Source of the DNA: a phage
Direction: 5' to 3' (one strand)
Assembly: GCA_027263115.1 (NCBI GenBank)
Contig: GCA_027263115.1_3656.1
Length of the DNA: 64,000 bases
In this document: one piece after another, positions 1 to 64,000 of the stretch
Position numbering within the stretch: the stretch's first letter is position 1
Layout: every line of letters begins with the position of its first letter
Made by a program: the position numbers and the translations under genes
Notes under the pieces: model-generated
What the model was told of the DNA's origin: nothing
The model's input: the letters and a program-made list of their open reading frames with translations, nothing else
The model's database searches: none

Positions 1-263
1 ACACCGATGCGGAAAACAATATCTGCTGGGAGTTCGAAACTGAAGATATCCATAAACTTTTCACCTTCCTAGGTATTAAGGTTGAGGCCAAGTTTGAAGA
101 AGGCGAGTGCGACGATTGTGGATTCTACGAGGTAACAGATTTCTATCTCCCAAGTGGTGAGAACCTTTACTATGAAAGCCACTTCGGCAACTCAAATATG
201 CCACAAGGTTGGGATGAGTTTTTTGAAATTGCGGAAGAGGAGCTGACATACCGTGATTATTGA
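1..263 (+). CDS. hypothetical protein, C-terminal fragment (gene begins upstream of window)
   Basis: Open frame from window edge to TGA at 261-263, no internal stop. Confidence 0.45.
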   Translation, partial: TDAENNICWEFETEDIHKLFTFLGIKVEAKFEEGECDDCGFYEVTDFYLPSGENLYYESHFGNSNMPQGWDEFFEIAEEELTYRDY

Positions 264-711
264 TACTGTAGCGGGAGATTTAATCTCCCTTTTTAAGAGC
301 GGTGCTGGTCACCTGATCCACGGTTGTAACTGCTTTCATACAATGGGTGCAGGCATAGCGAAAGATATTGCCCGTGAGTTCCCTCAAGCACTGGCAGCCG
401 ACAAAGAGACTGCCTATGGTAATCTGGACAAGCTGGGTATGTTTTCTTGTTGGGAGCATTTTGCCAAGAACAGGGTCGTATATGGAATCAACCTGTATAC
501 CCAGTTCTACCCAGGGCCCAATGCTGAATACTTCTCAATAATGAAAGGTTTTGAGCGAGTCAACGAGGTATTCAAAGGTGTGTCATTGCCGTTCTACATT
601 CCTAAAATTGGATGCGGTATTGGCGGTCTAAAGTGGGAACATGTAGAAGATGTAATTAATCTTGCAACCACAGATATTGATGTGGTTGTAGTAGAGTACA
701 AAAAGTGTTGA
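253..711 (+). CDS. macro-domain-like protein (ADP-ribose binding/processing fold)
   Basis: 152 aa, GTG start after GAGGAG; Gly-rich segments HGCNCFHTMGAGIAKDIAREFP and PKIGCGIGG resemble macrodomain loops. Confidence 0.6.
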   Translation: MIIDTVAGDLISLFKSGAGHLIHGCNCFHTMGAGIAKDIAREFPQALAADKETAYGNLDKLGMFSCWEHFAKNRVVYGINLYTQFYPGPNAEYFSIMKGFERVNEVFKGVSLPFYIPKIGCGIGGLKWEHVEDVINLATTDIDVVVVEYKKC

Positions 712-736
712 CGACCATCTTCTGAGGTGATATAGT
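708..736 (+). promoter_or_regulatory. sigma70-type promoter TTGACG-N17-TATAGT
   Basis: Near-consensus -35/-10 with 17-nt spacer, upstream of small ORF 766..936. Confidence 0.5.
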
Positions 737-765
737 TTCCACAACAACTAAGAGAGGAGAGCACT

Positions 766-936
766 GTGGAGACTAAAATCTTAATTCTTGCTGTGGTAGA
801 TACAACCGAAGGAGCTATATTCGAATCTGCAGGGGGGTATTTCTACCTACCATACGGAAAAAGAACTTCCGAGCCAAGTAAAGATTCAATCCTCAAGGTG
901 TTCCCGTGTGCTTTCTGGCTGGAGATTTTGGTATAA
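766..936 (+). CDS. small hypothetical protein (56 aa)
   Basis: GTG start 5 nt after AGAGGAGAG; below 60-aa track cutoff; promoter immediately upstream. Confidence 0.4.
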   Translation: METKILILAVVDTTEGAIFESAGGYFYLPYGKRTSEPSKDSILKVFPCAFWLEILV

Positions 937-962
937 GATTGCAGAGGATTTGGGAGAGAATT

Positions 963-1157
963 ATGAGAAACAAGAAAGAGCTTTACTCTGGTGAGTGGAT
1001 CAACGATCAACAGGTGGGAGAGGTAACCTGCTTCAGATGTTTTACCAGGTACAATCTTAAAACTGCACCAAAAAGTGTTCCAAAGACTGATGGTTATTAC
1101 ATAAAAGAACCTCATTGCCCAAAATGTAAATGCCGATTGTACTGGAGCAATCTGTAA
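963..1157 (+). CDS. small zinc-ribbon protein
   Basis: ATG after GGGAGAG; two CxxC pairs (CFRC, CPKC); start trimmed from track ORF 906..1157. Confidence 0.5.
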   Translation: MRNKKELYSGEWINDQQVGEVTCFRCFTRYNLKTAPKSVPKTDGYYIKEPHCPKCKCRLYWSNL

Positions 1158-1161
1158 GAGG

Positions 1162-1189
1162 TTGACATCTGAAAACTGCAGTGTATAAT
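1162..1189 (+). promoter_or_regulatory. sigma70-type promoter TTGACA-N16-TATAAT
   Basis: Consensus hexamers upstream of ORF 1221. Confidence 0.55.
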
Positions 1190-1220
1190 ATACGCATAAA
1201 CTAACAGAGAGCGATGTATT

Positions 1221-1412
1221 ATGGTAATTTTTAACCGGGATGGTATCATAGTTAGACAGCACCCGTTCCTTGAATACTATCAAATTGAGCAATGGTGCTA
1301 CGGGGATTGCAATCACTCCTATGGGCAAAGTTGGGGATATCGTACAGTTTTTGAATCAACAGATCTTGACAAAGTAAGACAGAGAGTTTTAGAACTTATT
1401 AACAACAAGTGA
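1221..1412 (+). CDS. hypothetical protein
   Basis: 63 aa ORF downstream of consensus promoter. Confidence 0.5.
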   Translation: MVIFNRDGIIVRQHPFLEYYQIEQWCYGDCNHSYGQSWGYRTVFESTDLDKVRQRVLELINNK

Positions 1413-1419
1413 GTATGAT

Positions 1420-1755
1420 ATGGTAACATTAGAAAGACGTAAAGCTATCGCCGCCACACTGGCAGACATCTTTTGGGAGTGCAATTTAAAAGATACCCGA
1501 TATTGTGGCGCATCTGTAGATGCATTATTCCCACGGCCCACTATTGTTGCAATGGGAAACCTGTCAAACGTGGTGTATGGAGCATGGGACAAAGAAGGTG
1601 GATTTTATATCTGGCAACCTGACTACGGGACCTGGAAAGAGGTAAGGGGTGCGGATGACTTTGGGCCTGCAGTTGCCAAAACGATGGATGGCTGGCAAAT
1701 TTATGTTGGAAATGACATGAAGCTGAAAGGCGAGATTGTTTACTGGTTACCTTAA
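1420..1755 (+). CDS. hypothetical protein
   Basis: 111 aa ORF, 8 nt after previous stop (operon-like). Confidence 0.55.
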   Translation: MVTLERRKAIAATLADIFWECNLKDTRYCGASVDALFPRPTIVAMGNLSNVVYGAWDKEGGFYIWQPDYGTWKEVRGADDFGPAVAKTMDGWQIYVGNDMKLKGEIVYWLP

Positions 1756-1775
1756 GAAAGTGCAGGAGATAAAGT

Positions 1776-2021
1776 ATGAACAAAGGGTGGACATTTGTAG
1801 ACGGCGTTGAAAACATGCCTCTAGGAAAGTATATTGTAGCCATGGCAGATGAGAATGGCAAGGTTGATTTCGGAGCTTGCGAGATTGTTCTTGCAGGATC
1901 TGGTGACCATGTGCACAAAACTGGGATAATTAACGGTCATTTCTACTTTGATTACAACCCTGTTGTGGCGTATATGGCTATGCCAGAGTTAGAGCTCCCA
2001 AAGGAGGGTGCAGATGTTTAA
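1776..2021 (+). CDS. hypothetical protein
   Basis: 81 aa, SD GGAG upstream. Confidence 0.55.
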   Translation: MNKGWTFVDGVENMPLGKYIVAMADENGKVDFGACEIVLAGSGDHVHKTGIINGHFYFDYNPVVAYMAMPELELPKEGADV

Positions 2022-2211
2022 GCTTAAATCTGCATGGAACATCGCTGTGGGGGACGAGATCCGCATCCCAGGTGGAAAGACCATTATGAAGATATCACGT
2101 ATCGAGTATGAAGGTGATCGTGTATTTCATATCTTTGCAGAAGATGGTCGAGAAATTTATATACAGGCAGGCTCTCACATCTATATCCATAAGAAAGGGG
2201 ACGACAAATGA
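2008..2211 (+). CDS. hypothetical protein
   Basis: 67 aa, SD AAGGAGGG, overlaps previous stop. Confidence 0.5.
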   Translation: MQMFKLKSAWNIAVGDEIRIPGGKTIMKISRIEYEGDRVFHIFAEDGREIYIQAGSHIYIHKKGDDK

Positions 2212-2540
2212 CAGAGATCATCGTTTCAACTGCAGGGTATGTATTCCTGACAATCATTGCGTTGGCTATTCTGGTGGCGGTGTATGGATTTGTTATCCTG
2301 CCTATTCTTGAGACATTTAGCTTGTGTCGGTGTTGGAGAAAAGCTTACGGACCACAACCGTGGAAAGACTGGTTTCATTTGGTGCGTATAGCGTTCTCTT
2401 ATGCCTATGATCACTCCAGCAGTGCATGCGTAACCGGGTACCATGCCTACAACTGGAACTGGGAAGGGCTGGGGAGATGGACTGTTACAAAAACTATACC
2501 CTTACGGTTGTATAAAGGAAAGAACACACTGGGAGCCTGA
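2208..2540 (+). CDS. hypothetical membrane protein
   Basis: 110 aa, ATGA start/stop coupling, N-terminal hydrophobic helix. Confidence 0.55.
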   Translation: MTEIIVSTAGYVFLTIIALAILVAVYGFVILPILETFSLCRCWRKAYGPQPWKDWFHLVRIAFSYAYDHSSSACVTGYHAYNWNWEGLGRWTVTKTIPLRLYKGKNTLGA

Positions 2541-2850
2541 TATTTTAAGTTATCAGGTTGCCAGAGATCAGGAGGATTTCTAAAATGGATTTCCTCCTTT
2601 TGATATTTTACCTACCAGGATATTTTAAAATCCTTAGAAAATCAGAAAATGGATCGAAAACTAAAATGGATTTTTCAGAGCAGGCACGACGAGATGAACC
2701 ACTCATCCTATCGTCTGCACCATATTCCAGACCACCATTACAGATTTCCCGCACATGCTCACACCCTTCTACTAGAACTTCCCCCACTTACCCTTGACCT
2801 TTTATAGTAATAATCCAACCACTACCTTGAAGTTGTGGCGCAGCTTTCCA

Positions 2851-2938
2851 AGTACTCGATCTGTTTTTCGTTTCAAAGATTGAATTTTCTGAAAATTTTT
2901 CTCGATAAATTTCTCAGTACTCGATCTGTTTTTCGTTT
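2851..2938. repeat. direct repeat pair (22 bp AGTACTCGATCTGTTTTTCGTTT x2) in ORF-poor T-rich segment
   Basis: Identical copies at about 2851-2873 and 2916-2938, surrounded by related tttcgtttt / aaatggattt motifs. Confidence 0.6.
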
Positions 2939-3554
2939 TCTGAATCTGATTTTCTGGAAATCGTTCCGGCTCTCGACCTGAAATTTTTGGGGACGAAATC
3001 GATTTTTCGTTTTCAGAAATGGATTTTTAAAATTTCTATATGGGAATATTTTAGTGGATACTATTTTATAGGAAATTGTTACGGAGGGTAATTAGCGTGC
3101 TAATTAAATTTATTAAATGCGAGGAGTTCTCATTTAGAATTTTGAATGATAATCATTCTCGTTTGCAGAATAACGGGCAGGCCCGGTGATTGTCTCCCGG
3201 CCCCTACTGCCCCGGCTTGTTATTATAGTAACACACAGGACAAAGAAAGCAAGAAGTTTTTGCATAAATTTTTAGACGATAATGATAATCGTTCTCATTT
3301 CATGCAGCGCCCATCCCCGGTGGTTGTCTCCCCCGTCACCGGTGCCTGCCGTCCTTTCGATAGGTATATTTTGCCACCTGGCGGGGCCGCTGTCAACACT
3401 TTTCAAAAAAATTTCTAACCTGATGCGCTGACCGCTGCAACCTGGCGGGGCCAGCCTGGCAGGGCCTAACTGACCAGGTAGGAGAGAATGAAGGCTTGCA
3501 AACCTGGTGGGCCTATGCTATAGGATAGGTAACAATTGAAGAGGAGGTACAAAA

Positions 3555-3731
3555 ATGGAAGGTAATATGATCCCCCTGGAAAATGTAGCTATTAATGACG
3601 CTGAGGCTATCGCCCTGGTTGAAAAGGCTATGGCGGGAGCGTTGGAACATAAAGAAGAGTACGAAAAAATGATGGTTAACCTGGCAGGGGCGGCGGCTGG
3701 AGAATTCTACCCAAAAAATAATTTTAACTAA
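3555..3731 (+). CDS. small hypothetical protein (58 aa)
   Basis: ATG after GAGGAGG; below track cutoff; position confirmed relative to downstream ORF 3817. Confidence 0.5.
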   Translation: MEGNMIPLENVAINDAEAIALVEKAMAGALEHKEEYEKMMVNLAGAAAGEFYPKNNFN

Positions 3732-3734
3732 TGG

Positions 3735-3763
3735 TTGACAGCTCGGACAGTTCTTGTTATTCT
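3735..3763 (+). promoter_or_regulatory. sigma70-type promoter TTGACA-N17-TATTCT
   Basis: -35 consensus, moderate -10, upstream of ORF 3817. Confidence 0.45.
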
Positions 3764-3816
3764 TATCCTCGCAAGGTGAACAACACCACACTAATTAACA
3801 GAGAGGATAAAAAATC

Positions 3817-4014
3817 ATGAACGCCTACGGAATTAAAGTACGTCGCAACACTCGCCAGGTGGTCACCAATCAAGTGATTTGCCGGGTGGATGTAACCATC
3901 AACAACGGGCAAGGCCTTTATAAATTTCGTCGCGGTCATAGCTATACCCTGCAACAGCTTAACCGTTGCGCCCTGACAAAAGGTCAGATCAACCACTGGT
4001 TTAATAAAAAATAA
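3817..4014 (+). CDS. hypothetical protein
   Basis: 65 aa, SD AGAGGA upstream. Confidence 0.55.
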   Translation: MNAYGIKVRRNTRQVVTNQVICRVDVTINNGQGLYKFRRGHSYTLQQLNRCALTKGQINHWFNKK

Positions 4015-4026
4015 TGTTGACATATG

Positions 4027-4055
4027 GTCTGACACAAAATACACTGAAATCGCAA
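4027..4055 (+). promoter_or_regulatory. sigma70-type promoter TTGACA-N17-TACACT
   Basis: Hexamers upstream of ORF 4078. Confidence 0.45.
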
Positions 4056-4077
4056 AAGACACTAAGAGGATAAAATC

Positions 4078-4476
4078 ATGAAAACCACTACCTTTAATTT
4101 TGATAATGCGGACTTTTCTTTTTCTGATGTCAAGAACTGCCGCCGTGATCGTGGATTTTACAAGGCTTATAATCTGGTGGGCCTGGACGATGACAATAAT
4201 TTGCACGAAGTAGCTGAGATCCGGTATTATGCCGCCGCCAGTGGTAACACTCACTACTGCGTGTTTTGGATTCACGACAACAAGAACAATAAGTACGGTT
4301 ATACTGGCGGCAAGGCGAGCGGTCACGGTTACGATAAAGCTAACGCAGCACTTGAGAGTGCATTAAATGCTATGGGGATCACTGCCGACGGCTGGATCTA
4401 CGAAGAAGAGTTTTTGTCGGCACTTGCTGACCACCTGGGCTATAAAAAGCACATTGTGACATGCGCCCACGAATAA
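4078..4476 (+). CDS. hypothetical protein
   Basis: 132 aa, SD AAGAGGA upstream. Confidence 0.6.
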   Translation: MKTTTFNFDNADFSFSDVKNCRRDRGFYKAYNLVGLDDDNNLHEVAEIRYYAAASGNTHYCVFWIHDNKNNKYGYTGGKASGHGYDKANAALESALNAMGITADGWIYEEEFLSALADHLGYKKHIVTCAHE

Positions 4477-4482
4477 AAATCA

Positions 4483-4510
4483 TTGACACGCTGCAAAATT
4501 TAAGTAAACT
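4483..4510 (+). promoter_or_regulatory. promoter-like TTGACA-N16-TAAACT followed by leader hairpin
   Basis: Consensus -35, weak -10; GC hairpin GGCGGGG...CCCGCC then CA-rich leader. Confidence 0.4.
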
Positions 4511-4558
4511 AGACACAAAAGGCGGGGATGTTTCCCGCCAGCACAAAGGAAAAAGATC

Positions 4559-4954
4559 ATGAATAAGAACGTACGCCGCATCATGAACGAACTGGCAAAC
4601 GATGAAAAAATTATTGACATGCATTTATTCAACATTTGCCGCCGTTGTGTAACATATAACAACCGCGCCGCAAAAGCGCGTGAGATGAATGCGAAAGGCA
4701 CCTTAAAGCCCTTTCAGGTGGTTGTAAAATCTATAACCAGTGCAGCAGGCCAGGCGCATGACCACAACAACGAGAGCGCTAATATTGATCCGTCTTACGT
4801 AATGAAACGGATCCGGACTTGCAAGAATAAAGAGCAGGTGTATAACGTCATAGATTGGCTGGACTCCCTGGGTGATGTGGTTTACAATAGGTTTTCTGCA
4901 GCTATCGAGATCCAGCTTGACAGATTGGACGGGAAAGTACTGAAAACTTACTGA
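4559..4954 (+). CDS. hypothetical protein
   Basis: 131 aa, SD AAAGGAAAAAG. Confidence 0.6.
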   Translation: MNKNVRRIMNELANDEKIIDMHLFNICRRCVTYNNRAAKAREMNAKGTLKPFQVVVKSITSAAGQAHDHNNESANIDPSYVMKRIRTCKNKEQVYNVIDWLDSLGDVVYNRFSAAIEIQLDRLDGKVLKTY

Positions 4955-4955
4955 G

Positions 4956-5001
4956 TTTATTTTTAGATGGCCTTGACTCCAGGGCCATCAATAAAGTAAA
5001 C
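4956..5001. repeat. 46-bp intergenic repeat element, copy 1 (TTTATTTTTAGATGGCCTTGACTCCAGGGCCATCAATAAAGTAAAC)
   Basis: Near-identical copies at 5575-5620 and 9310-9355; contains ATGGCC/GGCCAT inverted repeat and TTGACT box. Confidence 0.7.
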
Positions 5002-5033
5002 TAACCACAGTTGAGCGGAAAGGGGGCTTAAAG

Positions 5034-5153
5034 ATGAGTACTACACGCCAGCACACAAAGGTAACTATTATCGTTTGCATCATTGGTTACATCCTGGCGC
5101 AAATGTTGATGGGTAGCGCCAACGGTATCGCAAAATTTTTCTTAAACTTTTAA
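5034..5153 (+). CDS. small hydrophobic peptide (39 aa)
   Basis: ATG after AAGGGGG; single TM-like helix; paralog-like to the 11513 peptide (shared S-x-NGI motif). Confidence 0.4.
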   Translation: MSTTRQHTKVTIIVCIIGYILAQMLMGSANGIAKFFLNF

Positions 5154-5181
5154 TTGACAAGCTAACTTAGATCAGTATACT
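5154..5181 (+). promoter_or_regulatory. sigma70-type promoter TTGACA-N16-TATACT
   Basis: Hexamers followed by GGGAA/TTCCC leader hairpin. Confidence 0.5.
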
Positions 5182-5231
5182 AAACACATAAACGGGAAAA
5201 CTTCCCAGAACACACAAAAGGAGAAAACACC

Positions 5232-5573
5232 ATGACTACTATGACCGCCGCAGAAAAAGCTATGCAGATCGCCGCGCTGAAAAAACAGATCGCAGACCTT
5301 GAGAATAAGATCGATAACTTTGAAATCGACGAGGACAAGTACGACGAAAACTATGATGAATGGTTAGACGAGATCTACGGCGAAATTATGATCGGAAACA
5401 TTTCTTTTCTTCCGTCGCGTATCCTCAAGGAGCTAGATCCTATCGCTTACCGCTGCGGATTTAGCGACTACATCGACAGCTTGGATATTGAGGACGATGA
5501 AGAATACCAGGAATTGCATACAGAGCTTGAAGAAGTGAAAGAAGAGCTTGCAGAACTGGAAGAAAACGAGTAA
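5232..5573 (+). CDS. highly acidic coiled-coil protein (DNA-mimic candidate)
   Basis: 113 aa, SD AAGGAG; roughly one third Asp/Glu with heptad-like N-terminus. Confidence 0.6.
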   Translation: MTTMTAAEKAMQIAALKKQIADLENKIDNFEIDEDKYDENYDEWLDEIYGEIMIGNISFLPSRILKELDPIAYRCGFSDYIDSLDIEDDEEYQELHTELEEVKEELAELEENE

Positions 5574-5574
5574 A

Positions 5575-5620
5575 TTTATTTTTAGATGGCCTTGACTCCA
5601 GGGCCATCAATAAAGTAAAC
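5575..5620. repeat. 46-bp intergenic repeat element, copy 2
   Basis: Identical to copy 1 over about 46 bp. Confidence 0.7.
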
Positions 5621-5662
5621 TTTATACTGTTAACACTGAACTAATGCATAGGAGTTAAAACC

Positions 5663-5908
5663 ATGGCAGCACTAATCACCAAATATTATGCCCCTACCAA
5701 CACCAAAAGCGCCCGTATCATGGTAAAAGGCTTCGGACGTAAAAAGGTTTACACCTGGGATTATGCCTTAGACACGGAAGACAACTACACCAACGCGATG
5801 ACCGATTTTATTAATGACCTGAACACGCGGATCTTGACAAATTATCAAATTACCGATATTGCCTATATAGGGGAAGGCGGGATCTGTTTTGTCGGTATCG
5901 TCAAATAA
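5663..5908 (+). CDS. hypothetical protein
   Basis: 81 aa, SD TAGGAG. Confidence 0.55.
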   Translation: MAALITKYYAPTNTKSARIMVKGFGRKKVYTWDYALDTEDNYTNAMTDFINDLNTRILTNYQITDIAYIGEGGICFVGIVK

Positions 5909-5983
5909 GCTGGTTTTTCGGTGGTCCTGGTAGCAGGGCCATCTATAAAGATAGTTTATCAACACAATGAAAGGAGAAAGTAC

Positions 5984-6331
5984 ATGATCAGCGGGGCTAG
6001 TTTTATTATTGGCGCTATTGCTACGGCTTTAATTGTAAACAAGATCCAGGATAAAAAGGAAAGTACCGCCCTTGCAGAATATCCATTTTGGACATTCAAC
6101 GATAATGAAGATTATATTATAAAGTATAAAAATAAAGAAGGTGACCAAGTAACACCGCGACCGATCCCGGCTTACAAAATGCAGGAAACACTGTACCGCC
6201 TGGAAGCGGGGGGCGCAAAAATTGTAGACTTTTGGGGATACGATCACACAGATCAGGAAGTTATAAAGCGCCGTATCCGGGCTATTCAGGCCAATATTGA
6301 AGTTAGCAAGGGGGGAATATATGAAGATTAA
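5984..6331 (+). CDS. hypothetical membrane-anchored protein
   Basis: ATG after AAAGGAGAAAG (start trimmed from track ORF 5921); N-terminal hydrophobic helix. Confidence 0.55.
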   Translation: MISGASFIIGAIATALIVNKIQDKKESTALAEYPFWTFNDNEDYIIKYKNKEGDQVTPRPIPAYKMQETLYRLEAGGAKIVDFWGYDHTDQEVIKRRIRAIQANIEVSKGGIYED

Positions 6332-6518
6332 TTTTGAGAAGATTGTAAAGCGATCTCATGATTCCGAAGATCTGCCGGAACGACGCCAGCGTAACAATAA
6401 ACTGAATAAGCCAAAAAGATTTGGGAAGATCTGGCGAAATCATTATGATCGTAAACTGCCGGGCCTGCTTTTGGAACGTGAACGACAGGCGGAACGATAC
6501 CGCCACAAAGACAAATAG
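6321..6518 (+). CDS. small basic protein
   Basis: ATG after AAGGGGGG, overlaps previous gene by 11 nt; Arg/Lys-rich. Confidence 0.45.
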   Translation: MKINFEKIVKRSHDSEDLPERRQRNNKLNKPKRFGKIWRNHYDRKLPGLLLERERQAERYRHKDK

Positions 6519-6525
6519 CAACCAA

Positions 6526-6553
6526 CGCCCCGCCATTGTGCGGGGCTTTTTAT
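6526..6553 (+). terminator. rho-independent terminator
   Basis: GCCCCG-loop-CGGGGC hairpin followed by TTTTTATTT. Confidence 0.6.
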
Positions 6554-6698
6554 TTCTATCCCGCCGATAGCGCCCCTGGTTGGCCCTACAAGCGCCATAA
6601 AGGCCCCTACCTATGCAATCCCCTTTATTAACCTGAAAACATCGCCCAGGGCCGTTTTATGGTGTTAAAATATTATTGATAGTTATTTTATTTAAAGC

Positions 6699-6727
6699 TT
6701 GACACCTTGGAATAGTCCGGATATACT
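6699..6727 (+). promoter_or_regulatory. sigma70-type promoter TTGACA-N17-TATACT
   Basis: Hexamers upstream of ORF 6763. Confidence 0.5.
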
Positions 6728-6762
6728 AACCACATCAAAGCAAGAAGGAAGGAGTAAACGCC

Positions 6763-7032
6763 ATGCGTAAATTAAAAAATTTTGATAAAGTTGATATTGT
6801 CCTGAATAATTTTTACTACTGCAATAACAAGGCCGTTTGGTGGCGTGATAGTTCCACCGATAAAGTCAAGGCGCGCTTTCTCCAGGGGCACTGGCAAGGC
6901 CGCCCAGTGATTAAAATCATGGGGCAATTGGTAGCGTTTAAAAATTGCCGCCGTGTTGATGACGTTGAAGAGATTTTAAACATTTTGCGCCACAATAATT
7001 TAAAAATAGTGTTGACAAGTAAATCTCAATAA
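6763..7032 (+). CDS. hypothetical protein
   Basis: 89 aa, SD GGAAGGAG. Confidence 0.55.
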   Translation: MRKLKNFDKVDIVLNNFYYCNNKAVWWRDSSTDKVKARFLQGHWQGRPVIKIMGQLVAFKNCRRVDDVEEILNILRHNNLKIVLTSKSQ

Positions 7033-7039
7033 GTATAAT
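7012..7039 (+). promoter_or_regulatory. sigma70-type promoter TTGACA-N16-TATAAT
   Basis: Consensus hexamers, then leader hairpin GGCGG...CCGCC. Confidence 0.55.
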
Positions 7040-7096
7040 TAAAAACACAGGCGGGAAAACTTACCGCCACTAACAAAGAAAACAGGAGAAAATATC

Positions 7097-7720
7097 ATGA
7101 CCACCGTTAACATTACCACAGGTTGCAATTTATCTTTCGACGTGCTGACCGACGAACAAAAAGAAAAAGCTATTGAAATGGTCCGCGAAAGAGAAGAACA
7201 CAGCGGAGAGGATTTTTTCGCAGAAAGTGTAATTGAATATTATAAAGAACAAGTTTTTCCAGAGTACGGCCTTGAAGATACCGATGTACATTGGTCCGGC
7301 TTTTGGTGCCAGGGTGACGGCGCGTCAATCAGTGCTGAAAACGTGGATTTAGAAAAATTCTTGCGTAAAGTAAAGGCCCTGACCAAGTTCCGATCAATTC
7401 GTCACTTGTTTGGCACAATGCACGATGGCGAGTTATCAGCCAGTATTGAACGCGACAAGTACAGCCATTACAGCCATGAAAACACTGTAAGCGGATACAT
7501 TGATACCACCTGGCTAGATCTGACCGCCAAACAAGAAAACAAAGTGGAAGACCTGGAAGAGCTGATCACCGAGACGGTACGGGAGCTATCCCGCAAGGTT
7601 TACGTAGACCTGGAGGAGGCCTATCTAGAACAGTTCACTACCGAAAACCTGATCGGCCTTATTGAGGCCAATGATTGGCGGTTTGATGTGGATGAATATG
7701 GAGAGATGAGTTTTTCATAA
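7097..7720 (+). CDS. acidic hypothetical protein (207 aa)
   Basis: Largest early ORF; SD CAGGAG; Asp/Glu-rich. Confidence 0.65.
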   Translation: MTTVNITTGCNLSFDVLTDEQKEKAIEMVREREEHSGEDFFAESVIEYYKEQVFPEYGLEDTDVHWSGFWCQGDGASISAENVDLEKFLRKVKALTKFRSIRHLFGTMHDGELSASIERDKYSHYSHENTVSGYIDTTWLDLTAKQENKVEDLEELITETVRELSRKVYVDLEEAYLEQFTTENLIGLIEANDWRFDVDEYGEMSFS

Positions 7721-7728
7721 ATAAAGTG

Positions 7729-7756
7729 TTGCAATAATCTAAAAACCTGCTATATT
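7729..7756 (+). promoter_or_regulatory. promoter TTGCAA-N16-TATATT with leader hairpin
   Basis: Followed by GGGGCAA-loop-TTGCCCC hairpin and CA-rich leader. Confidence 0.45.
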
Positions 7757-7809
7757 AAAACTCAAGGGGGCAAGACGTTTGCCCCACACAAAACAAAGAG
7801 GAAAACATT

Positions 7810-8190
7810 ATGAAAAACACTACTAAAGCTATTGACACCGTTATGTTTAACCTGGTTACCTTTCGCGAGGATATGAAAGATCTTCCACGTGAAACAGTGT
7901 GCGATCACATTGAAAACTATCGCAAACTAATCAAAGAGTTGCCTTTAAAACGTGACCAGTATGCGGCTAACGCTATGCTCAACGCCATGATCAAAAAGAT
8001 GATTCAGTGTGATTTAACCCTGGCCTATGATTATGCAGGTGGTCGTTTTGCAGTATACAATCAGCCCGTGCCTGGTATGGGCACCACCGAAGAATTGCAC
8101 GCGCTCAATCTAAAACAAGACGTGTGGGATAGTATGCCCCGCGTGGTGGTGTGGGCAGAAAGCGGAAAGATTTACGGCGATAATTTTTAA
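7810..8190 (+). CDS. hypothetical protein
   Basis: 126 aa, SD AAGAGGAAAA. Confidence 0.6.
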   Translation: MKNTTKAIDTVMFNLVTFREDMKDLPRETVCDHIENYRKLIKELPLKRDQYAANAMLNAMIKKMIQCDLTLAYDYAGGRFAVYNQPVPGMGTTEELHALNLKQDVWDSMPRVVVWAESGKIYGDNF

Positions 8191-8200
8191 TCAGGTAACA

Positions 8201-8226
8201 GGCGGCATATTTGCCGCCTTATTGTT
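8201..8226 (+). terminator. rho-independent terminator
   Basis: GGCGGCA-loop-GCCGCC hairpin followed by TTATTGTT. Confidence 0.55.
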
Positions 8227-8254
8227 AAACAGAACTGCAAAAGAGGTACATAGA

Positions 8255-8626
8255 ATGGAATTTATTATTTTGGCCGTATTAGTTGCCTTGTTTAACGCCT
8301 GGATCGCTGGCAAGATGGGTAGATCCGCCTTTTTATGGTTTATTATATCTATTTTCCTGGGGGTGGTTTCAACTATTGTACTTGTTATCCTTGCAATTGT
8401 TGACAAAGGTGATAATAGAAAGGGTAAAGTATTTTCCGACCTGTATGACGCGCAAACATTTGTCAACGCCTATTATAGTGATCTTCCAGTCTCCCTACGC
8501 TGCAGCCTTGCACAACAGGTTTTCGATGAAGCTAAAACCAGAGATCACGCCCATGAGATTTGTTTAACTGAGGCGGATCGCCTATTTGAGAGGAATAGAA
8601 AATATGTGGGCCAGCCGTTTAAATAA
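8255..8626 (+). CDS. hypothetical membrane protein (two predicted TM helices)
   Basis: ATG after AAAGAGGTA (start trimmed from track ORF 8222). Confidence 0.55.
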   Translation: MEFIILAVLVALFNAWIAGKMGRSAFLWFIISIFLGVVSTIVLVILAIVDKGDNRKGKVFSDLYDAQTFVNAYYSDLPVSLRCSLAQQVFDEAKTRDHAHEICLTEADRLFERNRKYVGQPFK

Positions 8627-8849
8627 TACCACGTTAATTAATCCCTTTGATGAAGATTTGAAGCCAGCCGCCTGGCGTGATGGATTCAATAACGAACGCT
8701 TTATTTTCAGGCCTGATCTTAAGGAATTTTATAACAATGGATCGAACAACGACAGAGATAATTTTTCTTGTGATGTGCGTGGTGATGGTACTCCTGGGGG
8801 CCATTGTAAACCACGTCACTACTACCAGGATGAAAGGGGGAGACGATGA
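8604..8849 (+). CDS. hypothetical protein
   Basis: ATG after GAGAGGAATAG, overlaps previous gene by 23 nt. Confidence 0.4.
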   Translation: MWASRLNNTTLINPFDEDLKPAAWRDGFNNERFIFRPDLKEFYNNGSNNDRDNFSCDVRGDGTPGGHCKPRHYYQDERGRR

Positions 8850-8965
8850 CAACCAAGGATAAGCCCCGCACCGATAAGGTGCGCCGGGTTATGGTATGGC
8901 TTGAGATCATCGCCCTTGAAATATTGTTAGGCGTAGGGATGTATTTTATCGCTGTAAGTAACTGA
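8846..8965 (+). CDS. small hydrophobic peptide (39 aa)
   Basis: ATGA overlap with previous stop, SD GGGGGAG, single TM-like helix. Confidence 0.4.
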   Translation: MTTKDKPRTDKVRRVMVWLEIIALEILLGVGMYFIAVSN

Positions 8966-8969
8966 TAAC

Positions 8970-9012
8970 GGCCCCCGATCCCTGGGGGCCTAACTTTTTA
9001 AAATTTTTTTTC
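8970..9012 (+). terminator. rho-independent terminator
   Basis: GGCCCCC-loop-GGGGGCC hairpin followed by long T-rich run. Confidence 0.6.
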
Positions 9013-9022
9013 TCCCTGAGTG

Positions 9023-9052
9023 TTGCAATCCGATCCAGAATATGGATAATAA
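9023..9052 (+). promoter_or_regulatory. promoter-like TTGCAA-N18-TAATAA
   Basis: Shares ATATGGATAATAA core with the 10186 promoter; followed by leader hairpin. Confidence 0.4.
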
Positions 9053-9106
9053 TAATCAACGGGGAGCTAATCCCCACCAACACAAAAACCAGAAAGGAGA
9101 AACAAA

Positions 9107-9307
9107 ATGAGCAACAATATCCGCGTTATTAACTTCAAAAAAGAAGAAAAAATTGCCGTGCTGATTGACGGTCAAGAAATCTTCAAGGGCTATTATGAAG
9201 ATCATCAAACGGCGATTAGTATCACTCGCGTGATTGGTTACCATAATTTTTACCCCCAAGGCGCTGAGGCGGCGGTTAAACGAATCAAAGAGATTGTAGG
9301 CCTGTAA
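9107..9307 (+). CDS. hypothetical protein
   Basis: 66 aa, SD AAAGGAGAAA. Confidence 0.55.
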   Translation: MSNNIRVINFKKEEKIAVLIDGQEIFKGYYEDHQTAISITRVIGYHNFYPQGAEAAVKRIKEIVGL

Positions 9308-9309
9308 AA

Positions 9310-9355
9310 TTTATTTTTAGATGGCCTTGACTTCAGGGCCATCAATAAAGTAAAT
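9310..9355. repeat. 46-bp intergenic repeat element, copy 3
   Basis: Two mismatches relative to copies 1 and 2. Confidence 0.65.
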
Positions 9356-9391
9356 TTAAACCCTGTTAAAAGACCACGCAGTTAACAAGGA

Positions 9392-9700
9392 GTGATAGAC
9401 ATGTTTATCCAGGCTAATAATCTTTATTTCTTTGATGGTCAGATCGTAGATGGTGTGGAAGTGGAGATCACCGGGTGCCCTGGCGGTCAGGCTATGACTT
9501 TTCGGAATAATGCCTTTGATGATTCTCATATCGTTATGAGAATGGAAGTTACGAAGCTGGACGACAAGAAAACACTTATTGACTATTCTGTGAAAGATCA
9601 TCCAGACTACCACATGATCTATGGTGATTTGTGCGTTGTTGACCGTGACAAGGTGGGCGGCATTGTGATCGCTATTGTGAACGATGTTTTCTCAAACTAA
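9392..9700 (+). CDS. hypothetical protein
   Basis: 102 aa, SD AAGGAG. Confidence 0.6.
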   Translation: MIDMFIQANNLYFFDGQIVDGVEVEITGCPGGQAMTFRNNAFDDSHIVMRMEVTKLDDKKTLIDYSVKDHPDYHMIYGDLCVVDRDKVGGIVIAIVNDVFSN

Positions 9701-9717
9701 TTTCAGCAGGTGATTTT

Positions 9718-10068
9718 ATGAAAATAAAACTATATTACCTTAATGAGCTTAACCCCCTTGCCCAGGTCCGCGCCATAGCTAATACCTTGATTTGTGAGAA
9801 ATCTGTATATTGTGTTGAGCTTAACGCCATGCGTGAACGTCTCAAAGGTGGTTACTTTGACATCCATACTGCAATCAACGGCCTGAATATGGAATTTATA
9901 CGCTTACGTAACAGCCGCTGGAATCTGGCAAGAATGGAACAAGATCCGGCCTACCTTCGTAAGCTGGTTATTGAAAATCATCTGATGTTTAATGCCGAGG
10001 GTGATTATTACCATTTTCACCGCAGACGCTGGTACCGTGGCGGCAATACAGGCAAGAATGCAAAATAA
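9718..10068 (+). CDS. hypothetical protein
   Basis: 116 aa ORF following previous gene. Confidence 0.5.
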   Translation: MKIKLYYLNELNPLAQVRAIANTLICEKSVYCVELNAMRERLKGGYFDIHTAINGLNMEFIRLRNSRWNLARMEQDPAYLRKLVIENHLMFNAEGDYYHFHRRRWYRGGNTGKNAK

Positions 10069-10103
10069 GGCCCCTAGCAGGGCCTGCAGCAATATAATCA
10101 CAT

Positions 10104-10137
10104 AAAGGCCATGCAACCGCATGGCCTTTATTATTTT
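10104..10137 (+). terminator. rho-independent terminator
   Basis: 11-bp stem AAAGGCCATGC/GCATGGCCTTT, then ATTATTTTGG. Confidence 0.65.
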
Positions 10138-10185
10138 GGCGTTACAACGGCATACGGGGCGCTTAAAAAATTTTTAAAGAAGTAC

Positions 10186-10215
10186 TTGCATCATTCCCGA
10201 CAATATGGATAATAA
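10186..10215 (+). promoter_or_regulatory. promoter-like TTGCAT-N18-TAATAA
   Basis: Paralog of the 9023 promoter, followed by GGGGG/CCCCC hairpin. Confidence 0.4.
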
Positions 10216-10270
10216 GAGTTGTCGAGGGGGAGGCCCCCAATCGTTGACCAGATAGATAGGAGTTAAAATC

Positions 10271-10555
10271 ATGGCTATTGTTACCGCTGGCGATGTAGTA
10301 GAAATGGAAGCAAAATACTTAAAAGCGGGTATGCACATCCTACGGAATGATCAAGAGTTATTATTAACGATGGTTGACTATAATCCCGGCCAGGATTATC
10401 CAAGCATCGACTACTTTTTTGAGTATGTTGATGAAGAGTTGAAAGAGGATGAGGCATATTGCGGTGAGTTCTGCAACTTCTTTTGTCCTGATGAGGTTGT
10501 AAAGGTTATTTATCAACCTGGCGTACCTTTCCCACTGCACGCTATCAATAAATAA
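10271..10555 (+). CDS. hypothetical protein
   Basis: 94 aa, SD TAGGAG. Confidence 0.6.
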   Translation: MAIVTAGDVVEMEAKYLKAGMHILRNDQELLLTMVDYNPGQDYPSIDYFFEYVDEELKEDEAYCGEFCNFFCPDEVVKVIYQPGVPFPLHAINK

Positions 10556-10609
10556 ACCTGGCGGGGCCGAAAAGGCCCCAATTATGAAAATAAAGAGAGG
10601 TAAATCATC

Positions 10610-10843
10610 ATGATGGAACAAATTAAACGCGCTGAGGCTATTAATGGCAATGTGATCTATTTTGTCAGCAAAAACGAAAAAGGCGTACCATATGCGGCGG
10701 TAATAGTACAACCTGACGGCGATTATTGGTTTACTGTGTACGGCGCTTATTCTTTTGGGCGTCCAGTGCATGATAAAATTTTGAAAGTAGCGAACCCTAC
10801 CGGGAAGAATATCACAGCAGAAAAATTTTTTGAAAATAGTTGA
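10610..10843 (+). CDS. hypothetical protein
   Basis: 77 aa, SD AGAGAGGTAAA. Confidence 0.55.
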   Translation: MMEQIKRAEAINGNVIYFVSKNEKGVPYAAVIVQPDGDYWFTVYGAYSFGRPVHDKILKVANPTGKNITAEKFFENS

Positions 10844-10867
10844 CATGACCATATAAGACTGTAATAT
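10840..10867 (+). promoter_or_regulatory. sigma70-type promoter TTGACA-N16-TAATAT
   Basis: Hexamers then leader hairpin GGGGC/GCCCC. Confidence 0.5.
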
Positions 10868-10918
10868 ATAAATCAAAGGGGGCAACAAGCCCCACCAACC
10901 ACAAAGAGGATAAAAATC

Positions 10919-11098
10919 ATGGCTATTATTGCAAAGACTGAGATCGTAGGCTTAGATTCTATTCTACTCGCATATGAGGAAGCTATAGAAATGTATGTGG
11001 TTTCCTACGGTGAATATATCCGTGAATATAAATCTATTGATCTAGCTTTTGAATGTTATATTCGCCAGGTCAATAAAGCATATGATGATTATCGTTAA
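10919..11098 (+). CDS. small hypothetical protein (59 aa)
   Basis: ATG after AAGAGGATAAAAA; below track cutoff. Confidence 0.5.
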   Translation: MAIIAKTEIVGLDSILLAYEEAIEMYVVSYGEYIREYKSIDLAFECYIRQVNKAYDDYR

Positions 11099-11189
11099 AA
11101 TAGTTTGACAACAAACAACCATCTAACAAAGCATAATACATAAGGTGGTAGAATGATCCGCCACCTGGAACAAAGAAGAGGTAAACACC

Positions 11190-11435
11190 ATGAAAAGCAA
11201 TAAAGGTTATAACGGTTACAAAAACAAAACTCATTGGAATGTAAGCCTTTGGATTAATAACGATGAGTCATTGTACCGGTTGGCCCAAGGCTTTATTAAC
11301 GCCAATGCTAATCGTAATGATGCGGCGCGGGATATGATGCTTTTTCTGGAGCTAACCGGACAAGATAAGACCCCGGACGGCTTCAAGTACAGCACTACGG
11401 CGATCCGTGCCGCGATGGTTGGAATGAAACACTAA
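11190..11435 (+). CDS. hypothetical protein
   Basis: 81 aa, SD AAGAGGTAAA; preceded by GGTGG...CCACC leader hairpin. Confidence 0.55.
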   Translation: MKSNKGYNGYKNKTHWNVSLWINNDESLYRLAQGFINANANRNDAARDMMLFLELTGQDKTPDGFKYSTTAIRAAMVGMKH

Positions 11436-11512
11436 AAGCATATAGCCGCCTTACCCTGGGGCCGCTGCTACGGCCCCATGAATAAGGTTACTAACAGAAG
11501 AGAATAAACACC

Positions 11513-11617
11513 ATGAAACAAAAATTAATTGATGCTGTGATCCTGGTTATTGCCTTAGGTATTGGCCTGATTGCAACCATGGCTAATGTGATCTTGTCTT
11601 CCAACGGTATCGGGTGA
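11513..11617 (+). CDS. small hydrophobic peptide (34 aa)
   Basis: ATG after leader hairpin and AGAAGAGAATAAA; TM-like; shares SSNGI motif with the 5034 peptide. Confidence 0.4.
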   Translation: MKQKLIDAVILVIALGIGLIATMANVILSSNGIG

Positions 11618-11626
11618 GGTTGACAA

Positions 11627-11842
11627 ATGATCACTAACAAAACAGGAAAAACAGAATTTTTACGCAACTTACAGATCGGCAAGCCTGAGATCTGGCATTG
11701 CACTAAAACACCACGTGACGAAATGAAAGACTTCACCGCCACGCTGCAACGGGTAAAGATATCCATCACGCAGAAAAAGGCCTTGCTAGTGGTGGAAGGT
11801 GAGATCCCCCAAACCGTTGTTATAGTTGAGCGTACAGCATAG
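11627..11842 (+). CDS. hypothetical protein
   Basis: 71 aa, weak SD GAGGT. Confidence 0.45.
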   Translation: MITNKTGKTEFLRNLQIGKPEIWHCTKTPRDEMKDFTATLQRVKISITQKKALLVVEGEIPQTVVIVERTA

Positions 11843-11933
11843 TTTAATTTATAGAGATACCTGAAAATTAACCAATAAAGCATAAACAGGCGGTTACCGC
11901 CGCCTTAAACGTAGCAGAAAGAGGATAGACACA

Positions 11934-12218
11934 ATGAAAAAGATGATCGCAGTGGTTGCCCTAGTTGTTGGACTTAATGCGCCTGTAATGGCTAAAGAGC
12001 TGGCAAAAGAGGTTAATCTAACGGATATTCATGCCGTCAATCAAATCGGGGTTACTTATCGCTTATGCCTTGCCGCTAAAACTTTTAATGACGGCACAAC
12101 AGAGTACTACGGATTCGAGGGTATCCGGTGCGGTGAGCTTGCTCGCGACCTTAAGGAAGATCCAGATCTGGAAGATCTACCCATCACCGTAAACGGTAAA
12201 GCTTACGTAAACCGTTAA
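11934..12218 (+). CDS. secreted/periplasmic small protein
   Basis: 94 aa, SD AAGAGGA; N-terminal signal-peptide-like MKKMIAVVALVVGLNAPVMA. Confidence 0.6.
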   Translation: MKKMIAVVALVVGLNAPVMAKELAKEVNLTDIHAVNQIGVTYRLCLAAKTFNDGTTEYYGFEGIRCGELARDLKEDPDLEDLPITVNGKAYVNR

Positions 12219-12220
12219 CC

Positions 12221-12355
12221 ATGAGAAAGATAATCATCACCTTGGGGATTGTGGTAGCAATACTGGCGCTCTTTCCCCTTATGGTTAGGTATGTGCTGAT
12301 CAGTGTTGTCCTGATAGTCAGCGATCTATTGGAAACGGTTGGCACCTTGTTTTAA
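12221..12355 (+). CDS. small hydrophobic peptide (44 aa)
   Basis: Starts 3 nt after previous stop, no clear SD, strongly hydrophobic. Confidence 0.3.
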   Translation: MRKIIITLGIVVAILALFPLMVRYVLISVVLIVSDLLETVGTLF

Positions 12356-12368
12356 AGAGCGATAAAAA

Positions 12369-12560
12369 ATGAATATCGAACAAGTTAGAAAGGTATTAGC
12401 GGTACTGCGTTATCATAATCATAGAAAGGTCATAGACGATCCTGATTATGTTGATTCAAGTCTAGAAGAGGATACACTACAAGCCATAAGTAACATGCAA
12501 GAATTGCTAAAGCGCATGACAGAGAAAAACAGACCGGACTACATAGGCGAAAAAATATAA
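12369..12560 (+). CDS. hypothetical protein
   Basis: 63 aa ORF in gene array. Confidence 0.5.
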   Translation: MNIEQVRKVLAVLRYHNHRKVIDDPDYVDSSLEEDTLQAISNMQELLKRMTEKNRPDYIGEKI

Positions 12561-12577
12561 TATTTATAAACTACAAA

Positions 12578-12607
12578 ACAGGGCTTGCAATGGCCCTGTT
12601 TTTGTTA
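12578..12607 (+). terminator. rho-independent terminator
   Basis: ACAGGGC-loop-GCCCTGT hairpin followed by TTTTTGTT. Confidence 0.65.
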
Positions 12608-12687
12608 TACTTATTCTACGGCAGGCACCTGGCGACGGGGGGAGACAATCACCGGGCCTGCCTGTCATACAAGAACTATAAAAACCG

Positions 12688-12716
12688 TTGACATCTGCCA
12701 TGGGGTGGGGTAACAT
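12688..12716 (+). promoter_or_regulatory. promoter TTGACA-N17-TAACAT
   Basis: Followed by GGGCA/TGCCC hairpin and CA-rich leader. Confidence 0.45.
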
Positions 12717-12770
12717 TTATCTTGAAGGGGCAAAAGTGCCCACACAACAACCAGGAGAGAGGAAAACATT

Positions 12771-13043
12771 ATGTCAAGCTGGATTAATCAAGAAGTCGAA
12801 TCACGTTTTAATGCTATATGGGATCTCATCGAAAAAGAGGACGGAACATCAAGCCCCTACCTCAACAATTTGGAATTCCATTTTGTGGAAGCGATGAACG
12901 CAGAACATGATCACGAAGGTGGCGCGGATGAGTTCGCTAAAGGTTATGGCTTTAACAATGCCAACGAAATGATCGAGGCGGTTGTACTCCAGGCTGAGGA
13001 AGATTATCAATTAAAAACGCTTGAATTCTGCCGCCGTAAGTAA
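12771..13043 (+). CDS. acidic hypothetical protein
   Basis: 90 aa, SD AGGAGAGAGG. Confidence 0.6.
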   Translation: MSSWINQEVESRFNAIWDLIEKEDGTSSPYLNNLEFHFVEAMNAEHDHEGGADEFAKGYGFNNANEMIEAVVLQAEEDYQLKTLEFCRRK

Positions 13044-13103
13044 TAAGATAATGACACGGGCCAAAAGGCCCACTAATCAGAACCACACAAAGGGAGAAAG
13101 AAA

Positions 13104-13322
13104 ATGACAACCCGTAAAATTAAAGTTGTTTGCATTGAATCGACTGGGGGCGCTTTTGTAGTTGGTCAGGAATATAATGCGGTTTTAATGGGTACGGATT
13201 GGAAGGTTAAAGGCCTTAATGGTTACGAGTACGGCACTACTTGCGGCTTGCGTGGTCGAATCGGATACGTGAGTTTAGACAATAAAGAAAAATTTGTTTT
13301 CGACACCCTTGTGAGTAAATAG
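13104..13322 (+). CDS. hypothetical protein
   Basis: 72 aa, SD AAGGGAGAAAG; preceded by GGGCC/GGCCC hairpin. Confidence 0.55.
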   Translation: MTTRKIKVVCIESTGGAFVVGQEYNAVLMGTDWKVKGLNGYEYGTTCGLRGRIGYVSLDNKEKFVFDTLVSK

Positions 13323-13400
13323 CATGAATTGCTAAAGACTGATCTGCGAACTGCTGTATTATCAACTAATCAAAACGAACCACATAAAGAGGTAAACATC

Positions 13401-13664
13401 ATGAAACGTCTTGATCAGCTCAAACTAGTTCAGTACATGGCCTACAGAATTCTTGAAGTCCAAAAAGGTAGCAAAAAAGAGGTTTGCGAGAAAGCTTATA
13501 AGATCTTTACCCGCAAAAAAGATGACTGGATGCTACGCCAGACCAAAAAGGCTGACATCTTGGGGTACCTGGAAGAAGAGATCCGCCTTGAAGAGCAAGA
13601 AGAGATCCGCCGCAGTGAAGCAGATTATCAGGCAGCTTGGGAAAACTGGATGAATAACAAATAA
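13401..13664 (+). CDS. hypothetical protein
   Basis: ATG after AAGAGGTAAA (start trimmed from track ORF 13329); Lys/Glu-rich. Confidence 0.5.
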   Translation: MKRLDQLKLVQYMAYRILEVQKGSKKEVCEKAYKIFTRKKDDWMLRQTKKADILGYLEEEIRLEEQEEIRRSEADYQAAWENWMNNK

Positions 13665-13728
13665 TACAACAAGTTACGGTCAGGGGGCAATAAAGCCCCT
13701 TGATCACATAAAAATTATGCTATCCTTA

Positions 13729-13757
13729 TTGACAAGGATCGGCAGTTTTGCTATATT
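13729..13757 (+). promoter_or_regulatory. sigma70-type promoter TTGACA-N17-TATATT
   Basis: Hexamers upstream of ORF 13807. Confidence 0.5.
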
Positions 13758-13806
13758 CTTTTTTAAAGGGAAGTTGTAAGAAAATTAACTAAGAGGTAAA
13801 AACACC

Positions 13807-14226
13807 ATGAACATTAAATCTAATAATCCGGCATATAGCTTTGATAACGCTTTTTGTCACGGTCCGGCGGCGAAAGGATTCGAAATCGATGGTAAACTAA
13901 TTATTGTCAATGTTGACGGGGAAGAGGTTGCAGTATATCCGGTGGCAGACGTAAAAAGCCGTTTACAATGCCGCATTGATGTTACCGCCTATCAGCTTGA
14001 TCCGGTCCGCATAGTTGCCCTGGTCCTGGAAGAAGAAATTAAAGCCATGCACCATAGCAACAGGTTTATTGGTGACGCTCAGGATAATATGAAGGTGTGC
14101 CGCCATAAAGTTAATGAAGTGCTTAAAGAGTACGGCTATAAAGATCTTATGATCAAACGTGATGAAAAATTCCGGTACCGTAACGACCTGGCAAATCGAA
14201 TCTATGAAATATACGAATCATTATAA
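13807..14226 (+). CDS. hypothetical protein
   Basis: 139 aa, SD AAGAGGTAAAAA; last gene of rightward early array. Confidence 0.6.
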   Translation: MNIKSNNPAYSFDNAFCHGPAAKGFEIDGKLIIVNVDGEEVAVYPVADVKSRLQCRIDVTAYQLDPVRIVALVLEEEIKAMHHSNRFIGDAQDNMKVCRHKVNEVLKEYGYKDLMIKRDEKFRYRNDLANRIYEIYESL

Positions 14227-14244
14227 TTTTTTAACTGAATTATC

Positions 14245-14270
14245 AAGGGGCTTAGGCCCCTTTCTTTTTG
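14245..14270 (+). terminator. rho-independent terminator closing the early array
   Basis: AAGGGGC-loop-GCCCCTT hairpin followed by TCTTTTTG. Confidence 0.65.
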
Positions 14271-14877
14271 TCTGATCTTCCCCCTACCATAAACGGCCCT
14301 ACCTGGCAAGTGGAATAATTGACGAGCCATCAACCCCACACACTGTACAAATATACATGTAAAATAACTATTGCATAACTTTTCATTGTGTGGTAGCAGG
14401 GCTATTTTTACCCGTTTTTCCTTCCAAAATTGCACGTAATGCAGCTATTGCACAAAATTTAACCTGATGCATATCTTCAGTGTCTTGTCAACAACTAAAA
14501 ATCTTTATAAGTCATGCACTTACATAACCACAAAAGCGTGCTCTACGTGAAAAATCGAGTATAACTATAGCCGCCAGATCTCAGAATTTACGTACGCTCA
14601 CCATTCTATAGTCTGCTAAGTATTTATTCCAACCATAGAATAACGGAATAGTCAATACCTGCATAAAATAATTATTCGTGTAAACTGCATAACATAAATC
14701 AGCTTAGGTGTCAACATTTTTCGTAAACAGTCTGAAATTATCACGATGAGTTATCATAAACAGAGAAATCTTTAGTCGTCTAATGTTTACTGTACGTTAC
14801 TATACTAACTGAAATCATTAGATGACTAATAGAAAGATAAGAAATAATTAACAATACAATTATTTTATCTGTAACAA

Positions 14878-15165
14878 TAAGGCAACTATGCAAACGAATG
14901 GCATGGCGCGACGGAGTCGCGACATAATATAAAAGCAGTAACCATCACCCCCGTGATAGTTTGTCTGCAATCTATTAATCAGATCATAGTTGCCTTGTAT
15001 TTAGTTAATCATGACATAACAAGCAAGGCAACTATAGATCTGCTAATAGTTGCCCTGCTTTTATATTATGTCATAGGAACGCCCGAAGGGGTGACCTAGT
15101 CACCTGGCATAGCCAGCGAAAGATTATTAACTTGGTAATAGTTATCATGCAAACGAATGGCATGG
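14878..15165. repeat. nested palindromic region: 18-bp inverted repeat (about 14921-14938 vs 15055-15072), 19-bp direct repeat ATGCAAACGAATGGCATGG x2, AGGCAACTAT/ATAGTTGCC inverted copies
   Basis: Reverse complements and direct copies read directly in the sequence; no ORF with a ribosome-binding site. Confidence 0.65.
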
Positions 15166-15179
15166 CTTATCATCTCTGT

Positions 15180-15420
15180 GTAAACAGTCAATCATGTAAA
15201 CTATTAGATATGTAAACAGTAAAGGGCGTGAACAGTAAGCGAGGGAATAGTAATAGCGTGAATAGTGACAGCGTAAACAGTGACAGCGTAAACAGTCAGG
15301 CATGTCAATTATGTCATATTGTGTCACCATTATGTCACTATTGTGTCACCAGTATGCCCAGTATGTCAATTGAGTCTAAAGTGTCAAAGGTGTCAGACAA
15401 GTTTTTCTCCTCTTTGTCAA
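15180..15420. repeat. tandem short-repeat arrays (GTAAACAGT family incl. 15-mer TGACAGCGTAAACAG x2; then 22-bp TTATGTCAYTATTGTGTCACCA x2 with further TGTCA units)
   Basis: Direct reading; track ORFs here are low-complexity artefacts of the repeats. Confidence 0.7.
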
Positions 15421-16866
15421 GTGCTGCATGAAAAATTTACAAGCTTGTATGGTAGCATTTTTGCGGCCCGTTTACATTCAGTGATGTATGTATAACCCTT
15501 GTTGTGTGGGAGTTTAGACGTCTAGACGGTTGGAAGTCTGCAGGTCAATATCTAATCTATCGGCTGCTAACTATATCCCACACAAATAGTAAGAAATATA
15601 ATTGTTATATGTGTAAACAGTAACTCATGTTATCAATCCCTGTATGGATCGCCAGTGGTGCGCATAATGGGTATTATGTTAAATTGCCCGTAATGATAAC
15701 AGTTCTCACAATGATAGGTATTCTCATTCATCCACACAAAATAGGTTGCAAATGTTGTGCCACTGTGTGAACGGCCTGGCCTATTAATTTCTCTCACTGC
15801 CTCGATATTTGAGGATTGTTATAAGAATGAGAAGTATTCCCATTCCGTCCGCCTGGCAGCGCTCCTGTAGGTCCTGCAAGGACTCTAGCTGAAAGCTAGA
15901 CCCTTCGGGCCTCCCTGTAGGTCAGGTCAAAATCGTGGCAGAACTGAGCCTGTTCAGATATTTCTGGCTGACTCTTCAGGTCTGTGTGGGAAAAGCCAAC
16001 CTCTCCGGCGGGGCAGGGGAGGGAGGTAAATTAAAAAATTTACGTGGTGTATGAAGCGCTCTTCAGGTAAGGCAGGTATTATGTGATGAAACCCTCTTCA
16101 GGCAATGATATTTGTGGGTGTGATATTTGCTGGAAAGCCAGATATGACGGGACTCCCGGCGGGGCAGGGGTAGTACAGACGGGGGAAATATGGGGATGTA
16201 GTTGGGGAAATTGATCAGGCAGGTAGAGTATGGAATATGTTACAAGTATGTTAAATATGGAGGTTGAATATCTGTAGGATTTGTGTGTAAAATCAAAGAC
16301 TTAAGTGGTGTTGTGGTATTTTCTATAAATAATTCAAGTTTAATAGGTAATATTTGCCTCTATCCACTTTGTGTGGTAAACAGATTCAGATGAGATTAGT
16401 TTACAAGTGTATACATAATATACAAATTAAAGATACAAGAAACCCCCCTCCCCCCTTCGGCTACCATTCACCTTTTCCTCTGACTGGTACTTAAACACTT
16501 ATTCAGACTCTTCAGGTTATCACCCATATATCATATGGCAGTGACTGGTGTCCTCCGGCCCCTCTTTCGTCACCCGTCCGCTTCGCCATGCTAATGCCAT
16601 AGCTAATGGTTCGGTTGTTCACCCTGTTCACTCAGGTGTATCTCTATACCCCTTCAAACCGAAGAGAACAGAAAACCCGAATTACTCGGTAAAAGAAAAG
16701 AGAAGAACTTAATTTTATCAGGATAGGCAAGAATGTCAAGGCATGACTGCTCACTAAACAAGCAAACAGTCATGTGTGGGAGGTAAGTGATTGTGGTGGT
16801 AGGAAATTTAGTTGAAAGATGTGTTATAGGTGCTTCCAGCACTTTAGCCGGGCAGCTAATTGTGTG

Positions 16867-17082
16867 TCAGTCCAGCGGTTCATCCTCTACTTCACTGAAA
16901 TCAATGTTCATGGTCTCTTCCCAACCATCGATCTCAGCACAAGAGTGGAGTTCTTTAGGGTTTACTCCCAAAGCCTCAGCAACAGAGTCTATATTTAACA
17001 CCTCTGGCAGGTATGATTCATCGAATTCAAGGTAAATCAGGCCACGAGTGTTGTCAGCTCCACCAAATATCTCTATCTTCAT
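16867..17082 (-). CDS. hypothetical protein (distal end of leftward block)
   Basis: 71 aa, ATG preceded by GAGGAG on minus strand; N-terminus MKIEI like several upstream paralogs. Confidence 0.5.
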   Translation of the reverse strand: MKIEIFGGADNTRGLIYLEFDESYLPEVLNIDSVAEALGVNPKELHSCAEIDGWEETMNIDFSEVEDEPLD

Positions 17083-17203
17083 AAAATCTCCTCTGGGAAT
17101 GAAAGTGTGAACAGGGTTTTATACGTTCTAATGCACAGGAATTATACACGTTTGCCTCTTCAGGCCATGCTTTAGCATGAGGAACCTGTGTGGGCTCGGT
17201 GCT

Positions 17204-17416
17204 TCATAGTCTACCACCTCTGAACTCTTCGTGCTCAGGCATAATAGAGAACCAGATATCTACGATGTCCTCCCACGTCAGGTCATCAGCCTCAGGATCT
17301 GTCTGGGACGAAGATGAAGAGTCCTCAGAATCTAAGTTTTCCTCTTTAACTGGCTCATCCAAGGGACATATGGTCACTCCTTCGGATGTCTCTTCAGATG
17401 CATGTGTGTTGATCAT
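17204..17416 (-). CDS. small acidic hypothetical protein
   Basis: 70 aa, weak SD GGGTGG; very Asp/Glu/Ser-rich. Confidence 0.4.
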   Translation of the reverse strand: MINTHASEETSEGVTICPLDEPVKEENLDSEDSSSSSQTDPEADDLTWEDIVDIWFSIMPEHEEFRGGRL

Positions 17417-17776
17417 GTTCCACCCGTGAGTATTCCGGCAACAGCCGCTATGGAAGTAATGATCATCAGGATCACCACTAAAACTTCAGACAATGTTCTC
17501 ATTGTGTATTCCATATTCTCCAAACTGTGTGTGGATACTATCACGGGAGCGGTAATGTGTCAACAGCAACGCCGCGAGGGTTTGGTTAAAATCCGAGCGT
17601 ATGGTGATTTGGGTCAAAACGGACGTGCGTTCTCGCTACGCTCGAAAGAGAGACTTGTTTGTAGAAAGCTCTTAAACGCTCTGTAACGAGATTATCTGTC
17701 CAAGGTATGCAATCGTGCACCAGATAAAGAAAAGGACGCCACAGAGCGTCCTAGGTGTCTTAAATTTGATATTTTG

Positions 17777-18088
17777 CTATACCCATGATGGCTTATCAAG
17801 GTTGGAGTAGCTGAAAGGTGTCAAAAGGTGACTGTCAAAATCTCTCAAACTATCCAGATCTTTTTCCTCGTCCTGACACCATCTGTGCCTGCATTTATTG
17901 TTGTAGTGCATAGAATGCATGGCGTTCTGCAACTTAACAGGCACAAGTGATTCCGGAGTAGATAGTATTGTTGGGTATGCCAGAACCACCTCAAACAGTG
18001 GAAACACATCGAAACTAAAATCTACCTCTGCAGAGGTTGATGGCATGTAGGAGTATTTAGCCGTCTTTGTAGACATAATCCACCTCAC
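17777..18088 (-). CDS. hypothetical protein
   Basis: 103 aa, ATGA coupling with upstream gene. Confidence 0.5.
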   Translation of the reverse strand: MRWIMSTKTAKYSYMPSTSAEVDFSFDVFPLFEVVLAYPTILSTPESLVPVKLQNAMHSMHYNNKCRHRWCQDEEKDLDSLRDFDSHLLTPFSYSNLDKPSWV

Positions 18089-18411
18089 ACAGGTTTGATA
18101 ATACCTTTACCGAATAATTCTTCGTATCTAATCTTATCCGGATCCCACTCTTGGATAATTTCGAAGACAATATCCAACCCAGGGATAATCACTTCTCCAG
18201 TGTCAAGTTTGGCAAGAACAAAACCAGAAGGCTGAATGGTTTCCCAGTTGCGCCGATTGGAATAGAAGACCTCGAAAATATCGCCGACCTTTATCTGTTG
18301 ATCAAGATGTTCAAGATTCTCTTTCATATAGACGCAGCGGATTTTTCGTGCAGGCCATAGACCACCTGCATCACGTTCATTTAGCTCTTTTACAGTAATC
18401 GGTATACCCAT
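18085..18411 (-). CDS. hypothetical protein
   Basis: 108 aa in tiled leftward array. Confidence 0.55.
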   Translation of the reverse strand: MGIPITVKELNERDAGGLWPARKIRCVYMKENLEHLDQQIKVGDIFEVFYSNRRNWETIQPSGFVLAKLDTGEVIIPGLDIVFEIIQEWDPDKIRYEELFGKGIIKPV

Positions 18412-18433
18412 CTCAAATCTCCTTCATAGATAG

Positions 18434-18464
18434 TAAAAAGAGGGGCCCAAGCCCCCCCTCTTTG
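18434..18464 (-). terminator. hairpin terminator (G/C-rich stem, T-run on minus strand)
   Basis: AGAGGGGG...CCCCTCT stem between genes 18468..18773 and 18085..18411. Confidence 0.5.
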
Positions 18465-18467
18465 TCA

Positions 18468-18773
18468 TTATTCTACAGAGCGTTTGAACAGAATGTCTGC
18501 CTCAGACATGTGCTCAACCTCTTCTTCGATTTTAGCGCGACGTTTTTCAGCCTCATAGCGAATATCGAACTCGGTAGCCACCAGAGATTTGATGAATTTA
18601 GGAGAATACAGGTGATCCTGCTTCTCAACGAGAATGATATCCTTAATGGCATCTTTCAGATCTTTAATCTGAAGTTGGAGTTCTACCAGTTCTTCGATTG
18701 TTTTGCGAAGGCGATCACGCTCTGCAGTGTCAGAAGGAAGAGAGGTGAACAGTTCAACTTTAGATTTAGCCAT
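18468..18773 (-). CDS. hypothetical protein
   Basis: 101 aa, coiled-coil-like, tiled array. Confidence 0.55.
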   Translation of the reverse strand: MAKSKVELFTSLPSDTAERDRLRKTIEELVELQLQIKDLKDAIKDIILVEKQDHLYSPKFIKSLVATEFDIRYEAEKRRAKIEEEVEHMSEADILFKRSVE

Positions 18774-18801
18774 AGTAAGAGTCTCCTTATGTTGTTTTAA
18801 A

Positions 18802-19119
18802 TTAACGTTCTACAAAAATACCGTTCAGTTCAATAACCAGGAATTTCTGGTCTTCACTATCGTCTCGTGCCAGCACCTCACAGACGTATCGGTCATCCCC
18901 ATCATCATCGCAGTCAAATACAAGACTGAGGACTTTATCATGGTAAACCTTCGCCACTACCGCCTCGTAAGTATTGCCGATTGTGAATCCAAGATAATCT
19001 CCGATGCATTTGACAACAACATGGTCTCCAGCATTTAAGTCAATCTTCGTCATTACTGCGCTCCTTGGGTAATAATACTGTATGTAAAACTTTAACCAGA
19101 GATGTGAATAACGCCCCAA
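18802..19119 (-). CDS. hypothetical protein
   Basis: 105 aa, tiled array. Confidence 0.55.
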   Translation of the reverse strand: MGRYSHLWLKFYIQYYYPRSAVMTKIDLNAGDHVVVKCIGDYLGFTIGNTYEAVVAKVYHDKVLSLVFDCDDDGDDRYVCEVLARDDSEDQKFLVIELNGIFVER

Positions 19120-19208
19120 AACACACCGATAGCGCTAAAACAGACAAGGCCATCATTAAAGCTTCAGTAAAATCAGTCATTCCTCACCTCTTGTTAGTCA
19201 CTATACTA

Positions 19209-19472
19209 TCATTTATCCTTGTCGTCAAGAACTTTTTTAAATCTTTCAGGGATATCTCCCGTTCTTAGATAGTTCATGACCTCGCAAGGTTCCCACTTGA
19301 ATTTCTTACAGAGCAGGGCGGCTGAGATTGTTTCATTGCGAAAAGAAAGGATATTAATATCCCACTCTGAGAACCCCAACTTCCGAAGGGTAGCTACAGA
19401 AATCCTCACCGCAACCCAGCAGCAAAAACATGCAACAAACGCCACTGCTACAACCCACATCAGGATGTTCAT
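19209..19472 (-). CDS. hypothetical membrane protein
   Basis: 87 aa, N-terminal TM helix. Confidence 0.5.
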   Translation of the reverse strand: MNILMWVVAVAFVACFCCWVAVRISVATLRKLGFSEWDINILSFRNETISAALLCKKFKWEPCEVMNYLRTGDIPERFKKVLDDKDK

Positions 19473-19561
19473 ATAAGCACCTTACTGAAATACAAGACAC
19501 AGTGTTAAGGTTACTGACCAGCAAATAATTAACAGTGCCGTTGCAACCTTGGCAAGATTTA

Positions 19562-19849
19562 TCATAGTGCCTCTAAGATTTCATATCCTTCGGGTCGGAA
19601 TACAAGCCACTCCGTGGCTCCGTTTGGTCGATACGCTTTATACAGAACAACCTGGTCTCGGCACATGCACATGGCTACATAGTTTTCATCCACACCTGCA
19701 GCCTGCATTGCATCTTCTTCTCCGGCAACTGCTTTGCTTACAACTTCCTTGGTAGGCAGGTGTGCGATCAGCTCGTCACCATCATTAATTCCAAAATGGC
19801 TGAGTTCGCCGTTGGTATCTTTAATCTTAATCTTAACCAGATCTTTCAT
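19562..19849 (-). CDS. hypothetical protein
   Basis: 95 aa; stop overlaps next start. Confidence 0.55.
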   Translation of the reverse strand: MKDLVKIKIKDTNGELSHFGINDGDELIAHLPTKEVVSKAVAGEEDAMQAAGVDENYVAMCMCRDQVVLYKAYRPNGATEWLVFRPEGYEILEAL

Positions 19850-20178
19850 TAGTCTTCCCCCAGGTTCAAAGGTCCTAAGATTTCATATGCCAGATTAGAA
19901 GTTACAAGAGGGTCTTCTGCGTCTTTAGTATTATACCACCCGTGAATAACCAGAGTCCCACTTTGTTTCATGTCCAACTGGAACTCTTCTGCCGTTTCCT
20001 CATCCAGCTCCAAGATTTCCATAAGGTATTTGATGTTAGGGAGGTATGCAGCTGTTACAGTCCCCTCTACCAGACCTTCAGGCCAACCTACATCTGGATG
20101 ACAAGTAGGAACCAGGTTGGTCAGCTTAATGGTGTACGCTTTTTCTGCACGAGCCTTCAGTAACGGGTCAATCTTCAT
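19849..20178 (-). CDS. hypothetical protein
   Basis: 109 aa; 1-nt overlaps on both sides. Confidence 0.55.
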   Translation of the reverse strand: MKIDPLLKARAEKAYTIKLTNLVPTCHPDVGWPEGLVEGTVTAAYLPNIKYLMEILELDEETAEEFQLDMKQSGTLVIHGWYNTKDAEDPLVTSNLAYEILGPLNLGED

Positions 20179-20528
20179 TATTCGTCCTCCTCTTCGGTAC
20201 CTGCTTCCAGTAATAAGTTAAGAATATCTTCTGCACAAGGTTCATAGAACTCTTGGCCTTCATTATCGATGATTTTGTAGTCATCTCCACGAATAATCAG
20301 GGGATCACTCTCAAAATTATCGAGACCTTTAACAACGACAACACGATCGATTGCCATCATTGTAAGAACTTTATCGACATCTTCCTCTGCTACACCATAC
20401 TGCAGCAGAATGTCTTTGGTAGGAGGAACAGCATCCACCACAACGCCGTTACCAAAACCTTCTGGAAGTTTAGCTAAAATATCTTCCGGAACCACATTCA
20501 CATCAAAACCGGTAATTTCTACTTTCAT
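20178..20528 (-). CDS. hypothetical protein (MKVEITG paralog family)
   Basis: 116 aa; acidic C-terminus. Confidence 0.55.
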   Translation of the reverse strand: MKVEITGFDVNVVPEDILAKLPEGFGNGVVVDAVPPTKDILLQYGVAEEDVDKVLTMMAIDRVVVVKGLDNFESDPLIIRGDDYKIIDNEGQEFYEPCAEDILNLLLEAGTEEEDE

Positions 20529-20789
20529 TTACAGCACCTCTTCGTCAACTACTTCATAAAAATGGCCTGGGATTGCAATAGCGTTCTCACCTTCACCTAC
20601 AAACACAGTTCCGTCAAGAATCAACATCATAAGAATTTCTGTAATATCCTCTTCCGGAACGTTGCCAAAACCTTTAATCAGCTCGTAGGTTGGAATATTT
20701 ACCTCTAAGATGTCACCATCTTTAGAACGGAAATCAACACCGTCCTGAATCTCTGCCGTTTCAAGGTTTTTCAATTTAATCTTCATCAA
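20529..20789 (-). CDS. hypothetical protein (MKIKL paralog family)
   Basis: 86 aa; minus-strand promoter TTGACA-N17-AATAAT at about 20819-20847. Confidence 0.55.
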   Translation of the reverse strand: MMKIKLKNLETAEIQDGVDFRSKDGDILEVNIPTYELIKGFGNVPEEDITEILMMLILDGTVFVGEGENAIAIPGHFYEVVDEEVL

Positions 20790-20865
20790 TCGGTCCCCTG
20801 TCTTGTTAAGATGAAGGTATTATTTCACACAGGGTTGGCGTTGTCAACACCTGTGTGCAAGAAAA

Positions 20866-21261
20866 TTACTGAAACAGTGCGGATAAATTACCTTCTGGTG
20901 GGAACTTATCTGCCAAAAACGGTGTTAGCACAGTAGCCTTCTGAAGATCTGGGGTCCACTCGTTGTTCAGAACATCCCAGTAGTACGCAATGTTGCTGTG
21001 TGGGTGCCGCATTACGAACTTTTTCCCTTCGTAGTCATCTGAAACCTCTACAGAAGAAATAACAACAGAATCTTCAAGGGTTTCTTCATAGAAAGATCCA
21101 CCTTCAAATTTCCAACGAGATGCAAGAGCCCCTGCCTTGAACGCTGCAGATAACGGACTGTCGGCAAGAACATACATTTCTTGCACTCTGTCGCTGCGAT
21201 CTTTGCTTCTTACGTTGTATACAGTATCTGAGCTATACTCAACACGGTATAGGCTTACCAT
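20866..21261 (-). CDS. hypothetical protein (paralog of 23068..23466)
   Basis: 131 aa; shares HP...YYW...WTP motifs with 23068..23466. Confidence 0.55.
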   Translation of the reverse strand: MVSLYRVEYSSDTVYNVRSKDRSDRVQEMYVLADSPLSAAFKAGALASRWKFEGGSFYEETLEDSVVISSVEVSDDYEGKKFVMRHPHSNIAYYWDVLNNEWTPDLQKATVLTPFLADKFPPEGNLSALFQ

Positions 21262-21593
21262 TACCGCACCTCCTCAATAACTTCCACATCTGAACCTACC
21301 ACAAATGCAAAAGGACAGGTTTCATGAAAGATATCCGGATCGCCGCCAAGCTTGCTAACAATTTCTCCACCACTAATAAACACAAGCTCACCGATATTCA
21401 TCAGATTGCTGAAATAGTACCCATAATGATTAAAGAATGCAGCAGGGTCAGGTAGACTAGTAGCCTCAAGCACTACATCGGTTGAGGTTACTTTCTTATC
21501 ATAACCTCTCGCCTTTTGAGATGCAAGATCTGCAGAATCCTCAGGCGACCGGAGATGCATAGGAATTGTTTCACCAATAAAGCGTACTTTCAT
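21261..21593 (-). CDS. hypothetical protein
   Basis: ATG after GGTGA (track ORF 21261..21620 opens with TTG). Confidence 0.5.
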   Translation of the reverse strand: MKVRFIGETIPMHLRSPEDSADLASQKARGYDKKVTSTDVVLEATSLPDPAAFFNHYGYYFSNLMNIGELVFISGGEIVSKLGGDPDIFHETCPFAFVVGSDVEVIEEVR

Positions 21594-21597
21594 ATTA

Positions 21598-21861
21598 TCA
21601 CCCAACAACCATAGCTTCAAAAGGAGTCATGAACGAATAAACGGCATCATCATCTGCTTCAGGGAATGCTCCCAAAGACTTCATATCTGAGCCCTTGACA
21701 AATACAAGGTTTTGATCAAAGGCTTCTTGGGGGTCAATCCGATACATATTTCGTAAAATATCGCTTACCTCCTCATCAAGAGGTGAGTATGCTGTGCACG
21801 TTTTTCCGATCAAGCTTTGAGAATCAGGGTATCCACCTGAAGTTTTAAAATAAACAATCAT
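21598..21861 (-). CDS. hypothetical protein
   Basis: 87 aa, tiled array. Confidence 0.5.
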   Translation of the reverse strand: MIVYFKTSGGYPDSQSLIGKTCTAYSPLDEEVSDILRNMYRIDPQEAFDQNLVFVKGSDMKSLGAFPEADDDAVYSFMTPFEAMVVG

Positions 21862-21952
21862 ATAGTATCACCTCTGGTAAGAGATTGGGACTCCTTTCCC
21901 ACAAATAATTACAAATCTTCCTTAGCGAGGAAGTATGCTAATCCAAGCAGGA

Positions 21953-22222
21953 TTATTCCTCTACAATCTCATACACATCAGGAGTTACAATCAACTCTTC
22001 TCCGTTACCCGGTGCAACAAACACCACCAAACCTTCAGGTGTGTGCTTTTTAGCCATCTCGATAACATCTTCTCGCAGAGCTGGCTCCATCAGATCAAAA
22101 CCTTCACCTAGGGCATCACGAACCACCTTCATATAGTCCACTGGTTGTGCTTCAACAATCATGCCTTCAACCAGTCCACAATTTTTGTCTGCCAGCTCAG
22201 TTTGGAATAATTTAATTTTCAT
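21953..22222 (-). CDS. hypothetical protein (MKIKL paralog family)
   Basis: 89 aa; C-terminal VYEIVEE. Confidence 0.55.
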   Translation of the reverse strand: MKIKLFQTELADKNCGLVEGMIVEAQPVDYMKVVRDALGEGFDLMEPALREDVIEMAKKHTPEGLVVFVAPGNGEELIVTPDVYEIVEE

Positions 22223-22248
22223 TTAGAGGTCTCCTCAATTATTTGATA

Positions 22249-22350
22249 TTAATAGCCGTAACCTAACACATTAACTACAACTGCGATTGCAAACATAATT
22301 TCAAAGCATGCAATCTCTACACTTGGGACTAATTTCTTAATCACGCCCAT
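22249..22350 (-). CDS. small hydrophobic peptide (33 aa)
   Basis: ATG after GGAGAATGAGGTG on minus strand, just downstream of hpf. Confidence 0.35.
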   Translation of the reverse strand: MGVIKKLVPSVEIACFEIMFAIAVVVNVLGYGY

Positions 22351-22359
22351 TGTAGCACC

Positions 22360-22677
22360 TCATTCTCCAAAGTCAATCTTTACTTTTCCTTTCCCTTTAC
22401 CTTTCTTTCCACCGCATTTAGCCAGCTGACGTGCTGCAACATCTACCATACGGTCAGTTGCCTCGTAAGCATCACTGCCTTTAGCTTTGGCAATAACTTC
22501 TTTTCCAGAAGTGTCAAAAATGAACGCCATAACTTCCTGGTGATCATTTTCAACTTTTACACTTACACGTGCATGATTTACAGAAGGATGTAGACGCTCC
22601 AGTTTTGACATTTTGTGGGAAATGAAAGACACCATACCTTCGGTGATTTCTACGTTGCCAGTAATCTCAATTTGCAT
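22360..22677 (-). CDS. hpf: ribosome hibernation promoting factor (HPF/RaiA family)
   Basis: 105 aa; MQIEITGNVEITEGM...LERLHP...ARVSVKVE...EVIAKAKGSDAYEATDRMVDVAARQLAK parallels E. coli HPF; lysine-rich tail. Confidence 0.8.
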   Translation of the reverse strand: MQIEITGNVEITEGMVSFISHKMSKLERLHPSVNHARVSVKVENDHQEVMAFIFDTSGKEVIAKAKGSDAYEATDRMVDVAARQLAKCGGKKGKGKGKVKIDFGE

Positions 22678-22724
22678 AACGTGTTCCTTTTAAAGAAGAG
22701 AGAATAACTCTCTCTTTGAAAACA

Positions 22725-22753
22725 ATAATACTATAACTGAAGCGTTGTGTCAA
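22725..22753 (-). promoter_or_regulatory. sigma70-type promoter TTGACA-N17-TATTAT (minus strand) for hpf
   Basis: Consensus hexamers, followed on minus strand by an AGAGAG/CTCTCT leader hairpin. Confidence 0.55.
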
Positions 22754-22759
22754 CAGTTT

Positions 22760-23050
22760 TTACAGATTGTTGTCGATAGTATTTAAAATATCTACAGCAA
22801 GATCTGCCATTTTTCGAACATACTCTGCAAACTCAACAGGATCCTTGATCAAAGAATTCACAGGGTCGTACCCTAGAGCGTTTAAAATGGCTGCAGCATC
22901 TACAACCTTCTCATCATTTGCGAAGATCTCTCCGTCAAACTTGTAGGTCCATTTTGAGTCAACCTTAGCAGAGCAGGGTTTGTCCATGCTTGTTACACCA
23001 TCGTCTTTAAACTCTCCTGCGTTATCAATATTTAGAATTAAATCCATCAT
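22760..23050 (-). CDS. hypothetical protein
   Basis: 96 aa, tiled array. Confidence 0.55.
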   Translation of the reverse strand: MMDLILNIDNAGEFKDDGVTSMDKPCSAKVDSKWTYKFDGEIFANDEKVVDAAAILNALGYDPVNSLIKDPVEFAEYVRKMADLAVDILNTIDNNL

Positions 23051-23067
23051 GGTGACACCTCACTGTT

Positions 23068-23466
23068 TCAGTTTAGCTTTTCTTCAACAACCCCATAACT
23101 TGGGGCAGAGTCAAGAGCTTTCTGGTTTAAAAGTGGCGTAGCAGAATCTGCAAACGGTGTCCAAGTTTTTGTTCTGGCATTCCAGTAATGCTTCACTCTG
23201 GAATCTGGATGCACTATAACAAAAACTTTTTCACTTGTCAACACATTAATTTCTTCTACACCCTTGCTGATAATTTCTCCGTCATAGCCCCCAGTCTGGT
23301 ATCCTTCGTACCAGGTTCTTGCATAGGCATAGCCAGCCTGCCAGCATGCAGCCTCCTCCGAGGTGGAGACTACGTAGAAGTCTTTCTCAAATTCTGGAAT
23401 ACGCCCTTGCTTTACGCTCCAAGCCCCGCGAATTTTCATTGTAACTTTAAACAGTTTATTTTTCAC
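23068..23466 (-). CDS. hypothetical protein (paralog of 20866..21261)
   Basis: 132 aa; shared HPDSRVKHYWNARTKTWTP-type motif. Confidence 0.55.
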   Translation of the reverse strand: MKNKLFKVTMKIRGAWSVKQGRIPEFEKDFYVVSTSEEAACWQAGYAYARTWYEGYQTGGYDGEIISKGVEEINVLTSEKVFVIVHPDSRVKHYWNARTKTWTPFADSATPLLNQKALDSAPSYGVVEEKLN

Positions 23467-23478
23467 AACGGTTACCCA

Positions 23479-23733
23479 TCACAGCTCTACAATATCTGCA
23501 TCTGACCCTACCCCAAAGGCATAGTAGGACTCTTCCCCGAAATAATATTCAGGTGCACCAGCGGTGATCAGGTCTGATCCCAAGATAAACACCACGTTGT
23601 GGCCTACATAACTGTGATGTTGCCGCACAGGATCATCCCACGGCAACCCTTCAAAGTATACCGCAGGAACGACCTTTCCATTCAGGAAGGATTGTCCCAA
23701 GTAGACGTTAGAATCAAGAATTTTAACCTTCAT
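23479..23733 (-). CDS. hypothetical protein (MKVK / DLIAAGA paralog family)
   Basis: 84 aa; motifs MKVKILDS, DLITAGA. Confidence 0.55.
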   Translation of the reverse strand: MKVKILDSNVYLGQSFLNGKVVPAVYFEGLPWDDPVRQHHSYVGHNVVFILGSDLITAGAPEYYFGEESYYAFGVGSDADIVEL

Positions 23734-23950
23734 GATCGTCCTCCACTACCTCTACATCCTCACCTAGGGCAAAGTTATAGGTCCACTGACTGTCAAAGCA
23801 TTCCTGAGATGCACCAGCGGCAATAAGATCTGCTCCTTTTATTTTTAAAAGGTCAGGGTAATCTTCGTTAGGGACAGCAGTAAACACTTTTCCTACTAAA
23901 GGCTCCTGACCAATATAGAAGCTTGAATCTAAAACTTTAACTTTCATCAA
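23723..23950 (-). CDS. hypothetical protein (MKVK / DLIAAGA paralog family)
   Basis: 75 aa; motifs MKVKVLDS, DLIAAGA, VEVVEDD. Confidence 0.55.
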   Translation of the reverse strand: MMKVKVLDSSFYIGQEPLVGKVFTAVPNEDYPDLLKIKGADLIAAGASQECFDSQWTYNFALGEDVEVVEDDHEG

Positions 23951-24234
23951 CGGTCTCCATCAGGTGGTTGTGGGACGTAAACACTGTTACGAATATCGTC
24001 AGCAGTGTAGTAATAAGTGGTTCCAACCCTGTCTCGGGCTGCAATGTACTCTGCTATACCAATAAGTGCCATTGATTTGGTGGCGTATCTTCCCAACTCG
24101 TTAGCTCCCCAGTAGAATTTAGACCAGTAGGGAATAAGACCGAACAAATATACCTTTTGACGAACTTCCCAGTAAGTGCCTTTTCCGACAAGTTTAAACT
24201 CTACTTCACTACTGTTAATCTTTTTCATTATCAA
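23947..24234 (-). CDS. hypothetical protein
   Basis: 95 aa, ATGA coupling. Confidence 0.55.
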   Translation of the reverse strand: MIMKKINSSEVEFKLVGKGTYWEVRQKVYLFGLIPYWSKFYWGANELGRYATKSMALIGIAEYIAARDRVGTTYYYTADDIRNSVYVPQPPDGDR

Positions 24235-24527
24235 TCTCCCTCTACCGTGGTCGGATTGTCAGTAAGAAATTGAGCATTGGCTGGAGGCACGCCTGACATT
24301 TTCCACACAACCATAAGTTTGTAACCAGGCACTCTATTAAGTGCAGATCGAGTAGAGTTTGTGCACGTATACTTTCGCTTTCCAAACCCGTTCTCCATCA
24401 TAATCCAGTACCCAGTATCTTTGTCACCAGGTATCGGTAGACCACCTTCATCAACCCACTGAATGGACCACGGCACGATGGCTACAGCTTTATATTTAAA
24501 CTTTTTAAACCACTCAAAAAGTTTCAT
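24231..24527 (-). CDS. hypothetical protein
   Basis: 98 aa, ATGA coupling. Confidence 0.55.
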   Translation of the reverse strand: MKLFEWFKKFKYKAVAIVPWSIQWVDEGGLPIPGDKDTGYWIMMENGFGKRKYTCTNSTRSALNRVPGYKLMVVWKMSGVPPANAQFLTDNPTTVEGD

Positions 24528-24712
24528 AATTCAGCCTCGCTTGGCAACTCTTCTACCTTAACATGCCGAAAAGTGTTACCGTAATGGTTGATCCATGACA
24601 TCAGCTCGCTTTCTTGCTCTTCCTCTGGGATGAACTCTCGAATGCTGACAAGTTTTAAGAAAACCCAATCACAATCTGCACCCATTCTACCAGACAGGCA
24701 ATAGTGCTTCAT
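24524..24712 (-). CDS. hypothetical protein
   Basis: 62 aa, ATGA coupling. Confidence 0.5.
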   Translation of the reverse strand: MKHYCLSGRMGADCDWVFLKLVSIREFIPEEEQESELMSWINHYGNTFRHVKVEELPSEAEL

Positions 24713-24730
24713 AAAACCCTCCTGCCTGGT

Positions 24731-24925
24731 TTAGAATATTGCTTCTTCCATTGCGCCTGAGAGCAACAAAGAGGTGATCTGGCTAACATTCATCTCAGAC
24801 TCTACTTCCTCCCCTTTGAAAGGTTCGCGGCAGAATAGGACTGTTTCAGGACTTTTACTTCGAACAATATAATACAAATCATTCAATGTGTTGTAGTAAT
24901 AAGTGTTAAAACGTAAGTTTTTCAT
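24731..24925 (-). CDS. hypothetical protein
   Basis: 64 aa. Confidence 0.5.
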   Translation of the reverse strand: MKNLRFNTYYYNTLNDLYYIVRSKSPETVLFCREPFKGEEVESEMNVSQITSLLLSGAMEEAIF

Positions 24926-25209
24926 TTTCTAGTCCTCTTCTTAGATTTTTGGGGAGAAACGCTTTCTGCAATACGAGACAGACGTTCTTCTGAAGCCTTA
25001 CCTACTCCAGGTTTTTTGAGTGGATTATCTTTATGACCACAATCCAACTGGATATTGGATACCTCTCCAACTTTGTAAGTCAATTCTAGCAAAAGGTTGT
25101 CGTCCTTGTCAAATGTTTTTACGATAAATTTTTTATCGTTCTCCTGAACTTCATATCTGGTACCTGCAGTATACAGCATGGTGCCATCAGCATAGGATAT
25201 CCAGATCAT
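24922..25209 (-). CDS. hypothetical protein
   Basis: 95 aa, ATGA coupling. Confidence 0.55.
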   Translation of the reverse strand: MIWISYADGTMLYTAGTRYEVQENDKKFIVKTFDKDDNLLLELTYKVGEVSNIQLDCGHKDNPLKKPGVGKASEERLSRIAESVSPQKSKKRTRK

Positions 25210-25553
25210 TGAGCCTCCTTTTGCTGCAACAGCATTAACTCTTTGTTAGAGATCTTTACTGCTGTTTTTATTGTTCCATCTTCACGAAACCACGACCAGA
25301 ACTCTACAGTGTCACCACTATCAAGTAAAGCATGCCCATGGTAAAAATCTTTGTCCTTAGACAGTTTCTCATCTATATCTGCATCAACACATTCGTGATC
25401 CATAGCATTTTGCCTGAACGCATCGGTTATGCCAATGCACGCCTTGCTCTCAAGACTGGTATATCCGATATCTTTTAATTCAGTTTCCCAAGTCCAGTAC
25501 CCTATAAAAGCTAAAACAGCTACCCACAGTAATAACGTTTTAATCTTTGGCAT
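25206..25553 (-). CDS. hypothetical protein with N-terminal signal/anchor
   Basis: 115 aa; hydrophobic N-terminus LLLWVAVLAFIGYW. Confidence 0.55.
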   Translation of the reverse strand: MPKIKTLLLWVAVLAFIGYWTWETELKDIGYTSLESKACIGITDAFRQNAMDHECVDADIDEKLSKDKDFYHGHALLDSGDTVEFWSWFREDGTIKTAVKISNKELMLLQQKEAQ

Positions 25554-25615
25554 TCTCTCTACCTCTTTCTTAGTTTATTTCACTATGGCACATCCTTTGT
25601 GCCATATCTCAACTA

Positions 25616-26086
25616 CTACTTAAATAGTAGTTCAAAATAGTGCAAAATTAACAGAAGTTGAACTACACCTAGTGCAACGGCGAGTATGTTAATCTTAGAA
25701 TCGAAAAACTTCTTAACTTTTACTCTAAAAGGTTCCTTAATGTCCTTTACGATCCTATCTATAGATGACCTCATATCTCTGATTACCATCCTGAACATTA
25801 AAGACGGATGCTCCCCCATCTCTGTAACGGAATCGAAAACATACTCTCTTCGGTCATAAGGGCCGCCAGCTCTGCGTATTAACCTCTCCACAGAGACCTC
25901 GAACGTCACACCTGTAACGTAATCATCTATAACAAGTCGTGACGGGTCTTTACCTTTACTATCAAGAGGTATCAAAGTTATCTTTCCAGATTTTGTTAAA
26001 ATTTCCCCTTTTTCAAGCAAGGTGTACCAATGCTCTCTGCCAAGACTGTTGAGGCACGTTTTTACATATTTAACAAACATCGTCAC
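25616..26086 (-). CDS. hypothetical protein with C-terminal TM helix
   Basis: 156 aa. Confidence 0.55.
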   Translation of the reverse strand: MTMFVKYVKTCLNSLGREHWYTLLEKGEILTKSGKITLIPLDSKGKDPSRLVIDDYVTGVTFEVSVERLIRRAGGPYDRREYVFDSVTEMGEHPSLMFRMVIRDMRSSIDRIVKDIKEPFRVKVKKFFDSKINILAVALGVVQLLLILHYFELLFK

Positions 26087-26286
26087 CCCTCATCGCACGT
26101 CTGATATAACCACTCTATAAAATCTTGATACCATTCGCCCTCTGAGCGCTCCGTAGGCCAATAATCTTCACCCTCTCGTGCATTAAAATCTGAGTATTCA
26201 ACTTTCCACTCCTTTACCAGCTCGTGGAGAAGGTTTTCAGCCTGCTCTAAAGATTTATTTTTTACCATTGCTGTCTCCTTTTTCAA
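26083..26286 (-). CDS. hypothetical protein
   Basis: 67 aa, ATGA coupling, SD AAAGGAGA. Confidence 0.5.
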   Translation of the reverse strand: MKKETAMVKNKSLEQAENLLHELVKEWKVEYSDFNAREGEDYWPTERSEGEWYQDFIEWLYQTCDEG

Positions 26287-26351
26287 GATAGTTATACATC
26301 AGAACTGCACCACCTAAGATGGCTACCAGTAACAATATCCCAGATAGCATC

Positions 26352-26504
26352 TCAATAAACATGGCTTGAAACACTGGAAGGTCTCCCTAAATTAACGCAC
26401 CATTTTAAATACATGCTCTTTTCCCATAAAGGTGCCTGGCTAAGATCTGCGTAGAACGCAATCTCTTTAAGAACAGTATAGATAGTTTTAGGTGCGGTCT
26501 CCAT
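26352..26504 (-). CDS. small hypothetical protein (50 aa)
   Basis: Internal ATG preceded by AGGAAGGAGA (track ORF 26352..26540 trimmed). Confidence 0.35.
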   Translation of the reverse strand: METAPKTIYTVLKEIAFYADLSQAPLWEKSMYLKWCVNLGRPSSVSSHVY

Positions 26505-26715
26505 CCCTACTCTCCTTCCTGATATTCTTGTAGTAATCAACTAGGCACATTATTACGATGAAGATAACAACAGGCCAAAAAGGTGCAGCAGTGATGATGG
26601 TGATAAAATCATCAAACTTCACCCTTCGTCTGGACACGATGCATACACCTGTCAAGAATACCGCTGTTATAACGGACATTACCAGGTAACCTATTAGCAC
26701 AACATTTATACTCAT
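26488..26715 (-). CDS. holin-like small membrane protein (two TM helices, charged C-terminus)
   Basis: 75 aa; two hydrophobic helices and a KESRDGDRT tail. Confidence 0.4.
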   Translation of the reverse strand: MSINVVLIGYLVMSVITAVFLTGVCIVSRRRVKFDDFITIITAAPFWPVVIFIVIMCLVDYYKNIRKESRDGDRT

Positions 26716-26745
26716 TGGTCCTCCCTTTGTAGGTTAAATTGTATA

Positions 26746-27279
26746 CTACAAATGGTCGCTGAGGGTGTCAAGAAAATTATCCCGTTCTTTCTCAGAGTTT
26801 TCATGTGTGTAGCTGAAAAACATATCGAGAATAACCTTATTGATATATTCCAGCTCCTCTGTGTTCAGATGCTTAGCAGGATCTACAATGACATCCCAAA
26901 TATCATACAGACCACACTCATGATACCCATAACGCCACTCAATTGTCAAGCTGAGCGGCAAATCTTTACCTTCACAAACAACCTTCCATCTACATATGTT
27001 GGTATCTGGTCGTACCTGTGCACGGTACACCTGCACAAAATCCAATTTGAATTTGAGGTACTCGTCATACAATTTAAGCACAAAGCTCTCGATTTGTGGA
27101 GACACTTTTGCAGCAAACTGTGCGTATTTGTACTTGCACTGGATGATCTTTCTGCGTTTTGCAGTTAAATTTTTTGCCGCCAGTTGTTCTTCAGTGTATC
27201 TCCACCTACGATCAACAAACGCAACAGGGTCTTTGTCCCCATAGAGGTCTTCCCAGTTAATCAGAAGCATACCTGTCAC
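26746..27279 (-). CDS. hypothetical protein
   Basis: 177 aa. Confidence 0.6.
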   Translation of the reverse strand: MTGMLLINWEDLYGDKDPVAFVDRRWRYTEEQLAAKNLTAKRRKIIQCKYKYAQFAAKVSPQIESFVLKLYDEYLKFKLDFVQVYRAQVRPDTNICRWKVVCEGKDLPLSLTIEWRYGYHECGLYDIWDVIVDPAKHLNTEELEYINKVILDMFFSYTHENSEKERDNFLDTLSDHL

Positions 27280-27509
27280 TCCTCCACAACTTCAAGGCCT
27301 TTACCGCCTCGCTCTGGCAGATTACTTAAAGATAGGTAATACATATAATCAGGAGAGATCCTGCCAGACTCTGCACCTGCAGCTAGTAAATCCTTCCCTT
27401 TAACCAGGACAACATTCTCGTTTGCAGATAGCCGTTTTGCTTCCACAATTTTACCAACACAGTCAACCAAGGAAGGGTACCCTAAATCTGTAAGAAATTT
27501 AACTTTCAT
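27276..27509 (-). CDS. hypothetical protein (MKVK / DLLAAGA paralog family)
   Basis: 77 aa; motifs MKVKFLTD, DLLAAGA, VVEE. Confidence 0.55.
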   Translation of the reverse strand: MKVKFLTDLGYPSLVDCVGKIVEAKRLSANENVVLVKGKDLLAAGAESGRISPDYMYYLSLSNLPERGGKGLEVVEE

Positions 27510-27546
27510 GCTACCTCCTACCTACCGTCCCTGGTAAGATAAATTA

Positions 27547-27945
27547 TTACTGAACAGAGCGCGGTGCTGGGAAGGATAACTCTTCTAAAGAGAAGATTTC
27601 ATTTCCTACCACCCAAGTTGCTGGGTCATCTGGATCAACAGGTTGGATAATCATTACCTCATCCGCCTCGCACACACGTTTCCCACCCATAGTAGCGTCA
27701 GCCACTAACATACGCGGCTCTTCAGAAATGCACAGGTAGCCACCTCGGCCCACTGTTCCTTCCACGGGATCCTGCCCTTTGACCACAATGAATACCTTCT
27801 CTCCTGTGGAGATATTACTTTTCACACTAACAGTTTGACCAACTTTAGATGTACCGATCTTGGTGGCTTCAAACATTAAATCCCGAATTACTGTTGCATA
27901 GTTGCCGGACACTTTCTTACCTTCTTTAGTAATCTCAATCTTCAT
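27547..27945 (-). CDS. hypothetical protein
   Basis: 132 aa, SD AAGGAG. Confidence 0.6.
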   Translation of the reverse strand: MKIEITKEGKKVSGNYATVIRDLMFEATKIGTSKVGQTVSVKSNISTGEKVFIVVKGQDPVEGTVGRGGYLCISEEPRMLVADATMGGKRVCEADEVMIIQPVDPDDPATWVVGNEIFSLEELSFPAPRSVQ

Positions 27946-28181
27946 AATCTAGGCTCCTTAAATGAATCTATGTAATCAATTAAATCCCAAGCATCGCGAT
28001 GGGCTGTCAGAGGGTATACTTCTCCGAGAGGGATCATAGCAATAAGTCTATCAAAAACCCAGTCTGGACGCAACATTTTATGGTGATATTCCCACTCACC
28101 TTCCACAGATTTTTTCTGAGTGATCAGGATCTCTGTGTAGTGTTTCGCCTGTCTTGAGTAGATTGAAAATGACTTGTACAT
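27942..28181 (-). CDS. hypothetical protein
   Basis: ATG after AGAGGGGG (track ORF 27942..28217 opens with TTG). Confidence 0.5.
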   Translation of the reverse strand: MYKSFSIYSRQAKHYTEILITQKKSVEGEWEYHHKMLRPDWVFDRLIAMIPLGEVYPLTAHRDAWDLIDYIDSFKEPRL

Positions 28182-28217
28182 AAATGACCCCCTCTTGTTG
28201 AAAACAACAATACACAA

Positions 28218-28502
28218 CTACCAGGTTACTGTCAAGTAGGCAACCGTATTATTTTTCTCTGGGGAGATGCCAACAACATCTACCTGCAGACCTCCTGCCC
28301 TTAAATCTCCAACAATGTGCGGGAAGTAATCTGAGAGATGCGAGGGTAGATTTATCGAAAATCCGCACCCCAGAAAGCCTGCTAACGCTTTATTTTGTAT
28401 CTCCCCTACAATCGCATCATAAATGGAGTTAAGCTCGTCAGGGAGCGTTACAGGGCGTTTTAGCGCTAGCTGGTGTAATTTGTCCTTAGCACTCATTTTC
28501 AT
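28218..28502 (-). CDS. hypothetical protein
   Basis: Internal ATG adjacent to stop of upstream methyltransferase gene. Confidence 0.5.
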   Translation of the reverse strand: MKMSAKDKLHQLALKRPVTLPDELNSIYDAIVGEIQNKALAGFLGCGFSINLPSHLSDYFPHIVGDLRAGGLQVDVVGISPEKNNTVAYLTVTW

Positions 28503-29032
28503 TTCAGGTCTACCTCTGGGGGTGCCAACCACATAAACGGCGGCAAGTCTAAACGGTTTTTCTTATCCCACACAAAATATGCATATGCTTGCCCGTCAGT
28601 TCTGCCGTTTGATTGAAATGATGGACGCTTAGATATTGTGATCACAGTAGTAGGTGCATTATCAAGCCACCATTCAAATCTGGCTTTGCTTTCCAGAAAA
28701 TTAAGACGCAAAAGCATAATAACTACGTCAGCATCTTTCAACGCCTTGTCTACAAACTCACGAGCCAGGCTGTATGGTGGGTTGGTGATAATACAGTCAA
28801 CATGGTTGTATTCTGTATTCAGATAGTCAACACCTTCTTGTATTTCTCCCCATGCAGATCCTAACGGCATACGGGAGTAGAACACACCTGAGGCACTATT
28901 CCTGCAAGGCTCTAAGTAGGTCCAGTCTTCTGGGAACGGAATAAGGTCATACAGCCCTTCTGCACACCACTCCGGTGTCACATACTCATCGTAGGCGTTA
29001 CGTTGTTCATCAGGTTTTCTAGCACAAGTCAT
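28499..29032 (-). CDS. DNA N6-adenine methyltransferase (small, Dam-like)
   Basis: 177 aa; catalytic IITNPPYS motif. Confidence 0.7.
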   Translation of the reverse strand: MTCARKPDEQRNAYDEYVTPEWCAEGLYDLIPFPEDWTYLEPCRNSASGVFYSRMPLGSAWGEIQEGVDYLNTEYNHVDCIITNPPYSLAREFVDKALKDADVVIMLLRLNFLESKARFEWWLDNAPTTVITISKRPSFQSNGRTDGQAYAYFVWDKKNRLDLPPFMWLAPPEVDLK

Positions 29033-29045
29033 GCAAATCTCCAGA

Positions 29046-29068
29046 TCATAAAAGCCCTCCGAAGAGGG
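29046..29068 (-). terminator. rho-independent terminator (minus strand)
   Basis: AAAGCCCTC-TTCG-GAGGGCTTT hairpin followed by TTTTAT on minus strand. Confidence 0.55.
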
Positions 29069-29083
29069 CTTTAGAATTAATGT

Positions 29084-30133
29084 TTAAGCTTCTTCGACAA
29101 TTCCTGCACCCAGGATTTTTTCATTGAGCTCTTTTGCTGTTTTAATAATATTGTCCACCAGACGCTTGCGAGTCTTATCTTTCACCTTAACCTCTTCACC
29201 GCCGTTCAGAGTAGTCTTCAATTGAGACAGAATATCCTGAAGTTCAACGACAGAGAATCTCTGCAGATCTTCTGAAGTAATCTCACTCAGGGCAATTCTG
29301 ACGGTCTCGCCACTTTCCATCTGCAGATTCAGGAACACAGTGTGAACATCACCTTTCGAACCACCCGCTTTTGCAGATTCAACAGCATGAACTAACTCAT
29401 CTAAAGATGTGCACTGGTGAATCTCCGGAAGACCTGCTTCACCTAACACGCCTTCTTCATCACCTTTTGCCAGAAGCTTTTTCGGTTTTTGTCCGTTCTG
29501 GATGCGTTGTATGTTGCCTTCATCCAGAATAATAGCTCCAGTGCGTGCTGCCAGCTCTTCTCCGTCCAACCACACTTCGCCACCAGCTGTGATGGATGCG
29601 ATCTCATCTTCTGTCAGCACCCCACCGTAGTATTTTTCGATCAGGCGTTCAAAACGTTTTTTCCAGTAGCTGACCTGAGTATTCATGTTCACACCGTTAC
29701 CATAAGTGCCACCTTGATAGTAGTGGAACATAAACTCTGTGTCCGGAGCCACAGTACGTTCTTTACAACCAAGCCATAAGATTGTTCCAGCAGAGCAGCA
29801 CATCCCTTCAGCATGTGCAACAACGCTTGCCTGAGACTCTCGGAATGCCTGCAGATAAGCCATTGCAATGTGCACGCAACCCCCAGGGCTATTGATGATC
29901 ACCCGAATGCTTTCTTCCGGCTGAGCCATACGGATCGTCTGCAGACGAGACATATGATCTTGTAAGTCTTCCAAATCGTCGATATAAAGAACGTGGTCAA
30001 CAACAGGTGTTGGGTAGCTGTATGTTTCCATGATACCGCCCGGCATACCAAACATTTTATTACTCATAGGTTCGAAACCGTTCTGTTTTTCTTTCATGCC
30101 GTGTACCATGGTGCTGCGAGGTGTTAAATTCAT
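29084..30133 (-). CDS. ClpP/S49-like serine peptidase with C-terminal extension
   Basis: 349 aa; VINSPGGCVHIA, GMCCSAGTIL (Ser), FHYYQGG (His) resemble ClpP-family motifs. Confidence 0.6.
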   Translation of the reverse strand: MNLTPRSTMVHGMKEKQNGFEPMSNKMFGMPGGIMETYSYPTPVVDHVLYIDDLEDLQDHMSRLQTIRMAQPEESIRVIINSPGGCVHIAMAYLQAFRESQASVVAHAEGMCCSAGTILWLGCKERTVAPDTEFMFHYYQGGTYGNGVNMNTQVSYWKKRFERLIEKYYGGVLTEDEIASITAGGEVWLDGEELAARTGAIILDEGNIQRIQNGQKPKKLLAKGDEEGVLGEAGLPEIHQCTSLDELVHAVESAKAGGSKGDVHTVFLNLQMESGETVRIALSEITSEDLQRFSVVELQDILSQLKTTLNGGEEVKVKDKTRKRLVDNIIKTAKELNEKILGAGIVEEA

Positions 30134-30193
30134 GAGAAATCCTTAATATTGGAAGTTGAAAGCTATTTATTTAAACCTGATTCACATTTACCT

Positions 30194-30505
30194 TTATTTA
30201 GCAATCACTATGGAATACTTACGATTGTCAGAAGCATCACAGCTCAATGATTGCCAGTCTACCACATACCACGTATCATTGTCAACAATTACTTTATCGC
30301 CTGTTCTGTAGCAGGTGCTGCTTTCAATAATCCGAGACTCGATAAAGAATCTGTGTCGGCGCTCACGTAGCAACGCTAAGTTGATTATATTACCACCACT
30401 GTCCTTGATCCACACATTCTTGGATCCTTTATTTGCCAAAATTGTCTCGCCGTTATAGACAAACAGGCAGTATATTTTATTCAGTCTCTCTTGTATTGTA
30501 GCCAT
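30194..30505 (-). CDS. hypothetical protein
   Basis: 103 aa. Confidence 0.55.
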   Translation of the reverse strand: MATIQERLNKIYCLFVYNGETILANKGSKNVWIKDSGGNIINLALLRERRHRFFIESRIIESSTCYRTGDKVIVDNDTWYVVDWQSLSCDASDNRKYSIVIAK

Positions 30506-30608
30506 ACTATCTCCTTCTCCTTGTCTTGTCCGATAATAATATCTAAAGCTTACCTGTTTGTCAACAACTGTTTTAGATATTTAAGGGTGGAATAACCACC
30601 CTTCTGTA

Positions 30609-31397
30609 TTACTCGGAAACAGGGGTCCAAATATGATTTGCACGATCCTCAATAAGATTGAGTGCAATCTGACGACCCAACCCGGAACGAACAACATCGT
30701 CTGGACTATCAAAGCTGATCATTCCAACCTCAGGGTCTGGATGACGAGTAAAGAAATCCGTCACCCATGCAAGGCCAGATTTACCAGGGATGTCACGTTG
30801 GCTATTATCGCCCATAATTACAAGGGTGGCCTGATCAGAGATCCTTGTGATAATTGACAACATTTCTTCAGGGTTAGTTTGCTGTGCCTCGTCAATCAGG
30901 ACAAAGCATCGCTCATCGAAACTACGACCACGAATGCTTTCAACCTCACAAATCTCGATACGGCTGTTCTGACCGTCTCCCAGCATTGCGGCAAAAGCAC
31001 CTTTGCCAACACGACGACAAATCGTGTCCATCATGCTTCGAAGATAGGGCCACAGTTTCTGCATTGCATTTCCAGGTTTAAATCCTGAAGTCTTTCCTGT
31101 CTGAACGTAAGGACGTGCAACAATGATCTTATCAATCTCGTTCTTACGCAGAAGATCACCTGCATATGCAGATGCCATGAATGTCTTACCGGATCCAAAC
31201 ACACCGTTTACAATGATAATCTTACGTGACCCTAGATAATCAAGATACTTTTGCTGCTTCTTATTCATTGGTCGGAGAGCTGGAGCGGTGTGCTCTCTTT
31301 CGTCAGCAAATTTCTCAGCAGCCTTGCGCAGGCGATCAGATTTGCGAGCCTCTCTAGCTTCATCACGCATGCGTTTTGTTTCTTTAGCTCGACCCAT
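30609..31397 (-). CDS. phoH: PhoH-like ATPase
   Basis: 262 aa; Walker A GVFGSGKTF and PhoH-like overall pattern. Confidence 0.85.
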   Translation of the reverse strand: MGRAKETKRMRDEAREARKSDRLRKAAEKFADEREHTAPALRPMNKKQQKYLDYLGSRKIIIVNGVFGSGKTFMASAYAGDLLRKNEIDKIIVARPYVQTGKTSGFKPGNAMQKLWPYLRSMMDTICRRVGKGAFAAMLGDGQNSRIEICEVESIRGRSFDERCFVLIDEAQQTNPEEMLSIITRISDQATLVIMGDNSQRDIPGKSGLAWVTDFFTRHPDPEVGMISFDSPDDVVRSGLGRQIALNLIEDRANHIWTPVSE

Positions 31398-31435
31398 GTT
31401 GGGACTCCTTTCAGATTGAGATGTGCCAAGTACTT

Positions 31436-31786
31436 TTACTGCAACAGTTTTTCAATAGCCGCTTCCATGCTGCTTGCAACAGCCTGAACTCGGATATTCA
31501 TCTCTTCTTGGTGGATCAGCTCCTTAAGCTCTTTAATGGTAAATTCTTTAGAGAAACCTTCCACCATAATCTTGTGTAAGGCTTCTTGCGTATCTACTTG
31601 CAAGAACTTTTCCAGTTTGTTGGCAGAGGCTTCTAAATCAGCCCGAATGCGAGGGTCATCTGTGCGATTCAGCATTAGGCGTAAGCCATCAAGATTAGTA
31701 GAAATAGCGTCTGCATGTTGAGTAACTAACCGTGGCAAAATGAGATCTACAAACTTATTAGCCAAATCGATACGTTCTTGTGTCAC
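31436..31786 (-). CDS. hypothetical protein
   Basis: 116 aa, GTG start overlapping stop of upstream micro-ORF. Confidence 0.5.
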   Translation of the reverse strand: MTQERIDLANKFVDLILPRLVTQHADAISTNLDGLRLMLNRTDDPRIRADLEASANKLEKFLQVDTQEALHKIMVEGFSKEFTIKELKELIHQEEMNIRVQAVASSMEAAIEKLLQ

Positions 31787-31896
31787 TGTTGCACCCCCTC
31801 TTCATCCTCATGATGTTTCTTTTCACGCTTGTGTTTTTTCTTGAGCTCAAGCGCAATTTCTTTTTTGTACGCCTTCTTCAAGGCTTTTTTAGCCAT
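31783..31896 (-). CDS. small highly basic protein (37 aa)
   Basis: ATG after GAGGAGGTG; Lys-rich; GTGA coupling with downstream gene. Confidence 0.45.
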   Translation of the reverse strand: MAKKALKKAYKKEIALELKKKHKREKKHHEDEEGVQQ

Positions 31897-31960
31897 TTGG
31901 CACCTCCTCTGCTTTCATTTTACGATAATTATACCTATCTAAACAAAGCTTTGTCAACAG

Positions 31961-32434
31961 CTAGTCTACCTGAACCCAACCGCCTGATACTTTTTTAAAC
32001 ATTCTTTGGTTATCACTGCCTCGGAACGGTTTCTTGGTTGGTAAATCTTTTACATACTTACCGTCAATGATGATATCAGCCAGTTTAAGAACATCACTAG
32101 AGATATGGTCAAATGTGAACCCAGTATATACAAGAATAGTTTTCTTGTCACCAAATTTTTCCTTAATTTTCTCCATCAGGCTAATAATATCTGGCTCATT
32201 ATAGTATGCTAAGGGTTCTCCACCCAGCAGAGAGATACCGCACACAGACGGGTTATCTAAATCTGACAAGATTTTTTGCAAGTCTTCTTCAGTAAACTCT
32301 CTCCCCTTATCTTTTGACCAAAATGCCTGATTAAAGCAACCAGGGCAAGCGTGTGGGCACCCAGATACCCATAAGGCAGTTCTAATACCTGGCCCTTCGG
32401 TGTAAGATATTTCTGTGTATCCGGCAATATTCAT
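31961..32434 (-). CDS. nrdG: anaerobic ribonucleotide reductase activating protein (radical SAM)
   Basis: 157 aa; CPHACPGC radical-SAM cysteine cluster; adjacent to nrdD. Confidence 0.85.
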   Translation of the reverse strand: MNIAGYTEISYTEGPGIRTALWVSGCPHACPGCFNQAFWSKDKGREFTEEDLQKILSDLDNPSVCGISLLGGEPLAYYNEPDIISLMEKIKEKFGDKKTILVYTGFTFDHISSDVLKLADIIIDGKYVKDLPTKKPFRGSDNQRMFKKVSGGWVQVD

Positions 32435-32547
32435 AGATACTCCGCATCACATTTAGGGCAATGCCAAATAAAATCGTCCAGTGCCTTGCACCAACGAAGA
32501 TTGCAACGACAACCACACTTGCAAATTTTATAAATACCTGTAGACAT
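32431..32547 (-). CDS. small cysteine-rich protein (38 aa, 7 Cys)
   Basis: ATG after AGGAGGT; ATGA coupling with nrdG start; sits between nrdD and nrdG. Confidence 0.5.
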   Translation of the reverse strand: MSTGIYKICKCGCRCNLRWCKALDDFIWHCPKCDAEYL

Positions 32548-32610
32548 ACTGTACCTCCTAGCTCACTGTGTGTCAATAATATGCCACATCCTTGTGGCTT
32601 TTGTCAAGTA

Positions 32611-34734
32611 TCAGCAACCACAACTTCCGTAGTGCTTAACCCGTTCTATAACTTCCGCTTGCTTACCTTTATTGTAAGGACGGGAGTTTGGACTAGACAG
32701 GTACCCGGATACACGTCTGATCACACTGATCGTTCCCTCTTCATGGTTTCCACACTCTGGGCATACAAAGCCTTTAGCTGTTGCACTAAACTCACCAGAG
32801 AAACCACACTTGAGACATTTATCCACAGGTTGGTTAATACCAAAATACATAATGTGTTTATACCCGAAGTCAACAAGAGCCTCTAAAGCATCCAGGTTGT
32901 TTTTCAGATTTGGTGTCTCTACGTATCCGATGTTGCCACCAGAGGAGATCATAGCAAAACCTTCTTCATACTTCCACTTATCAAAAGGAGAGCTATTGAT
33001 CCATACTGGCTGATGGAAACTGTTGGTGAGATATTCATGCTCGTGCTTCAACACTTCAGGATATTCACGATCCAGACAGGTTGCAGCTTTATAGCATAGG
33101 CTCTCAGAAGGGGTGCCGTACAAGCTAAATGCTAGTCTACTTTCCTTCTTGTATCGCTCACAAGCATCTCTCATGTGCTGAAGGATTCCAAGAGCTAAAG
33201 CCTTGTCACCCTCTCTGCCCAAAATCTGACAGGTTTCATACACACCAATATACCCAATACTGATGGAAGCGTACCCGTCATAGAAGAGTTTATCAATACT
33301 CTCTTCAGGATCCAGGCGAGCAAGAGCGCCTTCACACCACATGATAGGGTTCTGCCCTGCCTTGGTGCCTTTCAGACGGTTAACCCTTACAAGGTGAGCC
33401 TCGTATGCAAGATCCAGATACTCGTCAAGAACGGCAAAGAAATCAACACCTTCCGTCTTAGCTTTTGCCGCAATCATTGGCAGGTTAAGACTAACAACAC
33501 CCAAGTTGAATCTGCCGAGGTATTTCTCCTCGCCTGTTTCCAAGTCATTGTATTTGCTAAGAAAACTCCGGCAACCCATGCTCGTTACTTTACCATCTGT
33601 CGAGCCTGTCACTTTACGATTTAGTGGAACAGAAACAAAGTCAGGATAAATCCGCTCTGCAGAGCATTCCAGAGCTAATCGTTTCAAATCATAGTTAGGA
33701 TCTCCAGGGTTCATGTTGACACCCTCTTCTAGGAAGAACAGCACTTTAGGGAACACAGGTGTGATACGTTCTTCACCAAGACCCATTTTGTGGACTTTCA
33801 AGTAATTTTTGGTAATCATTCTACCAAAGACCGAGGTATCCAGTCCTAAACTTAATGTGATGAATGGAGTTTGCCCGTTGACAGAAGTTAACGTATTGAT
33901 TTGATAGAGCAAAGTCTGCATGCTGTCAAATACGTCTTTATCTGTCATTTGCATTGCAACAGTCTCAGCATCTGGCAACCAATGTTCCTGGCAAAATTTA
34001 AGGTTCTTCTCATAGGTCGCTTCAGCATACTGTGCCAGATAATGATCAATATGGCTCATAGTCTGACCACCATATTGAGCACTAGCTACTGCACTAGAGA
34101 TTTGGCTAAGGATTGTTGTTGCAACCCCTATTGACTTCGGCTTACTGACATGGGCGTTACCAATGTTGAATCCGTTTTCCAACATATCTGGATAATTTAC
34201 CAAACAACAGTTTGTTAACGGACTGATCAAGTAGTCAAGATCATGCACATGGATGAAGCCTCTATTGTGCTCTTCTGAGACACGGTCTGGCAGGATCTGT
34301 GTTGATGCAAGGTGTTTGCTAAGGATGCCTGCAAGCAGGTCACGATGAGTGTGTACATGATTGGTAGGCTTATTTGCGTTTTCTTTTGTAAATTCATCAC
34401 AAGTGCGATCCAAGAAGCCACTAATATCTGCAAGCAGTTTTCCACCTGCCTCTCTATTATTATCTCTTGTCTGCCTATACTGGATGTATTCTCTGGCTGC
34501 ACATTTTAAACCCATATCCATAAGAGCGTCTTCAACAAGGATATGGATATTTTTTACAGAGATCGTGCACTGGTCGGTTGGTAGAGTGTTAGCAACAACT
34601 TCATTAACCGCGCAGGCGATCCGGTAAGCTTCTTCTTCAGTATGTCCAGACTCAAGTAAGGCGGACTCTGCCGCCTTGATCACCTTAATTCCGTTATAGA
34701 CCTCTTCTCTACCGTCCCGTTTTACAACTTTCAC
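32611..34734 (-). CDS. nrdD: anaerobic ribonucleoside-triphosphate reductase (class III)
   Basis: 707 aa; C-terminal glycyl-radical motif RRVSGYL and zinc-ribbon cysteines. Confidence 0.9.
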   Translation of the reverse strand: MKVVKRDGREEVYNGIKVIKAAESALLESGHTEEEAYRIACAVNEVVANTLPTDQCTISVKNIHILVEDALMDMGLKCAAREYIQYRQTRDNNREAGGKLLADISGFLDRTCDEFTKENANKPTNHVHTHRDLLAGILSKHLASTQILPDRVSEEHNRGFIHVHDLDYLISPLTNCCLVNYPDMLENGFNIGNAHVSKPKSIGVATTILSQISSAVASAQYGGQTMSHIDHYLAQYAEATYEKNLKFCQEHWLPDAETVAMQMTDKDVFDSMQTLLYQINTLTSVNGQTPFITLSLGLDTSVFGRMITKNYLKVHKMGLGEERITPVFPKVLFFLEEGVNMNPGDPNYDLKRLALECSAERIYPDFVSVPLNRKVTGSTDGKVTSMGCRSFLSKYNDLETGEEKYLGRFNLGVVSLNLPMIAAKAKTEGVDFFAVLDEYLDLAYEAHLVRVNRLKGTKAGQNPIMWCEGALARLDPEESIDKLFYDGYASISIGYIGVYETCQILGREGDKALALGILQHMRDACERYKKESRLAFSLYGTPSESLCYKAATCLDREYPEVLKHEHEYLTNSFHQPVWINSSPFDKWKYEEGFAMISSGGNIGYVETPNLKNNLDALEALVDFGYKHIMYFGINQPVDKCLKCGFSGEFSATAKGFVCPECGNHEEGTISVIRRVSGYLSSPNSRPYNKGKQAEVIERVKHYGSCGC

Positions 34735-35009
34735 TTTTTCTCTCCAAAACCATTCTTAACAAAAGAGATGAAATCGTCGGCACCGCCTATATGGACACTT
34801 TCAAGATTACTTTCTAAGAAGATCTGCGGCAACGTTCTGGGTACGATTGGACTGCACTTCTCAATAAGCTCTTCTTTTGTGTAACCCTCGCCAAGTGTCT
34901 TATATACAAAAGGCAGACCCTTACTGACTGCAAATTCTTTTGCTCTTACACAATGTGGGCAGTTATCTTTACCGTAAATAATAAAGAAAAAAGATTTTTC
35001 ACAGCTCAT
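34731..35009 (-). CDS. glutaredoxin/thioredoxin-like redoxin
   Basis: 92 aa; CPHC active site near N-terminus; adjacent to the nrd genes. Confidence 0.75.
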   Translation of the reverse strand: MSCEKSFFFIIYGKDNCPHCVRAKEFAVSKGLPFVYKTLGEGYTKEELIEKCSPIVPRTLPQIFLESNLESVHIGGADDFISFVKNGFGEKK

Positions 35010-35012
35010 GTA

Positions 35013-36101
35013 TTAAAACTCCCAAATTTCTTCTTCAGCGTCGTTAACAGTTGTGTTGACGCGGTAGTCAGTGTTCGACATTTCTTGGTTCGCCGTCTGT
35101 TGCAATGAAGGTTTCATCCACACCTGCATAAACGGTAGAGGGTCCTTTGTTGGCGGCACAAAGTCTTTGTCGATGTCGTAGTAATCATAAATCGGTGAGC
35201 AGTTATAGTCAACCCATTCTTTAAGCAACGGTGAGTTAAGACCTATAATCGCTCTTCCTTCGCTGAAAATATAGTCACTCCAACCGTACTCTTTGGTTCG
35301 TACTTCATCAAGAATCTCTTTTAACTCCCCTTTTATCTCAAGGAAGCTTTTCTCCCATGCGGGATCATTAAGCAGGATATCAATGATGGCAAAATCACCT
35401 TTCGAATGTAGCATTTCGTCAAGCATGATTTTTTGAACAAGCTGCGCCACCTGAACAAAGATACCCTGCTCAGCTACTGCGAAAGTGCATGCAAAACTTG
35501 CAATAAACTCAATACTTTCCAGAGCTAAAAGTGCAAAAAGCGCTCTAAGAATGCATTTCCGCACAACATCTTCTTCAACACTAGAAGGATCCAGTCGGTA
35601 TTTTGCACCAATAACCTCAAGCTCTTGCATGTATTTGACAATAACGCCGGATCTGCTCAGAACGTTTTGGTTTTCCTGAATCTCTTCTATAATCTCACGG
35701 GCATTGGGGAGGCATTGTCTAACAATCTCTGAGTAAGTTAGTGCGTGAAGAACTTCAATCTCTGACTGTTTCATCAATAGAGTGAAAAGCTCACTATTGG
35801 TGATAAATGGTGAAAACAGACAAATGATAGATCTTGCCGCAACGCTATCAGCCTCCCATTGCCACATCAAGGTCTGCACCATCACGTCATAAGTTGACTT
35901 TGAGCATGTTACAAAATCTGAAATAGATTGCGACAAATCCACTTCATCCTCTGCCCAGTCTTGTTCTTTTTGTTTTTTGTATAGTTCAAACAGTTGTGGA
36001 TATTTTTTGTTGATAGAGTCGTACATACCCATTTGCTGTCCTAGAAACAGCGGATAGTCACCAGTTTTATGAGCGGTGTTCTCAGCATTAAATACAGCCA
36101 T
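35013..36101 (-). CDS. nrdB: ribonucleotide reductase class Ia beta subunit
   Basis: 362 aa; ferritin-like di-iron protein immediately downstream of nrdA. Confidence 0.85.
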   Translation of the reverse strand: MAVFNAENTAHKTGDYPLFLGQQMGMYDSINKKYPQLFELYKKQKEQDWAEDEVDLSQSISDFVTCSKSTYDVMVQTLMWQWEADSVAARSIICLFSPFITNSELFTLLMKQSEIEVLHALTYSEIVRQCLPNAREIIEEIQENQNVLSRSGVIVKYMQELEVIGAKYRLDPSSVEEDVVRKCILRALFALLALESIEFIASFACTFAVAEQGIFVQVAQLVQKIMLDEMLHSKGDFAIIDILLNDPAWEKSFLEIKGELKEILDEVRTKEYGWSDYIFSEGRAIIGLNSPLLKEWVDYNCSPIYDYYDIDKDFVPPTKDPLPFMQVWMKPSLQQTANQEMSNTDYRVNTTVNDAEEEIWEF

Positions 36102-36107
36102 TATTCT

Positions 36108-36135
36108 AACCTCTAAAATGGGGCCGAAGCCCCTT
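36108..36135 (-). terminator. hairpin (possible attenuator/terminator) between nrdA and nrdB
   Basis: GGGGC-TTCG-GCCCC stem followed by ATTTTAG on minus strand. Confidence 0.4.
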
Positions 36136-36140
36136 TAAAA

Positions 36141-38456
36141 TTATAGTGCACAACTTTCGCAATACTGATCTTCAACTGAACTATCTGCATTCAAAGGATA
36201 GTTCTTTCTGGTTTCATCTTCAGCCTGTTTCTTGGCATGAAGTTCCTCTGCCAAGGAGTCGCCAGCACCAACCCTAGAGTTTAAATAATACCATGTCTTC
36301 ATTCCGAATTTAGTGGCACGGATAAGGTACCCTAGCTGCTCCTTCATTGAAATTTTACCATCTTTCAACTTGGTGTAGTCTATGTACAAATCCGCGCTGA
36401 TTGCCTGACCTGTGAATTTTTGAATCACAGCATACATATCGATCATGTCGTTAGTATCAACGTCCCAAGCCGAAGTGTAATACTCTTTCAACTCATCATA
36501 GTCAGGAACGATAAACAGCACCTGCCCTTGTGGCGACTTTTTAAAGATAATGTGCTCACGGACAGGATAGACCCCGTTAGTGGTGTTTGTTGCCAGCGAA
36601 GAGCTTTCATTAGGCATATATGCTTCAAGAACGCTATTACGTAGCCCACCATTTTCAATGATTTCTTTACGTAACCCTTCCCAATCCTGTTTAAGAGAAG
36701 GATCTTTCACCACGCTATCGACCTCTTTGTTATAGGTGTCGATTGGTAACCAACCTTCTGGATATTTTGTTTTATGCATCCACTCGCAGACACCACGCTC
36801 TTTTGCCAACCGTAAACTTGCCTTATGCAAGCTGTAGCTGTGAAGTTCTGCAAGATCGTGAACGAGCTGTTTACTTTCAGGAGATCCGTAAGTAACCTTG
36901 TGGCTGGCAATAAAATGTGCAACATTGGTAAGGCCAACCCCGATGGATCTGCGTTTTTTAACTGTGCTTTCCATATTTTCATACGGATATGTCATGATTT
37001 CCATAACATTGTCAATCATAAGCACCGTATAGTATGCAACATCCTCATACTCCTCTGGAGTAACCCTCCCAGCTACAAGAGATGACAGGAAGCACAATGC
37101 AACCTCTCCATCATCAGCATCGTACTTGAAGATATTACGCATATCTGAATAGCCTTTTGTCGGGAGGGCTATTTCTGCACACAGGTTACTTGAATAGATC
37201 ACATCTTTAAAAGGTGTATGTCTATTCATCTCATCTGTCCAGTATACATACAGCCTTCCCACCTCAGTACGCTGCGTGATCAGTTCAACAGCAAGATCTC
37301 TGGCCCGGATCCATGTTTTAGGAATACTGTCATCTTTAGCAATACGATCAACCTCTGCATCAAACTCCTCCATAGACATGGTGAAGATACCCTCATGCAG
37401 TTGAGGCGCGTGCTTATAAGAAACAAGCATCCAATCCAAATTCTTAGCCACACGGTTGATAAACGACCTATTAATACCGATGGAGTAGTCCATGGTGTTG
37501 ATTCTTTTTGAAGCAACAGTCATAGGGTTTCTCAAACGGATTAGCTCATCAATCTGCGGGTCTAGTGCAAGAAATGATACTGTTGCAGAACCGCCACGTG
37601 ATTGTTGTCTGTTCTCCTTAACCCCAGCATCAATACCTCGATAATATGGAATCTTACCCATGTGTTTAATAGTGTTACCACGAACACCATCGCCTGCAGA
37701 TCTTGATGATAAATAGTAGCCGATACCTGCTTGGTTAACCGTCATTGTGTACGCAACTTCACGTGCCACACCAATAGATTTTGCTGTATCGTCAGCTTTT
37801 ATTACACAACAAGATGCATACCCTGTCTTACCTGTGCGCAGCCCGTTTAAGTACGGTGTCGGGGCATTGATCTTTAAGTCGGACAGATAAGTGTATAATT
37901 TTACAACATCGTTGATACGACGTTCTTTCGGCATATTCTTCATGACAGCCATTGCTATCCCCATAAACATCATCTGGGGAGATTCAAACAAGGTGTCTTT
38001 AAGAGTATCCTTGATCCCGTATTTGTCGCGAAACTGTTTAAGGACTGCATAGCCATAACCGAGATCTTTACTGTGGTCAATAACAGCGTCTAAAGTGTTT
38101 AGCTCGGTAAAGCTATAGCCCATATCCTCCCAATACCCTTTCTCAACCATGGTATTGTAAAATGATGGTAAGGAAGGGATCTTTGTAAACCCTCCAAAAG
38201 CCTCTTTATAAATCTGACCAATAAGAACACGACCAGCCATACGGGAATGTGCTTCGTCTTTACGGCTAACACAGGAGTCTATGATAGCTTGGTTAACTTC
38301 TTTGGTTGTACATCCATCATACAGTCGTTTGTATGCATCCAGTGCAATATGTGACCAATTGCCGTTACCGTCGTCACCGAAAATAGCTGCCTTATTTAAA
38401 CGTTCTGGATCGAATGCTACCTCACATCCGTTGCTTTTAATTACCTTGGTGATCAA
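36141..38456 (-). CDS. nrdA: ribonucleotide reductase class Ia alpha subunit
   Basis: 771 aa; N-terminal ATP-cone-like region, active-site NLCAEI, C-terminal CESC; TTG start after GGAGGAAG. Confidence 0.9.
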   Translation of the reverse strand: MITKVIKSNGCEVAFDPERLNKAAIFGDDGNGNWSHIALDAYKRLYDGCTTKEVNQAIIDSCVSRKDEAHSRMAGRVLIGQIYKEAFGGFTKIPSLPSFYNTMVEKGYWEDMGYSFTELNTLDAVIDHSKDLGYGYAVLKQFRDKYGIKDTLKDTLFESPQMMFMGIAMAVMKNMPKERRINDVVKLYTYLSDLKINAPTPYLNGLRTGKTGYASCCVIKADDTAKSIGVAREVAYTMTVNQAGIGYYLSSRSAGDGVRGNTIKHMGKIPYYRGIDAGVKENRQQSRGGSATVSFLALDPQIDELIRLRNPMTVASKRINTMDYSIGINRSFINRVAKNLDWMLVSYKHAPQLHEGIFTMSMEEFDAEVDRIAKDDSIPKTWIRARDLAVELITQRTEVGRLYVYWTDEMNRHTPFKDVIYSSNLCAEIALPTKGYSDMRNIFKYDADDGEVALCFLSSLVAGRVTPEEYEDVAYYTVLMIDNVMEIMTYPYENMESTVKKRRSIGVGLTNVAHFIASHKVTYGSPESKQLVHDLAELHSYSLHKASLRLAKERGVCEWMHKTKYPEGWLPIDTYNKEVDSVVKDPSLKQDWEGLRKEIIENGGLRNSVLEAYMPNESSSLATNTTNGVYPVREHIIFKKSPQGQVLFIVPDYDELKEYYTSAWDVDTNDMIDMYAVIQKFTGQAISADLYIDYTKLKDGKISMKEQLGYLIRATKFGMKTWYYLNSRVGAGDSLAEELHAKKQAEDETRKNYPLNADSSVEDQYCESCAL

Positions 38457-38683
38457 TTTGCTTCCTCCACTTCATTAACGTATTTATCAAGGCAGGTATC
38501 AGTATCTTGCTGGATAAAGGTATCCTCTTCTACAGAGATATTTATAATTTTACCTGTATACTCGTCATAATAAACATCATCATACATTTTAATATCGTTT
38601 GTCAGGCCGTTGAACCAAAGCCAACCAACATACTCTGCCCGACTTGCAAAACCAAGATCCTTCCACTTGGAGTTATGGCTCAT
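38453..38683 (-). CDS. hypothetical protein
   Basis: Internal ATG after GGTGGTGAAG; TTGA coupling with nrdA start. Confidence 0.5.
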   Translation of the reverse strand: MSHNSKWKDLGFASRAEYVGWLWFNGLTNDIKMYDDVYYDEYTGKIINISVEEDTFIQQDTDTCLDKYVNEVEEAN

Positions 38684-38693
38684 CTTCACCACC

Positions 38694-39155
38694 TTAGCTT
38701 TCAATACCGAATAATTTTTCCAGGCGATGCAGATCTTCAAAATTGAAAGGTTCATCAACAATATGAATATCTTCAGCCTTTTCAGATTGTTTTGTATACT
38801 TTCTTACATTAACACGATCCTCTACTGGGATATCATACGGGAGATCTTGAACAAGCATTGCCTCACCAGGTGCTTTATCCACATCTAAAATATCTACACC
38901 GTTATACATTTGCGGGTATCTAAAGTCTGCACGCATAACACCAGCAAATACATCTGCCTTTCGATAATGTGTTGGCTTATTTTTGCATCGAACGTTTTTT
39001 CCACGAAGAACATCAATACTTTTTAAATCAAACCCTACGGCAAAGAGTGCAGCTCGGAGACCGTTTCGTGTGCGAACGTTAAACCCAGGGACGGTAGCTA
39101 GGAAATCTAAAGTAACTGAAATAAATGTCTTTTTAGGAATCATAACATTACTCAT
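38694..39155 (-). CDS. hypothetical protein
   Basis: ATG after GGAGA (track ORF 38694..39194 trimmed). Confidence 0.5.
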   Translation of the reverse strand: MSNVMIPKKTFISVTLDFLATVPGFNVRTRNGLRAALFAVGFDLKSIDVLRGKNVRCKNKPTHYRKADVFAGVMRADFRYPQMYNGVDILDVDKAPGEAMLVQDLPYDIPVEDRVNVRKYTKQSEKAEDIHIVDEPFNFEDLHRLEKLFGIES

Positions 39156-39253
39156 ATCTGTCTCCATTTCTGGCTCACCAACAAAGTGAGCCATTATTAT
39201 AGATTATCTGATACTATTAGTCAACACAAAAGTTACCTATCGCTGTGATAGGA

Positions 39254-40237
39254 TTAACCTTTCACGAAGTGGTTATTAAGCAGTTGTCTGTGCTGAACCC
39301 ACCCACAAAAGTTGGCAGACCAGAATTTACCATCACGGTCTTGATGGGTTACACCTTCCTGCCAAACACAGCTGTCTTGTGTGATTTCACATGAAGACAG
39401 GTAGTAGTTTAAACGTTCCATTGCGTTATCGTGATCCATAGGTGTTGCCTGGTGCTCGTAAGGGCTTGCATGGATACGATCCCCACCAATCAATTTTTTA
39501 GCCACACTGTCTGCCTTTTCAAACGTGCTGTCAATATTTCGATAAGATACTTGTGCACAGCAACTAGCACTGATAGACAGAGCTTCTTTAGTATCGAGAA
39601 TGCAGAGCTTTCCTTCTGTGTCACGTACAGCGTAGTTAAACTCTCCGTCCAAATAAACGTGCTCTACATATGGAGTGTGCCATTGCCCTGGTTTAAGGAT
39701 TTCAGGAGTGCTATTCACAAGAGCTTCCCACATACAATTAGCCAACATCTGAATCGTAGGATCCGCATCGTGCCAGCAACGGAGATGGAAAAAATTATTC
39801 CACTCTGTGCTTGTTACAACTGTTTTCATGCGCTGAAACGGCTCCACTAAGCGGTTACATACTTGTTTATGGTAACCAGCAAGGGCGAACTTCTCTGCAT
39901 GCCAAGCGGCGTTTTTTGCAGCTTCTTTCCAAAACTCTTCAGGGGTTAGCTCCATGTCAGTGTACTCTACACGGATCTTTTGATCGTGTTCTCCACCATC
40001 TTCCATACCTCGCTTATTTACACCGAAGCGAACTGGCATTGCCGGATTCTCCACAATCTGTTGCAGCATCTTGCCGACAGGTACTGCACGGGAAGACATG
40101 GCGTTTCGGCTGAACACTCGGTGCGTCATAAGCTCTGAGTGAATAATTCGAGGATACTCTAGTTCAAAAGTGGTGATACGCTTACCTTTCTCGGAAATGC
40201 TGTCAGCAATAATCTTTGCAGTGCACAGTTTTAGCAT
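39254..40237 (-). CDS. thyX: flavin-dependent thymidylate synthase-like protein (ThyX family)
   Basis: 327 aa; THRVFSRNAMSSRAVP matches the ThyX RHRxxSxxxxSxR signature except first Arg is Thr; SD AGGAGA. Confidence 0.7.
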   Translation of the reverse strand: MLKLCTAKIIADSISEKGKRITTFELEYPRIIHSELMTHRVFSRNAMSSRAVPVGKMLQQIVENPAMPVRFGVNKRGMEDGGEHDQKIRVEYTDMELTPEEFWKEAAKNAAWHAEKFALAGYHKQVCNRLVEPFQRMKTVVTSTEWNNFFHLRCWHDADPTIQMLANCMWEALVNSTPEILKPGQWHTPYVEHVYLDGEFNYAVRDTEGKLCILDTKEALSISASCCAQVSYRNIDSTFEKADSVAKKLIGGDRIHASPYEHQATPMDHDNAMERLNYYLSSCEITQDSCVWQEGVTHQDRDGKFWSANFCGWVQHRQLLNNHFVKG

Positions 40238-40437
40238 TATTTAGCTCTCCTTGTTTTAATTTTGGAAATTTCGTCTGGGTTTACGTTGGCCTTAAATGCA
40301 AGGTATCTGTTGAACATGTCAGAGCACATATCTTGGGTGATCCTGGAGGCATACACTAGCTTACCTCCTAGATCATACACCTCTAGCCAGTCACCGTATC
40401 TGACTACAGGATCGCCACCTTTAGAACATCTGCCCAT
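40237..40437 (-). CDS. hypothetical protein
   Basis: 66 aa. Confidence 0.5.
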   Translation of the reverse strand: MGRCSKGGDPVVRYGDWLEVYDLGGKLVYASRITQDMCSDMFNRYLAFKANVNPDEISKIKTRRAK

Positions 40438-40438
40438 T

Positions 40439-41032
40439 TCAAATACCTTCTAAAAATTTTCCTATTTTATACCAGCTATTAGCGGTATAGTCAACACTGA
40501 CCTTTAACTCCTCGAATTGCTCATAAGGTGTATCTTTTAGGATTTTAATAACTTCAGGTCGTGAAGCGAATTGGTTCAGGTATTCATGCCTGTCGTCAAT
40601 TATAACATCTACAGCCACATTCCCTTTGAAATGTGTGGCGTAGAAGCCGTGGCCCTGGGTGTGATCGTCCAGATCCATAAAATCACTGGTCCAACGCTTT
40701 AAGAACCTTGATTTAGATGCAAGGTGACCTTTCTTGCATACCGAGATAAATGCAAGCTTGTGACCACGAGCCACCAAATCTTTCATAACCTCAATAGCCC
40801 CCTCTTCAGGCTTAAGAAAGTCGTAGAGGAACGGATCACTCCAGAAATCAAAAGGTCCTATGATGTTTTCTTTGGGGCGATCAGGCCAATACTTTGACAG
40901 ATCGTAATACATCAGCCCATTAGAAGGTTTAACGACTGTCTTACTGGCTGGACCATACAAACGCTCCAACCACTCCCACCATGCTGTTCCTGAATCTACC
41001 AGTGTCAAATCTACATCAATTCCGATTAACAT
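40439..41032 (-). CDS. HAD-superfamily phosphatase (5'-nucleotidase-like)
   Basis: 197 aa; N-terminal IGIDVDLTLVDS (DxDxT motif). Confidence 0.6.
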   Translation of the reverse strand: MLIGIDVDLTLVDSGTAWWEWLERLYGPASKTVVKPSNGLMYYDLSKYWPDRPKENIIGPFDFWSDPFLYDFLKPEEGAIEVMKDLVARGHKLAFISVCKKGHLASKSRFLKRWTSDFMDLDDHTQGHGFYATHFKGNVAVDVIIDDRHEYLNQFASRPEVIKILKDTPYEQFEELKVSVDYTANSWYKIGKFLEGI

Positions 41033-41640
41033 TCTTCTTGGGCCTCTTTAGCATCAATATACTTGCACACAATCTCCGATGCACATTCCCAAGGTGCACC
41101 TTCAGGATTTACAACATCGAACTCAATCCCTTTTATTCCGTTATTTTCCAGACTTAGATAGGTTCTGGAATCATTTCCCCAGTCATATCCGACACGGTGA
41201 ATACGGAACAACAACAGATCTCCACCTGTGCTGTATGCGTACTCGCTAAGGCATGCCAGCTCCTCTTTGAATCCCCCATCGGAGTAAACAATAACCCCTT
41301 TACCTTCAGGGAAATCTTTCTTCAAAGATGCGACTGCGGCTTTACCGAAAGCATCTTCACCAAAGATAGGTTTAATCAGATTTTCACTACAATGGATCAT
41401 CCATTCTCGCGGAGAAACATGCTTGCCGTCTATCATTAAGAAAGGGCAAGGCTCTTCTTTGTAGTGGCGGTCATAAAGTGCATTCCAGAGTTGAGGAGTT
41501 ACACCAGCTGCCTTAATTGCCACACTGAAGAGCATTTCCTTAACCTCACGGTGGTGTGAGTTAGGAATAGCTTCCAACAAGAGATCTGCAATGTGATCCT
41601 TACCACTGCTGGGTGGGGCGTTAAGAACAATAATATCCAT
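41026..41640 (-). CDS. P-loop nucleotide kinase (dNMP kinase-like)
   Basis: 204 aa; N-terminal LNAPPSSGKDH P-loop. Confidence 0.5.
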   Translation of the reverse strand: MDIIVLNAPPSSGKDHIADLLLEAIPNSHHREVKEMLFSVAIKAAGVTPQLWNALYDRHYKEEPCPFLMIDGKHVSPREWMIHCSENLIKPIFGEDAFGKAAVASLKKDFPEGKGVIVYSDGGFKEELACLSEYAYSTGGDLLLFRIHRVGYDWGNDSRTYLSLENNGIKGIEFDVVNPEGAPWECASEIVCKYIDAKEAQEEC

Positions 41641-41843
41641 TAAAAACCTCCGTGGTATTCTTCAACTGCATCAATAATACTTTTACACTTATCTACCAGC
41701 TCGTTAGCCACTACAGCATCGTCTTCCCAAACAGCCTCCTCAATCTGATCAAGCAATGATCGCATCTTACTCATCATTTCTGGGATAAAGTTTTCTGAAA
41801 AGCTGTCTGGAATTGTTAACTCTAGTGTCATTTCGGTCTCCAA
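41640..41843 (-). CDS. small acidic hypothetical protein
   Basis: 67 aa. Confidence 0.5.
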   Translation of the reverse strand: METEMTLELTIPDSFSENFIPEMMSKMRSLLDQIEEAVWEDDAVVANELVDKCKSIIDAVEEYHGGF

Positions 41844-41858
41844 TCATACTATGCGTTA

Positions 41859-42317
41859 TTAGAAGTTTGTTTTTACACGTCCCTTCTCATCAACCTCGTT
41901 GTTAGCTAAAAGCGTTACAAAGTCTGTGAAACGAACATGAAGAACCCTTTTCTTATCAAGGTATCCTAAAGCCACCCCTGAGAAATTTAGCATCAAAGGG
42001 GCTAAAGAAGCTCTGGCACTGAAATGCTGTTGTTCTACCCTTCCAACACCCTTAGTGTAGGATGGGTTAAGATTGTAAGTTCTGAATCCCAGTTTTGTTG
42101 GAGCTTTAGAATTAAAAACGACTTTATAGCGTTTCTTACTCAACTTATGCTCCAGGATAAGCATTCCCTTATCACCTTTGATAAGTTGAAAATCTGTAAA
42201 GTGCTCTTTTAAGACGAAAGGTAGTGCCAGTCCCATCGCCTGTCCTCTTTGTACCGCTGTCTCACCAAAAGCTTTTGCATCAGTAAGTTCTTTGGTCAAG
42301 TCTATGCTTTTGATCAT
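41859..42317 (-). CDS. hypothetical protein
   Basis: 152 aa. Confidence 0.55.
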   Translation of the reverse strand: MIKSIDLTKELTDAKAFGETAVQRGQAMGLALPFVLKEHFTDFQLIKGDKGMLILEHKLSKKRYKVVFNSKAPTKLGFRTYNLNPSYTKGVGRVEQQHFSARASLAPLMLNFSGVALGYLDKKRVLHVRFTDFVTLLANNEVDEKGRVKTNF

Positions 42318-43128
42318 ACCTGGTCTCCAAAATGTATTGTAGTTCTTTCTTACCTATACTCTTCATTCCAGCAGTCTTACCTGCTTCTTCTTGAAAAGAA
42401 GAATAGCATTCAGCAAACACTCTGTCAACACCGTTAACTAAAGATTTTATGAAATATGTTGATTCTTCAGATTTTGGGTCATCATCCCCCAATACTTTTC
42501 CAGCATTATACCCAACACGTCTTACACAGAAGTCGTAGTCATCTGGTGTGCTAAAAGAAAATAACTTATTCTCTCCAATCTCTACAGGATCCCTATTGCA
42601 CGCCTTTTTCTCCCAAATTTGGAAAACACATGGCACGTCATAAGGTTTGCCATTAAGTAAAAACGAATTCTTAGGGCACCTTTCGCTGTAGACAAGGTGC
42701 ATCGACATGTCCAGTTTGTTTGCAAAAAATATTTTTTCAAATGTCCGTGGCAAGATGAAGGCTATAGCCCCTCCAAGCTCTAGCAATGATGCACAATGGT
42801 TAAAGAATTTGCAAGCTAAGGATGAATTCTTGCCAAATGGTGGGTTACCTATGAAGACATCTGCCTTGGGATGCACCTCCAAGAAGTTTGCCTGAATGCA
42901 CGGTGTTGGTCCTTCAAATTCAGGATCTGGTACTAAATCGTACGACAGTATCTCTGAAAATAGTTTTGAAAAAGAACCCCTTCCAGCAGAAGGCTCAACG
43001 TATGCACAATTCCCATACTTATCTTTTACTTTACCAACAAGATATTCTGCATACTCAGGGTTTGTGTAGTATTTGTCGTTGGACTCTTTCTTGCTCAAAG
43101 TGCCTCCAAAAGGAAAAGGGAGGCGCAA
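42280..43128 (-). CDS. DNA methyltransferase (N6-adenine/N4-cytosine type)
   Basis: Motif I YVEPSAGRGSF and motif IV FIGNPPFG; true start probably TTG at 43098 after GGAGG. Confidence 0.7.
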   Translation of the reverse strand: MRLPFPFGGTLSKKESNDKYYTNPEYAEYLVGKVKDKYGNCAYVEPSAGRGSFSKLFSEILSYDLVPDPEFEGPTPCIQANFLEVHPKADVFIGNPPFGKNSSLACKFFNHCASLLELGGAIAFILPRTFEKIFFANKLDMSMHLVYSERCPKNSFLLNGKPYDVPCVFQIWEKKACNRDPVEIGENKLFSFSTPDDYDFCVRRVGYNAGKVLGDDDPKSEESTYFIKSLVNGVDRVFAECYSSFQEEAGKTAGMKSIGKKELQYILETRYDQKHRLDQRTY

Positions 43129-43143
43129 GCCTCCCTATAATTG

Positions 43144-44127
43144 TTAGATTATCTGAATCAGGGTATTTTTCATTTCTTCTCTGGTGCGGATGTTGTTACG
43201 GTCACGAACAACAGATCCACAACCTTCGCAGCGGTATGTTTTAAATGCACTCAGTTGAGTATACGCCAAAGCTTCTTCCTCGTGAAGGTGTTCTCCACCA
43301 CAGCGTGGGCAACGAACTTTTGGCTCCTCATCCTGGTAGTACAATGACATGTTGGGGTGCTGCTTAGCAAACGGGCGAGCCAGCAAATACAGGCCTTCCA
43401 GAGATAGGATATCGCCAACATTGTACTCCCGCATCTGTTTAAACGCCTCAAGATCACCGTGAACACACTTGATCCACATTTCAAATGTGTGGTCAATCAG
43501 TTTCTGTCGGGCAAGTTGGAAGTATTTGCATGCATACTCCAAAGTGTTTGCATTCAAACGGAATGCCTTCTTGATCATTTTAAGGGTGTCAACCTCTTTG
43601 TAGGGGCTTGTTGGAGGCAATCCGTGAAATGCAAATCGTTGGTTGGCCCACCCACAGTCAAAACCTGAATTGTGGGCTACTGCGACATCACATTTATCCA
43701 GATAATACCACAAATCCTGAATCAATTCGAGATCATTGTGAATATCCTCATCCCACATTTTGTAATCAGGAAGAGCGCAGTCAACCACACTAGGACTGTC
43801 TAACCACTTACCTGCGAAAGTTAGCATGTAGGGCATAATTTCAATACCGCAGGTTTGAATGTTGGTCTTATAGTGCCCAAAGAACCAGCCGTTTGTTGGG
43901 GATGTCTCTGTATCATACACCCAAACTTTAGCACCTTTGTGCTCTTCAAGGAAGCGCTCCGTTGCTTCTCCTACAATCTCTGACATATTCTCTTGTGCAC
44001 GTTTAAGCTGTAGTCGGATCCAGCTCTCACGTGACTCACGGCCTAAAAATTCACGAGCAATTTGTCTATTAGTGTATCCTTGTTGCTTTAGTGTTAAAAT
44101 TTGCTCAAGAGTTAACTTTGTCATCAT
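43144..44127 (-). CDS. DnaQ-like 3'-5' exonuclease (DEDD) with N-terminal HTH and C-terminal zinc ribbon
   Basis: 327 aa; VYDTETSP, AHNSGFDCGW, YNVGDI motifs; CPRC...CEGC. Confidence 0.6.
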   Translation of the reverse strand: MMTKLTLEQILTLKQQGYTNRQIAREFLGRESRESWIRLQLKRAQENMSEIVGEATERFLEEHKGAKVWVYDTETSPTNGWFFGHYKTNIQTCGIEIMPYMLTFAGKWLDSPSVVDCALPDYKMWDEDIHNDLELIQDLWYYLDKCDVAVAHNSGFDCGWANQRFAFHGLPPTSPYKEVDTLKMIKKAFRLNANTLEYACKYFQLARQKLIDHTFEMWIKCVHGDLEAFKQMREYNVGDILSLEGLYLLARPFAKQHPNMSLYYQDEEPKVRCPRCGGEHLHEEEALAYTQLSAFKTYRCEGCGSVVRDRNNIRTREEMKNTLIQII

Positions 44128-44139
44128 CGTTAAGATTCC

Positions 44140-44361
44140 TTAGTAAAACTGAAGAATGTCTTTTAAAGCGAAGTCACGATATTCGCCCTTGTCTACATCG
44201 AAGGCACGCATCAACCACTGCTCTTCTTTATGATACTCTGTAGAGCCAAACCATAAATTAGGCTCAGTAACGCAGCGATCTGCAACAACACCTTTCCAGT
44301 TACGGTATTTCATCCTGATCAGGACTGAGTCGCAAGGATTGAATACCTTTTTCATCCCCAT
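44140..44361 (-). CDS. hypothetical protein
   Basis: 73 aa. Confidence 0.5.
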   Translation of the reverse strand: MGMKKVFNPCDSVLIRMKYRNWKGVVADRCVTEPNLWFGSTEYHKEEQWLMRAFDVDKGEYRDFALKDILQFY

Positions 44362-44905
44362 AGAAATCTCTCTCCTCAGTTTTCTTTATAAACTCCTGCA
44401 TGTAGAGCTCAATAGCCTCATGCTTGGTGCACTCTGGATTAATGACAAGATTGAGATCTGATTCTGCTCGTGCAATAATCGTAGCTTTAGAGCATCTCCT
44501 CAAGAACTTTGTCATATCATCTCTGTAGTTTTTGTGGAGCGGGAAGTCGCTGTAGTCTTTCTCCAAATAGTCAGCCATCCGGCGCAACGCCTCTGATAAA
44601 CTGCAATCTGTATACTCGTTACAGTATTTCATCCAGTATTTAAGCACATACCCCTCAAAGGTATTAGTGCATTGAGACAAAACACCCCTGCAACGACCAG
44701 TCAGATGATCATGATCTAAACAAGGCTTACGAAGTGGCTCGCACAAGATCGGATCAAGACCATCCTGCTCCTCTGACAATTCTTTTCGAAAGTTGGCTAT
44801 GTCCTTAGAATCTTTTAACCACCCGTTATGAACTGGGGCTTTGACAGCTTTCTTTCTTATTTTACGCTTTGCGATAATCCCTCCAGATGAGCCCTGCCTA
44901 TCCAA
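44300..44905 (-). CDS. endonuclease VII-like nuclease
   Basis: PCLDHDHLTGRCRGVLSQCTN matches the endonuclease VII signature; start uncertain (49-nt overlap). Confidence 0.55.
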   Translation of the reverse strand: MDRQGSSGGIIAKRKIRKKAVKAPVHNGWLKDSKDIANFRKELSEEQDGLDPILCEPLRKPCLDHDHLTGRCRGVLSQCTNTFEGYVLKYWMKYCNEYTDCSLSEALRRMADYLEKDYSDFPLHKNYRDDMTKFLRRCSKATIIARAESDLNLVINPECTKHEAIELYMQEFIKKTEERDFYGDEKGIQSLRLSPDQDEIP

Positions 44906-45486
44906 TAAGCATCTGCGAGATCGGCCTTACCTTGTACCAAATTGATCCCGTCTAGGAACCCAGGTTCAGATACTTCGCAGGCCTTAACCATCAACTTTTT
45001 ATCCATTGTAACAGGTTTCTTCACAGTATGCTCTTTACCTGTCTTTTTGTCAAGCTTTTTCTTCTCCTCAAAAGCAAGTTCTTCAGGAAGATGACTACGA
45101 GCAAACTTTTTGGCAGTTGTTGGTGTCACTGTGTGGACCTTAAACAGGCCGTCATTTTCACAATCAGCTAAGGCATCCCAAAGCATAATTTCAAGACCGT
45201 AAAACAACCCAGCCAGTTCACGTGTGGCATCCCCGCGTGATCCAAAGGAAAGCCCTTCCATAACCACGGTGTCAACGTGATGCGTGTGGATATAATATCT
45301 GACCTGTTTGCAGATCCAGTCAATACGCTCAGCAGCTGTTGCAAAAGAAACCGTCCCTGGTTTCTTCTCTTTTGCAGATGAGCTTTGAGTTCGTAACACA
45401 ACCTTATGAACAGGCTTTCCATCGTCCCATACAACGCAAGCTGTGTGTGTCAACGACTGGTCTATGGATAATAGACGCTCTCTCAT
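44857..45486 (-). CDS. RuvC-like Holliday junction resolvase
   Basis: 209 aa; LSIDQSLTHTACVV (Asp), MEGLSFG (Glu), ADLADAYWIG (Asp) in RuvC-like order. Confidence 0.55.
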   Translation of the reverse strand: MRERLLSIDQSLTHTACVVWDDGKPVHKVVLRTQSSSAKEKKPGTVSFATAAERIDWICKQVRYYIHTHHVDTVVMEGLSFGSRGDATRELAGLFYGLEIMLWDALADCENDGLFKVHTVTPTTAKKFARSHLPEELAFEEKKKLDKKTGKEHTVKKPVTMDKKLMVKACEVSEPGFLDGINLVQGKADLADAYWIGRAHLEGLSQSVK

Positions 45487-45818
45487 GCTTCCTCATCCTC
45501 CTCTCCTTCATCAGGAGCATAAGCCTTATCTTTGAACAAGACGAGAGAGCAAAGCTTAACATCTGTTTCCACACTGGTGAACATGCATAACCGCTCGCCC
45601 TCAATCAACTCACAATCCTCTTTTAAAACAGCAGACCATACACGGTCATCTGCGTAATCATCTGTGTACAGGATGTATGAAATAGTGTCATCTTCATACA
45701 ACCGCCACATACCTGTGGCAACAACGAATGTATTTTTTGTTTTAAGTGTCCCTGTTGTGTGATCATCCTCAAAAACAGCTTCCATAATTGCGTTATCTAC
45801 AGAATTTTTAGTCATCAA
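45483..45818 (-). CDS. acidic hypothetical protein
   Basis: 111 aa, ATGA coupling. Confidence 0.5.
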   Translation of the reverse strand: MMTKNSVDNAIMEAVFEDDHTTGTLKTKNTFVVATGMWRLYEDDTISYILYTDDYADDRVWSAVLKEDCELIEGERLCMFTSVETDVKLCSLVLFKDKAYAPDEGEEDEEA

Positions 45819-46954
45819 ATTGCTCCAACATTTCTAAGAACGTTAACAAGTTTTGTTTGATCATTGAATGTTCGCTTCATATACAAACAGTCAAAAATTA
45901 TACTCATCCATTGACCTACGGAGATTCTACGATCAATACCATTGAAGTCAGTATACTTAACAACACCTTTCGGGAACCACTTCTTGTACTGATCAATAAT
46001 AGCCACCCACATCTCCTTTGGAGTGCTGCACTGAGACAGTAGGTAGAATGCTGAGGCATCTCCGAACTTACCCTTACCGATAAGTCCTTGATACGGCTTG
46101 ATGTTGTCAGCAGAGTCACCACACAGCATTTGGTATCCGAAGAACAGCATTCCGTAACCACCAACCTCTCCATTAGGCTTCATGAAGATGTTCCCCATAC
46201 CGTTATCGATCAGCATAGGGGTTTCCCTTACAAAATCTCCCTTATCGTTTCGCATGGGATCGAACACAAGCCCCGGTAGTGTTCTTTGGTCCTTATCAAT
46301 AGAGATAATAAACTTGTTGAACTTACCTGTTTTTTGGTAGTGGTTCCAACCTTCAAATTGCTGGATAGCTAACCAGTCATCAGCCTCGATACCGTTGATC
46401 ACTTGAGCATTATACTGCTTTTGGAGATACTGTCTTGCATCTCCAAGCAGCAGTGGTCGAAGAGTATTGTTACGGTTGGCTTTATATCTTTCCGGCATGG
46501 GAAGATCTAGTCTGAAATTACCTGTGCCTCCAAGTACCCCCACGCACCGATCTTCCGGAATACCGAGATAATTAAGGACTGCATTAGCTTTACACTTAAT
46601 TGTGTGCAAGCAATTCTCTACAGGATCAGGGGTTTGGATATCCAAGACATCGAAATCTTCTCGTGTCCACGGAATAAACTCCTTGCCAGCCTTTTTACAT
46701 GCAGCTTCACGGTTGGTATTCTCAGCTTTTAACCAACCACCAACGGTGTTCTTCTGCCGCCCCCAGAACTCTGTTCGTGTTTTAAACATCTTCTTACGTC
46801 CGGAGGCTTTGTGTGTTACCTCAATTGTCCTTTTTTCACAACTTGCTGCAGCTTGATATGCAACCTGATCGAAGTCATAATAAACTATAGCGTCAGGTTC
46901 AAGAAGATCAGCCAGACAATCTATGGACTCAATAAGTGGATATTCTCTACTCAA
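45815..46954 (-). CDS. 5'-3' exonuclease / flap endonuclease (FEN family)
   Basis: 379 aa; GIEADDWLA and CGDSADNIKPYQGLIGKG helix-hairpin-helix-like motifs. Confidence 0.65.
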   Translation of the reverse strand: MSREYPLIESIDCLADLLEPDAIVYYDFDQVAYQAAASCEKRTIEVTHKASGRKKMFKTRTEFWGRQKNTVGGWLKAENTNREAACKKAGKEFIPWTREDFDVLDIQTPDPVENCLHTIKCKANAVLNYLGIPEDRCVGVLGGTGNFRLDLPMPERYKANRNNTLRPLLLGDARQYLQKQYNAQVINGIEADDWLAIQQFEGWNHYQKTGKFNKFIISIDKDQRTLPGLVFDPMRNDKGDFVRETPMLIDNGMGNIFMKPNGEVGGYGMLFFGYQMLCGDSADNIKPYQGLIGKGKFGDASAFYLLSQCSTPKEMWVAIIDQYKKWFPKGVVKYTDFNGIDRRISVGQWMSIIFDCLYMKRTFNDQTKLVNVLRNVGAI

Positions 46955-47255
46955 AGACCCTCCTGTTAGTTATTCTGCAAGATGGTTGGATGCTGTAATG
47001 GAATGCATCATCACTCTCTGCAATAAGTGACTCAACATCCCAATACTTTTCAAAAAGGAACGGATTAGACCCCCAGTGGTGGGTTATTTTCATCAAGGAG
47101 TCTGGTATCATATAACCACAGATCTTAATTACATCGCCAGGTTGAATTGTGTTTTCATGAAGGTTACTTGCCTTCTTCAGAATCATACCTTTATGATTCT
47201 CGTTTGCATACAACTGGACAATATCTTTATCTTCAATAATAAAAATTTTAAGCAT
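46947..47255 (-). CDS. hypothetical protein
   Basis: 102 aa. Confidence 0.5.
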   Translation of the reverse strand: MLKIFIIEDKDIVQLYANENHKGMILKKASNLHENTIQPGDVIKICGYMIPDSLMKITHHWGSNPFLFEKYWDVESLIAESDDAFHYSIQPSCRITNRRVFE

Positions 47256-47314
47256 ATCTGGTTCTCCTAGTTTATAGATATCTGACCGATAATATCAGAT
47301 TAATAACACTTTTG

Positions 47315-47608
47315 TCAAGACTTTTTAGTCTTTCTTGGAGAGCTTTTTGTTGATCTTTTCCTTTTGTGGTAGATTCCAAGTGCAGCGTTTTCTTGGGCGC
47401 ACGTTTTAACAGTTCTCAGACAAGAACTTTCAGCTTTAGGCAGGTTTAACTCCCACCAACCAAGCCAGTAAAGTTCTGATTCAGACAACTGCTCAGATTC
47501 AGCCTTCCGATACAAGGCTTGCATACCTCTGATGATATCGTCCAGAGGTGTATCGAATACAAAAGCTGTCTTATCGAATTTCTCTTTTACAGGTCTCTTA
47601 GCCATCAA
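47315..47608 (-). CDS. hypothetical protein
   Basis: 97 aa, basic C-terminus. Confidence 0.5.
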   Translation of the reverse strand: MMAKRPVKEKFDKTAFVFDTPLDDIIRGMQALYRKAESEQLSESELYWLGWWELNLPKAESSCLRTVKTCAQENAALGIYHKRKRSTKSSPRKTKKS

Positions 47609-48062
47609 GGTAACCCTCTATCCACGAAAAGTCAGTCTTCCATTCTGGAACTTTACTAAGCTCACGCCACTCTGCAAAGCAGTCTCGGTAATACGCCTCT
47701 GCCATACCTTTGGTGATCTTATTCACCTTAGCCAACTGATTAACTGCCTGAGCATACTTTCCACGGATATTTGCTAACCCAGGATGCACCGATGTGTGAC
47801 AATCTGGGCACAACGCTATCAGTCCGACAAGCCGGATCACTCCCTCTTCGAAAGTGTAAAGTTCATGACACTCCACTGGGTGTTTGCTGCCTTTACCGCC
47901 GCACACCTCACAGGTGTAGTTGGCTTCTCTATAGCACTTCTTGCGGATCTTATCCCACTCACTCTTCTTTACAGCGTTTCGGAGGTTATTATACCAAGCT
48001 GTTTCTGGGATCAGTTGCACAATAAGCCTGCGTTCAGACTTCATTAAACGTCCGTCTTCCAC
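47598..48062 (-). CDS. zinc-finger protein (possible HNH-like nuclease)
   Basis: 154 aa; CEVCGG...CHELY...CPDCH. Confidence 0.4.
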   Translation of the reverse strand: MEDGRLMKSERRLIVQLIPETAWYNNLRNAVKKSEWDKIRKKCYREANYTCEVCGGKGSKHPVECHELYTFEEGVIRLVGLIALCPDCHTSVHPGLANIRGKYAQAVNQLAKVNKITKGMAEAYYRDCFAEWRELSKVPEWKTDFSWIEGYLDG

Positions 48063-48071
48063 GTATTCTCC

Positions 48072-48278
48072 TCATTCAAAGAAATGGGTGCGAGGGCAGG
48101 AACCTGCCTCTCCTTGTTTCACAAGTTCGTAGAGCTCACCTTGGCTTGTCTCATAAAGGCAAATACGTTTACCATTGTCCCGATATACATCGACAAGATA
48201 CGCTGTTTCACCTGCAGACACGACACCACAGGCCAGACATGCCGCCATGAACAAAATTGCCAACAGAAAATCTTTCAT
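48072..48278 (-). CDS. small secreted or lipoprotein-like protein
   Basis: 68 aa; signal-like MKDFLLAILFMAACLACG; immediately downstream of endolysin. Confidence 0.5.
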   Translation of the reverse strand: MKDFLLAILFMAACLACGVVSAGETAYLVDVYRDNGKRICLYETSQGELYELVKQGEAGSCPRTHFFE

Positions 48279-48341
48279 GGTTAAACCCTCTCAAACATTT
48301 TATGAGGTGACAATACCACGTCCGTGTGGTTATGTCAATGA

Positions 48342-48812
48342 TCAATCCAGGACAACACCGCCTGCCTTTTTAAACACCTCGATCAACTTCTCGATCTTCT
48401 GTTCATGCTGACCATATCCAGCGCCGGGTAACGAAGCCCAGCGGGAACGGCATTTGCGGATAGCTTCGTGGATACGCCCTTCGTCAATGTCGGCGAGAGC
48501 CTTGCACTCACGGATCAGTTGCAACGCAATCTTGTCCTGACTGGCAGGGCCAAAATCTGGTAATCCTAACTGTTTCATGTAGTGTTTAGCAAACTTCTCC
48601 AAAACCTGGTAACGCCCAGCAGCGGAGGAGGTAAGTTTAGCATTTAGCTTAACGTAAACACCTGGATGCTTGCTGTAATCGCTGAACAGCTTGCCGCCGA
48701 CTATGACATCGTACCCCCGATCCTTGGTAGGTTGTCTACCATTATCTGTTCCTTCCGAATATGCGATCATATCCAAGAAAGCTTTTCGTTGAACATTTTT
48801 ATCAAGTTTCAT
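48342..48812 (-). CDS. endolysin, lambda R-like lytic transglycosylase
   Basis: 156 aa; near-colinear with lambda R (QRKAFLDM...SEGTDNGRQ...GYDVIVGG...WASLPGAGYGQ). Confidence 0.9.
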   Translation of the reverse strand: MKLDKNVQRKAFLDMIAYSEGTDNGRQPTKDRGYDVIVGGKLFSDYSKHPGVYVKLNAKLTSSAAGRYQVLEKFAKHYMKQLGLPDFGPASQDKIALQLIRECKALADIDEGRIHEAIRKCRSRWASLPGAGYGQHEQKIEKLIEVFKKAGGVVLD

Positions 48813-48936
48813 TTTTCATACTCTCCAGTTTACTCATAACTAACCCGATCAACAACACTGCATAGTGTGGTTATGTAGGTGCCAATTGAAAAACCATCAT
48901 TCAATTGGCTACCGTTACCTACTAAACCATCCTACA

Positions 48937-50220
48937 TCATTCCAGAACCTCCCAAGTGTCTGGGTTAACATTTCGGACGCAGATACCGACAGGGAATTGG
49001 TAGTTGTTGTCTTCTGTCCTTGCTTGATATTTGAAGGTGACAAACTTGCCGATCATTTCCTGCATCCTGTCATAGCTACGCTCCTCGTGCGTGCCTTTCA
49101 TCTTCATTTTAACAACAACACCTTCCTTGTCAACACAGATAAGAACACCTTCATCATTCTTATCTTTCTCAACGTCAATAACTTTCACCTCTGCGTCGTT
49201 GAACTTTTTCCATTTCAATGCTTCAGATGTTCGCTGACCATACTCATATTTACCACAGAAGTTACGCATAATGGTACCTTCATATCCCTCAGACATAAAT
49301 ATACCAACAGACTCTTCGCACCGATCAACTGTGTATGCAATCTCTGCATCAACAACCTTAATATGATCAAGCATCAAAGAAGCAATAGCACCATTTGCCT
49401 CCATAAGATCCTTACAGCGTCCAGACTCTGTTTCAGGATCCCACCACACCTTATCGCTAGGAATATCGAAAATATGATACTCTAAGTCGTAGCTGCAGTA
49501 CCCTCCGTAACGCAAATCATCACGAACAGGCTCAACATCAACAGGAATGTCCATCTTGTTGAAGTTTTTGTATGTTGCTAAACCTGCTTTAATCGCAGCC
49601 TGACGGCGTTTTTTATCTGCCTTGTAGTCTTTATCGATCTCGGCCTGAATTTCTTCCTGTGTGCGCCACCGTTTAGCAAGAGACACTATTTTCTGCAGAG
49701 GCAGACCATGAATATAGAGCTCTCCGTCGAGCTGTTTAATCCCGGTGGTTAGGTGGAAAGAGCGAAGTTGCTCCAGAAGCTTCCCTTGAATAGGGTAGGA
49801 CTTATTACCACGGGAAATAAATTTAGGCTCACCATTCTGGAAAACAACAAGTAGACGAAGGCCATCTAACTTACGCAAGATCCAGCAAGGTAATTTAAGT
49901 GCCTTGCCACGCTTCAGGTAGTCATGCACCAACATGGGTAAAAGATCAACACCTTGCTCACAATCTTCCATACTCTCCACGTACCCGAGTCGGACCTGTT
50001 TTTCCCACTTACTGATCGCTTCCAGCTCGGCCTGTTGCTCAGCTGTAGTTTCATTAGCGCGACCCACGTTCTTAGGTGTGCAGATCGTCTCTTTGTATTG
50101 CAGTTTACCATCAAGCTTGCCAAACTCTACGATAACCTTATCACCATCCGTGAATACTTTCCACTGTTGGTGGCTGCCATCTTTGTTCAGTGCGTACAGT
50201 GTTGTTTTGATCTGATGCAT
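48937..50220 (-). CDS. ATP-dependent DNA ligase
   Basis: 427 aa; motif I KLDGLR, motif IV EGYEGTIMR, motif V LKWKK. Confidence 0.7.
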   Translation of the reverse strand: MHQIKTTLYALNKDGSHQQWKVFTDGDKVIVEFGKLDGKLQYKETICTPKNVGRANETTAEQQAELEAISKWEKQVRLGYVESMEDCEQGVDLLPMLVHDYLKRGKALKLPCWILRKLDGLRLLVVFQNGEPKFISRGNKSYPIQGKLLEQLRSFHLTTGIKQLDGELYIHGLPLQKIVSLAKRWRTQEEIQAEIDKDYKADKKRRQAAIKAGLATYKNFNKMDIPVDVEPVRDDLRYGGYCSYDLEYHIFDIPSDKVWWDPETESGRCKDLMEANGAIASLMLDHIKVVDAEIAYTVDRCEESVGIFMSEGYEGTIMRNFCGKYEYGQRTSEALKWKKFNDAEVKVIDVEKDKNDEGVLICVDKEGVVVKMKMKGTHEERSYDRMQEMIGKFVTFKYQARTEDNNYQFPVGICVRNVNPDTWEVLE

Positions 50221-50489
50221 TACTCGGCCTCTTCCTTAAAAATGTTAAACATCTCTTCTTTACTCATTACCAGCCAGTCCCCCATAAAATCAACAAGCCA
50301 ATCACCCTGGTACAAGACTAGGTTACCAAACGGCTCTACAAGCTCACACATGCGACGAAGATCTCTGGTCCGAACAGGTGACGATGTAAACACACCTGTA
50401 TCAATCCACCGTTGCAGATCAGATACTGATGAAGAGCTTCCGTCAAACTGGTGTGCTTCTACAGGTTTAGCAAGATTAAATAATGGCAT
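50220..50489 (-). CDS. hypothetical protein
   Basis: 89 aa. Confidence 0.5.
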   Translation of the reverse strand: MPLFNLAKPVEAHQFDGSSSSVSDLQRWIDTGVFTSSPVRTRDLRRMCELVEPFGNLVLYQGDWLVDFMGDWLVMSKEEMFNIFKEEAE

Positions 50490-50784
50490 TGCAGTCCTCC
50501 TTATCTAATAGGTCTTTTATCGGGTAAACAAGCAGGTGTGGATCGTAATAATTTATAGTTTTATTCTGCCACACTATGAACTTAATTACAACTAAATTTA
50601 CCACATCTTTATCTCCATGTAGTCCAACACACAGATTTGTCCATATTTTGTGGTTGAATACTTTGCTGTCGATGTAGATTTTAGTGTCAAACTTATCCTC
50701 TATCCTGCCTATGAGTTTAACCAACTCTTTCATCTGATCCCCAAACACAGCATCGTTTTCAAGATCTCTAGAGTGCTTGTACAT
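50476..50784 (-). CDS. hypothetical protein
   Basis: 102 aa. Confidence 0.5.
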   Translation of the reverse strand: MYKHSRDLENDAVFGDQMKELVKLIGRIEDKFDTKIYIDSKVFNHKIWTNLCVGLHGDKDVVNLVVIKFIVWQNKTINYYDPHLLVYPIKDLLDKEDCNAII

Positions 50785-50809
50785 AACTAACTACCTCACT
50801 GCATACTTT

Positions 50810-50840
50810 CCATAATAAGTAAAGCCGGGTAATCCCGGCT
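50810..50840 (-). terminator. hairpin terminator (minus strand)
   Basis: AGCCGGG-ATTA-CCCGGCT stem followed by T-rich tract on minus strand. Confidence 0.45.
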
Positions 50841-50846
50841 ATGTTG

Positions 50847-51560
50847 TTAAATATACTCTGTTACATCCTTGAAGCTCGAAGGCTTCATGATCTTACCTTT
50901 ACTGTCAAGGAATATGATAACTTTATTACCGTTGTAGAATTCTTCCTTGGCAACAAAACCTTCATATCGACCATCAAAGCGTCGTTCAAGATCTTTAATC
51001 TCCAACTCGATTAGTTGTTCAGCAGGCATATCTGCACTGGCACCGTGTGAATACTGTAGATGGTTGACCCGTGCAAACTTGCTGTCATTCGATTTGAGAA
51101 CCTTACGCATCATCCCGCACACATCGCCGCGAAGCTGGAACAGTAAAGCTGTTGACAACTCCGCTAAGCGGTAAGCTGACGCTCTTTGCTTAGATGTGTT
51201 TTTAGCAGCGATCAGTGTATCATAGAACTCACCGATCTTGAACTTAAGACCTCGTGGATTATCAAACAGGTTTGACCACTTTTCGTGATTGTCATTAACA
51301 AGATAAGCGGCATAACTTGTGACAACGTGAAGATCGCAGGCCTCTTTTAGCAGGTGATCTCCACCATCACCTTTCTCCAGCTCTTCCAAAACTTCATTGA
51401 ACTCTTCCTCAATGAAGCTAAGCTGTAATTCGAACGGTGTGTATGATTTTTTCACTTTAGCTGCCACACGGTTCCAGTTTTCCACCCAGTTGGCAGACCA
51501 AAGGTAGTTTTCAGGTTGGGACAGTTTTTCCAGGTTGTCAATTAATTTGGTATTCAGCAT
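50847..51560 (-). CDS. hypothetical protein (possible MazG-like NTP pyrophosphohydrolase domain)
   Basis: 237 aa; acidic helix FIEEEFNEVLEELEKGD...LKEACDLHVV. Confidence 0.3.
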   Translation of the reverse strand: MLNTKLIDNLEKLSQPENYLWSANWVENWNRVAAKVKKSYTPFELQLSFIEEEFNEVLEELEKGDGGDHLLKEACDLHVVTSYAAYLVNDNHEKWSNLFDNPRGLKFKIGEFYDTLIAAKNTSKQRASAYRLAELSTALLFQLRGDVCGMMRKVLKSNDSKFARVNHLQYSHGASADMPAEQLIELEIKDLERRFDGRYEGFVAKEEFYNGNKVIIFLDSKGKIMKPSSFKDVTEYI

Positions 51561-51573
51561 TAAAGGTCTCCTT

Positions 51574-52335
51574 TTAAAGTTCCATAAAGTTTTCTACGGT
51601 CTCAATGAATGTTTTATCAGAGAAAGCGTCAACCGCCCCGTTAAACCAAACTGGGATGCCGCGATCCTCATACTGGTAAATATCACTACGTGAAATGCCA
51701 TTCTCCTCTAGATGCTGTGAGTCGTATTTGTTAACGATCAGCAGTTTGGTTCCCTTATTGCAGGCAGGGAATAGTTCCCAGTTAAAATTGATAACTGTGT
51801 TGGAACAACCTACAAGGATAACCATATCATTGCTAGTGAGAGAAGTCAACAGGTCATACATGTCTGTATACTTCGGAGCTACTTCTCCGAAGAACACCAC
51901 ATTAGGCTTAACCCAGATATACTTTCCTGCATCTACCTCAGAGTATCCAATGTCCCTAATGACGTTACTTCCTTCATCGTCATCATAGACTATTTCTGGC
52001 AAATACCCGTGGACATGTAGAATATCTTCATGTTTTACACCAGCACGCTCCAGCAAATCATCTACATTGGTGGTAAGATTGATCACACGGCCAGGCCAGC
52101 GGGAATACCACTCAGCGATCCGGAGATGCGCAAGGTTAGGATCAACACTGCCCAGAGCTACACGGCGTGCATTGTAAAAGTCATGCACCTTATAGTAGTT
52201 CTTGGCAAAGGTGTGGATGTTGCACACCTCATCGATGCTGAAATTCTCCCACATTGCAGTGCTACCAGATCGGAAAGTGGGAATACCAGATTCAGCGCTC
52301 AAACCAGCACCGGAGATAATAATCAGTCGTCGCAT
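51574..52335 (-). CDS. Sir2-family NAD-dependent deacylase / ADP-ribosyltransferase
   Basis: 253 aa; GAGLSAESGIPTFR, LTTNVDDL, LHVHGY; no obvious zinc-binding CxxC pairs. Confidence 0.8.
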   Translation of the reverse strand: MRRLIIISGAGLSAESGIPTFRSGSTAMWENFSIDEVCNIHTFAKNYYKVHDFYNARRVALGSVDPNLAHLRIAEWYSRWPGRVINLTTNVDDLLERAGVKHEDILHVHGYLPEIVYDDDEGSNVIRDIGYSEVDAGKYIWVKPNVVFFGEVAPKYTDMYDLLTSLTSNDMVILVGCSNTVINFNWELFPACNKGTKLLIVNKYDSQHLEENGISRSDIYQYEDRGIPVWFNGAVDAFSDKTFIETVENFMEL

Positions 52336-52343
52336 AAGTGTCC

Positions 52344-52694
52344 TCAGTAGATGTTTTGTTTAATCTCTATTCCAAACTTTTTAAACGAGTCAGCTGCAAG
52401 CATGAATTTACGAGCCGCTGATGGATTAGAAGTATGCACGAAAATCTTCACGTTGTCAACTACAGGAGGCTTACCAAATACAAATTTTTCCTCTAACATG
52501 CAGAAACAGTCGTACCCTTCGAAGACTTCTCCTAAATCGCTGTCAAAATGCCACTCAGAAACGCGCCTGTAGAGCTTTCTATTATCGTTAATAAAATCCA
52601 TGAACTCAGAAGAGTTCTTCAGCCAAAGAGCATCTTGGATTCCGTAATTTGACGGATCTCTCAAGTCATCCAGCCACACAATCAACTTCTTCAT
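52344..52694 (-). CDS. hypothetical protein
   Basis: Internal ATG (MKKLIVW) with ATGA coupling to upstream gene. Confidence 0.5.
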   Translation of the reverse strand: MKKLIVWLDDLRDPSNYGIQDALWLKNSSEFMDFINDNRKLYRRVSEWHFDSDLGEVFEGYDCFCMLEEKFVFGKPPVVDNVKIFVHTSNPSAARKFMLAADSFKKFGIEIKQNIY

Positions 52695-53608
52695 TGCATA
52701 TAGTCCTCGTTGTGAAAATAGCAATCAAGTATCTCACGGCGTTCCTGCTCCAGGAGGCAGTTCCACACATCTTCTGTGTAATTGCTACGAATGAAGTTTA
52801 CCATTCCGTAAAACTCTTCGTCAATACGTTTAAAGATATCATCATCCCAAATCTTCCAAGCTTTACCCCTCATTACGGCCTTCCGTGCCAAATAGTATGG
52901 AGACTTGATCTTCAGCTGCAGGTCATAAGGGTAGTAAGGCTTACGGATCATATACCCTTCGCCCATTGTTTCTGCAGCTAATTCTTTTGCATAGCTGAAC
53001 GGGATTTCACGCACAGTGTGAGGACGTTTTGCACCAAGGTATTTGGCAATCCCATCTAAAGCTGCTTCTGGTAGCATTATTCCAGAATCATTATATCTGC
53101 AACCTATCAAATATGCGCCATGGTCTTCTTGAACAATATGCGGATCTGAAGGGTGACAAATTTCAAACATGAATGTCATGTTTTCATTGCCCATAACCTT
53201 CTTGATAAGATCTAAATTACCACATTGCTCCCTGATGGTTTCTTTTGCGAGGTTACAATATGGGGAATCAAGAGACCCGGTTGTTGAGAACAATAGTTCA
53301 CCTTTATGAGATGATACCACACCGAGGAATCCGTTCTTTTTCTCTACCGCAGTAACAAGTTTACTGTCCGGTAGGTTGGTGGAGTTTTCTCCTAAGTTGA
53401 ATACTTTTGTGAAAGGCCATGCCACAACATTCCCCTCATTGCCAACAACAATACCTCGGCACTCCAGTAAACGCGGAGACAAATGCCACAGATCGTTGTA
53501 GAATACTTTTCTGGCATATTTATAGATCTTTAATCCAAGATCTGGATAATACCGACTGGTTACAAGACCTTTGTCTACTAGGTCATCTGCATTAAAATAC
53601 TTCATCAT
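52691..53608 (-). CDS. RNA ligase (Rnl2-like nucleotidyltransferase)
   Basis: Motif I KKNGF, motif IV EGYMIRK, motif V LKIKS; first ATG at 53626 lacks SD, ATG pair at 53608/53605 follows GAGGAA. Confidence 0.65.
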   Translation of the reverse strand: MMKYFNADDLVDKGLVTSRYYPDLGLKIYKYARKVFYNDLWHLSPRLLECRGIVVGNEGNVVAWPFTKVFNLGENSTNLPDSKLVTAVEKKNGFLGVVSSHKGELLFSTTGSLDSPYCNLAKETIREQCGNLDLIKKVMGNENMTFMFEICHPSDPHIVQEDHGAYLIGCRYNDSGIMLPEAALDGIAKYLGAKRPHTVREIPFSYAKELAAETMGEGYMIRKPYYPYDLQLKIKSPYYLARKAVMRGKAWKIWDDDIFKRIDEEFYGMVNFIRSNYTEDVWNCLLEQERREILDCYFHNEDYMQ

Positions 53609-53669
53609 ACGTTCCTCATTTGTCATTTTGTCAGTCTATCCTGCCACACAAATAACCTAGTGTCAACAC

Positions 53670-53698
53670 TTGAAATTAACAAAACAGTTAGGTATACT
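53670..53698 (+). promoter_or_regulatory. sigma70-type promoter TTGAAA-N17-TATACT
   Basis: In the 100-bp divergent region, upstream of the kinase gene. Confidence 0.5.
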
Positions 53699-53726
53699 AT
53701 CATTAAAATTAAAACGGAGGATTGCT

Positions 53727-54050
53727 ATGTCTAAAATGCTATATATCGTGCGTGGTCTGCCAGGGTCTGGCAAATCAACACTGGCAAATGCGCTATCTTT
53801 AGAAGGTCTGTATCCACATTTTGAGAATGACATGTTTTGGTATGACGATGACGGCAATTACAACTGGGATGCAAGTAAAGTAACACTCGCAGCAAAATGG
53901 TGCAAAGATAACGTAGAAGATATGATGCGTATGGGATACGACCGTATCGTGGTTGAAAACCGCCACGGTAATAAAAGCATTCATGATGTTCCAGACAAGG
54001 TTGTGGATCGTATGGAACGCCAGCTTAAAAACTGCATTAAACTTAAATGA
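53727..54050 (+). CDS. polynucleotide kinase-like P-loop kinase (T4 Pnk kinase-domain-like)
   Basis: 107 aa; N-terminus MLYIVRGLPGSGKSTLA parallels the T4 Pnk kinase P-loop; SD ACGGAGGA. Confidence 0.7.
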   Translation: MSKMLYIVRGLPGSGKSTLANALSLEGLYPHFENDMFWYDDDGNYNWDASKVTLAAKWCKDNVEDMMRMGYDRIVVENRHGNKSIHDVPDKVVDRMERQLKNCIKLK

Positions 54051-54057
54051 GGAATGT

Positions 54058-54612
54058 ATGAAATACTTTGTAACAAGCGATACGCACTTTCTCCACCAGC
54101 GGGTCATGGAGTTTGATTCATGTCAAAAACACAGATCTCAATATGATCACAATCTTGACAGTATGAATGCGGGAATCATCACCGAGTGGAACTCCGTTGT
54201 GTCACCTGCAGACACTGTGTTCCACCTGGGAGATATTGCGTGCACTAATGATAAGAATATCAACAACTTACTTCCAGATATTCTAAATATGTTGAACGGA
54301 CATATTATTCTTGTTCGTGGCAACCATGACACAAGGACGACTGTCAGAATTATGAAAGAGTTCGGTCATGAGGTTGTAGATTATTACGAGCTTCGCCACA
54401 ACAAGAATTTGATCTGTATGAGCCATTACCAGTTTGCAAAGTGGAACAGAAAGCCTCACGGATCAGTCCAACTGTTCGGTCATGCTCACGGAACCACACA
54501 ACAGTTGTTTGGCAGGCAGCTTGATGTCGGTTGGGATGTGTGGGGGAGACTCTTACCATTAGAAGAGGCATACCGTATTGCAATGAGTTTTGATATTGAC
54601 AGCAGGGAGTAA
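54058..54612 (+). CDS. calcineurin-like metallophosphoesterase
   Basis: 184 aa; motifs SDTHF, GDIA, GNHD; SD GAGGAA. Confidence 0.75.
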   Translation: MKYFVTSDTHFLHQRVMEFDSCQKHRSQYDHNLDSMNAGIITEWNSVVSPADTVFHLGDIACTNDKNINNLLPDILNMLNGHIILVRGNHDTRTTVRIMKEFGHEVVDYYELRHNKNLICMSHYQFAKWNRKPHGSVQLFGHAHGTTQQLFGRQLDVGWDVWGRLLPLEEAYRIAMSFDIDSRE

Positions 54613-54659
54613 TCCCTGCTATTTTAAAGAAAATTGCCACACAAGGAGAATCAGGAGAT

Positions 54660-55010
54660 ATGAAAGATGGGGATAAGCTGCTATATCTTAAAGTCCCCCT
54701 TGAAATACTATCTATGTCAAAAGTTTTGAATGACACAACTGGGGAGGTTGTTGTTCTTGACTTGTATGACAAGATTGTATACTGCTACCTGCACAACTGG
54801 TATAAGCTTGGAGGAAATTCCCGCTTCACACCAAGCACAAGGAAAATTGCAGCAGATGTTGGGATAAAGAAAACAAAAGCAGCAGCGTGCGTTAAAACTT
54901 TAGAATGTGCAGGAGTGGTTGAAACATCCACACAAGGGAGAGGTAAAAGATGCACATTTTCCAAAGTTTTGCCACCAGAAGAAGTTATTCGAATGTCAAC
55001 AACTGGTTAG
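54660..55010 (+). CDS. putative winged-helix DNA-binding protein
   Basis: 116 aa; SD AAGGAG; HTH-like TRKIAADVGIKKTKAAACVKTLECAGVVE; iteron array directly downstream. Confidence 0.5.
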   Translation: MKDGDKLLYLKVPLEILSMSKVLNDTTGEVVVLDLYDKIVYCYLHNWYKLGGNSRFTPSTRKIAADVGIKKTKAAACVKTLECAGVVETSTQGRGKRCTFSKVLPPEEVIRMSTTG

Positions 55011-55083
55011 ACCAGTAAAAACTTAAATATCTGTACTATAAGGGTTTGTATGTTTTATGTTCACCATGGAACAGAAACTATTA

Positions 55084-55167
55084 ACTGTCCGTGATACGGA
55101 CACCACTGTCCGTCACGCGGACACATCTGCCCGTAATACGGACACTAACTGTCCGTGATACGGACAC
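55084..55167. repeat. four tandem 21-bp palindromic iterons (core GTCCGTnAYRCGGACAC)
   Basis: Each unit carries GTCCG/CGGAC inverted half-sites; followed by AT-rich palindromic DNA. Confidence 0.75.
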
Positions 55168-55649
55168 ATAAAGAATATAACTAAAATAACTAAATAATAA
55201 AAAATAAAAGATCTAGTACTTATGGTACTAAGTACATATACTTAACTTATGTAGAATATACTAGATCCTAAGTACCATGTTTTAAATTTATTACTTTCTA
55301 TAGGTAGTGTCGGCCCTTCATTGGCACTCGCCTACGAGGGGCGAGATGCCGGGCCTCCATAGTGCACACATGCAGGTCTGTTAACATGTGTGGGAGCGAA
55401 GCGGCGCAGGCCAAAGGCCGAGCACTAATGTGGACCACCGACGAAAGCTTGCCAGCGCCGTAAGGAGTCGGTTGAGAGCCTCCCGCGCGAGTTTGGATAA
55501 AGTTTATGTGTGGAAACGGACAATGAGGCCCCTAAATCGCTCCACAGCCATATAAACTATACCAAGTAAGGCAATCGCACCAGTTTGATAGAAAAGCTCG
55601 TTACAAAGCGATACAGCGAGTTTTTCTATAACTTGAAGAGGAGGCAGCT

Positions 55650-56228
55650 ATGAGTCCACGCAAAGATGACCGTGAAAAGATTGCAAAACGTTATCAGAAT
55701 GAAGAACAGATGGAGAAAACTTTCAAGTGGAAGCCAGGTTTCCAGCGTAATCATTCTAACGCTCGTGATCGTAAGCATCCGGATAAGTGGTTAACACCGC
55801 CAAATGATGGCATGCAGGTTGGTGATGAGAAGGAGCTGTCACCTGGAAAAGATGGCAACTACATTCGCACTAAGGAAGCAGGTCCAAAGGATGACAGCTA
55901 TCTTGTAGATAAGGTTCTTGATGGTATTGATGTGGATGTTGACACTGCACGAAACCTTTTTCTTGGTTGGTATCGTACAGGGTTTTTCGACATCAAGGCT
56001 ATTCGTCGTGTTTGCGATATTAAAAAGTCTGCCTATGATGATGACTCTCTACATCGCACTCTGAGACAATACTCAGAGAGATACGGTCATCCAGTCATCA
56101 CTATTGACGATATTAACGAAGTGATGTATCATGCAGAGGTTGTTGCAGGTAGATTCGGTGATGCATATCTCGGTATTCTTTCTGCAAAAGATGAGGTAAT
56201 GTTAAATAAAATTTACTATGAACGCTGA
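55650..56228 (+). CDS. hypothetical protein
   Basis: 192 aa, SD GAAGAGGAGG. Confidence 0.65.
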   Translation: MSPRKDDREKIAKRYQNEEQMEKTFKWKPGFQRNHSNARDRKHPDKWLTPPNDGMQVGDEKELSPGKDGNYIRTKEAGPKDDSYLVDKVLDGIDVDVDTARNLFLGWYRTGFFDIKAIRRVCDIKKSAYDDDSLHRTLRQYSERYGHPVITIDDINEVMYHAEVVAGRFGDAYLGILSAKDEVMLNKIYYER

Positions 56229-56238
56229 GGAGCGCTTA

Positions 56239-56427
56239 ATGAACAACCCGGTAGCAAAGAACTGTAATAAGTTCAACAAGTCTGCAATTCACACTGACAG
56301 GAAAAAGAGCTGGTCTCCTGACATTGACGAGGAGCTTGAGAGTTACTTTGAAGACCTGGTCACTAATGCAGATGAGGTTGCGATTAAAGAATACGCAGAC
56401 AGGAAGGATAAGGCCGGAATCTGTTGA
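56239..56427 (+). CDS. hypothetical protein
   Basis: ATG after GAGGAG (track ORF 56218..56427 trimmed). Confidence 0.45.
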   Translation: MNNPVAKNCNKFNKSAIHTDRKKSWSPDIDEELESYFEDLVTNADEVAIKEYADRKDKAGIC

Positions 56428-56452
56428 CAAAAATAGTGTTACCTGATAAGAT
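56424..56452 (+). promoter_or_regulatory. promoter TTGACA-N17-TAAGAT
   Basis: Hexamers upstream of ORF 56504. Confidence 0.45.
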
Positions 56453-56503
56453 CTGCAATATGATGTGATGCAATTTTAACTTACGAGGTCTACAGGTAAT
56501 GCT

Positions 56504-56746
56504 ATGTTTAAGGTTAAGCTCGTTTTTCGTTCCATGAATGAGGATTATTTAGAAGATGAAGGTGAATTTCGTGCACTGGATGATGCAATAGATTTTGCCA
56601 ACGACTTAGCTTGTATGAATACAGGTTATGGGCTATGCTGTTGGGATGGTGGTGTTCAGATCGGTGATAGCAAGATCTTCTACTTCTACCCTGAGCCCGA
56701 TAACAAACAAATTAAGTATGTTTTATTTATTTGTGCTTTACAATGA
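56504..56746 (+). CDS. hypothetical protein
   Basis: 80 aa. Confidence 0.5.
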   Translation: MFKVKLVFRSMNEDYLEDEGEFRALDDAIDFANDLACMNTGYGLCCWDGGVQIGDSKIFYFYPEPDNKQIKYVLFICALQ

Positions 56747-57034
56747 GGTTGTTTTCGTGTATCATGATGAATATCCAATTTAAAGATGAATTTGATGGAT
56801 TTATCTCCGGATGCTTTGAAACAGGGTTCGGAGAAGACTGAGTTCCCCTTAGAGGGCTTGATAGTGCACCACACTTAAAATGGTAGGGGCAGCCAGCACA
56901 TGACGATGTGACCCCAGCCAACCTGTAATAAGGTCGAGCCAGAGCGCGGTAATGGGTATCTGGTAACCCACTTGTTGGGTCTTGCTGGTCCAGGACGCTG
57001 GGCAAGTCGCAGGGAATACCACCCTGCGGCGAAC

Positions 57035-57063
57035 TTGACAATCAGTATTTGCCGTGATAAAAT
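57035..57063 (+). promoter_or_regulatory. promoter TTGACA-N17-TAAAAT with extended -10 TG
   Basis: Upstream of ORF 57092. Confidence 0.5.
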
Positions 57064-57091
57064 CCACCTATCACGTGATAATGGAGGAAAC

Positions 57092-57430
57092 ATGGCGGAT
57101 ACAACTAAAAAGCGTCGCCGTAGAGGCAGACCTCTGAAAGAGGAGTCCAACGCCATTCAGCTAGAGAAGAACATTCTTGATATGAAGGAATCTTTTATAG
57201 CGATGGTTCCAGAAGCTCACAAAGTTTTAAGAGAGCTGATGTTGGACCCGAAAACCAAACAAAATATTCGTCAAAGCATTGCAGAGTATGTTCTTGATAA
57301 GGCAGACCGAATGCAGGAAGAATATGATGAGATGTTTGGTGAAGAGGAAGAGGTGGTAGTAGAAGAGGCTGAAAAACCAGCACCTTTTATGCCATTTACC
57401 ACAGAAATACAACCTGTTAGCAATAGCTAA
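57092..57430 (+). CDS. hypothetical protein with basic N-terminus and acidic C-terminus
   Basis: ATG after GGAGGAAAC (track ORF 56972 trimmed); KKRRRRGRPLKEE N-terminus. Confidence 0.55.
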   Translation: MADTTKKRRRRGRPLKEESNAIQLEKNILDMKESFIAMVPEAHKVLRELMLDPKTKQNIRQSIAEYVLDKADRMQEEYDEMFGEEEEVVVEEAEKPAPFMPFTTEIQPVSNS

Positions 57431-57526
57431 AATATTTTCTTGACAAACTTTGCTTAACAGTGTAATATTGTAAACATGGTCTCCCACCTTTTCTGGCGGC
57501 TAAGGTGTAAAAGAAAGCCACCCAGT

Positions 57527-57601
57527 GCCCTGTTAGCTTAGTGGATAAAGCAGCGGCCTTCTAAGCCGTTGACACTGGTTCGAGTCCAGTACGGGGTGCC
57601 A
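57527..57601 (+). tRNA. tRNA-Arg (anticodon TCT)
   Basis: Hand-folded cloverleaf: 7-bp acceptor, D-arm GCTT/AAGC, anticodon loop CTTCTAA, T-loop TTCGAGT, encoded CCA. Confidence 0.75.
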
Positions 57602-57605
57602 AATT

Positions 57606-57692
57606 GGGGAGTTATCCCGTAGAGGTAGCGGTGTAGACTGTAAATCTATTGTCATTGCGACTCGGGTGGTTCGACTCCACCACTCCCCACCA
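57606..57692 (+). tRNA. tRNA-Tyr (anticodon GTA), long variable arm
   Basis: Acceptor GGGGAGT/ACTCCCC, anticodon loop CTGTAAA, T-loop TTCGACT, CCA; 87 nt. Confidence 0.65.
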
Positions 57693-57805
57693 AATTTATA
57701 TTTTAGATGCATAAATAATACAGATAATGGCATTGATATTTATCGTCGTTTATACTAGTCACTAACTGCTCGAAAATCAGTGTCATTATCAGTATAATTT
57801 ACAAA

Positions 57806-57896
57806 GGAGGGTAGGGAGCAATGGTGCTCAAGCGGTCTTGAAAACCGTCCCATTGAGGATGACTCGATGATGGTTCGATTCCATTACTCTCCGCCA
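57806..57896 (+). tRNA. tRNA-Ser (anticodon TGA), long variable arm
   Basis: Acceptor GGAGGGT/ACTCTCC, anticodon loop CTTGAAA, T-loop TTCGATT, CCA; 91 nt. Confidence 0.65.
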
Positions 57897-57994
57897 CATT
57901 GTTGACCTTGTAATTAAGCGAAAGCCGGAAGCAGAACCGGATTATCAAATGTTACAGTCGTCATCGCCGACTAGCAACATGGTCAACATACTGA

Positions 57995-58093
57995 GCTAGG
58001 TAAGCCCTTTGGCAAGGGCGAGGATTTTTAATCCTGAAAATAGACGAGGTAGTCGTTGAATACATAGATGGTTCGATTCCATCACCTAGCACC
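57995..58093 (+). tRNA. atypical tRNA-like element (possible tRNA-Lys TTT with about 25-nt insertion, or pseudo-tRNA)
   Basis: Perfect 7-bp acceptor GCTAGGT/ACCTAGC, canonical T-arm GATGG-TTCGATT-CCATC, D-arm GCCC/GGGC, TTT-containing loop; about 99 nt; no encoded CCA. Confidence 0.35.
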
Positions 58094-58098
58094 TTTTT

Positions 58099-58174
58099 GC
58101 TGATGTAGCACAATTGGTAGTGCAATTGATTTGTAATCAATAGGTTGCAGGTTCAAGTCCTGCCATCAGCACCA
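58099..58174 (+). tRNA. tRNA-Thr (anticodon TGT)
   Basis: Acceptor GCTGATG/CATCAGC, D-arm GCAC/GTGC, anticodon loop TTTGTAA, T-loop TTCAAGT, CCA. Confidence 0.75.
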
Positions 58175-58175
58175 T

Positions 58176-58250
58176 GGCCCTGTAGCTGGAAGGTTCAAGC
58201 AAGCGACTCATAATCGCCAGACGGTGGTTCAATTCCACCCAGGGCCACCA
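58176..58250 (+). tRNA. tRNA-Met or tRNA-Ile2 (anticodon CAT), elongator-type
   Basis: Acceptor GGCCCTG/CAGGGCC with paired 1-72, anticodon loop CTCATAA, T-loop TTCAATT, CCA. Confidence 0.65.
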
Positions 58251-58261
58251 AATAGTAGATA

Positions 58262-58338
58262 CTCCGCGTAGCTCAGCTTGGTAGAGCGCCTGATTTGGGA
58301 TCAGGAGGTCGAGTGTTCGAATCACTCCGTGGAGACCA
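58262..58338 (+). tRNA. tRNA-Pro (anticodon TGG)
   Basis: C1-G72 acceptor, D-arm GCTC-AGCTTGGTAG-AGC, anticodon loop TTTGGGA, T-loop TTCGAAT, CCA. Confidence 0.75.
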
Positions 58339-58384
58339 CTTTCAGTTATACTTTAAACATATACAAACAAAAGGAACCTTTAAA

Positions 58385-58654
58385 ATGTATACACTTAAAA
58401 TTGTAGAGCGTGTGAATCCAACCCATACCGTAGATTTTCGTGACGATTTCAATCCTCTGGCTGTAAATCTTCGAGAGTCATATCATGAACTCAGCTGCGA
58501 TGCAGTGGTGGTCTTTTTTGAAGACAACTCTGAAGGGGCGGTAGCTTGTGTTGTTGATAGTGAGCAGAAGTTTTATATTTACAGAGATGTAGATGCATAC
58601 TTGATGAATGAAAATGCAGTTACTGTTAGAATCATCCACCGAGTGCCTCGATAA
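58385..58654 (+). CDS. hypothetical protein
   Basis: ATG after AAAAGGAACC (track ORF 58295 trimmed). Confidence 0.5.
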   Translation: MYTLKIVERVNPTHTVDFRDDFNPLAVNLRESYHELSCDAVVVFFEDNSEGAVACVVDSEQKFYIYRDVDAYLMNENAVTVRIIHRVPR

Positions 58655-58707
58655 GTATTAGTCTCCTTTTAGTTAGTTTCGATCTATTTAGGTTACTCAA
58701 TTTTAAC

Positions 58708-58745
58708 CCGCCCCGTTAGCTGTATAGCTGCGGGGTTTTTTCGTT
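58708..58745 (+). terminator. rho-independent terminator
   Basis: CCGCCCCG...CGGGG hairpin followed by TTTTTTCGTTT. Confidence 0.6.
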
Positions 58746-58759
58746 TCTGGAGCCTTAAA

Positions 58760-59158
58760 ATGATTTCAGGTTTAACATGGCTGAGTAGGTATAGAGGGAT
58801 CATAAAAGGTTTAGTTTTTGCAGCGGCTATAGGTGCAGCTTATCTTGGGGCCGTGTATTGGTTTAACTCTAAGCTTAATGATGCCTACCAAGAGGGTGTG
58901 TCAGCAACAGAGTTAAAGTGGGAACGGATCCTTGATCAGCAACAAAAGCAGGCCGACAAAATTAAAATGGGCCACGCAGAGGAGGTTAAAAACCTTGAAA
59001 AATCTCTTTCTGATTTGCAGGATAAATTAAATATAGCTGAGAGGGCAGGTAGAGAAAAGCAGATTATTTACCTCCAATCACCTGAAGGTAAGAAGTCAAC
59101 ACTTCCTGATCAGCTTATAGATATTTATAATGAGAGTATCAATCAGGAGGATCGATGA
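58760..59158 (+). CDS. i-spanin (Rz-like: N-terminal TM helix plus coiled coil)
   Basis: 132 aa; TM segment LVFAAAIGAAYLGAVYWF then helical region; ATGA coupling with next gene. Confidence 0.6.
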   Translation: MISGLTWLSRYRGIIKGLVFAAAIGAAYLGAVYWFNSKLNDAYQEGVSATELKWERILDQQQKQADKIKMGHAEEVKNLEKSLSDLQDKLNIAERAGREKQIIYLQSPEGKKSTLPDQLIDIYNESINQEDR

Positions 59159-59442
59159 GAGTTGCTACACTGTTTATTGCGTGCTTGTTATTATGCGGGT
59201 GTGCAACCAGTGTTGAGAAAGAATACAAGATTGACCCTCCAGATGTAGGAAGGTTGATTGTTAAACCCCCAGAAGGTGCCATGAAACCACCTGCTAAAGC
59301 TATGCCTTTGAAGAAAGGTGCGCCAGATGCAGTGAACTCTGGCATTATGAGGGATAATAATCTGTCTTGTAGCAATGATAGAGCTAAATTGATCATTTTG
59401 CAAGACTATATTAGAACACTGTTTCCAAAGGAGAGAGGTTAA
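59155..59442 (+). CDS. o-spanin (Rz1-like proline-rich lipoprotein)
   Basis: 95 aa; signal with LLLCGC lipobox-like site; Pro-rich DPPDVGRLIVKPPEGAMKPPAKAMP; SD CAGGAGGA. Confidence 0.6.
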   Translation: MRVATLFIACLLLCGCATSVEKEYKIDPPDVGRLIVKPPEGAMKPPAKAMPLKKGAPDAVNSGIMRDNNLSCSNDRAKLIILQDYIRTLFPKERG

Positions 59443-60989
59443 TGTCTAAGATTTACGGACCGTGTTCTGAAAAGCAGAAGATGATCCTAGAAAACGATGC
59501 AGATATTTTGGTAATCGGCGGTGCCGCAGGGTCTGGCAAGTCGTTCCTCTTGCAGTTGATGCCACTTAAAATTATTGATGACCCCCACAGCTCTGTGGTT
59601 ATGTTCCGAAGAACAACCCCACAGTTGGAAGGTGAGGGTGGACTATGGCCTAAAGCAGTAGCTATTTATAGTGATCTGCCTGAAAACATTAAGCCAAAGT
59701 TCAGAGAGAAGGATCATAAGTTCATTTTTCCACGGTTTGATCCGAACACTGGCAAGTGGGATAGGAGCAAAAAGGGAGCTGTTGTAAAATACTGCCACAT
59801 GGAGTATGTACAAGATAAGCTTAACCATCAAGGGCTTGAGTACACCATGGTTTGCTTCGATGAGGGAACGCAGTTCGAATGGGAGCAGATAGACTATCTG
59901 ATGTCTCGTCTGCGATCTCAGTCAAAGTATCCATCAAGAATGGTTATCAGCTGTAACCCCGATTCAGAACACATGCTTGCCAAACTGGTTAGATGGTGGT
60001 TGGACGATGAAGGGTATCCAGATCCGGAGAAATGCGGTAAGAAAAGATATTTTATCCGACGCGACGGTGAATTTATTTGGGGAGACTCTAAGGAAGAGTT
60101 GATAGAGAAATACACCACGGTTAACGGACTGGGTGTAGAGATCAAGCCAAGACCGTTGTCATTCTCGTTCATAGGCGCAACAATATTCGATAATCCTGTC
60201 TGTTTGAGAGACAACCCAGAATACCTTGCTTTCCTCGAAGGTCTACCAGAGCTGGAAAAAGCTCAGCTTCTCCATGGTAACTGGTTTGCAAAGCCTGAGG
60301 GTGCAAACTATTTTCAAAGATCTTTCCTTCGTGATGCCGATAGAGTACCCCTTGGATCAGTATCTTGCAGGGCATGGGATAAGGCAGGAACCGAGAGAAC
60401 TTCCGGCAATAAATTTCCTGACTTTACTGCCAGTATTAAGGTAAGTAAAGATAGCGACGGCTTTTATTACCTGTCAGGGGATTATTGTCCTGAAAACGTG
60501 GATGACGGGAGGTATTCCACAGGTCTGGAAGGCAAGTTCTGTAAAAAGGCTGGTGAACGAGATGTGATCATCAGGAAACAGGCGCAGTTTGATGGTGATG
60601 ATTGTATAATCGTATTCTCTGTGGACCCCGGTCAGGCAGGTAAGAGTGAGTTCTTAACCTCATCCAGATCCTTGCTCGCAGAAGGGTTCAGGGTTGAAGA
60701 AGATCCAATGCCTTCCAACAAGTCTAAACTGACAAGGTTCTCACCTTTTGCCAATCTTGCCCAACAAGGGATGGTGAGGATTGTAAAATCCAGTTTCCAT
60801 CCTGATACTCTGGAAGCATTTCTGACCGAACTTGAAAAATTCAACGGGGAAAGATCAACATTTAACAGAAAAGACGACTGGGCTGACTGTGTAGCTTCTG
60901 CAATTAATTTCCTGGAGAAAGAGGAGGTAGCACTTCCTTGTGTGATTCCATCAATCTCATCACCCTCTATGTTCAAGCGTTTTATCTAA
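59442..60989 (+). CDS. terminase large subunit
   Basis: 515 aa; N-terminal Walker A VIGGAAGSGKSF; position before portal gene; ATGA coupling with o-spanin. Confidence 0.8.
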   Translation: MSKIYGPCSEKQKMILENDADILVIGGAAGSGKSFLLQLMPLKIIDDPHSSVVMFRRTTPQLEGEGGLWPKAVAIYSDLPENIKPKFREKDHKFIFPRFDPNTGKWDRSKKGAVVKYCHMEYVQDKLNHQGLEYTMVCFDEGTQFEWEQIDYLMSRLRSQSKYPSRMVISCNPDSEHMLAKLVRWWLDDEGYPDPEKCGKKRYFIRRDGEFIWGDSKEELIEKYTTVNGLGVEIKPRPLSFSFIGATIFDNPVCLRDNPEYLAFLEGLPELEKAQLLHGNWFAKPEGANYFQRSFLRDADRVPLGSVSCRAWDKAGTERTSGNKFPDFTASIKVSKDSDGFYYLSGDYCPENVDDGRYSTGLEGKFCKKAGERDVIIRKQAQFDGDDCIIVFSVDPGQAGKSEFLTSSRSLLAEGFRVEEDPMPSNKSKLTRFSPFANLAQQGMVRIVKSSFHPDTLEAFLTELEKFNGERSTFNRKDDWADCVASAINFLEKEEVALPCVIPSISSPSMFKRFI

Positions 60990-61089
60990 GTGTTGCCAAT
61001 CTTAATTAGATGTGGTACAATAAAGTAATTGGAGATACTAGCCCTCTGACGAGGGCTATTTTGTTATACTGTTTTGAGGGGTAAAGCTT

Positions 61090-62646
61090 GTGTCCAAAAA
61101 GAACCGCAGGAAACACAACGCCACAGCCAAAACTGTGAATAAATCTGGGAACGCAGGCGCACCAACTCATAATGTTCGTATGAGTGAGATCGGTTCTGGC
61201 GCACTTTCCCAAATTATGGCAGAATCGCAATCTATGATGGTTGAGGAATTGCGTTGGCCTCAGCTGATTGCCACAGTGGAGACTATGAAATGTGATTCCA
61301 CAGTTGCTACTGCCTTAGATACAAAATATGTTTTCATCACGAAAGCATTCAATGATTTTAAGATCCTTTATAATGTTAAAAGTGAAGACTCTAAGAAAGC
61401 TGCCGAGCTTATAGAGTATTCTTTGCGTAATTTGGCAAACCAACAAACCCTTCGGGATATTGCAAGAAGCGCAGCTACCTTTAACGAGTATGGTTTTTCA
61501 CTGTTTGAGAAAGTATACCGCAGAGAGAAAGAAGGTAAATATGCCGGGATGCTTCTTATTGATAAAATTGCATTCCGACCTCAGGCCAGTCTGTCCAGAT
61601 CAGAGCCGTTTGTCTTTGACAAGAATAGTAGAACACTGACAGGTATTTATCAGTCACCTAATGCATTTCTAAACACTCAGAATGCACGCTGGGCTGGACC
61701 TCTTGCTGCAATGCCTTCAAAAGGCTTTAATGAGCCTGAAATTTTCATCCCTGCTAAAAAGCTTATGCTCATGACCCTGTCAGGAACAGAATCTAACCCT
61801 GCAGGTGTGTCACCTATGATAGGTTGCTACAGATCTTTCCGTGAGAAAGTTCTGATTGAAAACCTTGAGGTTGTTGGCTGTTCCAAAGACCTTGGTGGTG
61901 TGCTTGAGCTGAAAATTCCTTCCAATATTTTGAACAAGGCCAGCATTGATCCGAATTCAATGGAAGGGAGAATGGTTGCAGACCTTATGCTTGACGCAGC
62001 AAACGCCCATAGTGGTGAGCAAAGTTTCTTTATACTTCCGTCTGATAGAGATAAGTCTGGTAAAGAGCTTTACTCCATGACCCTGAAGGGGGTTGACGGT
62101 ATGGGTAAGCAGTATTCCACTAAAGATTTGATTGATGCCCGTAAGAAGGCGATTCTTGACCGTTTCGGTGCTGGCTTTATTAACCTCGGTAACGATAACG
62201 TTGGATCCTTCTCTCTGTCTGAGTCAAAACAGTCTATCCATGGTCATTTTGTTCAGCGTGATATAGATATTATCACTGAAGCCTTCAATAAAGATCTTAT
62301 TCCACAGCTTCTGGCATTGAATGGTATCATCCTTGAAGATGATGATATGCCTAAACTGAAACCTGGTCTGATTGAAGAAGTGGATATGGAGAGCTTCTCC
62401 AAGTTTGTCCAGAGGATCGGTGCTGTAGGTTACTTGCCAAAAACTCCTGCAGTAATTAATAAGATTCTTGAAGTAGGTGGGTTTGATGAAAGATTTGACG
62501 AGGACATGGATCAGGAAGAGCTGATGAAGCTCTTGGGCCAGGACATTAGTAGAGCTGGTGATGGAATGGCTGCAGGATCCACTGGTAACGGCACTTCTAA
62601 GATGTCATCAACCAGAGATAATTCCATATCCAACATGGAAAATTAA
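61090..62646 (+). CDS. portal protein (putative)
   Basis: 518 aa, GTG start; size and position immediately after terminase; no motif-level confirmation. Confidence 0.55.
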   Translation: MSKKNRRKHNATAKTVNKSGNAGAPTHNVRMSEIGSGALSQIMAESQSMMVEELRWPQLIATVETMKCDSTVATALDTKYVFITKAFNDFKILYNVKSEDSKKAAELIEYSLRNLANQQTLRDIARSAATFNEYGFSLFEKVYRREKEGKYAGMLLIDKIAFRPQASLSRSEPFVFDKNSRTLTGIYQSPNAFLNTQNARWAGPLAAMPSKGFNEPEIFIPAKKLMLMTLSGTESNPAGVSPMIGCYRSFREKVLIENLEVVGCSKDLGGVLELKIPSNILNKASIDPNSMEGRMVADLMLDAANAHSGEQSFFILPSDRDKSGKELYSMTLKGVDGMGKQYSTKDLIDARKKAILDRFGAGFINLGNDNVGSFSLSESKQSIHGHFVQRDIDIITEAFNKDLIPQLLALNGIILEDDDMPKLKPGLIEEVDMESFSKFVQRIGAVGYLPKTPAVINKILEVGGFDERFDEDMDQEELMKLLGQDISRAGDGMAAGSTGNGTSKMSSTRDNSISNMEN

Positions 62647-62713
62647 AAATTATCAACACAGGGGGTTGCAAAACCTCCTTTGGCGTGATAAAATAATCCA
62701 CATGGGGAATAAG

Positions 62714-63133
62714 ATGCCACAGGAAGAAATGATTTCCTACGAAATCATCTACGAGCCTGACACTAAAGATGCTCACGGTGAGTGGATGAGTAAAGACACC
62801 ATCAAAAAGGCTAAAGATAACTGGGACGCAGCATACGCCGCAGGACTAGTTTCTGAAAACCTTTTTCACTTGACCTCTACAGATGCTTTCACCATTGAAA
62901 AGACGTGGATTCAAGAAGAGTTTGATGTTGTAGTGATTGGCACTGAGCAGGTCATCAAGGCTGGCTCTTGGGTTGCTAAAGTTAAATACAATAATCCTGA
63001 ATTATGGGAAGCTAAGAAGGCTGGCATTGTTGGTGGCCTAAGCATTCAGGCAACAGGTAATGTTGATGAAGAAACTGGTGAAATTACCAACGTAAACTTC
63101 GGGATCAGTGTTGTAGAAGAGGGCAATGAATAA
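62714..63133 (+). CDS. head morphogenesis-associated protein (unassigned)
   Basis: 139 aa from internal ATG of track ORF 62558; between portal and scaffold-like gene. Confidence 0.4.
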   Translation: MPQEEMISYEIIYEPDTKDAHGEWMSKDTIKKAKDNWDAAYAAGLVSENLFHLTSTDAFTIEKTWIQEEFDVVVIGTEQVIKAGSWVAKVKYNNPELWEAKKAGIVGGLSIQATGNVDEETGEITNVNFGISVVEEGNE

Positions 63134-64000
63134 TGTCTGAAAAAACGATTACTATTAAAGAGAAGGGGATTGCCCTGTGCCACAAGGCGCAAGGCTATAG
63201 CGCTAACAACAGACCTGTATCTCTTTTGATGAAGAGTGATCTTAATCCTGAGCAGTTAACAGACGATATTGTTAAGGCACTTCGTCAAGTTACTGTGGAG
63301 CTTAGTTTTGAAGAATACCTGCGTCGTTTCTTCGATATGTGGTATGATGATGCTAAAGCACTTGCACACATGCTTGGCTTTGAGATTGAAGAAGAGGCTT
63401 GGGCTAAAGAGCATCCTGATTGGGAATGGGCGCAAGCTGACGCAGAGTCTTGTATTGCATGGCTGGAAGAGCGTTGTGATAACGTGACCATTCATAAAGC
63501 TGCAAAAGAAGGCAAGCAGCTTAGTGTGGTAGATCAATACAGTCTGTTAAAAACACAACAGATTTTTGAACAAGTAACCGCTGATCTCTTCGATAAAGAA
63601 GGGAACCTGATTAAGGCGGTACAGGAACCTGCTGAGGTGGATAAAACTACCAAGGTGGATGATATTGAAAAATCCGCAAATACCGAGGAGAATCCGGTGG
63701 ACGTAACCAAAACCAAAGAGTACCTGGACCTGCTGAAGCAAGTAGAAGAGCTGAAAGCGACCCAGAGTAAAGCTGAAGAAATTATTAAGGCCCAGGTTGA
63801 AGTTGAAAAAGCTAAAATGCTGACTAAGGCCCAAGCTTTAAGCTTTGTCGGTGAAGAAGATCATGCAACCTTGGTTGACTTCATGCTGGAAAAAGCTAAC
63901 GAACCTATCGTAGCTATGCTGGAGAAAGCTCAAGCACGCATCGCAGAGCTGCAAGCTGAAGTTGAAAAAGCTAAAGAAGAGTTTGCCACTACCGAGCACG
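63133..64000 (+). CDS. scaffold-like coiled-coil protein, N-terminal part (continues past window end)
   Basis: Open frame from ATG at about 63133 to window end without stop; Glu/Lys/Ala-rich helical repeats. Confidence 0.5.
   Translation, partial: MSEKTITIKEKGIALCHKAQGYSANNRPVSLLMKSDLNPEQLTDDIVKALRQVTVELSFEEYLRRFFDMWYDDAKALAHMLGFEIEEEAWAKEHPDWEWAQADAESCIAWLEERCDNVTIHKAAKEGKQLSVVDQYSLLKTQQIFEQVTADLFDKEGNLIKAVQEPAEVDKTTKVDDIEKSANTEENPVDVTKTKEYLDLLKQVEELKATQSKAEEIIKAQVEVEKAKMLTKAQALSFVGEEDHATLVDFMLEKANEPIVAMLEKAQARIAELQAEVEKAKEEFATTEH

Follow-up and report, generated by a model that had tools for sequence, protein, structure and literature searches.

The 113-aa protein encoded at 5232..5573 on the plus strand of the 64,000-nucleotide stretch of phage DNA analysed here (the window) belongs to a large, phage-specific domain family with conserved polyanionic character. 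Among its possible functions we tentatively prefer, with somewhat less than even confidence, that of a polyanionic decoy that would be made early, act alone and stoichiometrically, and target a nucleic-acid-binding protein of the host. The novelty lies in the definition of the family; the gene itself was already catalogued as hypothetical. A type I anti-restriction function is possible and is offered as a hypothesis, not as a finding.

The region around the ORF was 95–97% identical to more than 100 genomes of Vequintavirus (rV5-like) E. coli myoviruses, with BP9, AlexBoehm/Bas56 and LL12 among its close relatives, and the window comes from a Vequintavirus, an rV5-like coliphage. The ORF starts with ATG and comprises 113 codons plus a stop codon; its counterpart in AlexBoehm/Bas56, bas56_0103, is annotated as ‘hypothetical protein’. 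The gene is real: it has a full-length match to PHROG 9294 (residues 1–113, E = 7.1e-54), 72 homologues and 3,659 HMM matches. The sequence-only reading had given the gene its own consensus promoter, which was recovered as a near-consensus sigma-70-type element, TTGACA-16 nt-TATACT (11/12 match), at 5154..5181 on the plus strand, upstream of the ORF. A Shine-Dalgarno sequence, AAGGAG, was read at 5218..5223 (plus strand), 8 nt upstream of the ATG. The strict pattern TTGACA-N16-18-TAYAMT occurred 6 times in the window (0.17 expected), and since 5 of the 6 matches lie on the plus strand between 1.1 and 7.1 kb, the ORF falls within an array of host-type early promoters. Judged from these motifs, host RNA polymerase would transcribe the acidic gene from its own sigma-70-type promoter, and we infer that it is expressed early in vivo. 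The ORF sits in an early block of several dozen small plus-strand genes, nearly all hypothetical, which is followed by a minus-strand block including genes of nucleotide metabolism; the structural genes are far away. The early block also contains a macro-domain gene.

Of the 113 residues, 35 (31%) are Asp or Glu and 9 (8%) are Lys or Arg, giving a net charge of −26, in agreement with the earlier description of the product as strongly acidic and about one third Asp/Glu. Among the 122 ATG-started ORFs of at least 80 aa in the window, it ranked as the most acidic. The acidity is under selection in the family as a whole and is not incidental to this ORF, because the medians across 219 members were 31% Asp+Glu and 7.8% Lys+Arg. 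In a profile of 175 members, positions 31, 38, 39, 43, 46, 47, 85, 88, 91 and 94, several of which lie in the first core helix and the linkers, were acidic in 68–85% of sequences.

The full-length protein was modelled with AlphaFold2 using a 37-sequence alignment (pLDDT 90.4), and a model of the core alone (residues 34–88) had a similar pLDDT of 90.9. The predicted elements are a helix (residues 6–28), a second helix (34–49), a beta-hairpin (52–59), two further helices (61–68 and 70–83) and a last helix (90–111). In the predicted fold, an antiparallel coiled coil of two helices serves as a stalk for a small, conserved alpha/beta core. The helical, heptad-like N-terminus that had been proposed was found both in the model, as helix 6–28 (5247..5315, plus strand), and in the family profile, where the hydrophobic a/d positions 6, 9, 13, 16, 20, 23, 27 and 30 were conserved over the 175 members. 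Its charge is mixed, with 4 Asp+Glu and 4 Lys+Arg in residues 1–30. The C-terminal heptad helix (residues 90–111; 5499..5564, plus strand), which was likewise delimited from the model, the family profile and the regional charge, has a/d positions 92, 95, 99, 102, 106 and 109 and is predicted by AlphaFold2 to pair antiparallel with the N-terminal helix, forming a hairpin. Its other positions were mostly 60–80% Asp/Glu family-wide (range 6–78%), and Lys/Arg made up at most 8% at most positions of this helix in the 175 members. The predicted solvent-facing positions of the stalk, chiefly those of the C-terminal helix together with the first core helix, are almost entirely Asp/Glu. The restriction of hydrophobic residues to the a/d positions would favour a monomeric hairpin over an elongated dimer.

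The part common to all family members is the mini-domain of helix, beta-hairpin, helix and helix at residues 34–84 (5331..5483, plus strand), which carries an alpha/beta motif of about 45 aa, YDxxLDExYG...SRxLKELDPIAYRCGxSDY. In the 175-member profile D69 was invariant, and with conservative substitutions counted, Y41, L45, D46, E47, S62, L65, P70, A72, Y73, C75, G76, D79 and Y80 were conserved at 82–100%. D69, Y73, C75 and D79 were invariant in the family alignment A2, and K66 and R74 are conserved basic residues of the core. In the model, the near-invariant S62, D69, P70, Y41, Y73, Y80, C75 and G76 could be helix caps and buried core aromatics. No enzyme-like fold was seen in these confident models (pLDDT about 90) of the protein and its core, and the fold comparison matched the predicted fold to no known interaction domain. 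The core occurs as standalone proteins of 64–68 aa, as tandem copies in larger proteins, fused to Kyano_Gp96, and fused to CxxC-rich tails. One core-only member (P0057) is also acidic, with 15 Asp+Glu and 3 Lys+Arg in 64 aa.

Membership of the PHROG 9294 / ‘LKELDPIAYRCG’ core family was shown by both the full-length profile match and the conserved core motif. The core also matched the related PHROGs 9396 and 37123, and all three carry no functional annotation. With a cut-off of E ≤ 1e-3, an exhaustive HMM search returned 3,659 cluster representatives, and 1,763 remained at E ≤ 1e-10. No Pfam model covered the core, either in the protein itself (E ≤ 1) or in 78 family members (E ≤ 0.01), and scans of the same sequences against Pfam, NCBIfam and PADLOC gave only sub-threshold coiled-coil matches. 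A literature search found no paper on the family, and rV5-like phages go unmentioned in the accessory-gene screen by Silas et al. Matches to GvpG, HalX, Occludin_ELL and the LmuB coiled coil were rejected as sub-threshold composition artefacts. Several names under which orthologues are deposited (‘gas vesicle protein GvpG’, ‘SbcCD ATPase subunit’, ‘Zn-ribbon protein’, ‘phosphonoacetaldehyde hydrolase’) look like misannotations that arose from coiled-coil or low-complexity matches. Among the larger core proteins (P0155, P0193, P0201, P0135, P0145 and P0102), no informative Pfam or PHROG domain was found except Kyano_Gp96, a domain itself without an assigned function; their contigs were short and the neighbouring genes had no PHROG match. 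Their reading as protease-processed, capsid-delivered polyproteins, considered for the repeated xAE|TF motifs, found no support.

The family is almost confined to lytic phages. Besides Vequintaviruses, carriers include phages of Vibrio, Klebsiella, Serratia, Citrobacter and Pseudomonas (Nankokuvirus), podoviruses of Proteus and Providencia, a pelagiphage, phages of Clavibacter, Microbacterium and Gordonia, and marine metagenomic phage contigs. In E. coli phage records, tblastn matches to the core were found in 94, all at least 90% identical, that is, in Vequintaviruses, and BLAST detected no homologue in any non-Vequintavirus E. coli phage record. A tblastn search of 72,556 plasmid records gave one match, 70% identical over the core, in a 137.5-kb E. 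coli ‘plasmid’ that is probably a misfiled phage genome, and 185,579 prokaryotic genomes yielded four loci, in MAGs. The genes were consistently placed in early or accessory arrays. The homologue in the phiKMV-like Proteus phage PM16, gp02, comes second from the left end of the genome and has an annotated promoter and terminators; the pelagiphage HTVC048P carries its copy upstream of the gene for RNA polymerase; and in Vibrio, Klebsiella and Pseudomonas phages it lies among arrays of small same-strand hypothetical genes. Two tandem paralogues were present at some of the 12 loci compared. No conserved neighbour was found across these 12 contexts, and therefore the protein would act alone.

In the window, the acidic ORF, its promoter and a 39-aa hydrophobic ORF (MSTTRQHTKVTIIVCIIGYILAQMLMGSANGIAKFFLNF; 5034..5153, plus strand), the positional counterpart of bas56_0102 in AlexBoehm, form a 619-bp cassette between two copies of a 51-nt direct repeat. 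The left copy, at 4953..5003 (plus strand), marks the left boundary and contains a GC-rich hairpin, GATGGCCTTGACTCCAGGGCCATC, at 4966..4989 (plus strand) and a weak promoter-like motif, TTGACT-18-TAAACT (9/12), at 4973..5002 (plus strand). The right copy, at 5572..5622 (plus strand), marks the right boundary and, with its hairpin at 5585..5608, resembles a terminator at the end of the transcription unit. This hairpin, downstream of the acidic gene, has a 10-bp GC-rich stem extended by an A/U stem and lacks a clean U-tract; its predicted RNA fold had an energy of −22.5 kcal/mol (z = −4.9). The repeat search located a third copy at 9307..9357, and an exact 24-mer from the repeat occurred 3 times in the window (0 expected). 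The sister phages magaca (MN850612) and ECP32 (MK883718) retain one repeat copy and lack exactly the 619 bp between copies, so that the 39-aa ORF and the acidic ORF are absent together. Because these two phages lack exactly this cassette, the acidic gene is dispensable for plaque formation. A repeat-flanked cassette that is missing from sister phages is a typical signature of accessory genes for counter-defence or host takeover.

The arrangement resembles the promoter-early stem-loop (PeSL) cassettes of T4-type phages (Arbiol et al., 2010, PMC2839356; Comeau et al., 2014, PMC4122927) in its short repeated intergenic stem-loop with sigma-70-like promoter motifs, in its location in a region rich in non-essential small genes, and in the indel end-points between close relatives (magaca, ECP32), which fall exactly at the repeats. 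It differs in that the phage is rV5-like and not T4-like, the repeat carries only a weak promoter-like motif (9/12, 18-nt spacer), and the hairpin has no clean U-tract. With stem-loop and promoter repeats on both flanks and indel end-points at the repeats, it would qualify as a PeSL-like shuffling cassette.

T7 Ocr (gp0.3) is a DNA-mimic inhibitor of type I R-M, BREX and RNA polymerase, and ArdA (PF07275), which is encoded on plasmids and conjugative transposons, is a DNA mimic that counters type I restriction. The product had been said to resemble such mimics in composition only, and this description fits. T7 Ocr (NC_001604) has 117 aa with 34 Asp+Glu and 6 Lys+Arg; the two proteins are therefore close in length (113 and 117 aa for the acidic protein and Ocr, respectively), in Asp+Glu (31% and 29%) and in net charge (−26 and −28), and the acidic protein shows the Ocr-type features of small size, about 30% Asp/Glu, a pI of about 4 and few basic residues. 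An acidic C-terminal tail, early gene position with a host-type promoter and a phage-only distribution are further points in common. In profile comparison, however, hhalign of the family alignment A2 against T7 Ocr gave a probability of 0.12% over 9 aligned columns, that is, no profile similarity, and no Ocr family appeared among the Pfam matches of the protein and 78 family members. Unlike T7 Ocr, the acidic protein has a core that is strongly conserved in sequence, and its predicted fold is not Ocr-like. With ArdA it shares acidity, small size and a proposed role as an early-acting decoy, but its predicted fold is different and, apart from the apparently misfiled phage genome, it is absent from the plasmid records; the ArdA profile PF07275 gave no match at E ≤ 1 in the protein or at E ≤ 0.01 in the 78 members. 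The acidic protein thus stands outside both the Ocr and the ArdA families, and any similarity is one of function, by analogy at most. Lambda Gam and T7 gp5.9 are helical acidic DNA mimics that block RecBCD. For gp5.9, an action on MukBEF is reported as well (PMC7617805). The acidic protein is, like Gam and gp5.9, small, helical, acidic, early and stand-alone, and in its case a putative inhibitor; homology to either was not detectable. These precedents mean that the decoy idea need not imply restriction enzymes. Searches of PDB sequences with the protein and with the profile returned designed or natural coiled coils only.

Restriction phenotypes of carrier phages were reread from the raw efficiency-of-plating (EOP) and site data of the BASEL collection (PMC8594841, S1 Data and S5 Table). 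The Vequintaviruses Bas56–59, whose orthologues are about 96–100% identical in the core region, have 9–15 EcoKI sites and 4–6 EcoCFT_I sites. Their EOP was 0.06–0.83 on EcoKI and 0.22–1.0 on EcoCFT_I, compared with about 1e-4 to 1e-3 on EcoRI and no plaques on EcoRV or EcoCFT_II, bar one EcoRV replicate; the control siphoviruses Bas01 (3 sites) and Bas02 (7 sites) dropped to about 1e-4 and about 1e-5, respectively, on EcoKI (PMC8594841). The insensitivity of the Vequintaviruses is thus specific to type I systems, in keeping with an Ocr-like function encoded at some place in their genomes. The phi92-like phages Bas60–62 (12–14 EcoKI sites) and the Felix-O1-like Bas63 (9 sites) were equally insensitive to type I systems (PMC8594841), and they belong to groups without a BLAST-detectable homologue of the acidic protein. 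The presence of the family was therefore uninformative about type I resistance in this collection, and the type I phenotype cannot be assigned to the acidic gene. The raw data raise a question in their own right, since Vequintaviruses, phi92-like phages and Bas63 escape two type I systems despite 9–15 sites.

According to the decoy reading, the gene product would be a non-essential, early-expressed effector and a nucleic-acid mimic in a broad sense. Its negative surface would occupy the basic nucleic-acid-binding surface of a host protein and block it at the start of infection, with a defence nuclease or R-M/BREX-type complex, RecBCD, a nucleoid protein or RNA polymerase as candidate targets, and the conserved core would supply fold stability, docking specificity or both. 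In its favour are a composition practically that of Ocr, the archetypal DNA mimic, acidity conserved position by position across the family, the consensus early promoter and the earliest gene positions in the unrelated phages PM16 and HTVC048P. The stand-alone status in an accessory cassette, the macro-domain gene in the same early block, the phage-restricted distribution and the confident models without an enzyme-like fold point the same way, as does the near-absence of restriction of carrier phages by two type I systems for which they have 9–15 and 4–6 sites. This last point is weakened by Bas60–63, which share the resistance, so that the phenotype does not point to the acidic gene, and by the BASEL authors themselves, who called Vequintavirinae ‘exceptionally susceptible’ to R-M, seemingly without effective protection (PMC8594841). 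Against a decoy also stand the heptad pattern, which hints at a monomeric hairpin and not a dimer of the Ocr/ArdA/Gam type, and the occurrence of acidic heptad helices in many non-mimic proteins. Elongated dimers are typical of Ocr, ArdA and Gam. DNA mimics are, moreover, usually poorly conserved in sequence, whereas the non-acidic core is strongly conserved in phages of hosts from Pelagibacter to Actinobacteria, which fits a protein-protein module at least equally well. The main rival, doubtful but to be taken seriously, accordingly places the function in the core, as a host-takeover or regulatory adaptor without mimicry whose acidic coiled coil would serve only solubility, spacing or oligomerisation; candidate partners include RNA polymerase or sigma, factors of replication or repair, and other phage proteins. 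Only the core is common to all members, and it occurs alone, in tandem and in fusions; its invariant residues are mostly non-acidic (D69, P70, A72, Y73, C75, G76 and Y80, with K66 and R74); and its high conservation in phages from distant phyla would agree with a target protein that is itself universally conserved. However, core-only members are acidic too, the position-specific depletion of Lys/Arg in the C-terminal helix exceeds what solubility or coiled-coil pairing would need, and the predicted fold matches no known interaction domain.

The narrower proposal, an Ocr/ArdA-like DNA mimic that specifically inhibits type I R-M (perhaps also BREX) through the DNA-binding groove, is improbable. 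The size, charge and acidic C-terminus are Ocr-like and the signals for early expression are present; that Bas56–59 resist type I systems yet are restricted by EcoRI, EcoRV and EcoCFT_II is an Ocr-like pattern, set against the drop of control siphoviruses with 3–7 EcoKI sites to 1e-4 to 1e-5. Type I anti-restriction genes abound on plasmids and ICEs, however, and the family is absent from both; the Ocr and ArdA comparisons were negative (hhalign 0.12%, no Pfam match), and the core is highly conserved in phages of very diverse hosts. The equal resistance of Bas60–63 means that other mechanisms must exist, which could explain the Vequintaviruses as well. A morphogenetic helper, that is, a small acidic coiled-coil chaperone or scaffold-like protein, for which T4 gp57A and phi29 gp7 are the comparison proteins, would agree with the small, acidic, helical-hairpin architecture and with weak coiled-coil-level Pfam matches in a few members, including Phage_scaffold and Prefoldin, but these matches fall short of the curated cut-offs and are coiled-coil noise. 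In the window the gene stands behind a sigma-70 promoter in the early block, far from the structural genes; in the phiKMV-like genome of PM16 the homologue comes second from the left end; and two plaque-forming Vequintaviruses do without it. Because of this early position and dispensability, a morphogenetic role is very unlikely.

Other acidic ORFs of the window had been put forward as further candidates. Those at 7097..7720 (22% Asp+Glu) and 12771..13043 (21% Asp+Glu) are real plus-strand ORFs, and the first belongs to a narrowly distributed family for which no Pfam or PDB relative was found. The third, at 17204..17416, did not hold as a plus-strand gene, as that strand contains stops there; the ORF of 70 aa (29% Asp+Glu) lies on the minus strand.

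Ocr, Arn, Gam, gp5.9 and several anti-CRISPRs all come from the class of small acidic early proteins. Such mimics tend to have a broad inhibitory spectrum and often trigger back-up defences (bioRxiv 10.1101/2025.06.06.658234). It is conceivable, if rather unlikely, that the core and its polyanionic stalk mark a previously unrecognised family of about 1,800 clusters at 50% identity, from pelagiphages to actinophages to coliphages, whose members are nucleic-acid-mimic decoys of a new fold and, as infection begins, neutralise a DNA-binding function that is universally conserved among hosts. If this is true, such decoys in Vequintaviruses might account for the insensitivity of these phages to type I R-M. 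The clean 619-bp cassette, the natural cassette-less phages and the BASEL carriers with matched defence-expressing hosts offer an experimental handle. The family is unusually large, phage-restricted and unannotated, and once its target is identified, thousands of phage genes would be annotated together.

A 51-nt intergenic repeat that folds into a strong hairpin was located at 4953-5003, 5572-5622 and 9307-9357, with a weaker copy at 5907-5957, and contains a TTGACT-18-TAAACT motif that is weak. The acidic-protein cassette (the 619 bp bearing the acidic ORF, its promoter and a 39-aa ORF) has one copy on either side, and in the two sister phages, magaca and ECP32, the sequence between those two copies is cleanly deleted. 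The repeat resembles the promoter-early stem-loop (PeSL) shuffling elements of T4-type phages; no description of a PeSL-like element in rV5-like phages was found in the literature searched.

Near-consensus sigma-70 promoters form an array in the window (6 found, 0.17 expected). Five of the six, at 1162, 4017, 5154, 6699 and 7012, are on the plus strand ahead of small early-block ORFs; the sixth, at 31957, is on the minus strand. The early block also contains a 152-aa ORF (253-711, plus strand) matching the Macro domain PF01661 at 25.9 bits (cut-off 22), annotated in the related phage BP9 as “O-acetyl-ADP-ribose deacetylase”; its product may be an enzyme that counters ADP-ribosylating defence systems. 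In the gap separating ORFs 2558..2797 and 3146..3418, a 47-57-nt unit (TTTC..AGTACTCGATCTGTTTTTCGTTT..) occurs three times at 2842-3027, with a spacing of 65-74 nt.

Other proteins had been proposed as acidic candidates in the sequence-only reading. The product of 7097-7720 (plus strand) is indeed acidic (207 aa, 22% Asp+Glu) and belongs to a narrow family; its homologues, at 58-60% identity, lie on 250-360-kb contigs that may be jumbo phages. Pfam and PDB yielded no relative. For the fourth candidate, 17204-17416, the acidity was borne out (70 aa, 29% Asp/Glu, plus a Ser-rich stretch), with the correction that the ORF exists on the minus strand only; it had no family match.

The junction between the plus- and minus-strand gene blocks is a stretch of ~2 kb (~14400-16600) with few ORFs, GC lowered to 39%, and three 28-nt repeats (15177, 15285, 15610). 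It gave no tRNA or Rfam match, and the matching position in BP9 is ~2.3 kb without an annotated CDS. Candidate roles for this stretch are origin, terminus and regulatory region. Six tRNA genes are clustered at 57527-58335 on the plus strand (Rfam RF00005).

The ~45-aa core domain of the acidic protein family occurs twice in tandem in five metagenomic proteins of 211-559 aa (P0155, P0193, P0201, P0135 and P0145; loci L023-L025), in which an x-A-E-T/S-F motif is repeated many times (e.g., MAETFGA, NAETFEA). Three (P0155, P0193, P0201) carry a C-terminal transmembrane helix, and the tandem-core proteins could be processed polyproteins. Their gene neighbours, on short contigs, had no PHROG match.

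Database names of orthologues of the acidic protein included “gas vesicle protein GvpG, partial”, “DNA repair exonuclease SbcCD ATPase subunit”, “predicted nucleic acid-binding Zn-ribbon protein” and “putative phosphonoacetylaldehyde hydrolase”; these four names are apparently artefactual, arising from coiled-coil or low-complexity matches. Seventeen GenBank records (MG0656xx) are named Campylobacter phage, 15 with C. jejuni as host, and are ~93-97% identical to E. coli Vequintaviruses around the acidic ORF; these are probably mislabelled or contaminant genomes.

The text of the BASEL coliphage paper describes Vequintavirinae as “exceptionally susceptible” to restriction-modification (PMC8594841); in the raw EOPs, the two type I systems, EcoKI and EcoCFT_I, leave these phages (Bas56-59) essentially unrestricted (PMC8594841 S1 Data) despite 9-15 EcoKI and 4-6 EcoCFT_I sites (PMC8594841 S5 Table). 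The phi92-like Bas60-62 and Felix-O1-like Bas63 behave the same toward type I systems, while Bas01 and Bas02, with 3-7 EcoKI sites, drop to 1e-4 to 1e-5 (PMC8594841 S1 Data and S5 Table). The BASEL raw data contain an as yet unexplained protection, specific to type I systems, that several large myovirus groups share.

Follow-up and report, generated by a model that had tools for sequence, protein, structure and literature searches.

Genome ends have been defined from sequencing reads in close relatives of the phage studied here: LL12 carries a 459-bp nonpermuted terminal redundancy identified by PhageTerm (PMC6658697), Gotham has a terminal repeat established from its reads (PMC7471380), and EdH4/HdK5 have 458-bp terminal redundancies (PMC6563267). 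The published notes on these phages give coordinates only, and the flanking arrays and symmetric edge motif reported below are not described there; edges called by PhageTerm may also be off by the length of overhang lost in library preparation. PhageTerm-type analysis of termini, which a first-pass annotation of the present DNA suggested, is the method already applied in these relatives. For another Vequintavirus, BpE1AUH, PhageTerm called headful (pac) packaging with partial permutation from a sequenced phage cocktail, and a CheckV direct terminal repeat (DTR) was reported as well. The Klebsiella phage KPP-1 (Mydovirus) has a 514-bp DTR determined by coverage and PhageTerm, which classed it as T7-type.

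The DNA analysed here, a single stretch of 64,000 nt (the window), comes from a Vequintavirus, an rV5-like coliphage and myovirus of 136 kb. Positions 14271-16866 (~2.6 kb) lie between convergent gene blocks, are dense in repeats and hold no credible gene, as the first-pass annotation had claimed and as ORF and codon tests and repeat counts confirm. Across most of its length the gap shares 90-97% identity with 122 Vequintavirus records, and it corresponds to rV5 104014-106560, between rV5 genes 163 and 164, an interval drawn in the rV5 paper as a "non-coding" box without explanation. The last ORF of the rightward block encodes 139 aa (13807-14226), and the terminator that had been placed at the end of this block is a hairpin with a 7-bp stem (5 GC pairs) followed by the T-run TCTTTTTGTC, with a conservation of 0.94 among 14 genomes; the leftward block does end at 16867, with the stop codon of a 71-aa ORF. 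Pfam gave no assignment for either small flanking protein; a Terminase_5 helix-turn-helix hint for the 71-aa protein was sub-threshold (E = 0.16) and is not relied on. The whole gap, compared with genomes outside the genus, showed no DNA similarity for the region overall; an Rfam scan of 13500-17500 gave zero matches up to E = 1, and a scan of the entire window at the gathering score returned tRNAs only. An IMG/VR scan with CCGGCGGGGCAGGGG returned only unrelated GC-rich contigs and was discarded.

Our comparisons suggest that the gap is very probably the Vequintavirus concatemer junction, with 15396-15853 as a 458-bp non-permuted DTR at which the virion DNA would end. A packaging or terminal-repeat boundary was among the readings first offered for this region, and it is the one borne out: 15396-15853 is homologous to the read-defined 458/459-bp repeats of LL12, Gotham and EdH4/HdK5, whose termini fall in the same gap. 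Its whole length aligns with LL12 104966-105424 and with Gotham 1-459; the Gotham record annotates a repeat_region at both 1-459 and 136567-137025, and its ends are the two DTR boundaries of the window; prefix and suffix of the record are exactly identical over 458 bp in YN3 and 459 bp in Gotham; and six further records, including Pr121LW and four bov phages, begin exactly at one DTR edge or the other. Through YN3, Gotham and LL12, the repeat has the T7-type form, exact, non-permuted and a few hundred bp long. The DTR is 90-99% conserved among 14 genomes, and the termini of the window phage itself are placed by homology, at 95-97% identity and with both edges conserved. The DTR occurs as a single copy in the window, its two terminal copies being collapsed by assembly. 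Read in the orientation of the window, the right-end flank (14271-15395) is followed by the DTR (15396-15853) and the left-end flank (15854-16866), all within the non-coding gap between the convergent units of rV5 genes 163/164, and the gene blocks at both ends are transcribed towards the ends (Table 1). The literature already reports a DTR in this gap for close relatives, and the finding is real and largely ordinary; the invariant TGTCA^GACAAG edge, the arrays that precede it and the opposite-strand motif are new detail beyond the published DTR coordinates.

Table 1. Features of the junction region in window coordinates (an empty strand cell marks a feature to which no strand is assigned)
Feature	Position	Strand	Description
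Rho-independent terminator	14245-14262	+	Closes rightward (rV5 gene 164) transcription unit
Conserved non-coding stretch, right-end flank	14271-14871		85-100% identity per 25-nt bin, 14 genomes
Cassette	14888-15166		Bounded by 20-bp direct repeats ATGCAAACGAATGGCATGGC, 14888-14907 and 15147-15166
Y-shaped palindromic module	14920-15072		Outer 18-bp perfect inverted repeat plus inner arms AAGGCAACTAT/ATAGTTGCC
(R)TGTAAAC(A/T)RT array	15177-15300	+	Units ~15-16 bp apart, single orientation
(W)TGTCA array	15300-15395	+	Units ~9-11 bp apart; TRF period 11
Left DTR edge TGTCA^GACAAGTT	15391-15403	+	Equals Gotham and YN3 record ends
DTR of virion DNA (assigned by homology)	15396-15853		458 bp; single copy in window, junction collapsed
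Two tandem palindrome-like sites AATGATA(A/G)nnnTTCTCA(TT)	15692-15729		Within DTR
Third palindrome-like site	15826-15844		9 nt from right DTR edge
Right DTR edge	15846-15861	-	Minus-strand reading TGCCA^GGCGGA, same 8-mer class as left edge
Indel-prone stretch outside right DTR edge	15862-15930		Identity 0.39-0.48, about half gaps
G-rich block	15950-16300	+	CTCTTCAGG x3, CCGGCGGGGCAGGGG x2, GATATTT repeats
Ultra-conserved non-coding block	16450-16866		~1.00 identity, 14 genomes
Sigma-70-type promoter, strong (predicted)	16712-16739	-	TTGACA, 16-nt spacer, TGaTAAAAT; reads towards DTR

The two DTR edges carry related sequences in opposite orientation. The left edge, TGTCA^GACAAG, is invariant in all 14 genomes, and hypervariable arrays adjoin it on the outside; the 9-bp palindrome TGTCAGACA has its centre at the left-edge cut. 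Read on opposite strands, the edge 8-mers have six of eight bases in common in the window and seven of eight in KPP-1, with a joint chance probability of ~1.6e-6 for the two phages; in the Phapecoctavirus Schickermooser the symmetric cut motif requires a 1-nt shift to fit. The presence of this 8-mer at both edges, in opposite orientation, is consistent with sequence-specific staggered cutting.

The tandem short-repeat arrays and palindromes described in the first-pass annotation are likewise present, and the repeats of the gap are far above chance. All six copies of GTAAACAGT in the 64-kb window, ~15 bp apart, fall in the gap (0.2 expected if copies were even); a 110-nt stretch holds eight copies of TGTCA, the mean over the window being 0.19; and AGGCAACTAT, ATGCAAACGAATGGCATGGC and GGGGCAGGGG are confined to the gap within the window. 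The array at 15177-15300 has roughly 2-10 copies per genome in the alignment, is also hypervariable in sequence within the genus, and has a conservation of 0.34-0.78 among 14 genomes. The final TGTCA of the second array abuts the DTR edge and is invariant in 14/14 genomes, its copy number being otherwise variable. From this arrangement we propose the TGTCA array (15300-15395) as a putative terminase recognition site; helically phased and ending exactly at the left cut, it would, together with the adjacent GTAAACAGT array, be the most likely loading site of the terminase (small subunit). Because copy number and sequence vary greatly among viable relatives, a strict sequence requirement in the arrays is unlikely.

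We infer the following course of packaging. As shown for the relatives, replication would give rise to concatemers in which each junction has a single DTR copy, and all virion genomes would begin at the same sequence (T7-type, not headful). The terminase would recognise the junction and cut at both DTR edges, TGTCA^GAC on the top strand at the left and TGCCA^GGC on the bottom strand at the right, and fill-in or strand displacement at these staggered cuts would then provide each daughter with a full DTR. The palindromic module of the right-end flank may contribute by separating transcription. The module folds with z = -8.3 on both strands and contains terminator-like hairpins for both strands, with a minus-strand site at 14961-14940; the Murica annotation places a plus-strand terminator at the 15021-15060 hairpin. 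Its stems are invariant among the aligned genomes, with zero compensatory changes, a covariation result that is uninformative either way. It is probably a two-way terminator, which would separate the convergent units in circular or concatemeric replicating DNA. The module is dispensable, because it is absent from FV3: that genome has one copy of ATGCAAACGAATGGCATGGC and lacks the cassette cleanly, and the other ten genomes checked have two copies.

On the left-end side, an insert of ~40 bp between CTCCTGTAGGTC-like repeats lies just to the right of the DTR in the window. The G-rich block beyond it reaches a GC skew of +0.44, with a conservation of 0.76-0.99, and four of the eight window copies of CTCTTCAGG fall in the gap. 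The junction model does not account for ~1.5 kb of the flanks (14271-14870 and 16450-16866), which is well conserved. The block at 16450-16866 is at least 95% identical in 118 of 118 records and at least 99% identical in 52, against only six records that reach 99% for the neighbouring gene (13807-14223).

Several other explanations of the gap were weighed against the concatemer junction. Small unannotated protein genes could be hidden in it, the best candidate being a 47-aa hydrophobic ORF (15627-15770) within the DTR. We applied a coding test to every ORF of at least 30 aa in the 14-genome alignment, using frame openness and the codon position of substitutions: the two flanking genes have the expected excess at the third position (10/17/100 and 6/6/31 substitutions at first, second and third positions), and no internal ORF of this size has a convincing one. 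The longest ORF in the gap (77 aa, 14202-14435, minus strand) overlaps the end of the preceding gene and is intact in none of 13 related genomes, and ORFs in 14271-14871 are broken in relatives or have no coding-like substitution pattern. The 47-aa ORF does keep its ATG start and open frame in 14/14 genomes, with 18/11/47 substitutions by codon position; small ORFs are annotated in the gap in some records; and KPP-1 has an annotated 55-aa ORF at a similar place within its DTR. However, its variable columns number 8/5/10 by codon position compared with 5/3/30 and 5/4/13 in the neighbouring genes, so that first and second codon positions hold 13 of 23; it has no Shine-Dalgarno sequence; the KPP-1 ORF has only a 30-nt DNA block in common with it and no wider protein similarity; and the small ORFs annotated in the gap are not the same from one record to another. 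Hidden genes are thus very unlikely, and the 47-aa ORF was rejected as weak after these tests. The analogy with a T5-type injection-stop or first-step-transfer region, drawn in the first-pass annotation, fares worse still and is extremely improbable. It has the general look in its favour: T5 and the window both have non-coding, repeat-rich DNA with palindromes near a genome end. Terminal repeats of T5-like phages, however, are ~10 kb, and that of T5 carries the pre-early genes, whereas the DTR of the window is 458 bp and holds no supported gene; moreover, the genes at both ends read outward, which leaves no early unit that would enter first and read inward.

Two further readings concern the flanks. 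The flanks may form a replication origin, another of the readings first offered, especially at the iteron-like GTAAACAGT array, whose units share one orientation and whose left side has an AT-rich stretch and palindromes; we consider this possible but doubtful. The arrays are similar to the iterons of initiators, and 14600-15000 has a GC content as low as 0.33. In ICP1, both the terminus/pac site and a presumed late rolling-circle origin map to an ORF-free space of 1.3 kb or close to it (PMC7145576); the rV5 paper counts an ICP1 protein among the nearest homologues of the rV5 DNA polymerase. An origin in the flanks could coexist with the termini, for example as a late rolling-circle origin coupled to packaging. 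Against it, DnaA boxes form no cluster (the region has a single 8/9 match), and an initiator gene was not identified beside the arrays, the two flanking ORFs being those without Pfam assignment. The arrays are hypervariable, and FV3 lacks the palindromic cassette; the GC-skew switch is accounted for by convergent transcription, itself an unusual setting for an origin. A literature search found no origin mapping for Vequintavirus. Alternatively, the conserved flanks could be transcribed regulatory DNA, with 16450-16866 and its promoter giving rise to a non-coding RNA or to transcription across the junction. The predicted minus-strand promoter agrees with the hexamers at 11 of 12 positions, carries a TG extension and lies inside a block that exceeds the neighbouring gene in conservation; T7 provides a precedent, in that a pause of its RNA polymerase at the concatemer junction contributes to the initiation of packaging. 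Yet the region has no Rfam match even at E = 1, the predicted minus-strand transcript (16706-16436) folds no better than shuffled sequence (z = -1.5), variation in the block is too low for covariation analysis, and the literature search found no Vequintavirus transcriptome; we regard this reading as unlikely. A concatemer junction with fixed ends remains our preferred explanation of the gap.

The palindrome-like sites inside the DTR permit a more specific speculation. Their motif gives seven strand matches at four sites of the window (3145, 3281, 15710 and 15826) where 0.23 would be expected, and a looser pattern adds a fifth site at 15692-15708; the navn record annotates a repeat_region at the 15692-15729 sites, and the same motif is present in the KPP-1 and Schickermooser DTRs. 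It is also the only similarity between the gap and a second ORF-poor stretch of the window, 3040-3500. It is conceivable, although distinctly unlikely, that the junction represents an undescribed terminase recognition architecture common to Vequintavirinae and Stephanstirmvirinae and composed of three elements: a cut motif, approximately TGYYA^RRC, would lie on opposite strands at both DTR edges; a helically phased, fast-evolving array of cut-site half-motifs would load the terminase at one edge; and Fur-box-like palindromes, AATGATAAnnnTT(A/C)TCATT, in the DTR would, by analogy, recruit host Fur or a phage protein. This protein would act as an architectural or iron-responsive packaging factor; IHF is an architectural factor that acts in this way at lambda cosB. 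Within the same reading, 16450-16866 might be a coupled late origin or a junction-reading promoter. A literature search found nothing on Fur boxes in phage terminal repeats.

The position of the termini has practical consequences. Most rV5-like records, and the window, are arbitrarily opened circles with the repeat collapsed, which introduces small errors into genome length, into the gene order at the ends and into comparisons made between records. Phage rebooting, synthetic assembly and the engineering of these broad-host-range therapeutic coliphages all require the true ends. The TGTCA^GACAAG edge, the opposite-strand motif and the phased arrays offer targets for the first packaging-signal experiments in this phage group, as does the non-coding block at 16450-16866, conserved beyond the adjoining genes.

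In conclusion, the junction can be placed among known packaging systems. The DTRs of LL12, Gotham and EdH4/HdK5 are homologous to that of the window at ~95-96% identity and have the same length (458/459 bp), edges and position in the gap; nothing essential differs, the window phage having its own array copy numbers and the ~40-bp insert. ICP1 resembles the window in having its terminus in ORF-free space, of 1.3 kb (PMC7145576), but was called headful (pac) and not fixed-end DTR. KPP-1 and Schickermooser, of related genera, each have a short, non-permuted DTR in non-coding DNA at the end of a transcription block: the KPP-1 DTR sits in the gap between its convergent blocks, with edges reused by the records of Klebsiella phages DP and KP12, and the 329-bp repeat of Schickermooser follows a gene 164 homologue and ~0.9 kb of non-coding DNA, with a left edge used by at least nine other records, five of which have a second copy. 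The KPP-1 edge motifs, TGCTA^AAC and TGCTA^GAC, are related to those of the window; short collinear blocks at the DTR start and in its interior are common to the window and KPP-1, and one near the DTR end to the window and Schickermooser; and all three DTRs contain AATGATAAnnnTTATCATT-type palindromes. Both phages differ from the window in lacking overall DNA similarity, in DTR length and in the sequences of the flanking repeats; for Schickermooser the flanking gene is the only wider match, and its left-end genes read inward, unlike those of the window. T7 and T3 have a short exact terminal repeat (~160 bp in T7) and fixed ends, with one copy per junction that is duplicated during maturation, and they have in common with the window short-repeat arrays beside the terminal repeat and a promoter reading towards the junction; T7, however, uses its own RNA polymerase, whereas the window phage, a myovirus of 136 kb, apparently relies on promoters of the host sigma-70 type. 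At lambda cos, a symmetric cutting site adjoins phased terminase-binding repeats with the site of a host architectural protein among them, and although lambda ends are 12-nt cohesive and the window has a 458-bp repeat, the symmetric cut site beside phased repeats, with a candidate host-factor site, would make the Vequintavirus junction resemble cos in its arrangement.

The gene-free stretch of about 2.6 kb between the convergent gene blocks contains the direct terminal repeat (DTR) of virion DNA: database records that start or end inside the region always do so at window position 15396 or 15853, because of the terminal repeats reported in the literature; this interval aligns exactly to the published terminal-repeat coordinates of LL12 (PMC6658697); EdH4 and HdK5 have terminal redundancies of 458 bp (PMC6563267); the Gotham record (PMC7471380) is annotated with the repeat at both ends; and the YN3 and Gotham records open and close with identical stretches of 458 and 459 bases, respectively, which begin and end with the sequences found at 15396 and 15853. 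The first-pass annotation, which had offered a packaging or terminal-repeat boundary as one of three options, was thus right on this point, the interval matching 458/459-bp repeats already published in this gap for close relatives. As the window holds one copy of the DTR, it represents a collapsed junction. A single paper gives a PhageTerm call of headful for BpE1AUH, another Vequintavirus, from a sequenced cocktail; however, the fixed 458/459-bp repeat, from three independent groups, outweighs that call. In I29 (ON286975), an inverted duplication and then a ~590-bp repeat across the right DTR edge occur at about 2118-2720; this could be an assembly artefact at the genome end or a true rearrangement.

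Features of the collapsed junction, its flanking genes and related sites in the window
Feature	Position	Strand	Remark
DTR-type palindrome sites	3145-3163; 3281-3299		second ORF-poor stretch
Gene 164	13807-14226	+	right-end side of gap
Terminator-like hairpin	14245-14262		follows gene 164
Right-end flank	14271-15395		
Cassette	14888-14907 to 15147-15166		limits are perfect 20-bp direct repeats
DTR	15396-15853		
Left-end flank	15854-16866		
G-rich block	left-end flank		CTCTTCAGG and CCGGCGGGGCAGGGG repeats
Gene 163	stop codon at 16867	-	left-end side of gap

A sequence search with 14271-16866 returned 122 phage records at 90-97% identity over most of its length, all of them rV5-like myoviruses of the genus Vequintavirus, some mislabelled as Campylobacter phages. 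Nineteen "Campylobacter phage" records (MG0656xx), of which at least one is described as UNVERIFIED, share 90-97% identity across the region with E. coli rV5-like phages, and their host label looks wrong. The rV5 equivalent (104014-106560, between genes 164 and 163) is drawn in the rV5 paper as a grey box labelled "non-coding", without a proposed function, where skew changes coincide with a switch in transcription direction. Gene 164, the final gene before the right end, encodes 139 aa of a function-unknown family (PHROG 12277), with ~90% protein identity to Phapecoctavirus counterparts that also adjoin the right end; it is missing in the Vequintavirus phages FV3 and HMD-6. Adjoining the left-end flank, a 71-aa protein (16870-17082, minus strand) has a sub-threshold match (E = 0.16; 12.4 bits vs. 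a cutoff of 20.3) to Pfam Terminase_5, which represents a helix-turn-helix region; this is a hint only.

ORF, alignment and repeat checks bear out the initial description of the region as ORF-free and repeat-dense. Its longest ORF (77 aa) is intact in none of the relatives, and its repeats are genuine and strongly enriched. In an alignment of the window and 13 further Vequintavirus genomes, we scored every ORF of at least 30 aa by frame retention and codon position of substitutions: the third-position excess was clear in both flanking genes, and no internal ORF of this size showed a convincing one. Within the DTR, the frame of a 47-aa hydrophobic ORF (15627-15770, plus strand) is open in 14/14 genomes; a Shine-Dalgarno sequence is absent, the codon-position signal is weak, and only a 30-nt block is common with a 55-aa ORF annotated at a similar place in the KPP-1 DTR. 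The codon-position tests and the KPP-1 comparison make small hidden genes unlikely.

The cassette in the right-end flank contains a Y-shaped palindromic module (fold z = -8.3, either strand) with terminator-like hairpins for both strands, which is probably a two-way transcription terminator; the rV5 authors had anticipated one at the gap but did not find it. FV3 lacks the cassette and retains one 20-bp repeat copy, so the cassette is dispensable. In the left-end flank, block 16450-16866 hardly varies: identity is at least 95% in all 118 records and at least 99% in 52 of them, compared with just 6 at the latter level for the comparison gene (13807-14223). A strong sigma-70-type promoter directed towards the DTR is predicted within this block; its predicted transcript has no significant fold and no Rfam match.

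The DTR is 85-99% conserved in the 14-genome alignment. Its left edge, TGTCA^GACAAGTTTTTCTCC (^ marks the cut), is unchanged in all 14 genomes, and TGTCAGACA at this edge is a 9-bp palindrome cut at its centre. Variation within the region peaks directly outside this edge; there an outer array of (R)TGTAAAC(A/T)RT units (spacing 15-16 bp) is followed by an inner array of TGTCA units (spacing ~11 bp), with about 2 to 10 copies depending on the genome, and the final TGTCA is that of the left cut. At the right edge the sequence is ...CCGTCCGCC^TGGCAGC, with an indel-prone stretch beyond it; the bottom strand of this edge reads TGCCA^GGC vs. TGTCA^GAC at the left. A ~40-bp insert (15874-15913) with its own small hairpin (CTAGCTGAAAGCTAG), between CTCCTGTAGGTC-like direct repeats, is present in 5/13 other genomes (navn, A142, ev147, HeinrichReichert and, in another form, Gotham).

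Finding one motif on opposite strands at the two edges is what staggered terminase cutting on both sides would predict. Such cuts would fall at each side of the single junction copy, and the repeat would be duplicated afterwards by fill-in or strand displacement, as in the classical model for T7-type genomes.

Elsewhere, a second ORF-poor stretch (3040-3500) has two copies of the DTR palindrome AATGATAATnnTTCTC(A/G)TT, each followed by a GC-rich hairpin-like sequence. There GATAATGATAATCGTTCTC (3278-3296), with a -10-like GATAAT within its 5' half, agrees at 17/19 positions with the E. coli Fur-box consensus. CCACACA(A) precedes the ribosome-binding sites of several rightward genes by a few bases (plus strand; 7784, 12740, 13083, 54637, 54928), in some cases directly after a GC-rich hairpin. 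The non-coding region has eight further copies, three on the plus and five on the minus strand; the motif may serve as a signal for processing or regulation. Within the tRNA cluster (57527-58338), one 99-nt tRNA called by ARAGORN (57995-58093, plus strand) is of undetermined type and has the four-base anticodon atcc; in Rfam it is a weak tRNA (37.5 bits).

The flanks of the DTR could also harbour a replication origin (the first-pass annotation had listed an origin among its options for the region), since in ICP1 pac and the presumed late origin share one ORF-free space (PMC7145576). However, DnaA boxes give this possibility no support, no initiator gene was identified in its favour, and the hypervariability of the flank arrays counts against it. 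The remaining proposal, a T5-type injection-stop region, is rejected on the size of the repeat (458 bp), which is without a supported gene.

The placement of the terminal repeat in the gap predates the genus Vequintavirus, because KPP-1 and Schickermooser have comparable repeats. In Klebsiella phage KPP-1 (Mydovirus), coverage and PhageTerm support a DTR of 514 bp, likewise between convergent blocks; its two edges, read on opposite strands, are TGCTA^AAC and TGCTA^GAC, and the records of Klebsiella phages DP and KP12 use the same edges. Schickermooser (Phapecoctavirus) has a gene 164 homologue (90% identical), a terminator and ~0.9 kb of non-coding DNA, then a 329-bp repeat whose edges fit the symmetric motif only after a 1-nt shift; the left edge is reused by at least nine other records, with a second copy in five. 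What is new here is modest: the edge motif, the phased arrays and the ultra-conserved block. With its cut-site half-motifs on one helix face beside the cut, the TGTCA array is a candidate terminase loading site, comparable to the one beside the nicking site of lambda.

Follow-up and report, generated by a model that had tools for sequence, protein, structure and literature searches.

The polar heptamer TGTGTGG is enriched in gene-free DNA around the putative chromosome ends of an rV5-like phage

The DNA analyzed in this study (a stretch of 64,000 nucleotides, referred to below as the window) derives from a Vequintavirus, i.e. an rV5-like myophage of E. coli. The last gene of a plus-strand unit ends at position 14226 and the last gene of a converging minus-strand unit ends at position 16867. 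The gene-free DNA between them (Table 1) corresponds to the "non-coding" box of rV5, which, according to the accessible text of the rV5 report, contains no genes and is located between genes 163 and 164 (Kropinski 2013, PMC3606486). The first-pass annotation had described about 3 kb of non-coding DNA; this holds for 14227-16866, but the adjoining 16867-17537 contains small conserved minus-strand genes.

Three public records (EdH4, Aya and bov22_2) begin or end exactly at window position 15396 or 15853. Aya starts at 15396 and bov22_2 at 15853; the EdH4 record starts at 15853 and ends at 15396, the interval being duplicated exactly (459 bp) at its termini. Terminal redundancies of 458 bp (Korf 2019, PMC6563267) and of 459 bp, the latter within a non-coding region between convergent transcripts (LL12 announcement, PMC6658697), have been published, and the accessible parts of these papers and of PMC3606486 place the 458/459-bp redundancy of rV5/V5-like phages at the same locus as here, within the gene-free box. 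We infer that the interval 15396-15853 represents the physical ends of the virion DNA. The setting of the main motif cluster is chromosome-end (terminal repeat) DNA and not a promoter zone, and the resulting map comprises a terminal repeat and two non-coding arms with several repeat families. Neither TGTGTGG, nor the other repeat families, nor a function of the box is mentioned in the accessible parts of the three papers.

Two arrays of short direct repeats precede the terminal repeat; the RTGTCA array has a phase of approx. 11 bp and its last copy ends exactly at the left boundary of the repeat. Ten neighbouring small proteins gave no match in Pfam, and the 139-aa flanking protein gave none in a PDB sequence search; the label "DNA translocase" used in some records was not supported by either resource. 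The idea of a ToxI-like repeat, prompted by a 36-nt "repeat_region" of phage navn, was rejected, since this feature is only a local AATGATA...TTCTCA duplication.

Table 1. Coordinates of the motif copies and associated features in the window.
Feature	Position	Strand	Description	Relatives retaining the copy (of 16)
Gene-free region	14227..16866 (2,640 bp)	.	between converging plus- and minus-strand units	
Direct terminal repeat (inferred)	15396..15853 (458 bp)	.	from record ends and literature	
Context arrays	15180..15395	+	GTRAAYAGT x7 (15180-15296); RTGTCA x8 (15302-15395)	
Three leader copies (7784, 12740, 13083)	7784..13089	-	plus-strand (sense) reading CCACACAA	
Motif copy	14336..14342	-	right-arm non-coding DNA	10
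Motif copy	14387..14393	+	TTGTGTGGTA	15
Motif copy	15503..15509	+	TTGTGTGGGA; within terminal repeat	15
Motif copy	15578..15584	-	within terminal repeat; right arm of inverted pair	11
Motif copy	15732..15738	-	within terminal repeat	2
Motif copy	15983..15989	+	left-arm module CTCTTCAGG-TC-TGTGTGGG-AAAAGCC...CCGGCGGGGCAGGGG	16
Variant copy	16112..16121	+	TGTGGGTGTG, no core match; in duplicated module 16094-16170	
Motif copy	16370..16376	+	fused to iteron-like GTAAACAG word (TTTGTGTGGTAAACAG)	13
Motif copy	16773..16779	+		14
Motif copy	17187..17193	+	spacer between two small minus-strand genes	
Motif copy	17528..17534	+	minus-strand CCACACA directly after the -10 (TAGTAT) of P162	
Second cluster (nine copies)	52674..55513	.	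five in coding DNA	

The heptamer TGTGTGG (CCACACA on the opposite strand) occurs 30 times in the window, compared with 8.09±3.00 in dinucleotide-preserving shuffles, none of which (0 of 100) reached 30. Within the gene-free region there are eight copies, compared with 0.45±0.65 (at most 3) when this DNA was shuffled 1000 times, and the chance of any 7-mer reaching eight copies there was low (family-wise P=0.006). Enrichment over a dinucleotide-shuffled background, and in non-coding DNA, as proposed in the first-pass annotation, was thus borne out. Dense windows were found only at 13.5-18 kb and 52.5-55.5 kb, and the remaining 75 kb of EdH4 contain 25 copies (0.33/kb), with no 3-kb window holding more than three; the two clusters, each at a DNA-metabolism landmark, are the only ones in about 136 kb. 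The seventh base is specific: the region contains eight cores and 11 CACACA/TGTGTG hexamers, which means that the hexamer is usually followed by G. No flanking position outside the core is informative. A maximal-order Markov model derived from 6-mers predicted 26.9 copies against the 30 observed, and the excess is therefore common to TGTGTG and GTGTGG.

The motif had initially been described as the 10-mer YTGTGTGG(G/T)A, with at least 10 copies in this part of the window. The number is correct for the heptamer, since ten exact cores are located in 14336-17534 (Table 1), but only five of the ten listed sites fit the 10-mer, which has six sites in the window, five of them within the region, compared with 0.56 expected. 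Flanking positions are broken at 15730 (reverse complement), 17186, 17525, 53643 and 55508, and the sequence at 16112 (TTTGTGGGTGTG) does not match the core. Two further copies exist at slightly different positions: the one assigned to 16782 is ATGTGTGGGA at 16772, and the one assigned to 55393 is ATGTGTGGGA at 55386, where the first position of the 10-mer is broken. The copies reported near 53.6 and 55.4-55.5 kb are also present and form part of the second dense cluster (eight in 52501-55500). The core at 14336 was missing from the earlier list.

In this non-permuted genome, the word is found inside the terminal repeat (three copies) and on both of its sides, with two copies in the 1.1 kb to the left, three in the 1 kb to the right and two more in the next 0.7 kb. 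The copies at 14336 and 14387 constitute a divergent pair with a 44-bp AT-rich spacer. The copy at 15503 forms a 10-nt inverted pair with 15576-15585, in which it is the left arm, and the arms are 64 bp apart; pairing of these arms as an RNA or DNA stem was rejected, since A-to-C changes at 15578 (three genomes) are not compensated at 15503. The copy at 15732 varies within the genus, and the TTTTGTGTGG ... ATTTAACATAATAC block is common to Salmonella phage PVP-SE1. Approximately 90 nt past the stop codon of the last minus-strand gene, the copy at 16773 falls within 61 nt (16772-16832) that contain no G on the minus-strand RNA. The copy at 17528, beside promoter P162 (17563-17535), overlaps a string resembling a DnaA box.

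The copies are arranged with a polarity. All four to the left of 14.36 kb are on the minus strand and all six to the right of the terminal repeat are on the plus strand; taken over a longer distance, exact copies from 7784 to 14336 are minus and those from 15983 to 20997 are all plus. The copy at 14387 is plus, and the repeat itself contains one plus and two minus copies. The word 5'-TGTGTGG-3' has opposite polarity on the two sides and points outward from the centre. This polarity coincides with the direction of the converging units, and thus polarity alone cannot separate a DNA from an RNA reading. The pentamer TGTGT is also biased across 14227-17600 (22 plus-strand against 3 minus-strand occurrences).

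The second cluster (52674-, 52763-, 53644-, 54494-, 54537+, 54637-, 54928-, 55387+ and 55507+; the sign denotes the strand) surrounds a divergent promoter region and origin-like non-coding DNA at 55011-55649. The origin-like locus consists of a gene encoding an HTH_36 protein, followed by four palindromic iterons (CTGYCCGT-N4-CGGACAC, 55085-55167) and an AT-rich stretch, and PVP-SE1 repeats this layout, with a TGTGTGTGG copy in the same place. The typical attributes of iterons (helically phased direct repeats, AT-rich DNA and an initiator gene) were found for RTGTCA, GTRAAYAGT and CTGYCCGT-N4-CGGACAC. TGTGTGG was rejected as a replication-origin iteron, its copies being 44-1100 bp apart and in both orientations. 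RNA folding of the GC island at 55296-55575 gave no convincing stability signal.

Individual copies are weakly conserved. When retention was scored in 16 relatives, the eight copies of the region were kept in 12.0, compared with 10.4 for random 7-mers of the same region (P=0.22), and the proportion of variable columns was 38% both in the copies and in the rest of the region. The five plus-strand copies were kept in 14.6 of the 16 relatives against the background of 10.4 (P=0.04, post hoc). Copy number ranges from 4 to 8 among 15 genomes, and in one contig (L148, 80-85% identical) the copy at 15732 persists despite diverged flanks. Scanning with an 18-mer from the ultraconserved part gave two useful contigs of nine, and a scan of IMG/VR with CCACACA-N(0-30)-CCTGAAGWG returned only unrelated chance matches, so loci L023-L102 were left out.

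The polar heptamer is common to the Vequintavirus window and a Seunavirus. PVP-SE1 has a 2.27-kb non-coding region at the same converging junction that is not alignable by BLAST; its top 7-mer is CACACAA (7 copies versus 0.60±0.78; P=0.049 for any 7-mer), six of the seven copies show the same outward polarity, and TGTGTGG itself is present three times against 0.42 (P=0.009). No enrichment was detected at the equivalent junction of Cronobacter phage CR3, of the same subfamily (one copy, 0.14 expected), and Phapecoctavirus Schickermooser, whose last gene is the same and whose terminal repeat measures 329 bp, contains no copies.

The copies represent two or more mixed populations, among them the chromosome-end cluster (14.3-17.5 kb) and a smaller set in early-gene mRNA leaders (7784, 12740, 13083, 54637 and relaxed CACACAA copies). 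The leader copies are situated between a 5' hairpin and the ribosome-binding site, always read CCACACAA in the sense strand and are more simply explained as a C/A-rich unstructured element. For the chromosome-end cluster we tentatively favour, with well under even confidence, the view that TGTGTGG may be a polar word of low specificity, recognised in DNA by proteins of end-processing or replication. The two non-coding arms and the 458-bp terminal repeat would together form the concatemer junction during replication, and the cluster could act as a loose homotypic array of weak sites for a protein or machine operating at the chromosome ends and at the 55-kb origin-like locus. Candidate readers would be the small subunit of the terminase or some accessory factor of end-processing or replication initiation. 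The suggestion in the first-pass annotation of a binding site for a phage-encoded regulator is possible and close to this interpretation, but the setting is chromosome-end and origin-like DNA rather than transcription control.

In favour of this view are the enrichment, the restriction of dense windows to two loci, their chromosome-end and origin-like context, the outward polarity, the recurrence in PVP-SE1, the retention of the five plus-strand copies, the persistence of the copy at 15732 in L148 and the inverted pairs (14336/14387 and 15503/15578). A DNA-level element, rather than an RNA structure, is supported by Rfam and by folding. A permissive Rfam search (E≤1) of 13500-18500 gave no match; together with permissive searching of 54900-55800 and a search of the whole window at the gathering threshold, only tRNAs were found; folding of 15960-16465 revealed no stable RNA fold (z = -0.10 on the plus strand, +0.26 on the minus strand). 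Several observations speak against a DNA recognition word. Seven bases with uninformative flanks are short for a specific site, the neighbouring small proteins provide no candidate binder in Pfam or PDB, retention is close to background (12.0 versus 10.4 of 16), CR3 and Schickermooser show no enrichment, and the Markov expectation (26.9 of 30) approaches the observed number.

Partial parallels exist in other phages. In T7/T3-type phages, short repeated words reportedly flank the terminal repetition, as Dunn and Studier are said to have described in 1983, and concatemer-junction packaging signals are attributed to Chung and Hinkle; we know of no established function of the flanking words beyond suspected concatemer processing. 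These phages and the window share a linear genome whose direct terminal repeat is short and not permuted, and many words of approx. 7 bp in the non-coding DNA on both sides; the words are in mirror orientation in T7/T3 and may be so here, where the polarity is confounded with gene direction. Unlike in T7/T3, the copies are dispersed (50-1100 bp apart) and not tandem, some are inside the repeat, the word is also present at a distant origin-like locus and in mRNA leaders, and the polymerase and terminase systems are unrelated. The binding sites of terminase small subunits (R1-R3 of lambda cosB, the P1 pac hexamers, the SPP1 pacL/pacR boxes) are likewise several short sites near the cut, some inverted with a spacer, an arrangement that the putative pair 15503/15578 (64 bp apart, in the repeat) resembles; however, they are 6-16 bp long with defined spacing, and the RTGTCA array fits this description better than TGTGTGG. 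Both RTGTCA and GTRAAYAGT match an iteron or terminase-site pattern better than does the heptamer. The 10-kb terminal repeat of T5 includes a non-coding, repeat-rich "injection stop signal" region with DnaA boxes. T5 and the window both have kilobase-scale gene-free chromosome-end DNA full of direct and inverted repeat families, but in the window the repeat measures 458 bp and no DnaA boxes occur in 14227-17600.

Phages of the rV5 type are in wide use for typing and in therapy cocktails, yet we know of no characterisation of their packaging signals, replication origins or end-processing. Should the word prove functional, the map would offer concrete mutation targets (the terminal repeat, the arms, the polar heptamer and the 55-kb origin-like locus), which is relevant to genome engineering, where non-coding DNA is often treated as dispensable.

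A doubtful but still credible alternative is that the element acts in RNA, where its sense form, CCACACAA, would be a C/A-rich, G-free, unstructured stretch of phage transcripts. Upstream of ribosome-binding sites it might enhance translation or prevent the initiation region from closing; past the last genes it might form C-rich, G-poor Rho-loading (rut-like) tracts that halt read-through into the terminal repeat. The three leader copies (Table 1) always carry this form in the sense strand and are situated after a 5' GC hairpin, 3-12 nt upstream of a ribosome-binding site, within a design that recurs in the early block (promoter, 5' hairpin, CACACAA, Shine-Dalgarno). In the sense strand at -45 to -1 of 124 ORFs, CACACA (7 versus 2.4), ACACAA (8 versus 2.3) and CACAAA (9 versus 1.9) are in excess, mostly in the early block (1-14226).

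Outside the leaders, most arm copies have CCACACA on the sense strand of whichever converging unit is closest, in the window and in PVP-SE1, the copy at 16773 occupies the G-free RNA run right after the last gene, and the rV5 authors, in the accessible text, found no intrinsic terminator for the minus-strand unit (PMC3606486). However, a C/A-rich mRNA leader is seen in the leader subset only: the copies in 14227-16866 have no ribosome-binding site or ORF downstream, both orientations are present in the terminal repeat, and the copies at 52674 and 52763 and the two in the GC-rich island (55.4-55.5 kb) read TGTGTGG in the sense strand. Moreover, rut sites are a matter of base composition, for which no fixed heptamer with one particular seventh base is required.

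It is unlikely, though worth weighing, that the word has no dedicated function and is a by-product of how this unconstrained DNA evolved locally, arising through GT-rich strand asymmetry, (TG)n slippage and duplicated modules that carry it by chance. The Markov result is in line with this explanation, as are the strong strand bias of TGTGT, a pentamer that prefixes different repeats (e.g. TGTGTAAACAG and TGTGTCACC), the location of two sites within a duplicated module (15972-16019 and 16094-16170), the evolution of motif columns at the rate of the remaining region, the variable copy number (4 to 8), and the single copy in CR3 and none in Schickermooser. On the other hand, shuffles that keep strand composition and dinucleotides fall far short of the eight observed copies, eight of 11 TGTGTG hexamers are extended to the core, and most copies lack flanking similarity and are therefore not duplicates. 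The same word also tops the 7-mers of the non-alignable PVP-SE1 region, and the only two clusters in about 136 kb are both at DNA-metabolism landmarks. Were the word only a compositional residue, the "non-coding box" should still be annotated as the genome terminus.

We consider it improbable that TGTGTGG is a polar DNA signal for a moving machine and not a static operator. It would then mark preferred sites at which the phage's T7-gp4-like primase-helicase primes or loads on the lagging-strand template, with forks leaving the chromosome-end region and the 55-kb locus and primers beginning with ACAC, like one T7 primer class; alternatively, the copies would be target sites of one of the phage's own DNA methyltransferases gating end-cutting, as Dam sites gate P1 pac. 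In either version the word would be to the phage what skewed words such as KOPS and Chi are to the bacterial chromosome; these are likewise short and G-rich and flip orientation at a replication or termination landmark, but, unlike these, TGTGTGG has a different sequence, a polarity confounded with transcription and no evidenced reader enzyme.

The middle/late promoter element or transcription-regulator operator suggested in the first-pass annotation is very unlikely. One copy does abut the -10 of P162, one sits in the spacer of the RNA-ligase promoter and one occurs just downstream of P168, but of the 17 non-coding copies only five have a strong sigma-70-like site (at least 10 of 12 matches) within 60 nt, compared with 3.93±1.75 when non-coding positions were drawn at random (P=0.35), and in 14227-16866 only one of eight does. 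The ±45 nt around the 17 copies revealed no informative position and no fixed distance to the -10 or -35, and the placement differs at all four nearby promoters (just after the -10 at P162, in the leader of P168, approx. 25 nt past its -10, in the spacer at the RNA-ligase promoter, and upstream at P081). A middle/late element would have to stand at a fixed spacing and be followed by genes, neither of which applies to the main cluster. Literature searches for Vequintavirus transcription starts and for accounts of the T7 flanking repeats yielded nothing usable; the late motif of rV5 given in the accessible text of PMC3606486, TggTAaAAtA, is a different word.

Judged by their sequences, host or known polar signals appear largely refuted and have scarcely any probability: TGTGGATAC at 17529 is, as had been noted, literally one mismatch from a DnaA-box complement, but this string makes up the -10 region and start of P162, a promoter already published, and DnaA boxes (TTATNCACA) number four in the window against 3.55 expected, with none in 14227-17600. 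CCACACA on the 3'-ending strand at each end would, given the polarity of RecBCD, have the orientation in which Chi is read, and four of the eight matches to the FtsK-orienting KOPS (GGGNAGGG) in the window are at 16011-16453; however, TGTGTGG fits neither consensus, Chi (GCTGGTGG) occurs twice against 1.9 expected and not near the ends, and GGGNAGGG is not enriched overall (8 versus 4.25; 11 of 100 shuffles reach 8). The late-promoter word TGGTAAAATA, which does not coincide with TGTGTGG, was itself enriched (19 versus 7.1 with one mismatch).

The heptamer TGTGTGG (complement CCACACA) occurs 30 times in the 64 kb, against 8.09±3.00 expected from dinucleotide-preserving shuffles, which bears out, for this 7-mer core, the enrichment proposed in the first-pass annotation. 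The 10-nt consensus given there, YTGTGTGG(G/T)A, was also enriched (six matches in the window against 0.56 expected, five of the six in the annotated region) but proved too strict, and alignment of all copies revealed no flanking information beyond the seven core bases. Among the sites that had been listed, the one at 16112 is a variant, 16782 is off by 10 nt and several violate the flanking positions; a copy at 14336 had been overlooked, and there are ten exact cores between 14336 and 17534. The 3 kb described as non-coding is gene-free from 14227 to 16866, whereas its right-hand 670 bp carries small, highly conserved minus-strand genes.

Eight cores lie in the gene-free stretch, compared with 0.45±0.65 in 1000 shuffles of the same DNA (P=0.006 for any 7-mer reaching eight copies). 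Since TGTGTG occurs there only 11 times, the cluster is more than a mere (TG)n tract. Under a maximal-order Markov model, 26.9 of the 30 window copies are expected, which means that the sub-words TGTGTG and GTGTGG share in the excess; the stretch also contains words of even greater local specificity, e.g. CTGTTTAC (seven copies inside versus one elsewhere).

For the DNA between 14200 and 17600, 122 phage records match at 87-96% identity; apart from some mislabelled 'Campylobacter phage' records, they belong almost entirely to Vequintavirus, the rV5-like E. coli myophages. No conserved ORF was found in the gene-free stretch, which is the counterpart of the grey 'non-coding' box between genes 163 and 164 of rV5 (NC_011041), relative to which the window is reversed. 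The accessible text of the rV5 paper (PMC3606486) assigns no function to this box and reports no terminator for one converging unit. Several independent relatives' records are broken at identical nucleotides inside the stretch: the EdH4 record ends at window position 15396 and starts at 15853, its ends carrying an exact 459-bp duplication, the 'Aya' record starts at 15396 and the bov22_2 record at 15853. For EdH4 and HdK5, 'short terminal redundancies of 458 bp' are described by Korf et al. (PMC6563267). From the shared breaks and the published redundancy we infer that 15396-15853 is a direct terminal repeat.

This makes the non-coding stretch the chromosome-end region, consisting of a 1.17-kb right arm, the terminal repeat and a 1.0-kb left arm, and the TGTGTGG cluster belongs with a known kind of feature, the repeat-rich non-coding DNA around phage genome ends. 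The box has been published before, as has the terminal redundancy that it contains; the accessible text of those papers makes no mention of the heptamer, its two clusters, its polarity or its recurrence in Seunavirus. Where the RTGTCA array meets the left end of the terminal repeat, the sequence reads …GTGTCA/GACAAG…, and this array is a good candidate for a terminase recognition or cutting site.

Coordinates of the features discussed (window positions unless another sequence is named)
Feature	Position	Remarks
Leader copies of the heptamer	7784; 12740; 13083	12740 is downstream of the published rV5 promoter P168
Gene-free stretch	14227-16866	2,640 bp; between plus-strand genes (end 14226) and minus-strand genes (end 16867)
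ATAGTTGCC repeat family	14881-15054	four copies, orientation alternating
GTRAAYAGT array	15180-15296	seven copies, just upstream of the RTGTCA array
RTGTCA array	15302-15395	eight copies, roughly 11-bp phase; stops exactly at the terminal-repeat boundary
Module CTCTTCAGG ... TGTGTGGG ... CCGGCGGGGCAGGGG	15972-16019; 16094-16170	duplicated
HTH_36/DUF6945 protein gene	54660-55010	116 aa; upstream of the iterons
Four 19-bp palindromic iterons, CTGYCCGT-N4-CGGACAC	55085-55103; 55106-55124; 55127-55145; 55149-55167	
AT-rich stretch	~55168-55295	after the iterons
GC-rich island	55296-55575	carries two TGTGTGG copies
Fur-box-like palindrome	15690-15730; 15818-15845; L019/L020	L019/L020, Schickermooser repeat
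Fur-box-like palindrome, other sites	L022 20893-20920 and ~22740; L144 ~6620-7225	L022, PVP-SE1; L144, a database sequence

Dense 3-kb intervals were found at only two places in the 64 kb, at 13.5-18 kb (7-8 copies) and at 52.5-55.5 kb (8 copies). In the remaining 75 kb of a relative (EdH4, 15-90 kb) there are 25 copies (0.33 per kb) and no cluster, with at most three copies per 3 kb. The second cluster lies around the region of divergent promoters and around 640 bp of non-coding DNA resembling a replication origin, whose GC-rich island matched nothing in Rfam and folded with weak z-scores (-0.97 and -2.14). In the Salmonella phage PVP-SE1 (Seunavirus), an identical layout follows the annotated 'replication initiation protein' (35560-36112), with a TGTGTGTGG copy in the island. 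The minimum of the cumulative GC skew coincides with 54660-55649, which looks like an origin.

To the left of 14.36 kb there are four exact copies, every one on the minus strand; the six between 15983 and 20997 are all plus-strand, and the terminal repeat has one plus and two minus copies. The pentamer TGTGT is found 22 times on the plus and 3 times on the minus strand across 14227-17600. Around the ends, 5'-TGTGTGG-3' is directed away from the centre or, equally, CCACACA runs in the sense of the converging genes.

Our tentative proposal, drawn from sequence, is that the main cluster may comprise DNA-level recognition words for a protein or machine of the chromosome ends and the origin-like locus. 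The copies would form a loose, polar, homotypic set of weak recognition words, and their putative reader would act at both places. Where the word lies, its enrichment, its polarity and its recurrence in a second genus are observed; we infer the binding, as well as the process served, for which end-processing, packaging and replication initiation are candidates.

A rival reading is an RNA-level one, a rut-like or leader role in read-through transcripts, which we regard as possible but rather doubtful. A separate subset of copies lies in leaders, within the early block (1-14226) as well as at 54637; read in the sense direction they give CCACACAA, 3-12 nt upstream of a Shine-Dalgarno sequence and typically after a promoter followed by a GC hairpin. 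Across all 124 ORFs, the interval from -45 to -1 is approximately threefold enriched in sense-oriented CACACA and ACACAA. The simplest explanation of the leader copies is a C/A-rich unstructured leader; they are distinct from the chromosome-end cluster and the two should not be pooled. The motif is real but heterogeneous. The early-gene leaders at 7740-7810, 12700-12770 and 13040-13105 are built alike, with a sigma-70-like promoter, a GC hairpin placed at the RNA 5' end or close to it, CACACAA and a Shine-Dalgarno sequence in that order, which suggests that early mRNAs are stabilised by a 5' hairpin.

Among 15 Vequintavirus sequences (91-96% identical in the gene-free stretch), 38% of columns vary both in the motif and in the remainder, and the copy number ranges from 4 to 8. 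When 17 sequences were compared, including a metagenomic contig 80-85% identical, the eight copies were retained in a mean of 12.0 of 16 relatives versus 10.4 for random 7-mers (P=0.22), and the five plus-strand copies, a subset picked post hoc, in 14.6 of 16 (P=0.04).

Comparison across genera is stronger evidence than conservation within Vequintavirus. At the corresponding converging junction PVP-SE1 is gene-free over 2.27 kb, and this region gave no BLAST alignment to that of the window. CACACAA is its commonest 7-mer (7 versus 0.60±0.78; any-7-mer P=0.049), with outward polarity, as in the window, in six of the seven copies, and TGTGTGG occurs three times (0.42 expected, P=0.009). Short blocks are common to both regions (CCTGAAGAGTC and a C-rich block), and the shared block TTTTGTGTGG ... 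ATTTAACATAATAC falls within the terminal repeat of the window. The equivalent junction of Cronobacter phage CR3 (a Certrevirus of the same subfamily) carries a single TGTGTGG copy and four of the related word TGTGGGAA. The Phapecoctavirus Schickermooser has no TGTGTGG copies, despite a 329-bp terminal repeat and the same last gene (90% amino-acid identity).

That the copies have no function is unlikely in our estimation. A signal for a moving enzyme (a priming or loading word of a gp4-like primase-helicase, or else a methylase-gated end-cutting signal) appears improbable. The promoter element suggested in the first-pass annotation is unsupported and very improbable, since the copies show neither excess proximity to sigma-70-like sites nor fixed spacing, and the four promoter-adjacent ones occupy four different positions relative to the promoter. 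Sequence tests also rejected DnaA-box, Chi and KOPS readings of TGTGTGG, and its region yielded neither a match to a known RNA family nor a stable RNA fold. An iteron in the usual sense was rejected because of the irregular spacing and both orientations.

Several other features were observed. Within the terminal repeat, between an inverted motif pair, 15516-15528 (AGACGTCTAGACG) contains a perfect met-box and, in tandem after it, the initial five bases of another (the full second 8-mer, AGACGGTT, matches at 6/8); this site resembles a MetJ operator. In the left arm, four of the eight GGGNAGGG (KOPS-like) matches in the window fall at 16011-16453, together with several G-runs that are potential G-quadruplexes; an 11-12-nt G-run and its C-run complement (16016-16027 and 16442-16453) enclose 414 nt. 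The segment 16450-16866 is ~100% identical in 15 genomes, exceeding the conservation of the flanking genes, and carries a near-consensus minus-strand promoter (16739-16712; TTGACA, 16-nt spacer, TGaTAAAAT) followed by a short hairpin and U-tract (16689-16667), a candidate small RNA or attenuator. Directly past the last minus-strand gene, which has no known intrinsic terminator, the minus-strand RNA has a 61-nt G-free, C/A-rich run (16772-16832), a candidate Rho-loading site. At 57995-58093, within the tRNA cluster, ARAGORN predicted a tRNA of 99 nt whose anticodon has four bases (atcc); it has an Rfam tRNA score of 37.5 bits and may contain an intron or an unusual anticodon loop.

In four genera the terminal non-coding DNA contains a Fur-box-like palindrome, AATGAT(N)ATTCTCATT. 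The sequence ATGAGAAT is present five times in CR3, against three in 61 kb, and one CR3 site, GGGAATGATTATCATTATCCC, agrees by eye at 15/16 positions with the E. coli Fur consensus. This palindrome is more widely shared across genera than TGTGTGG.
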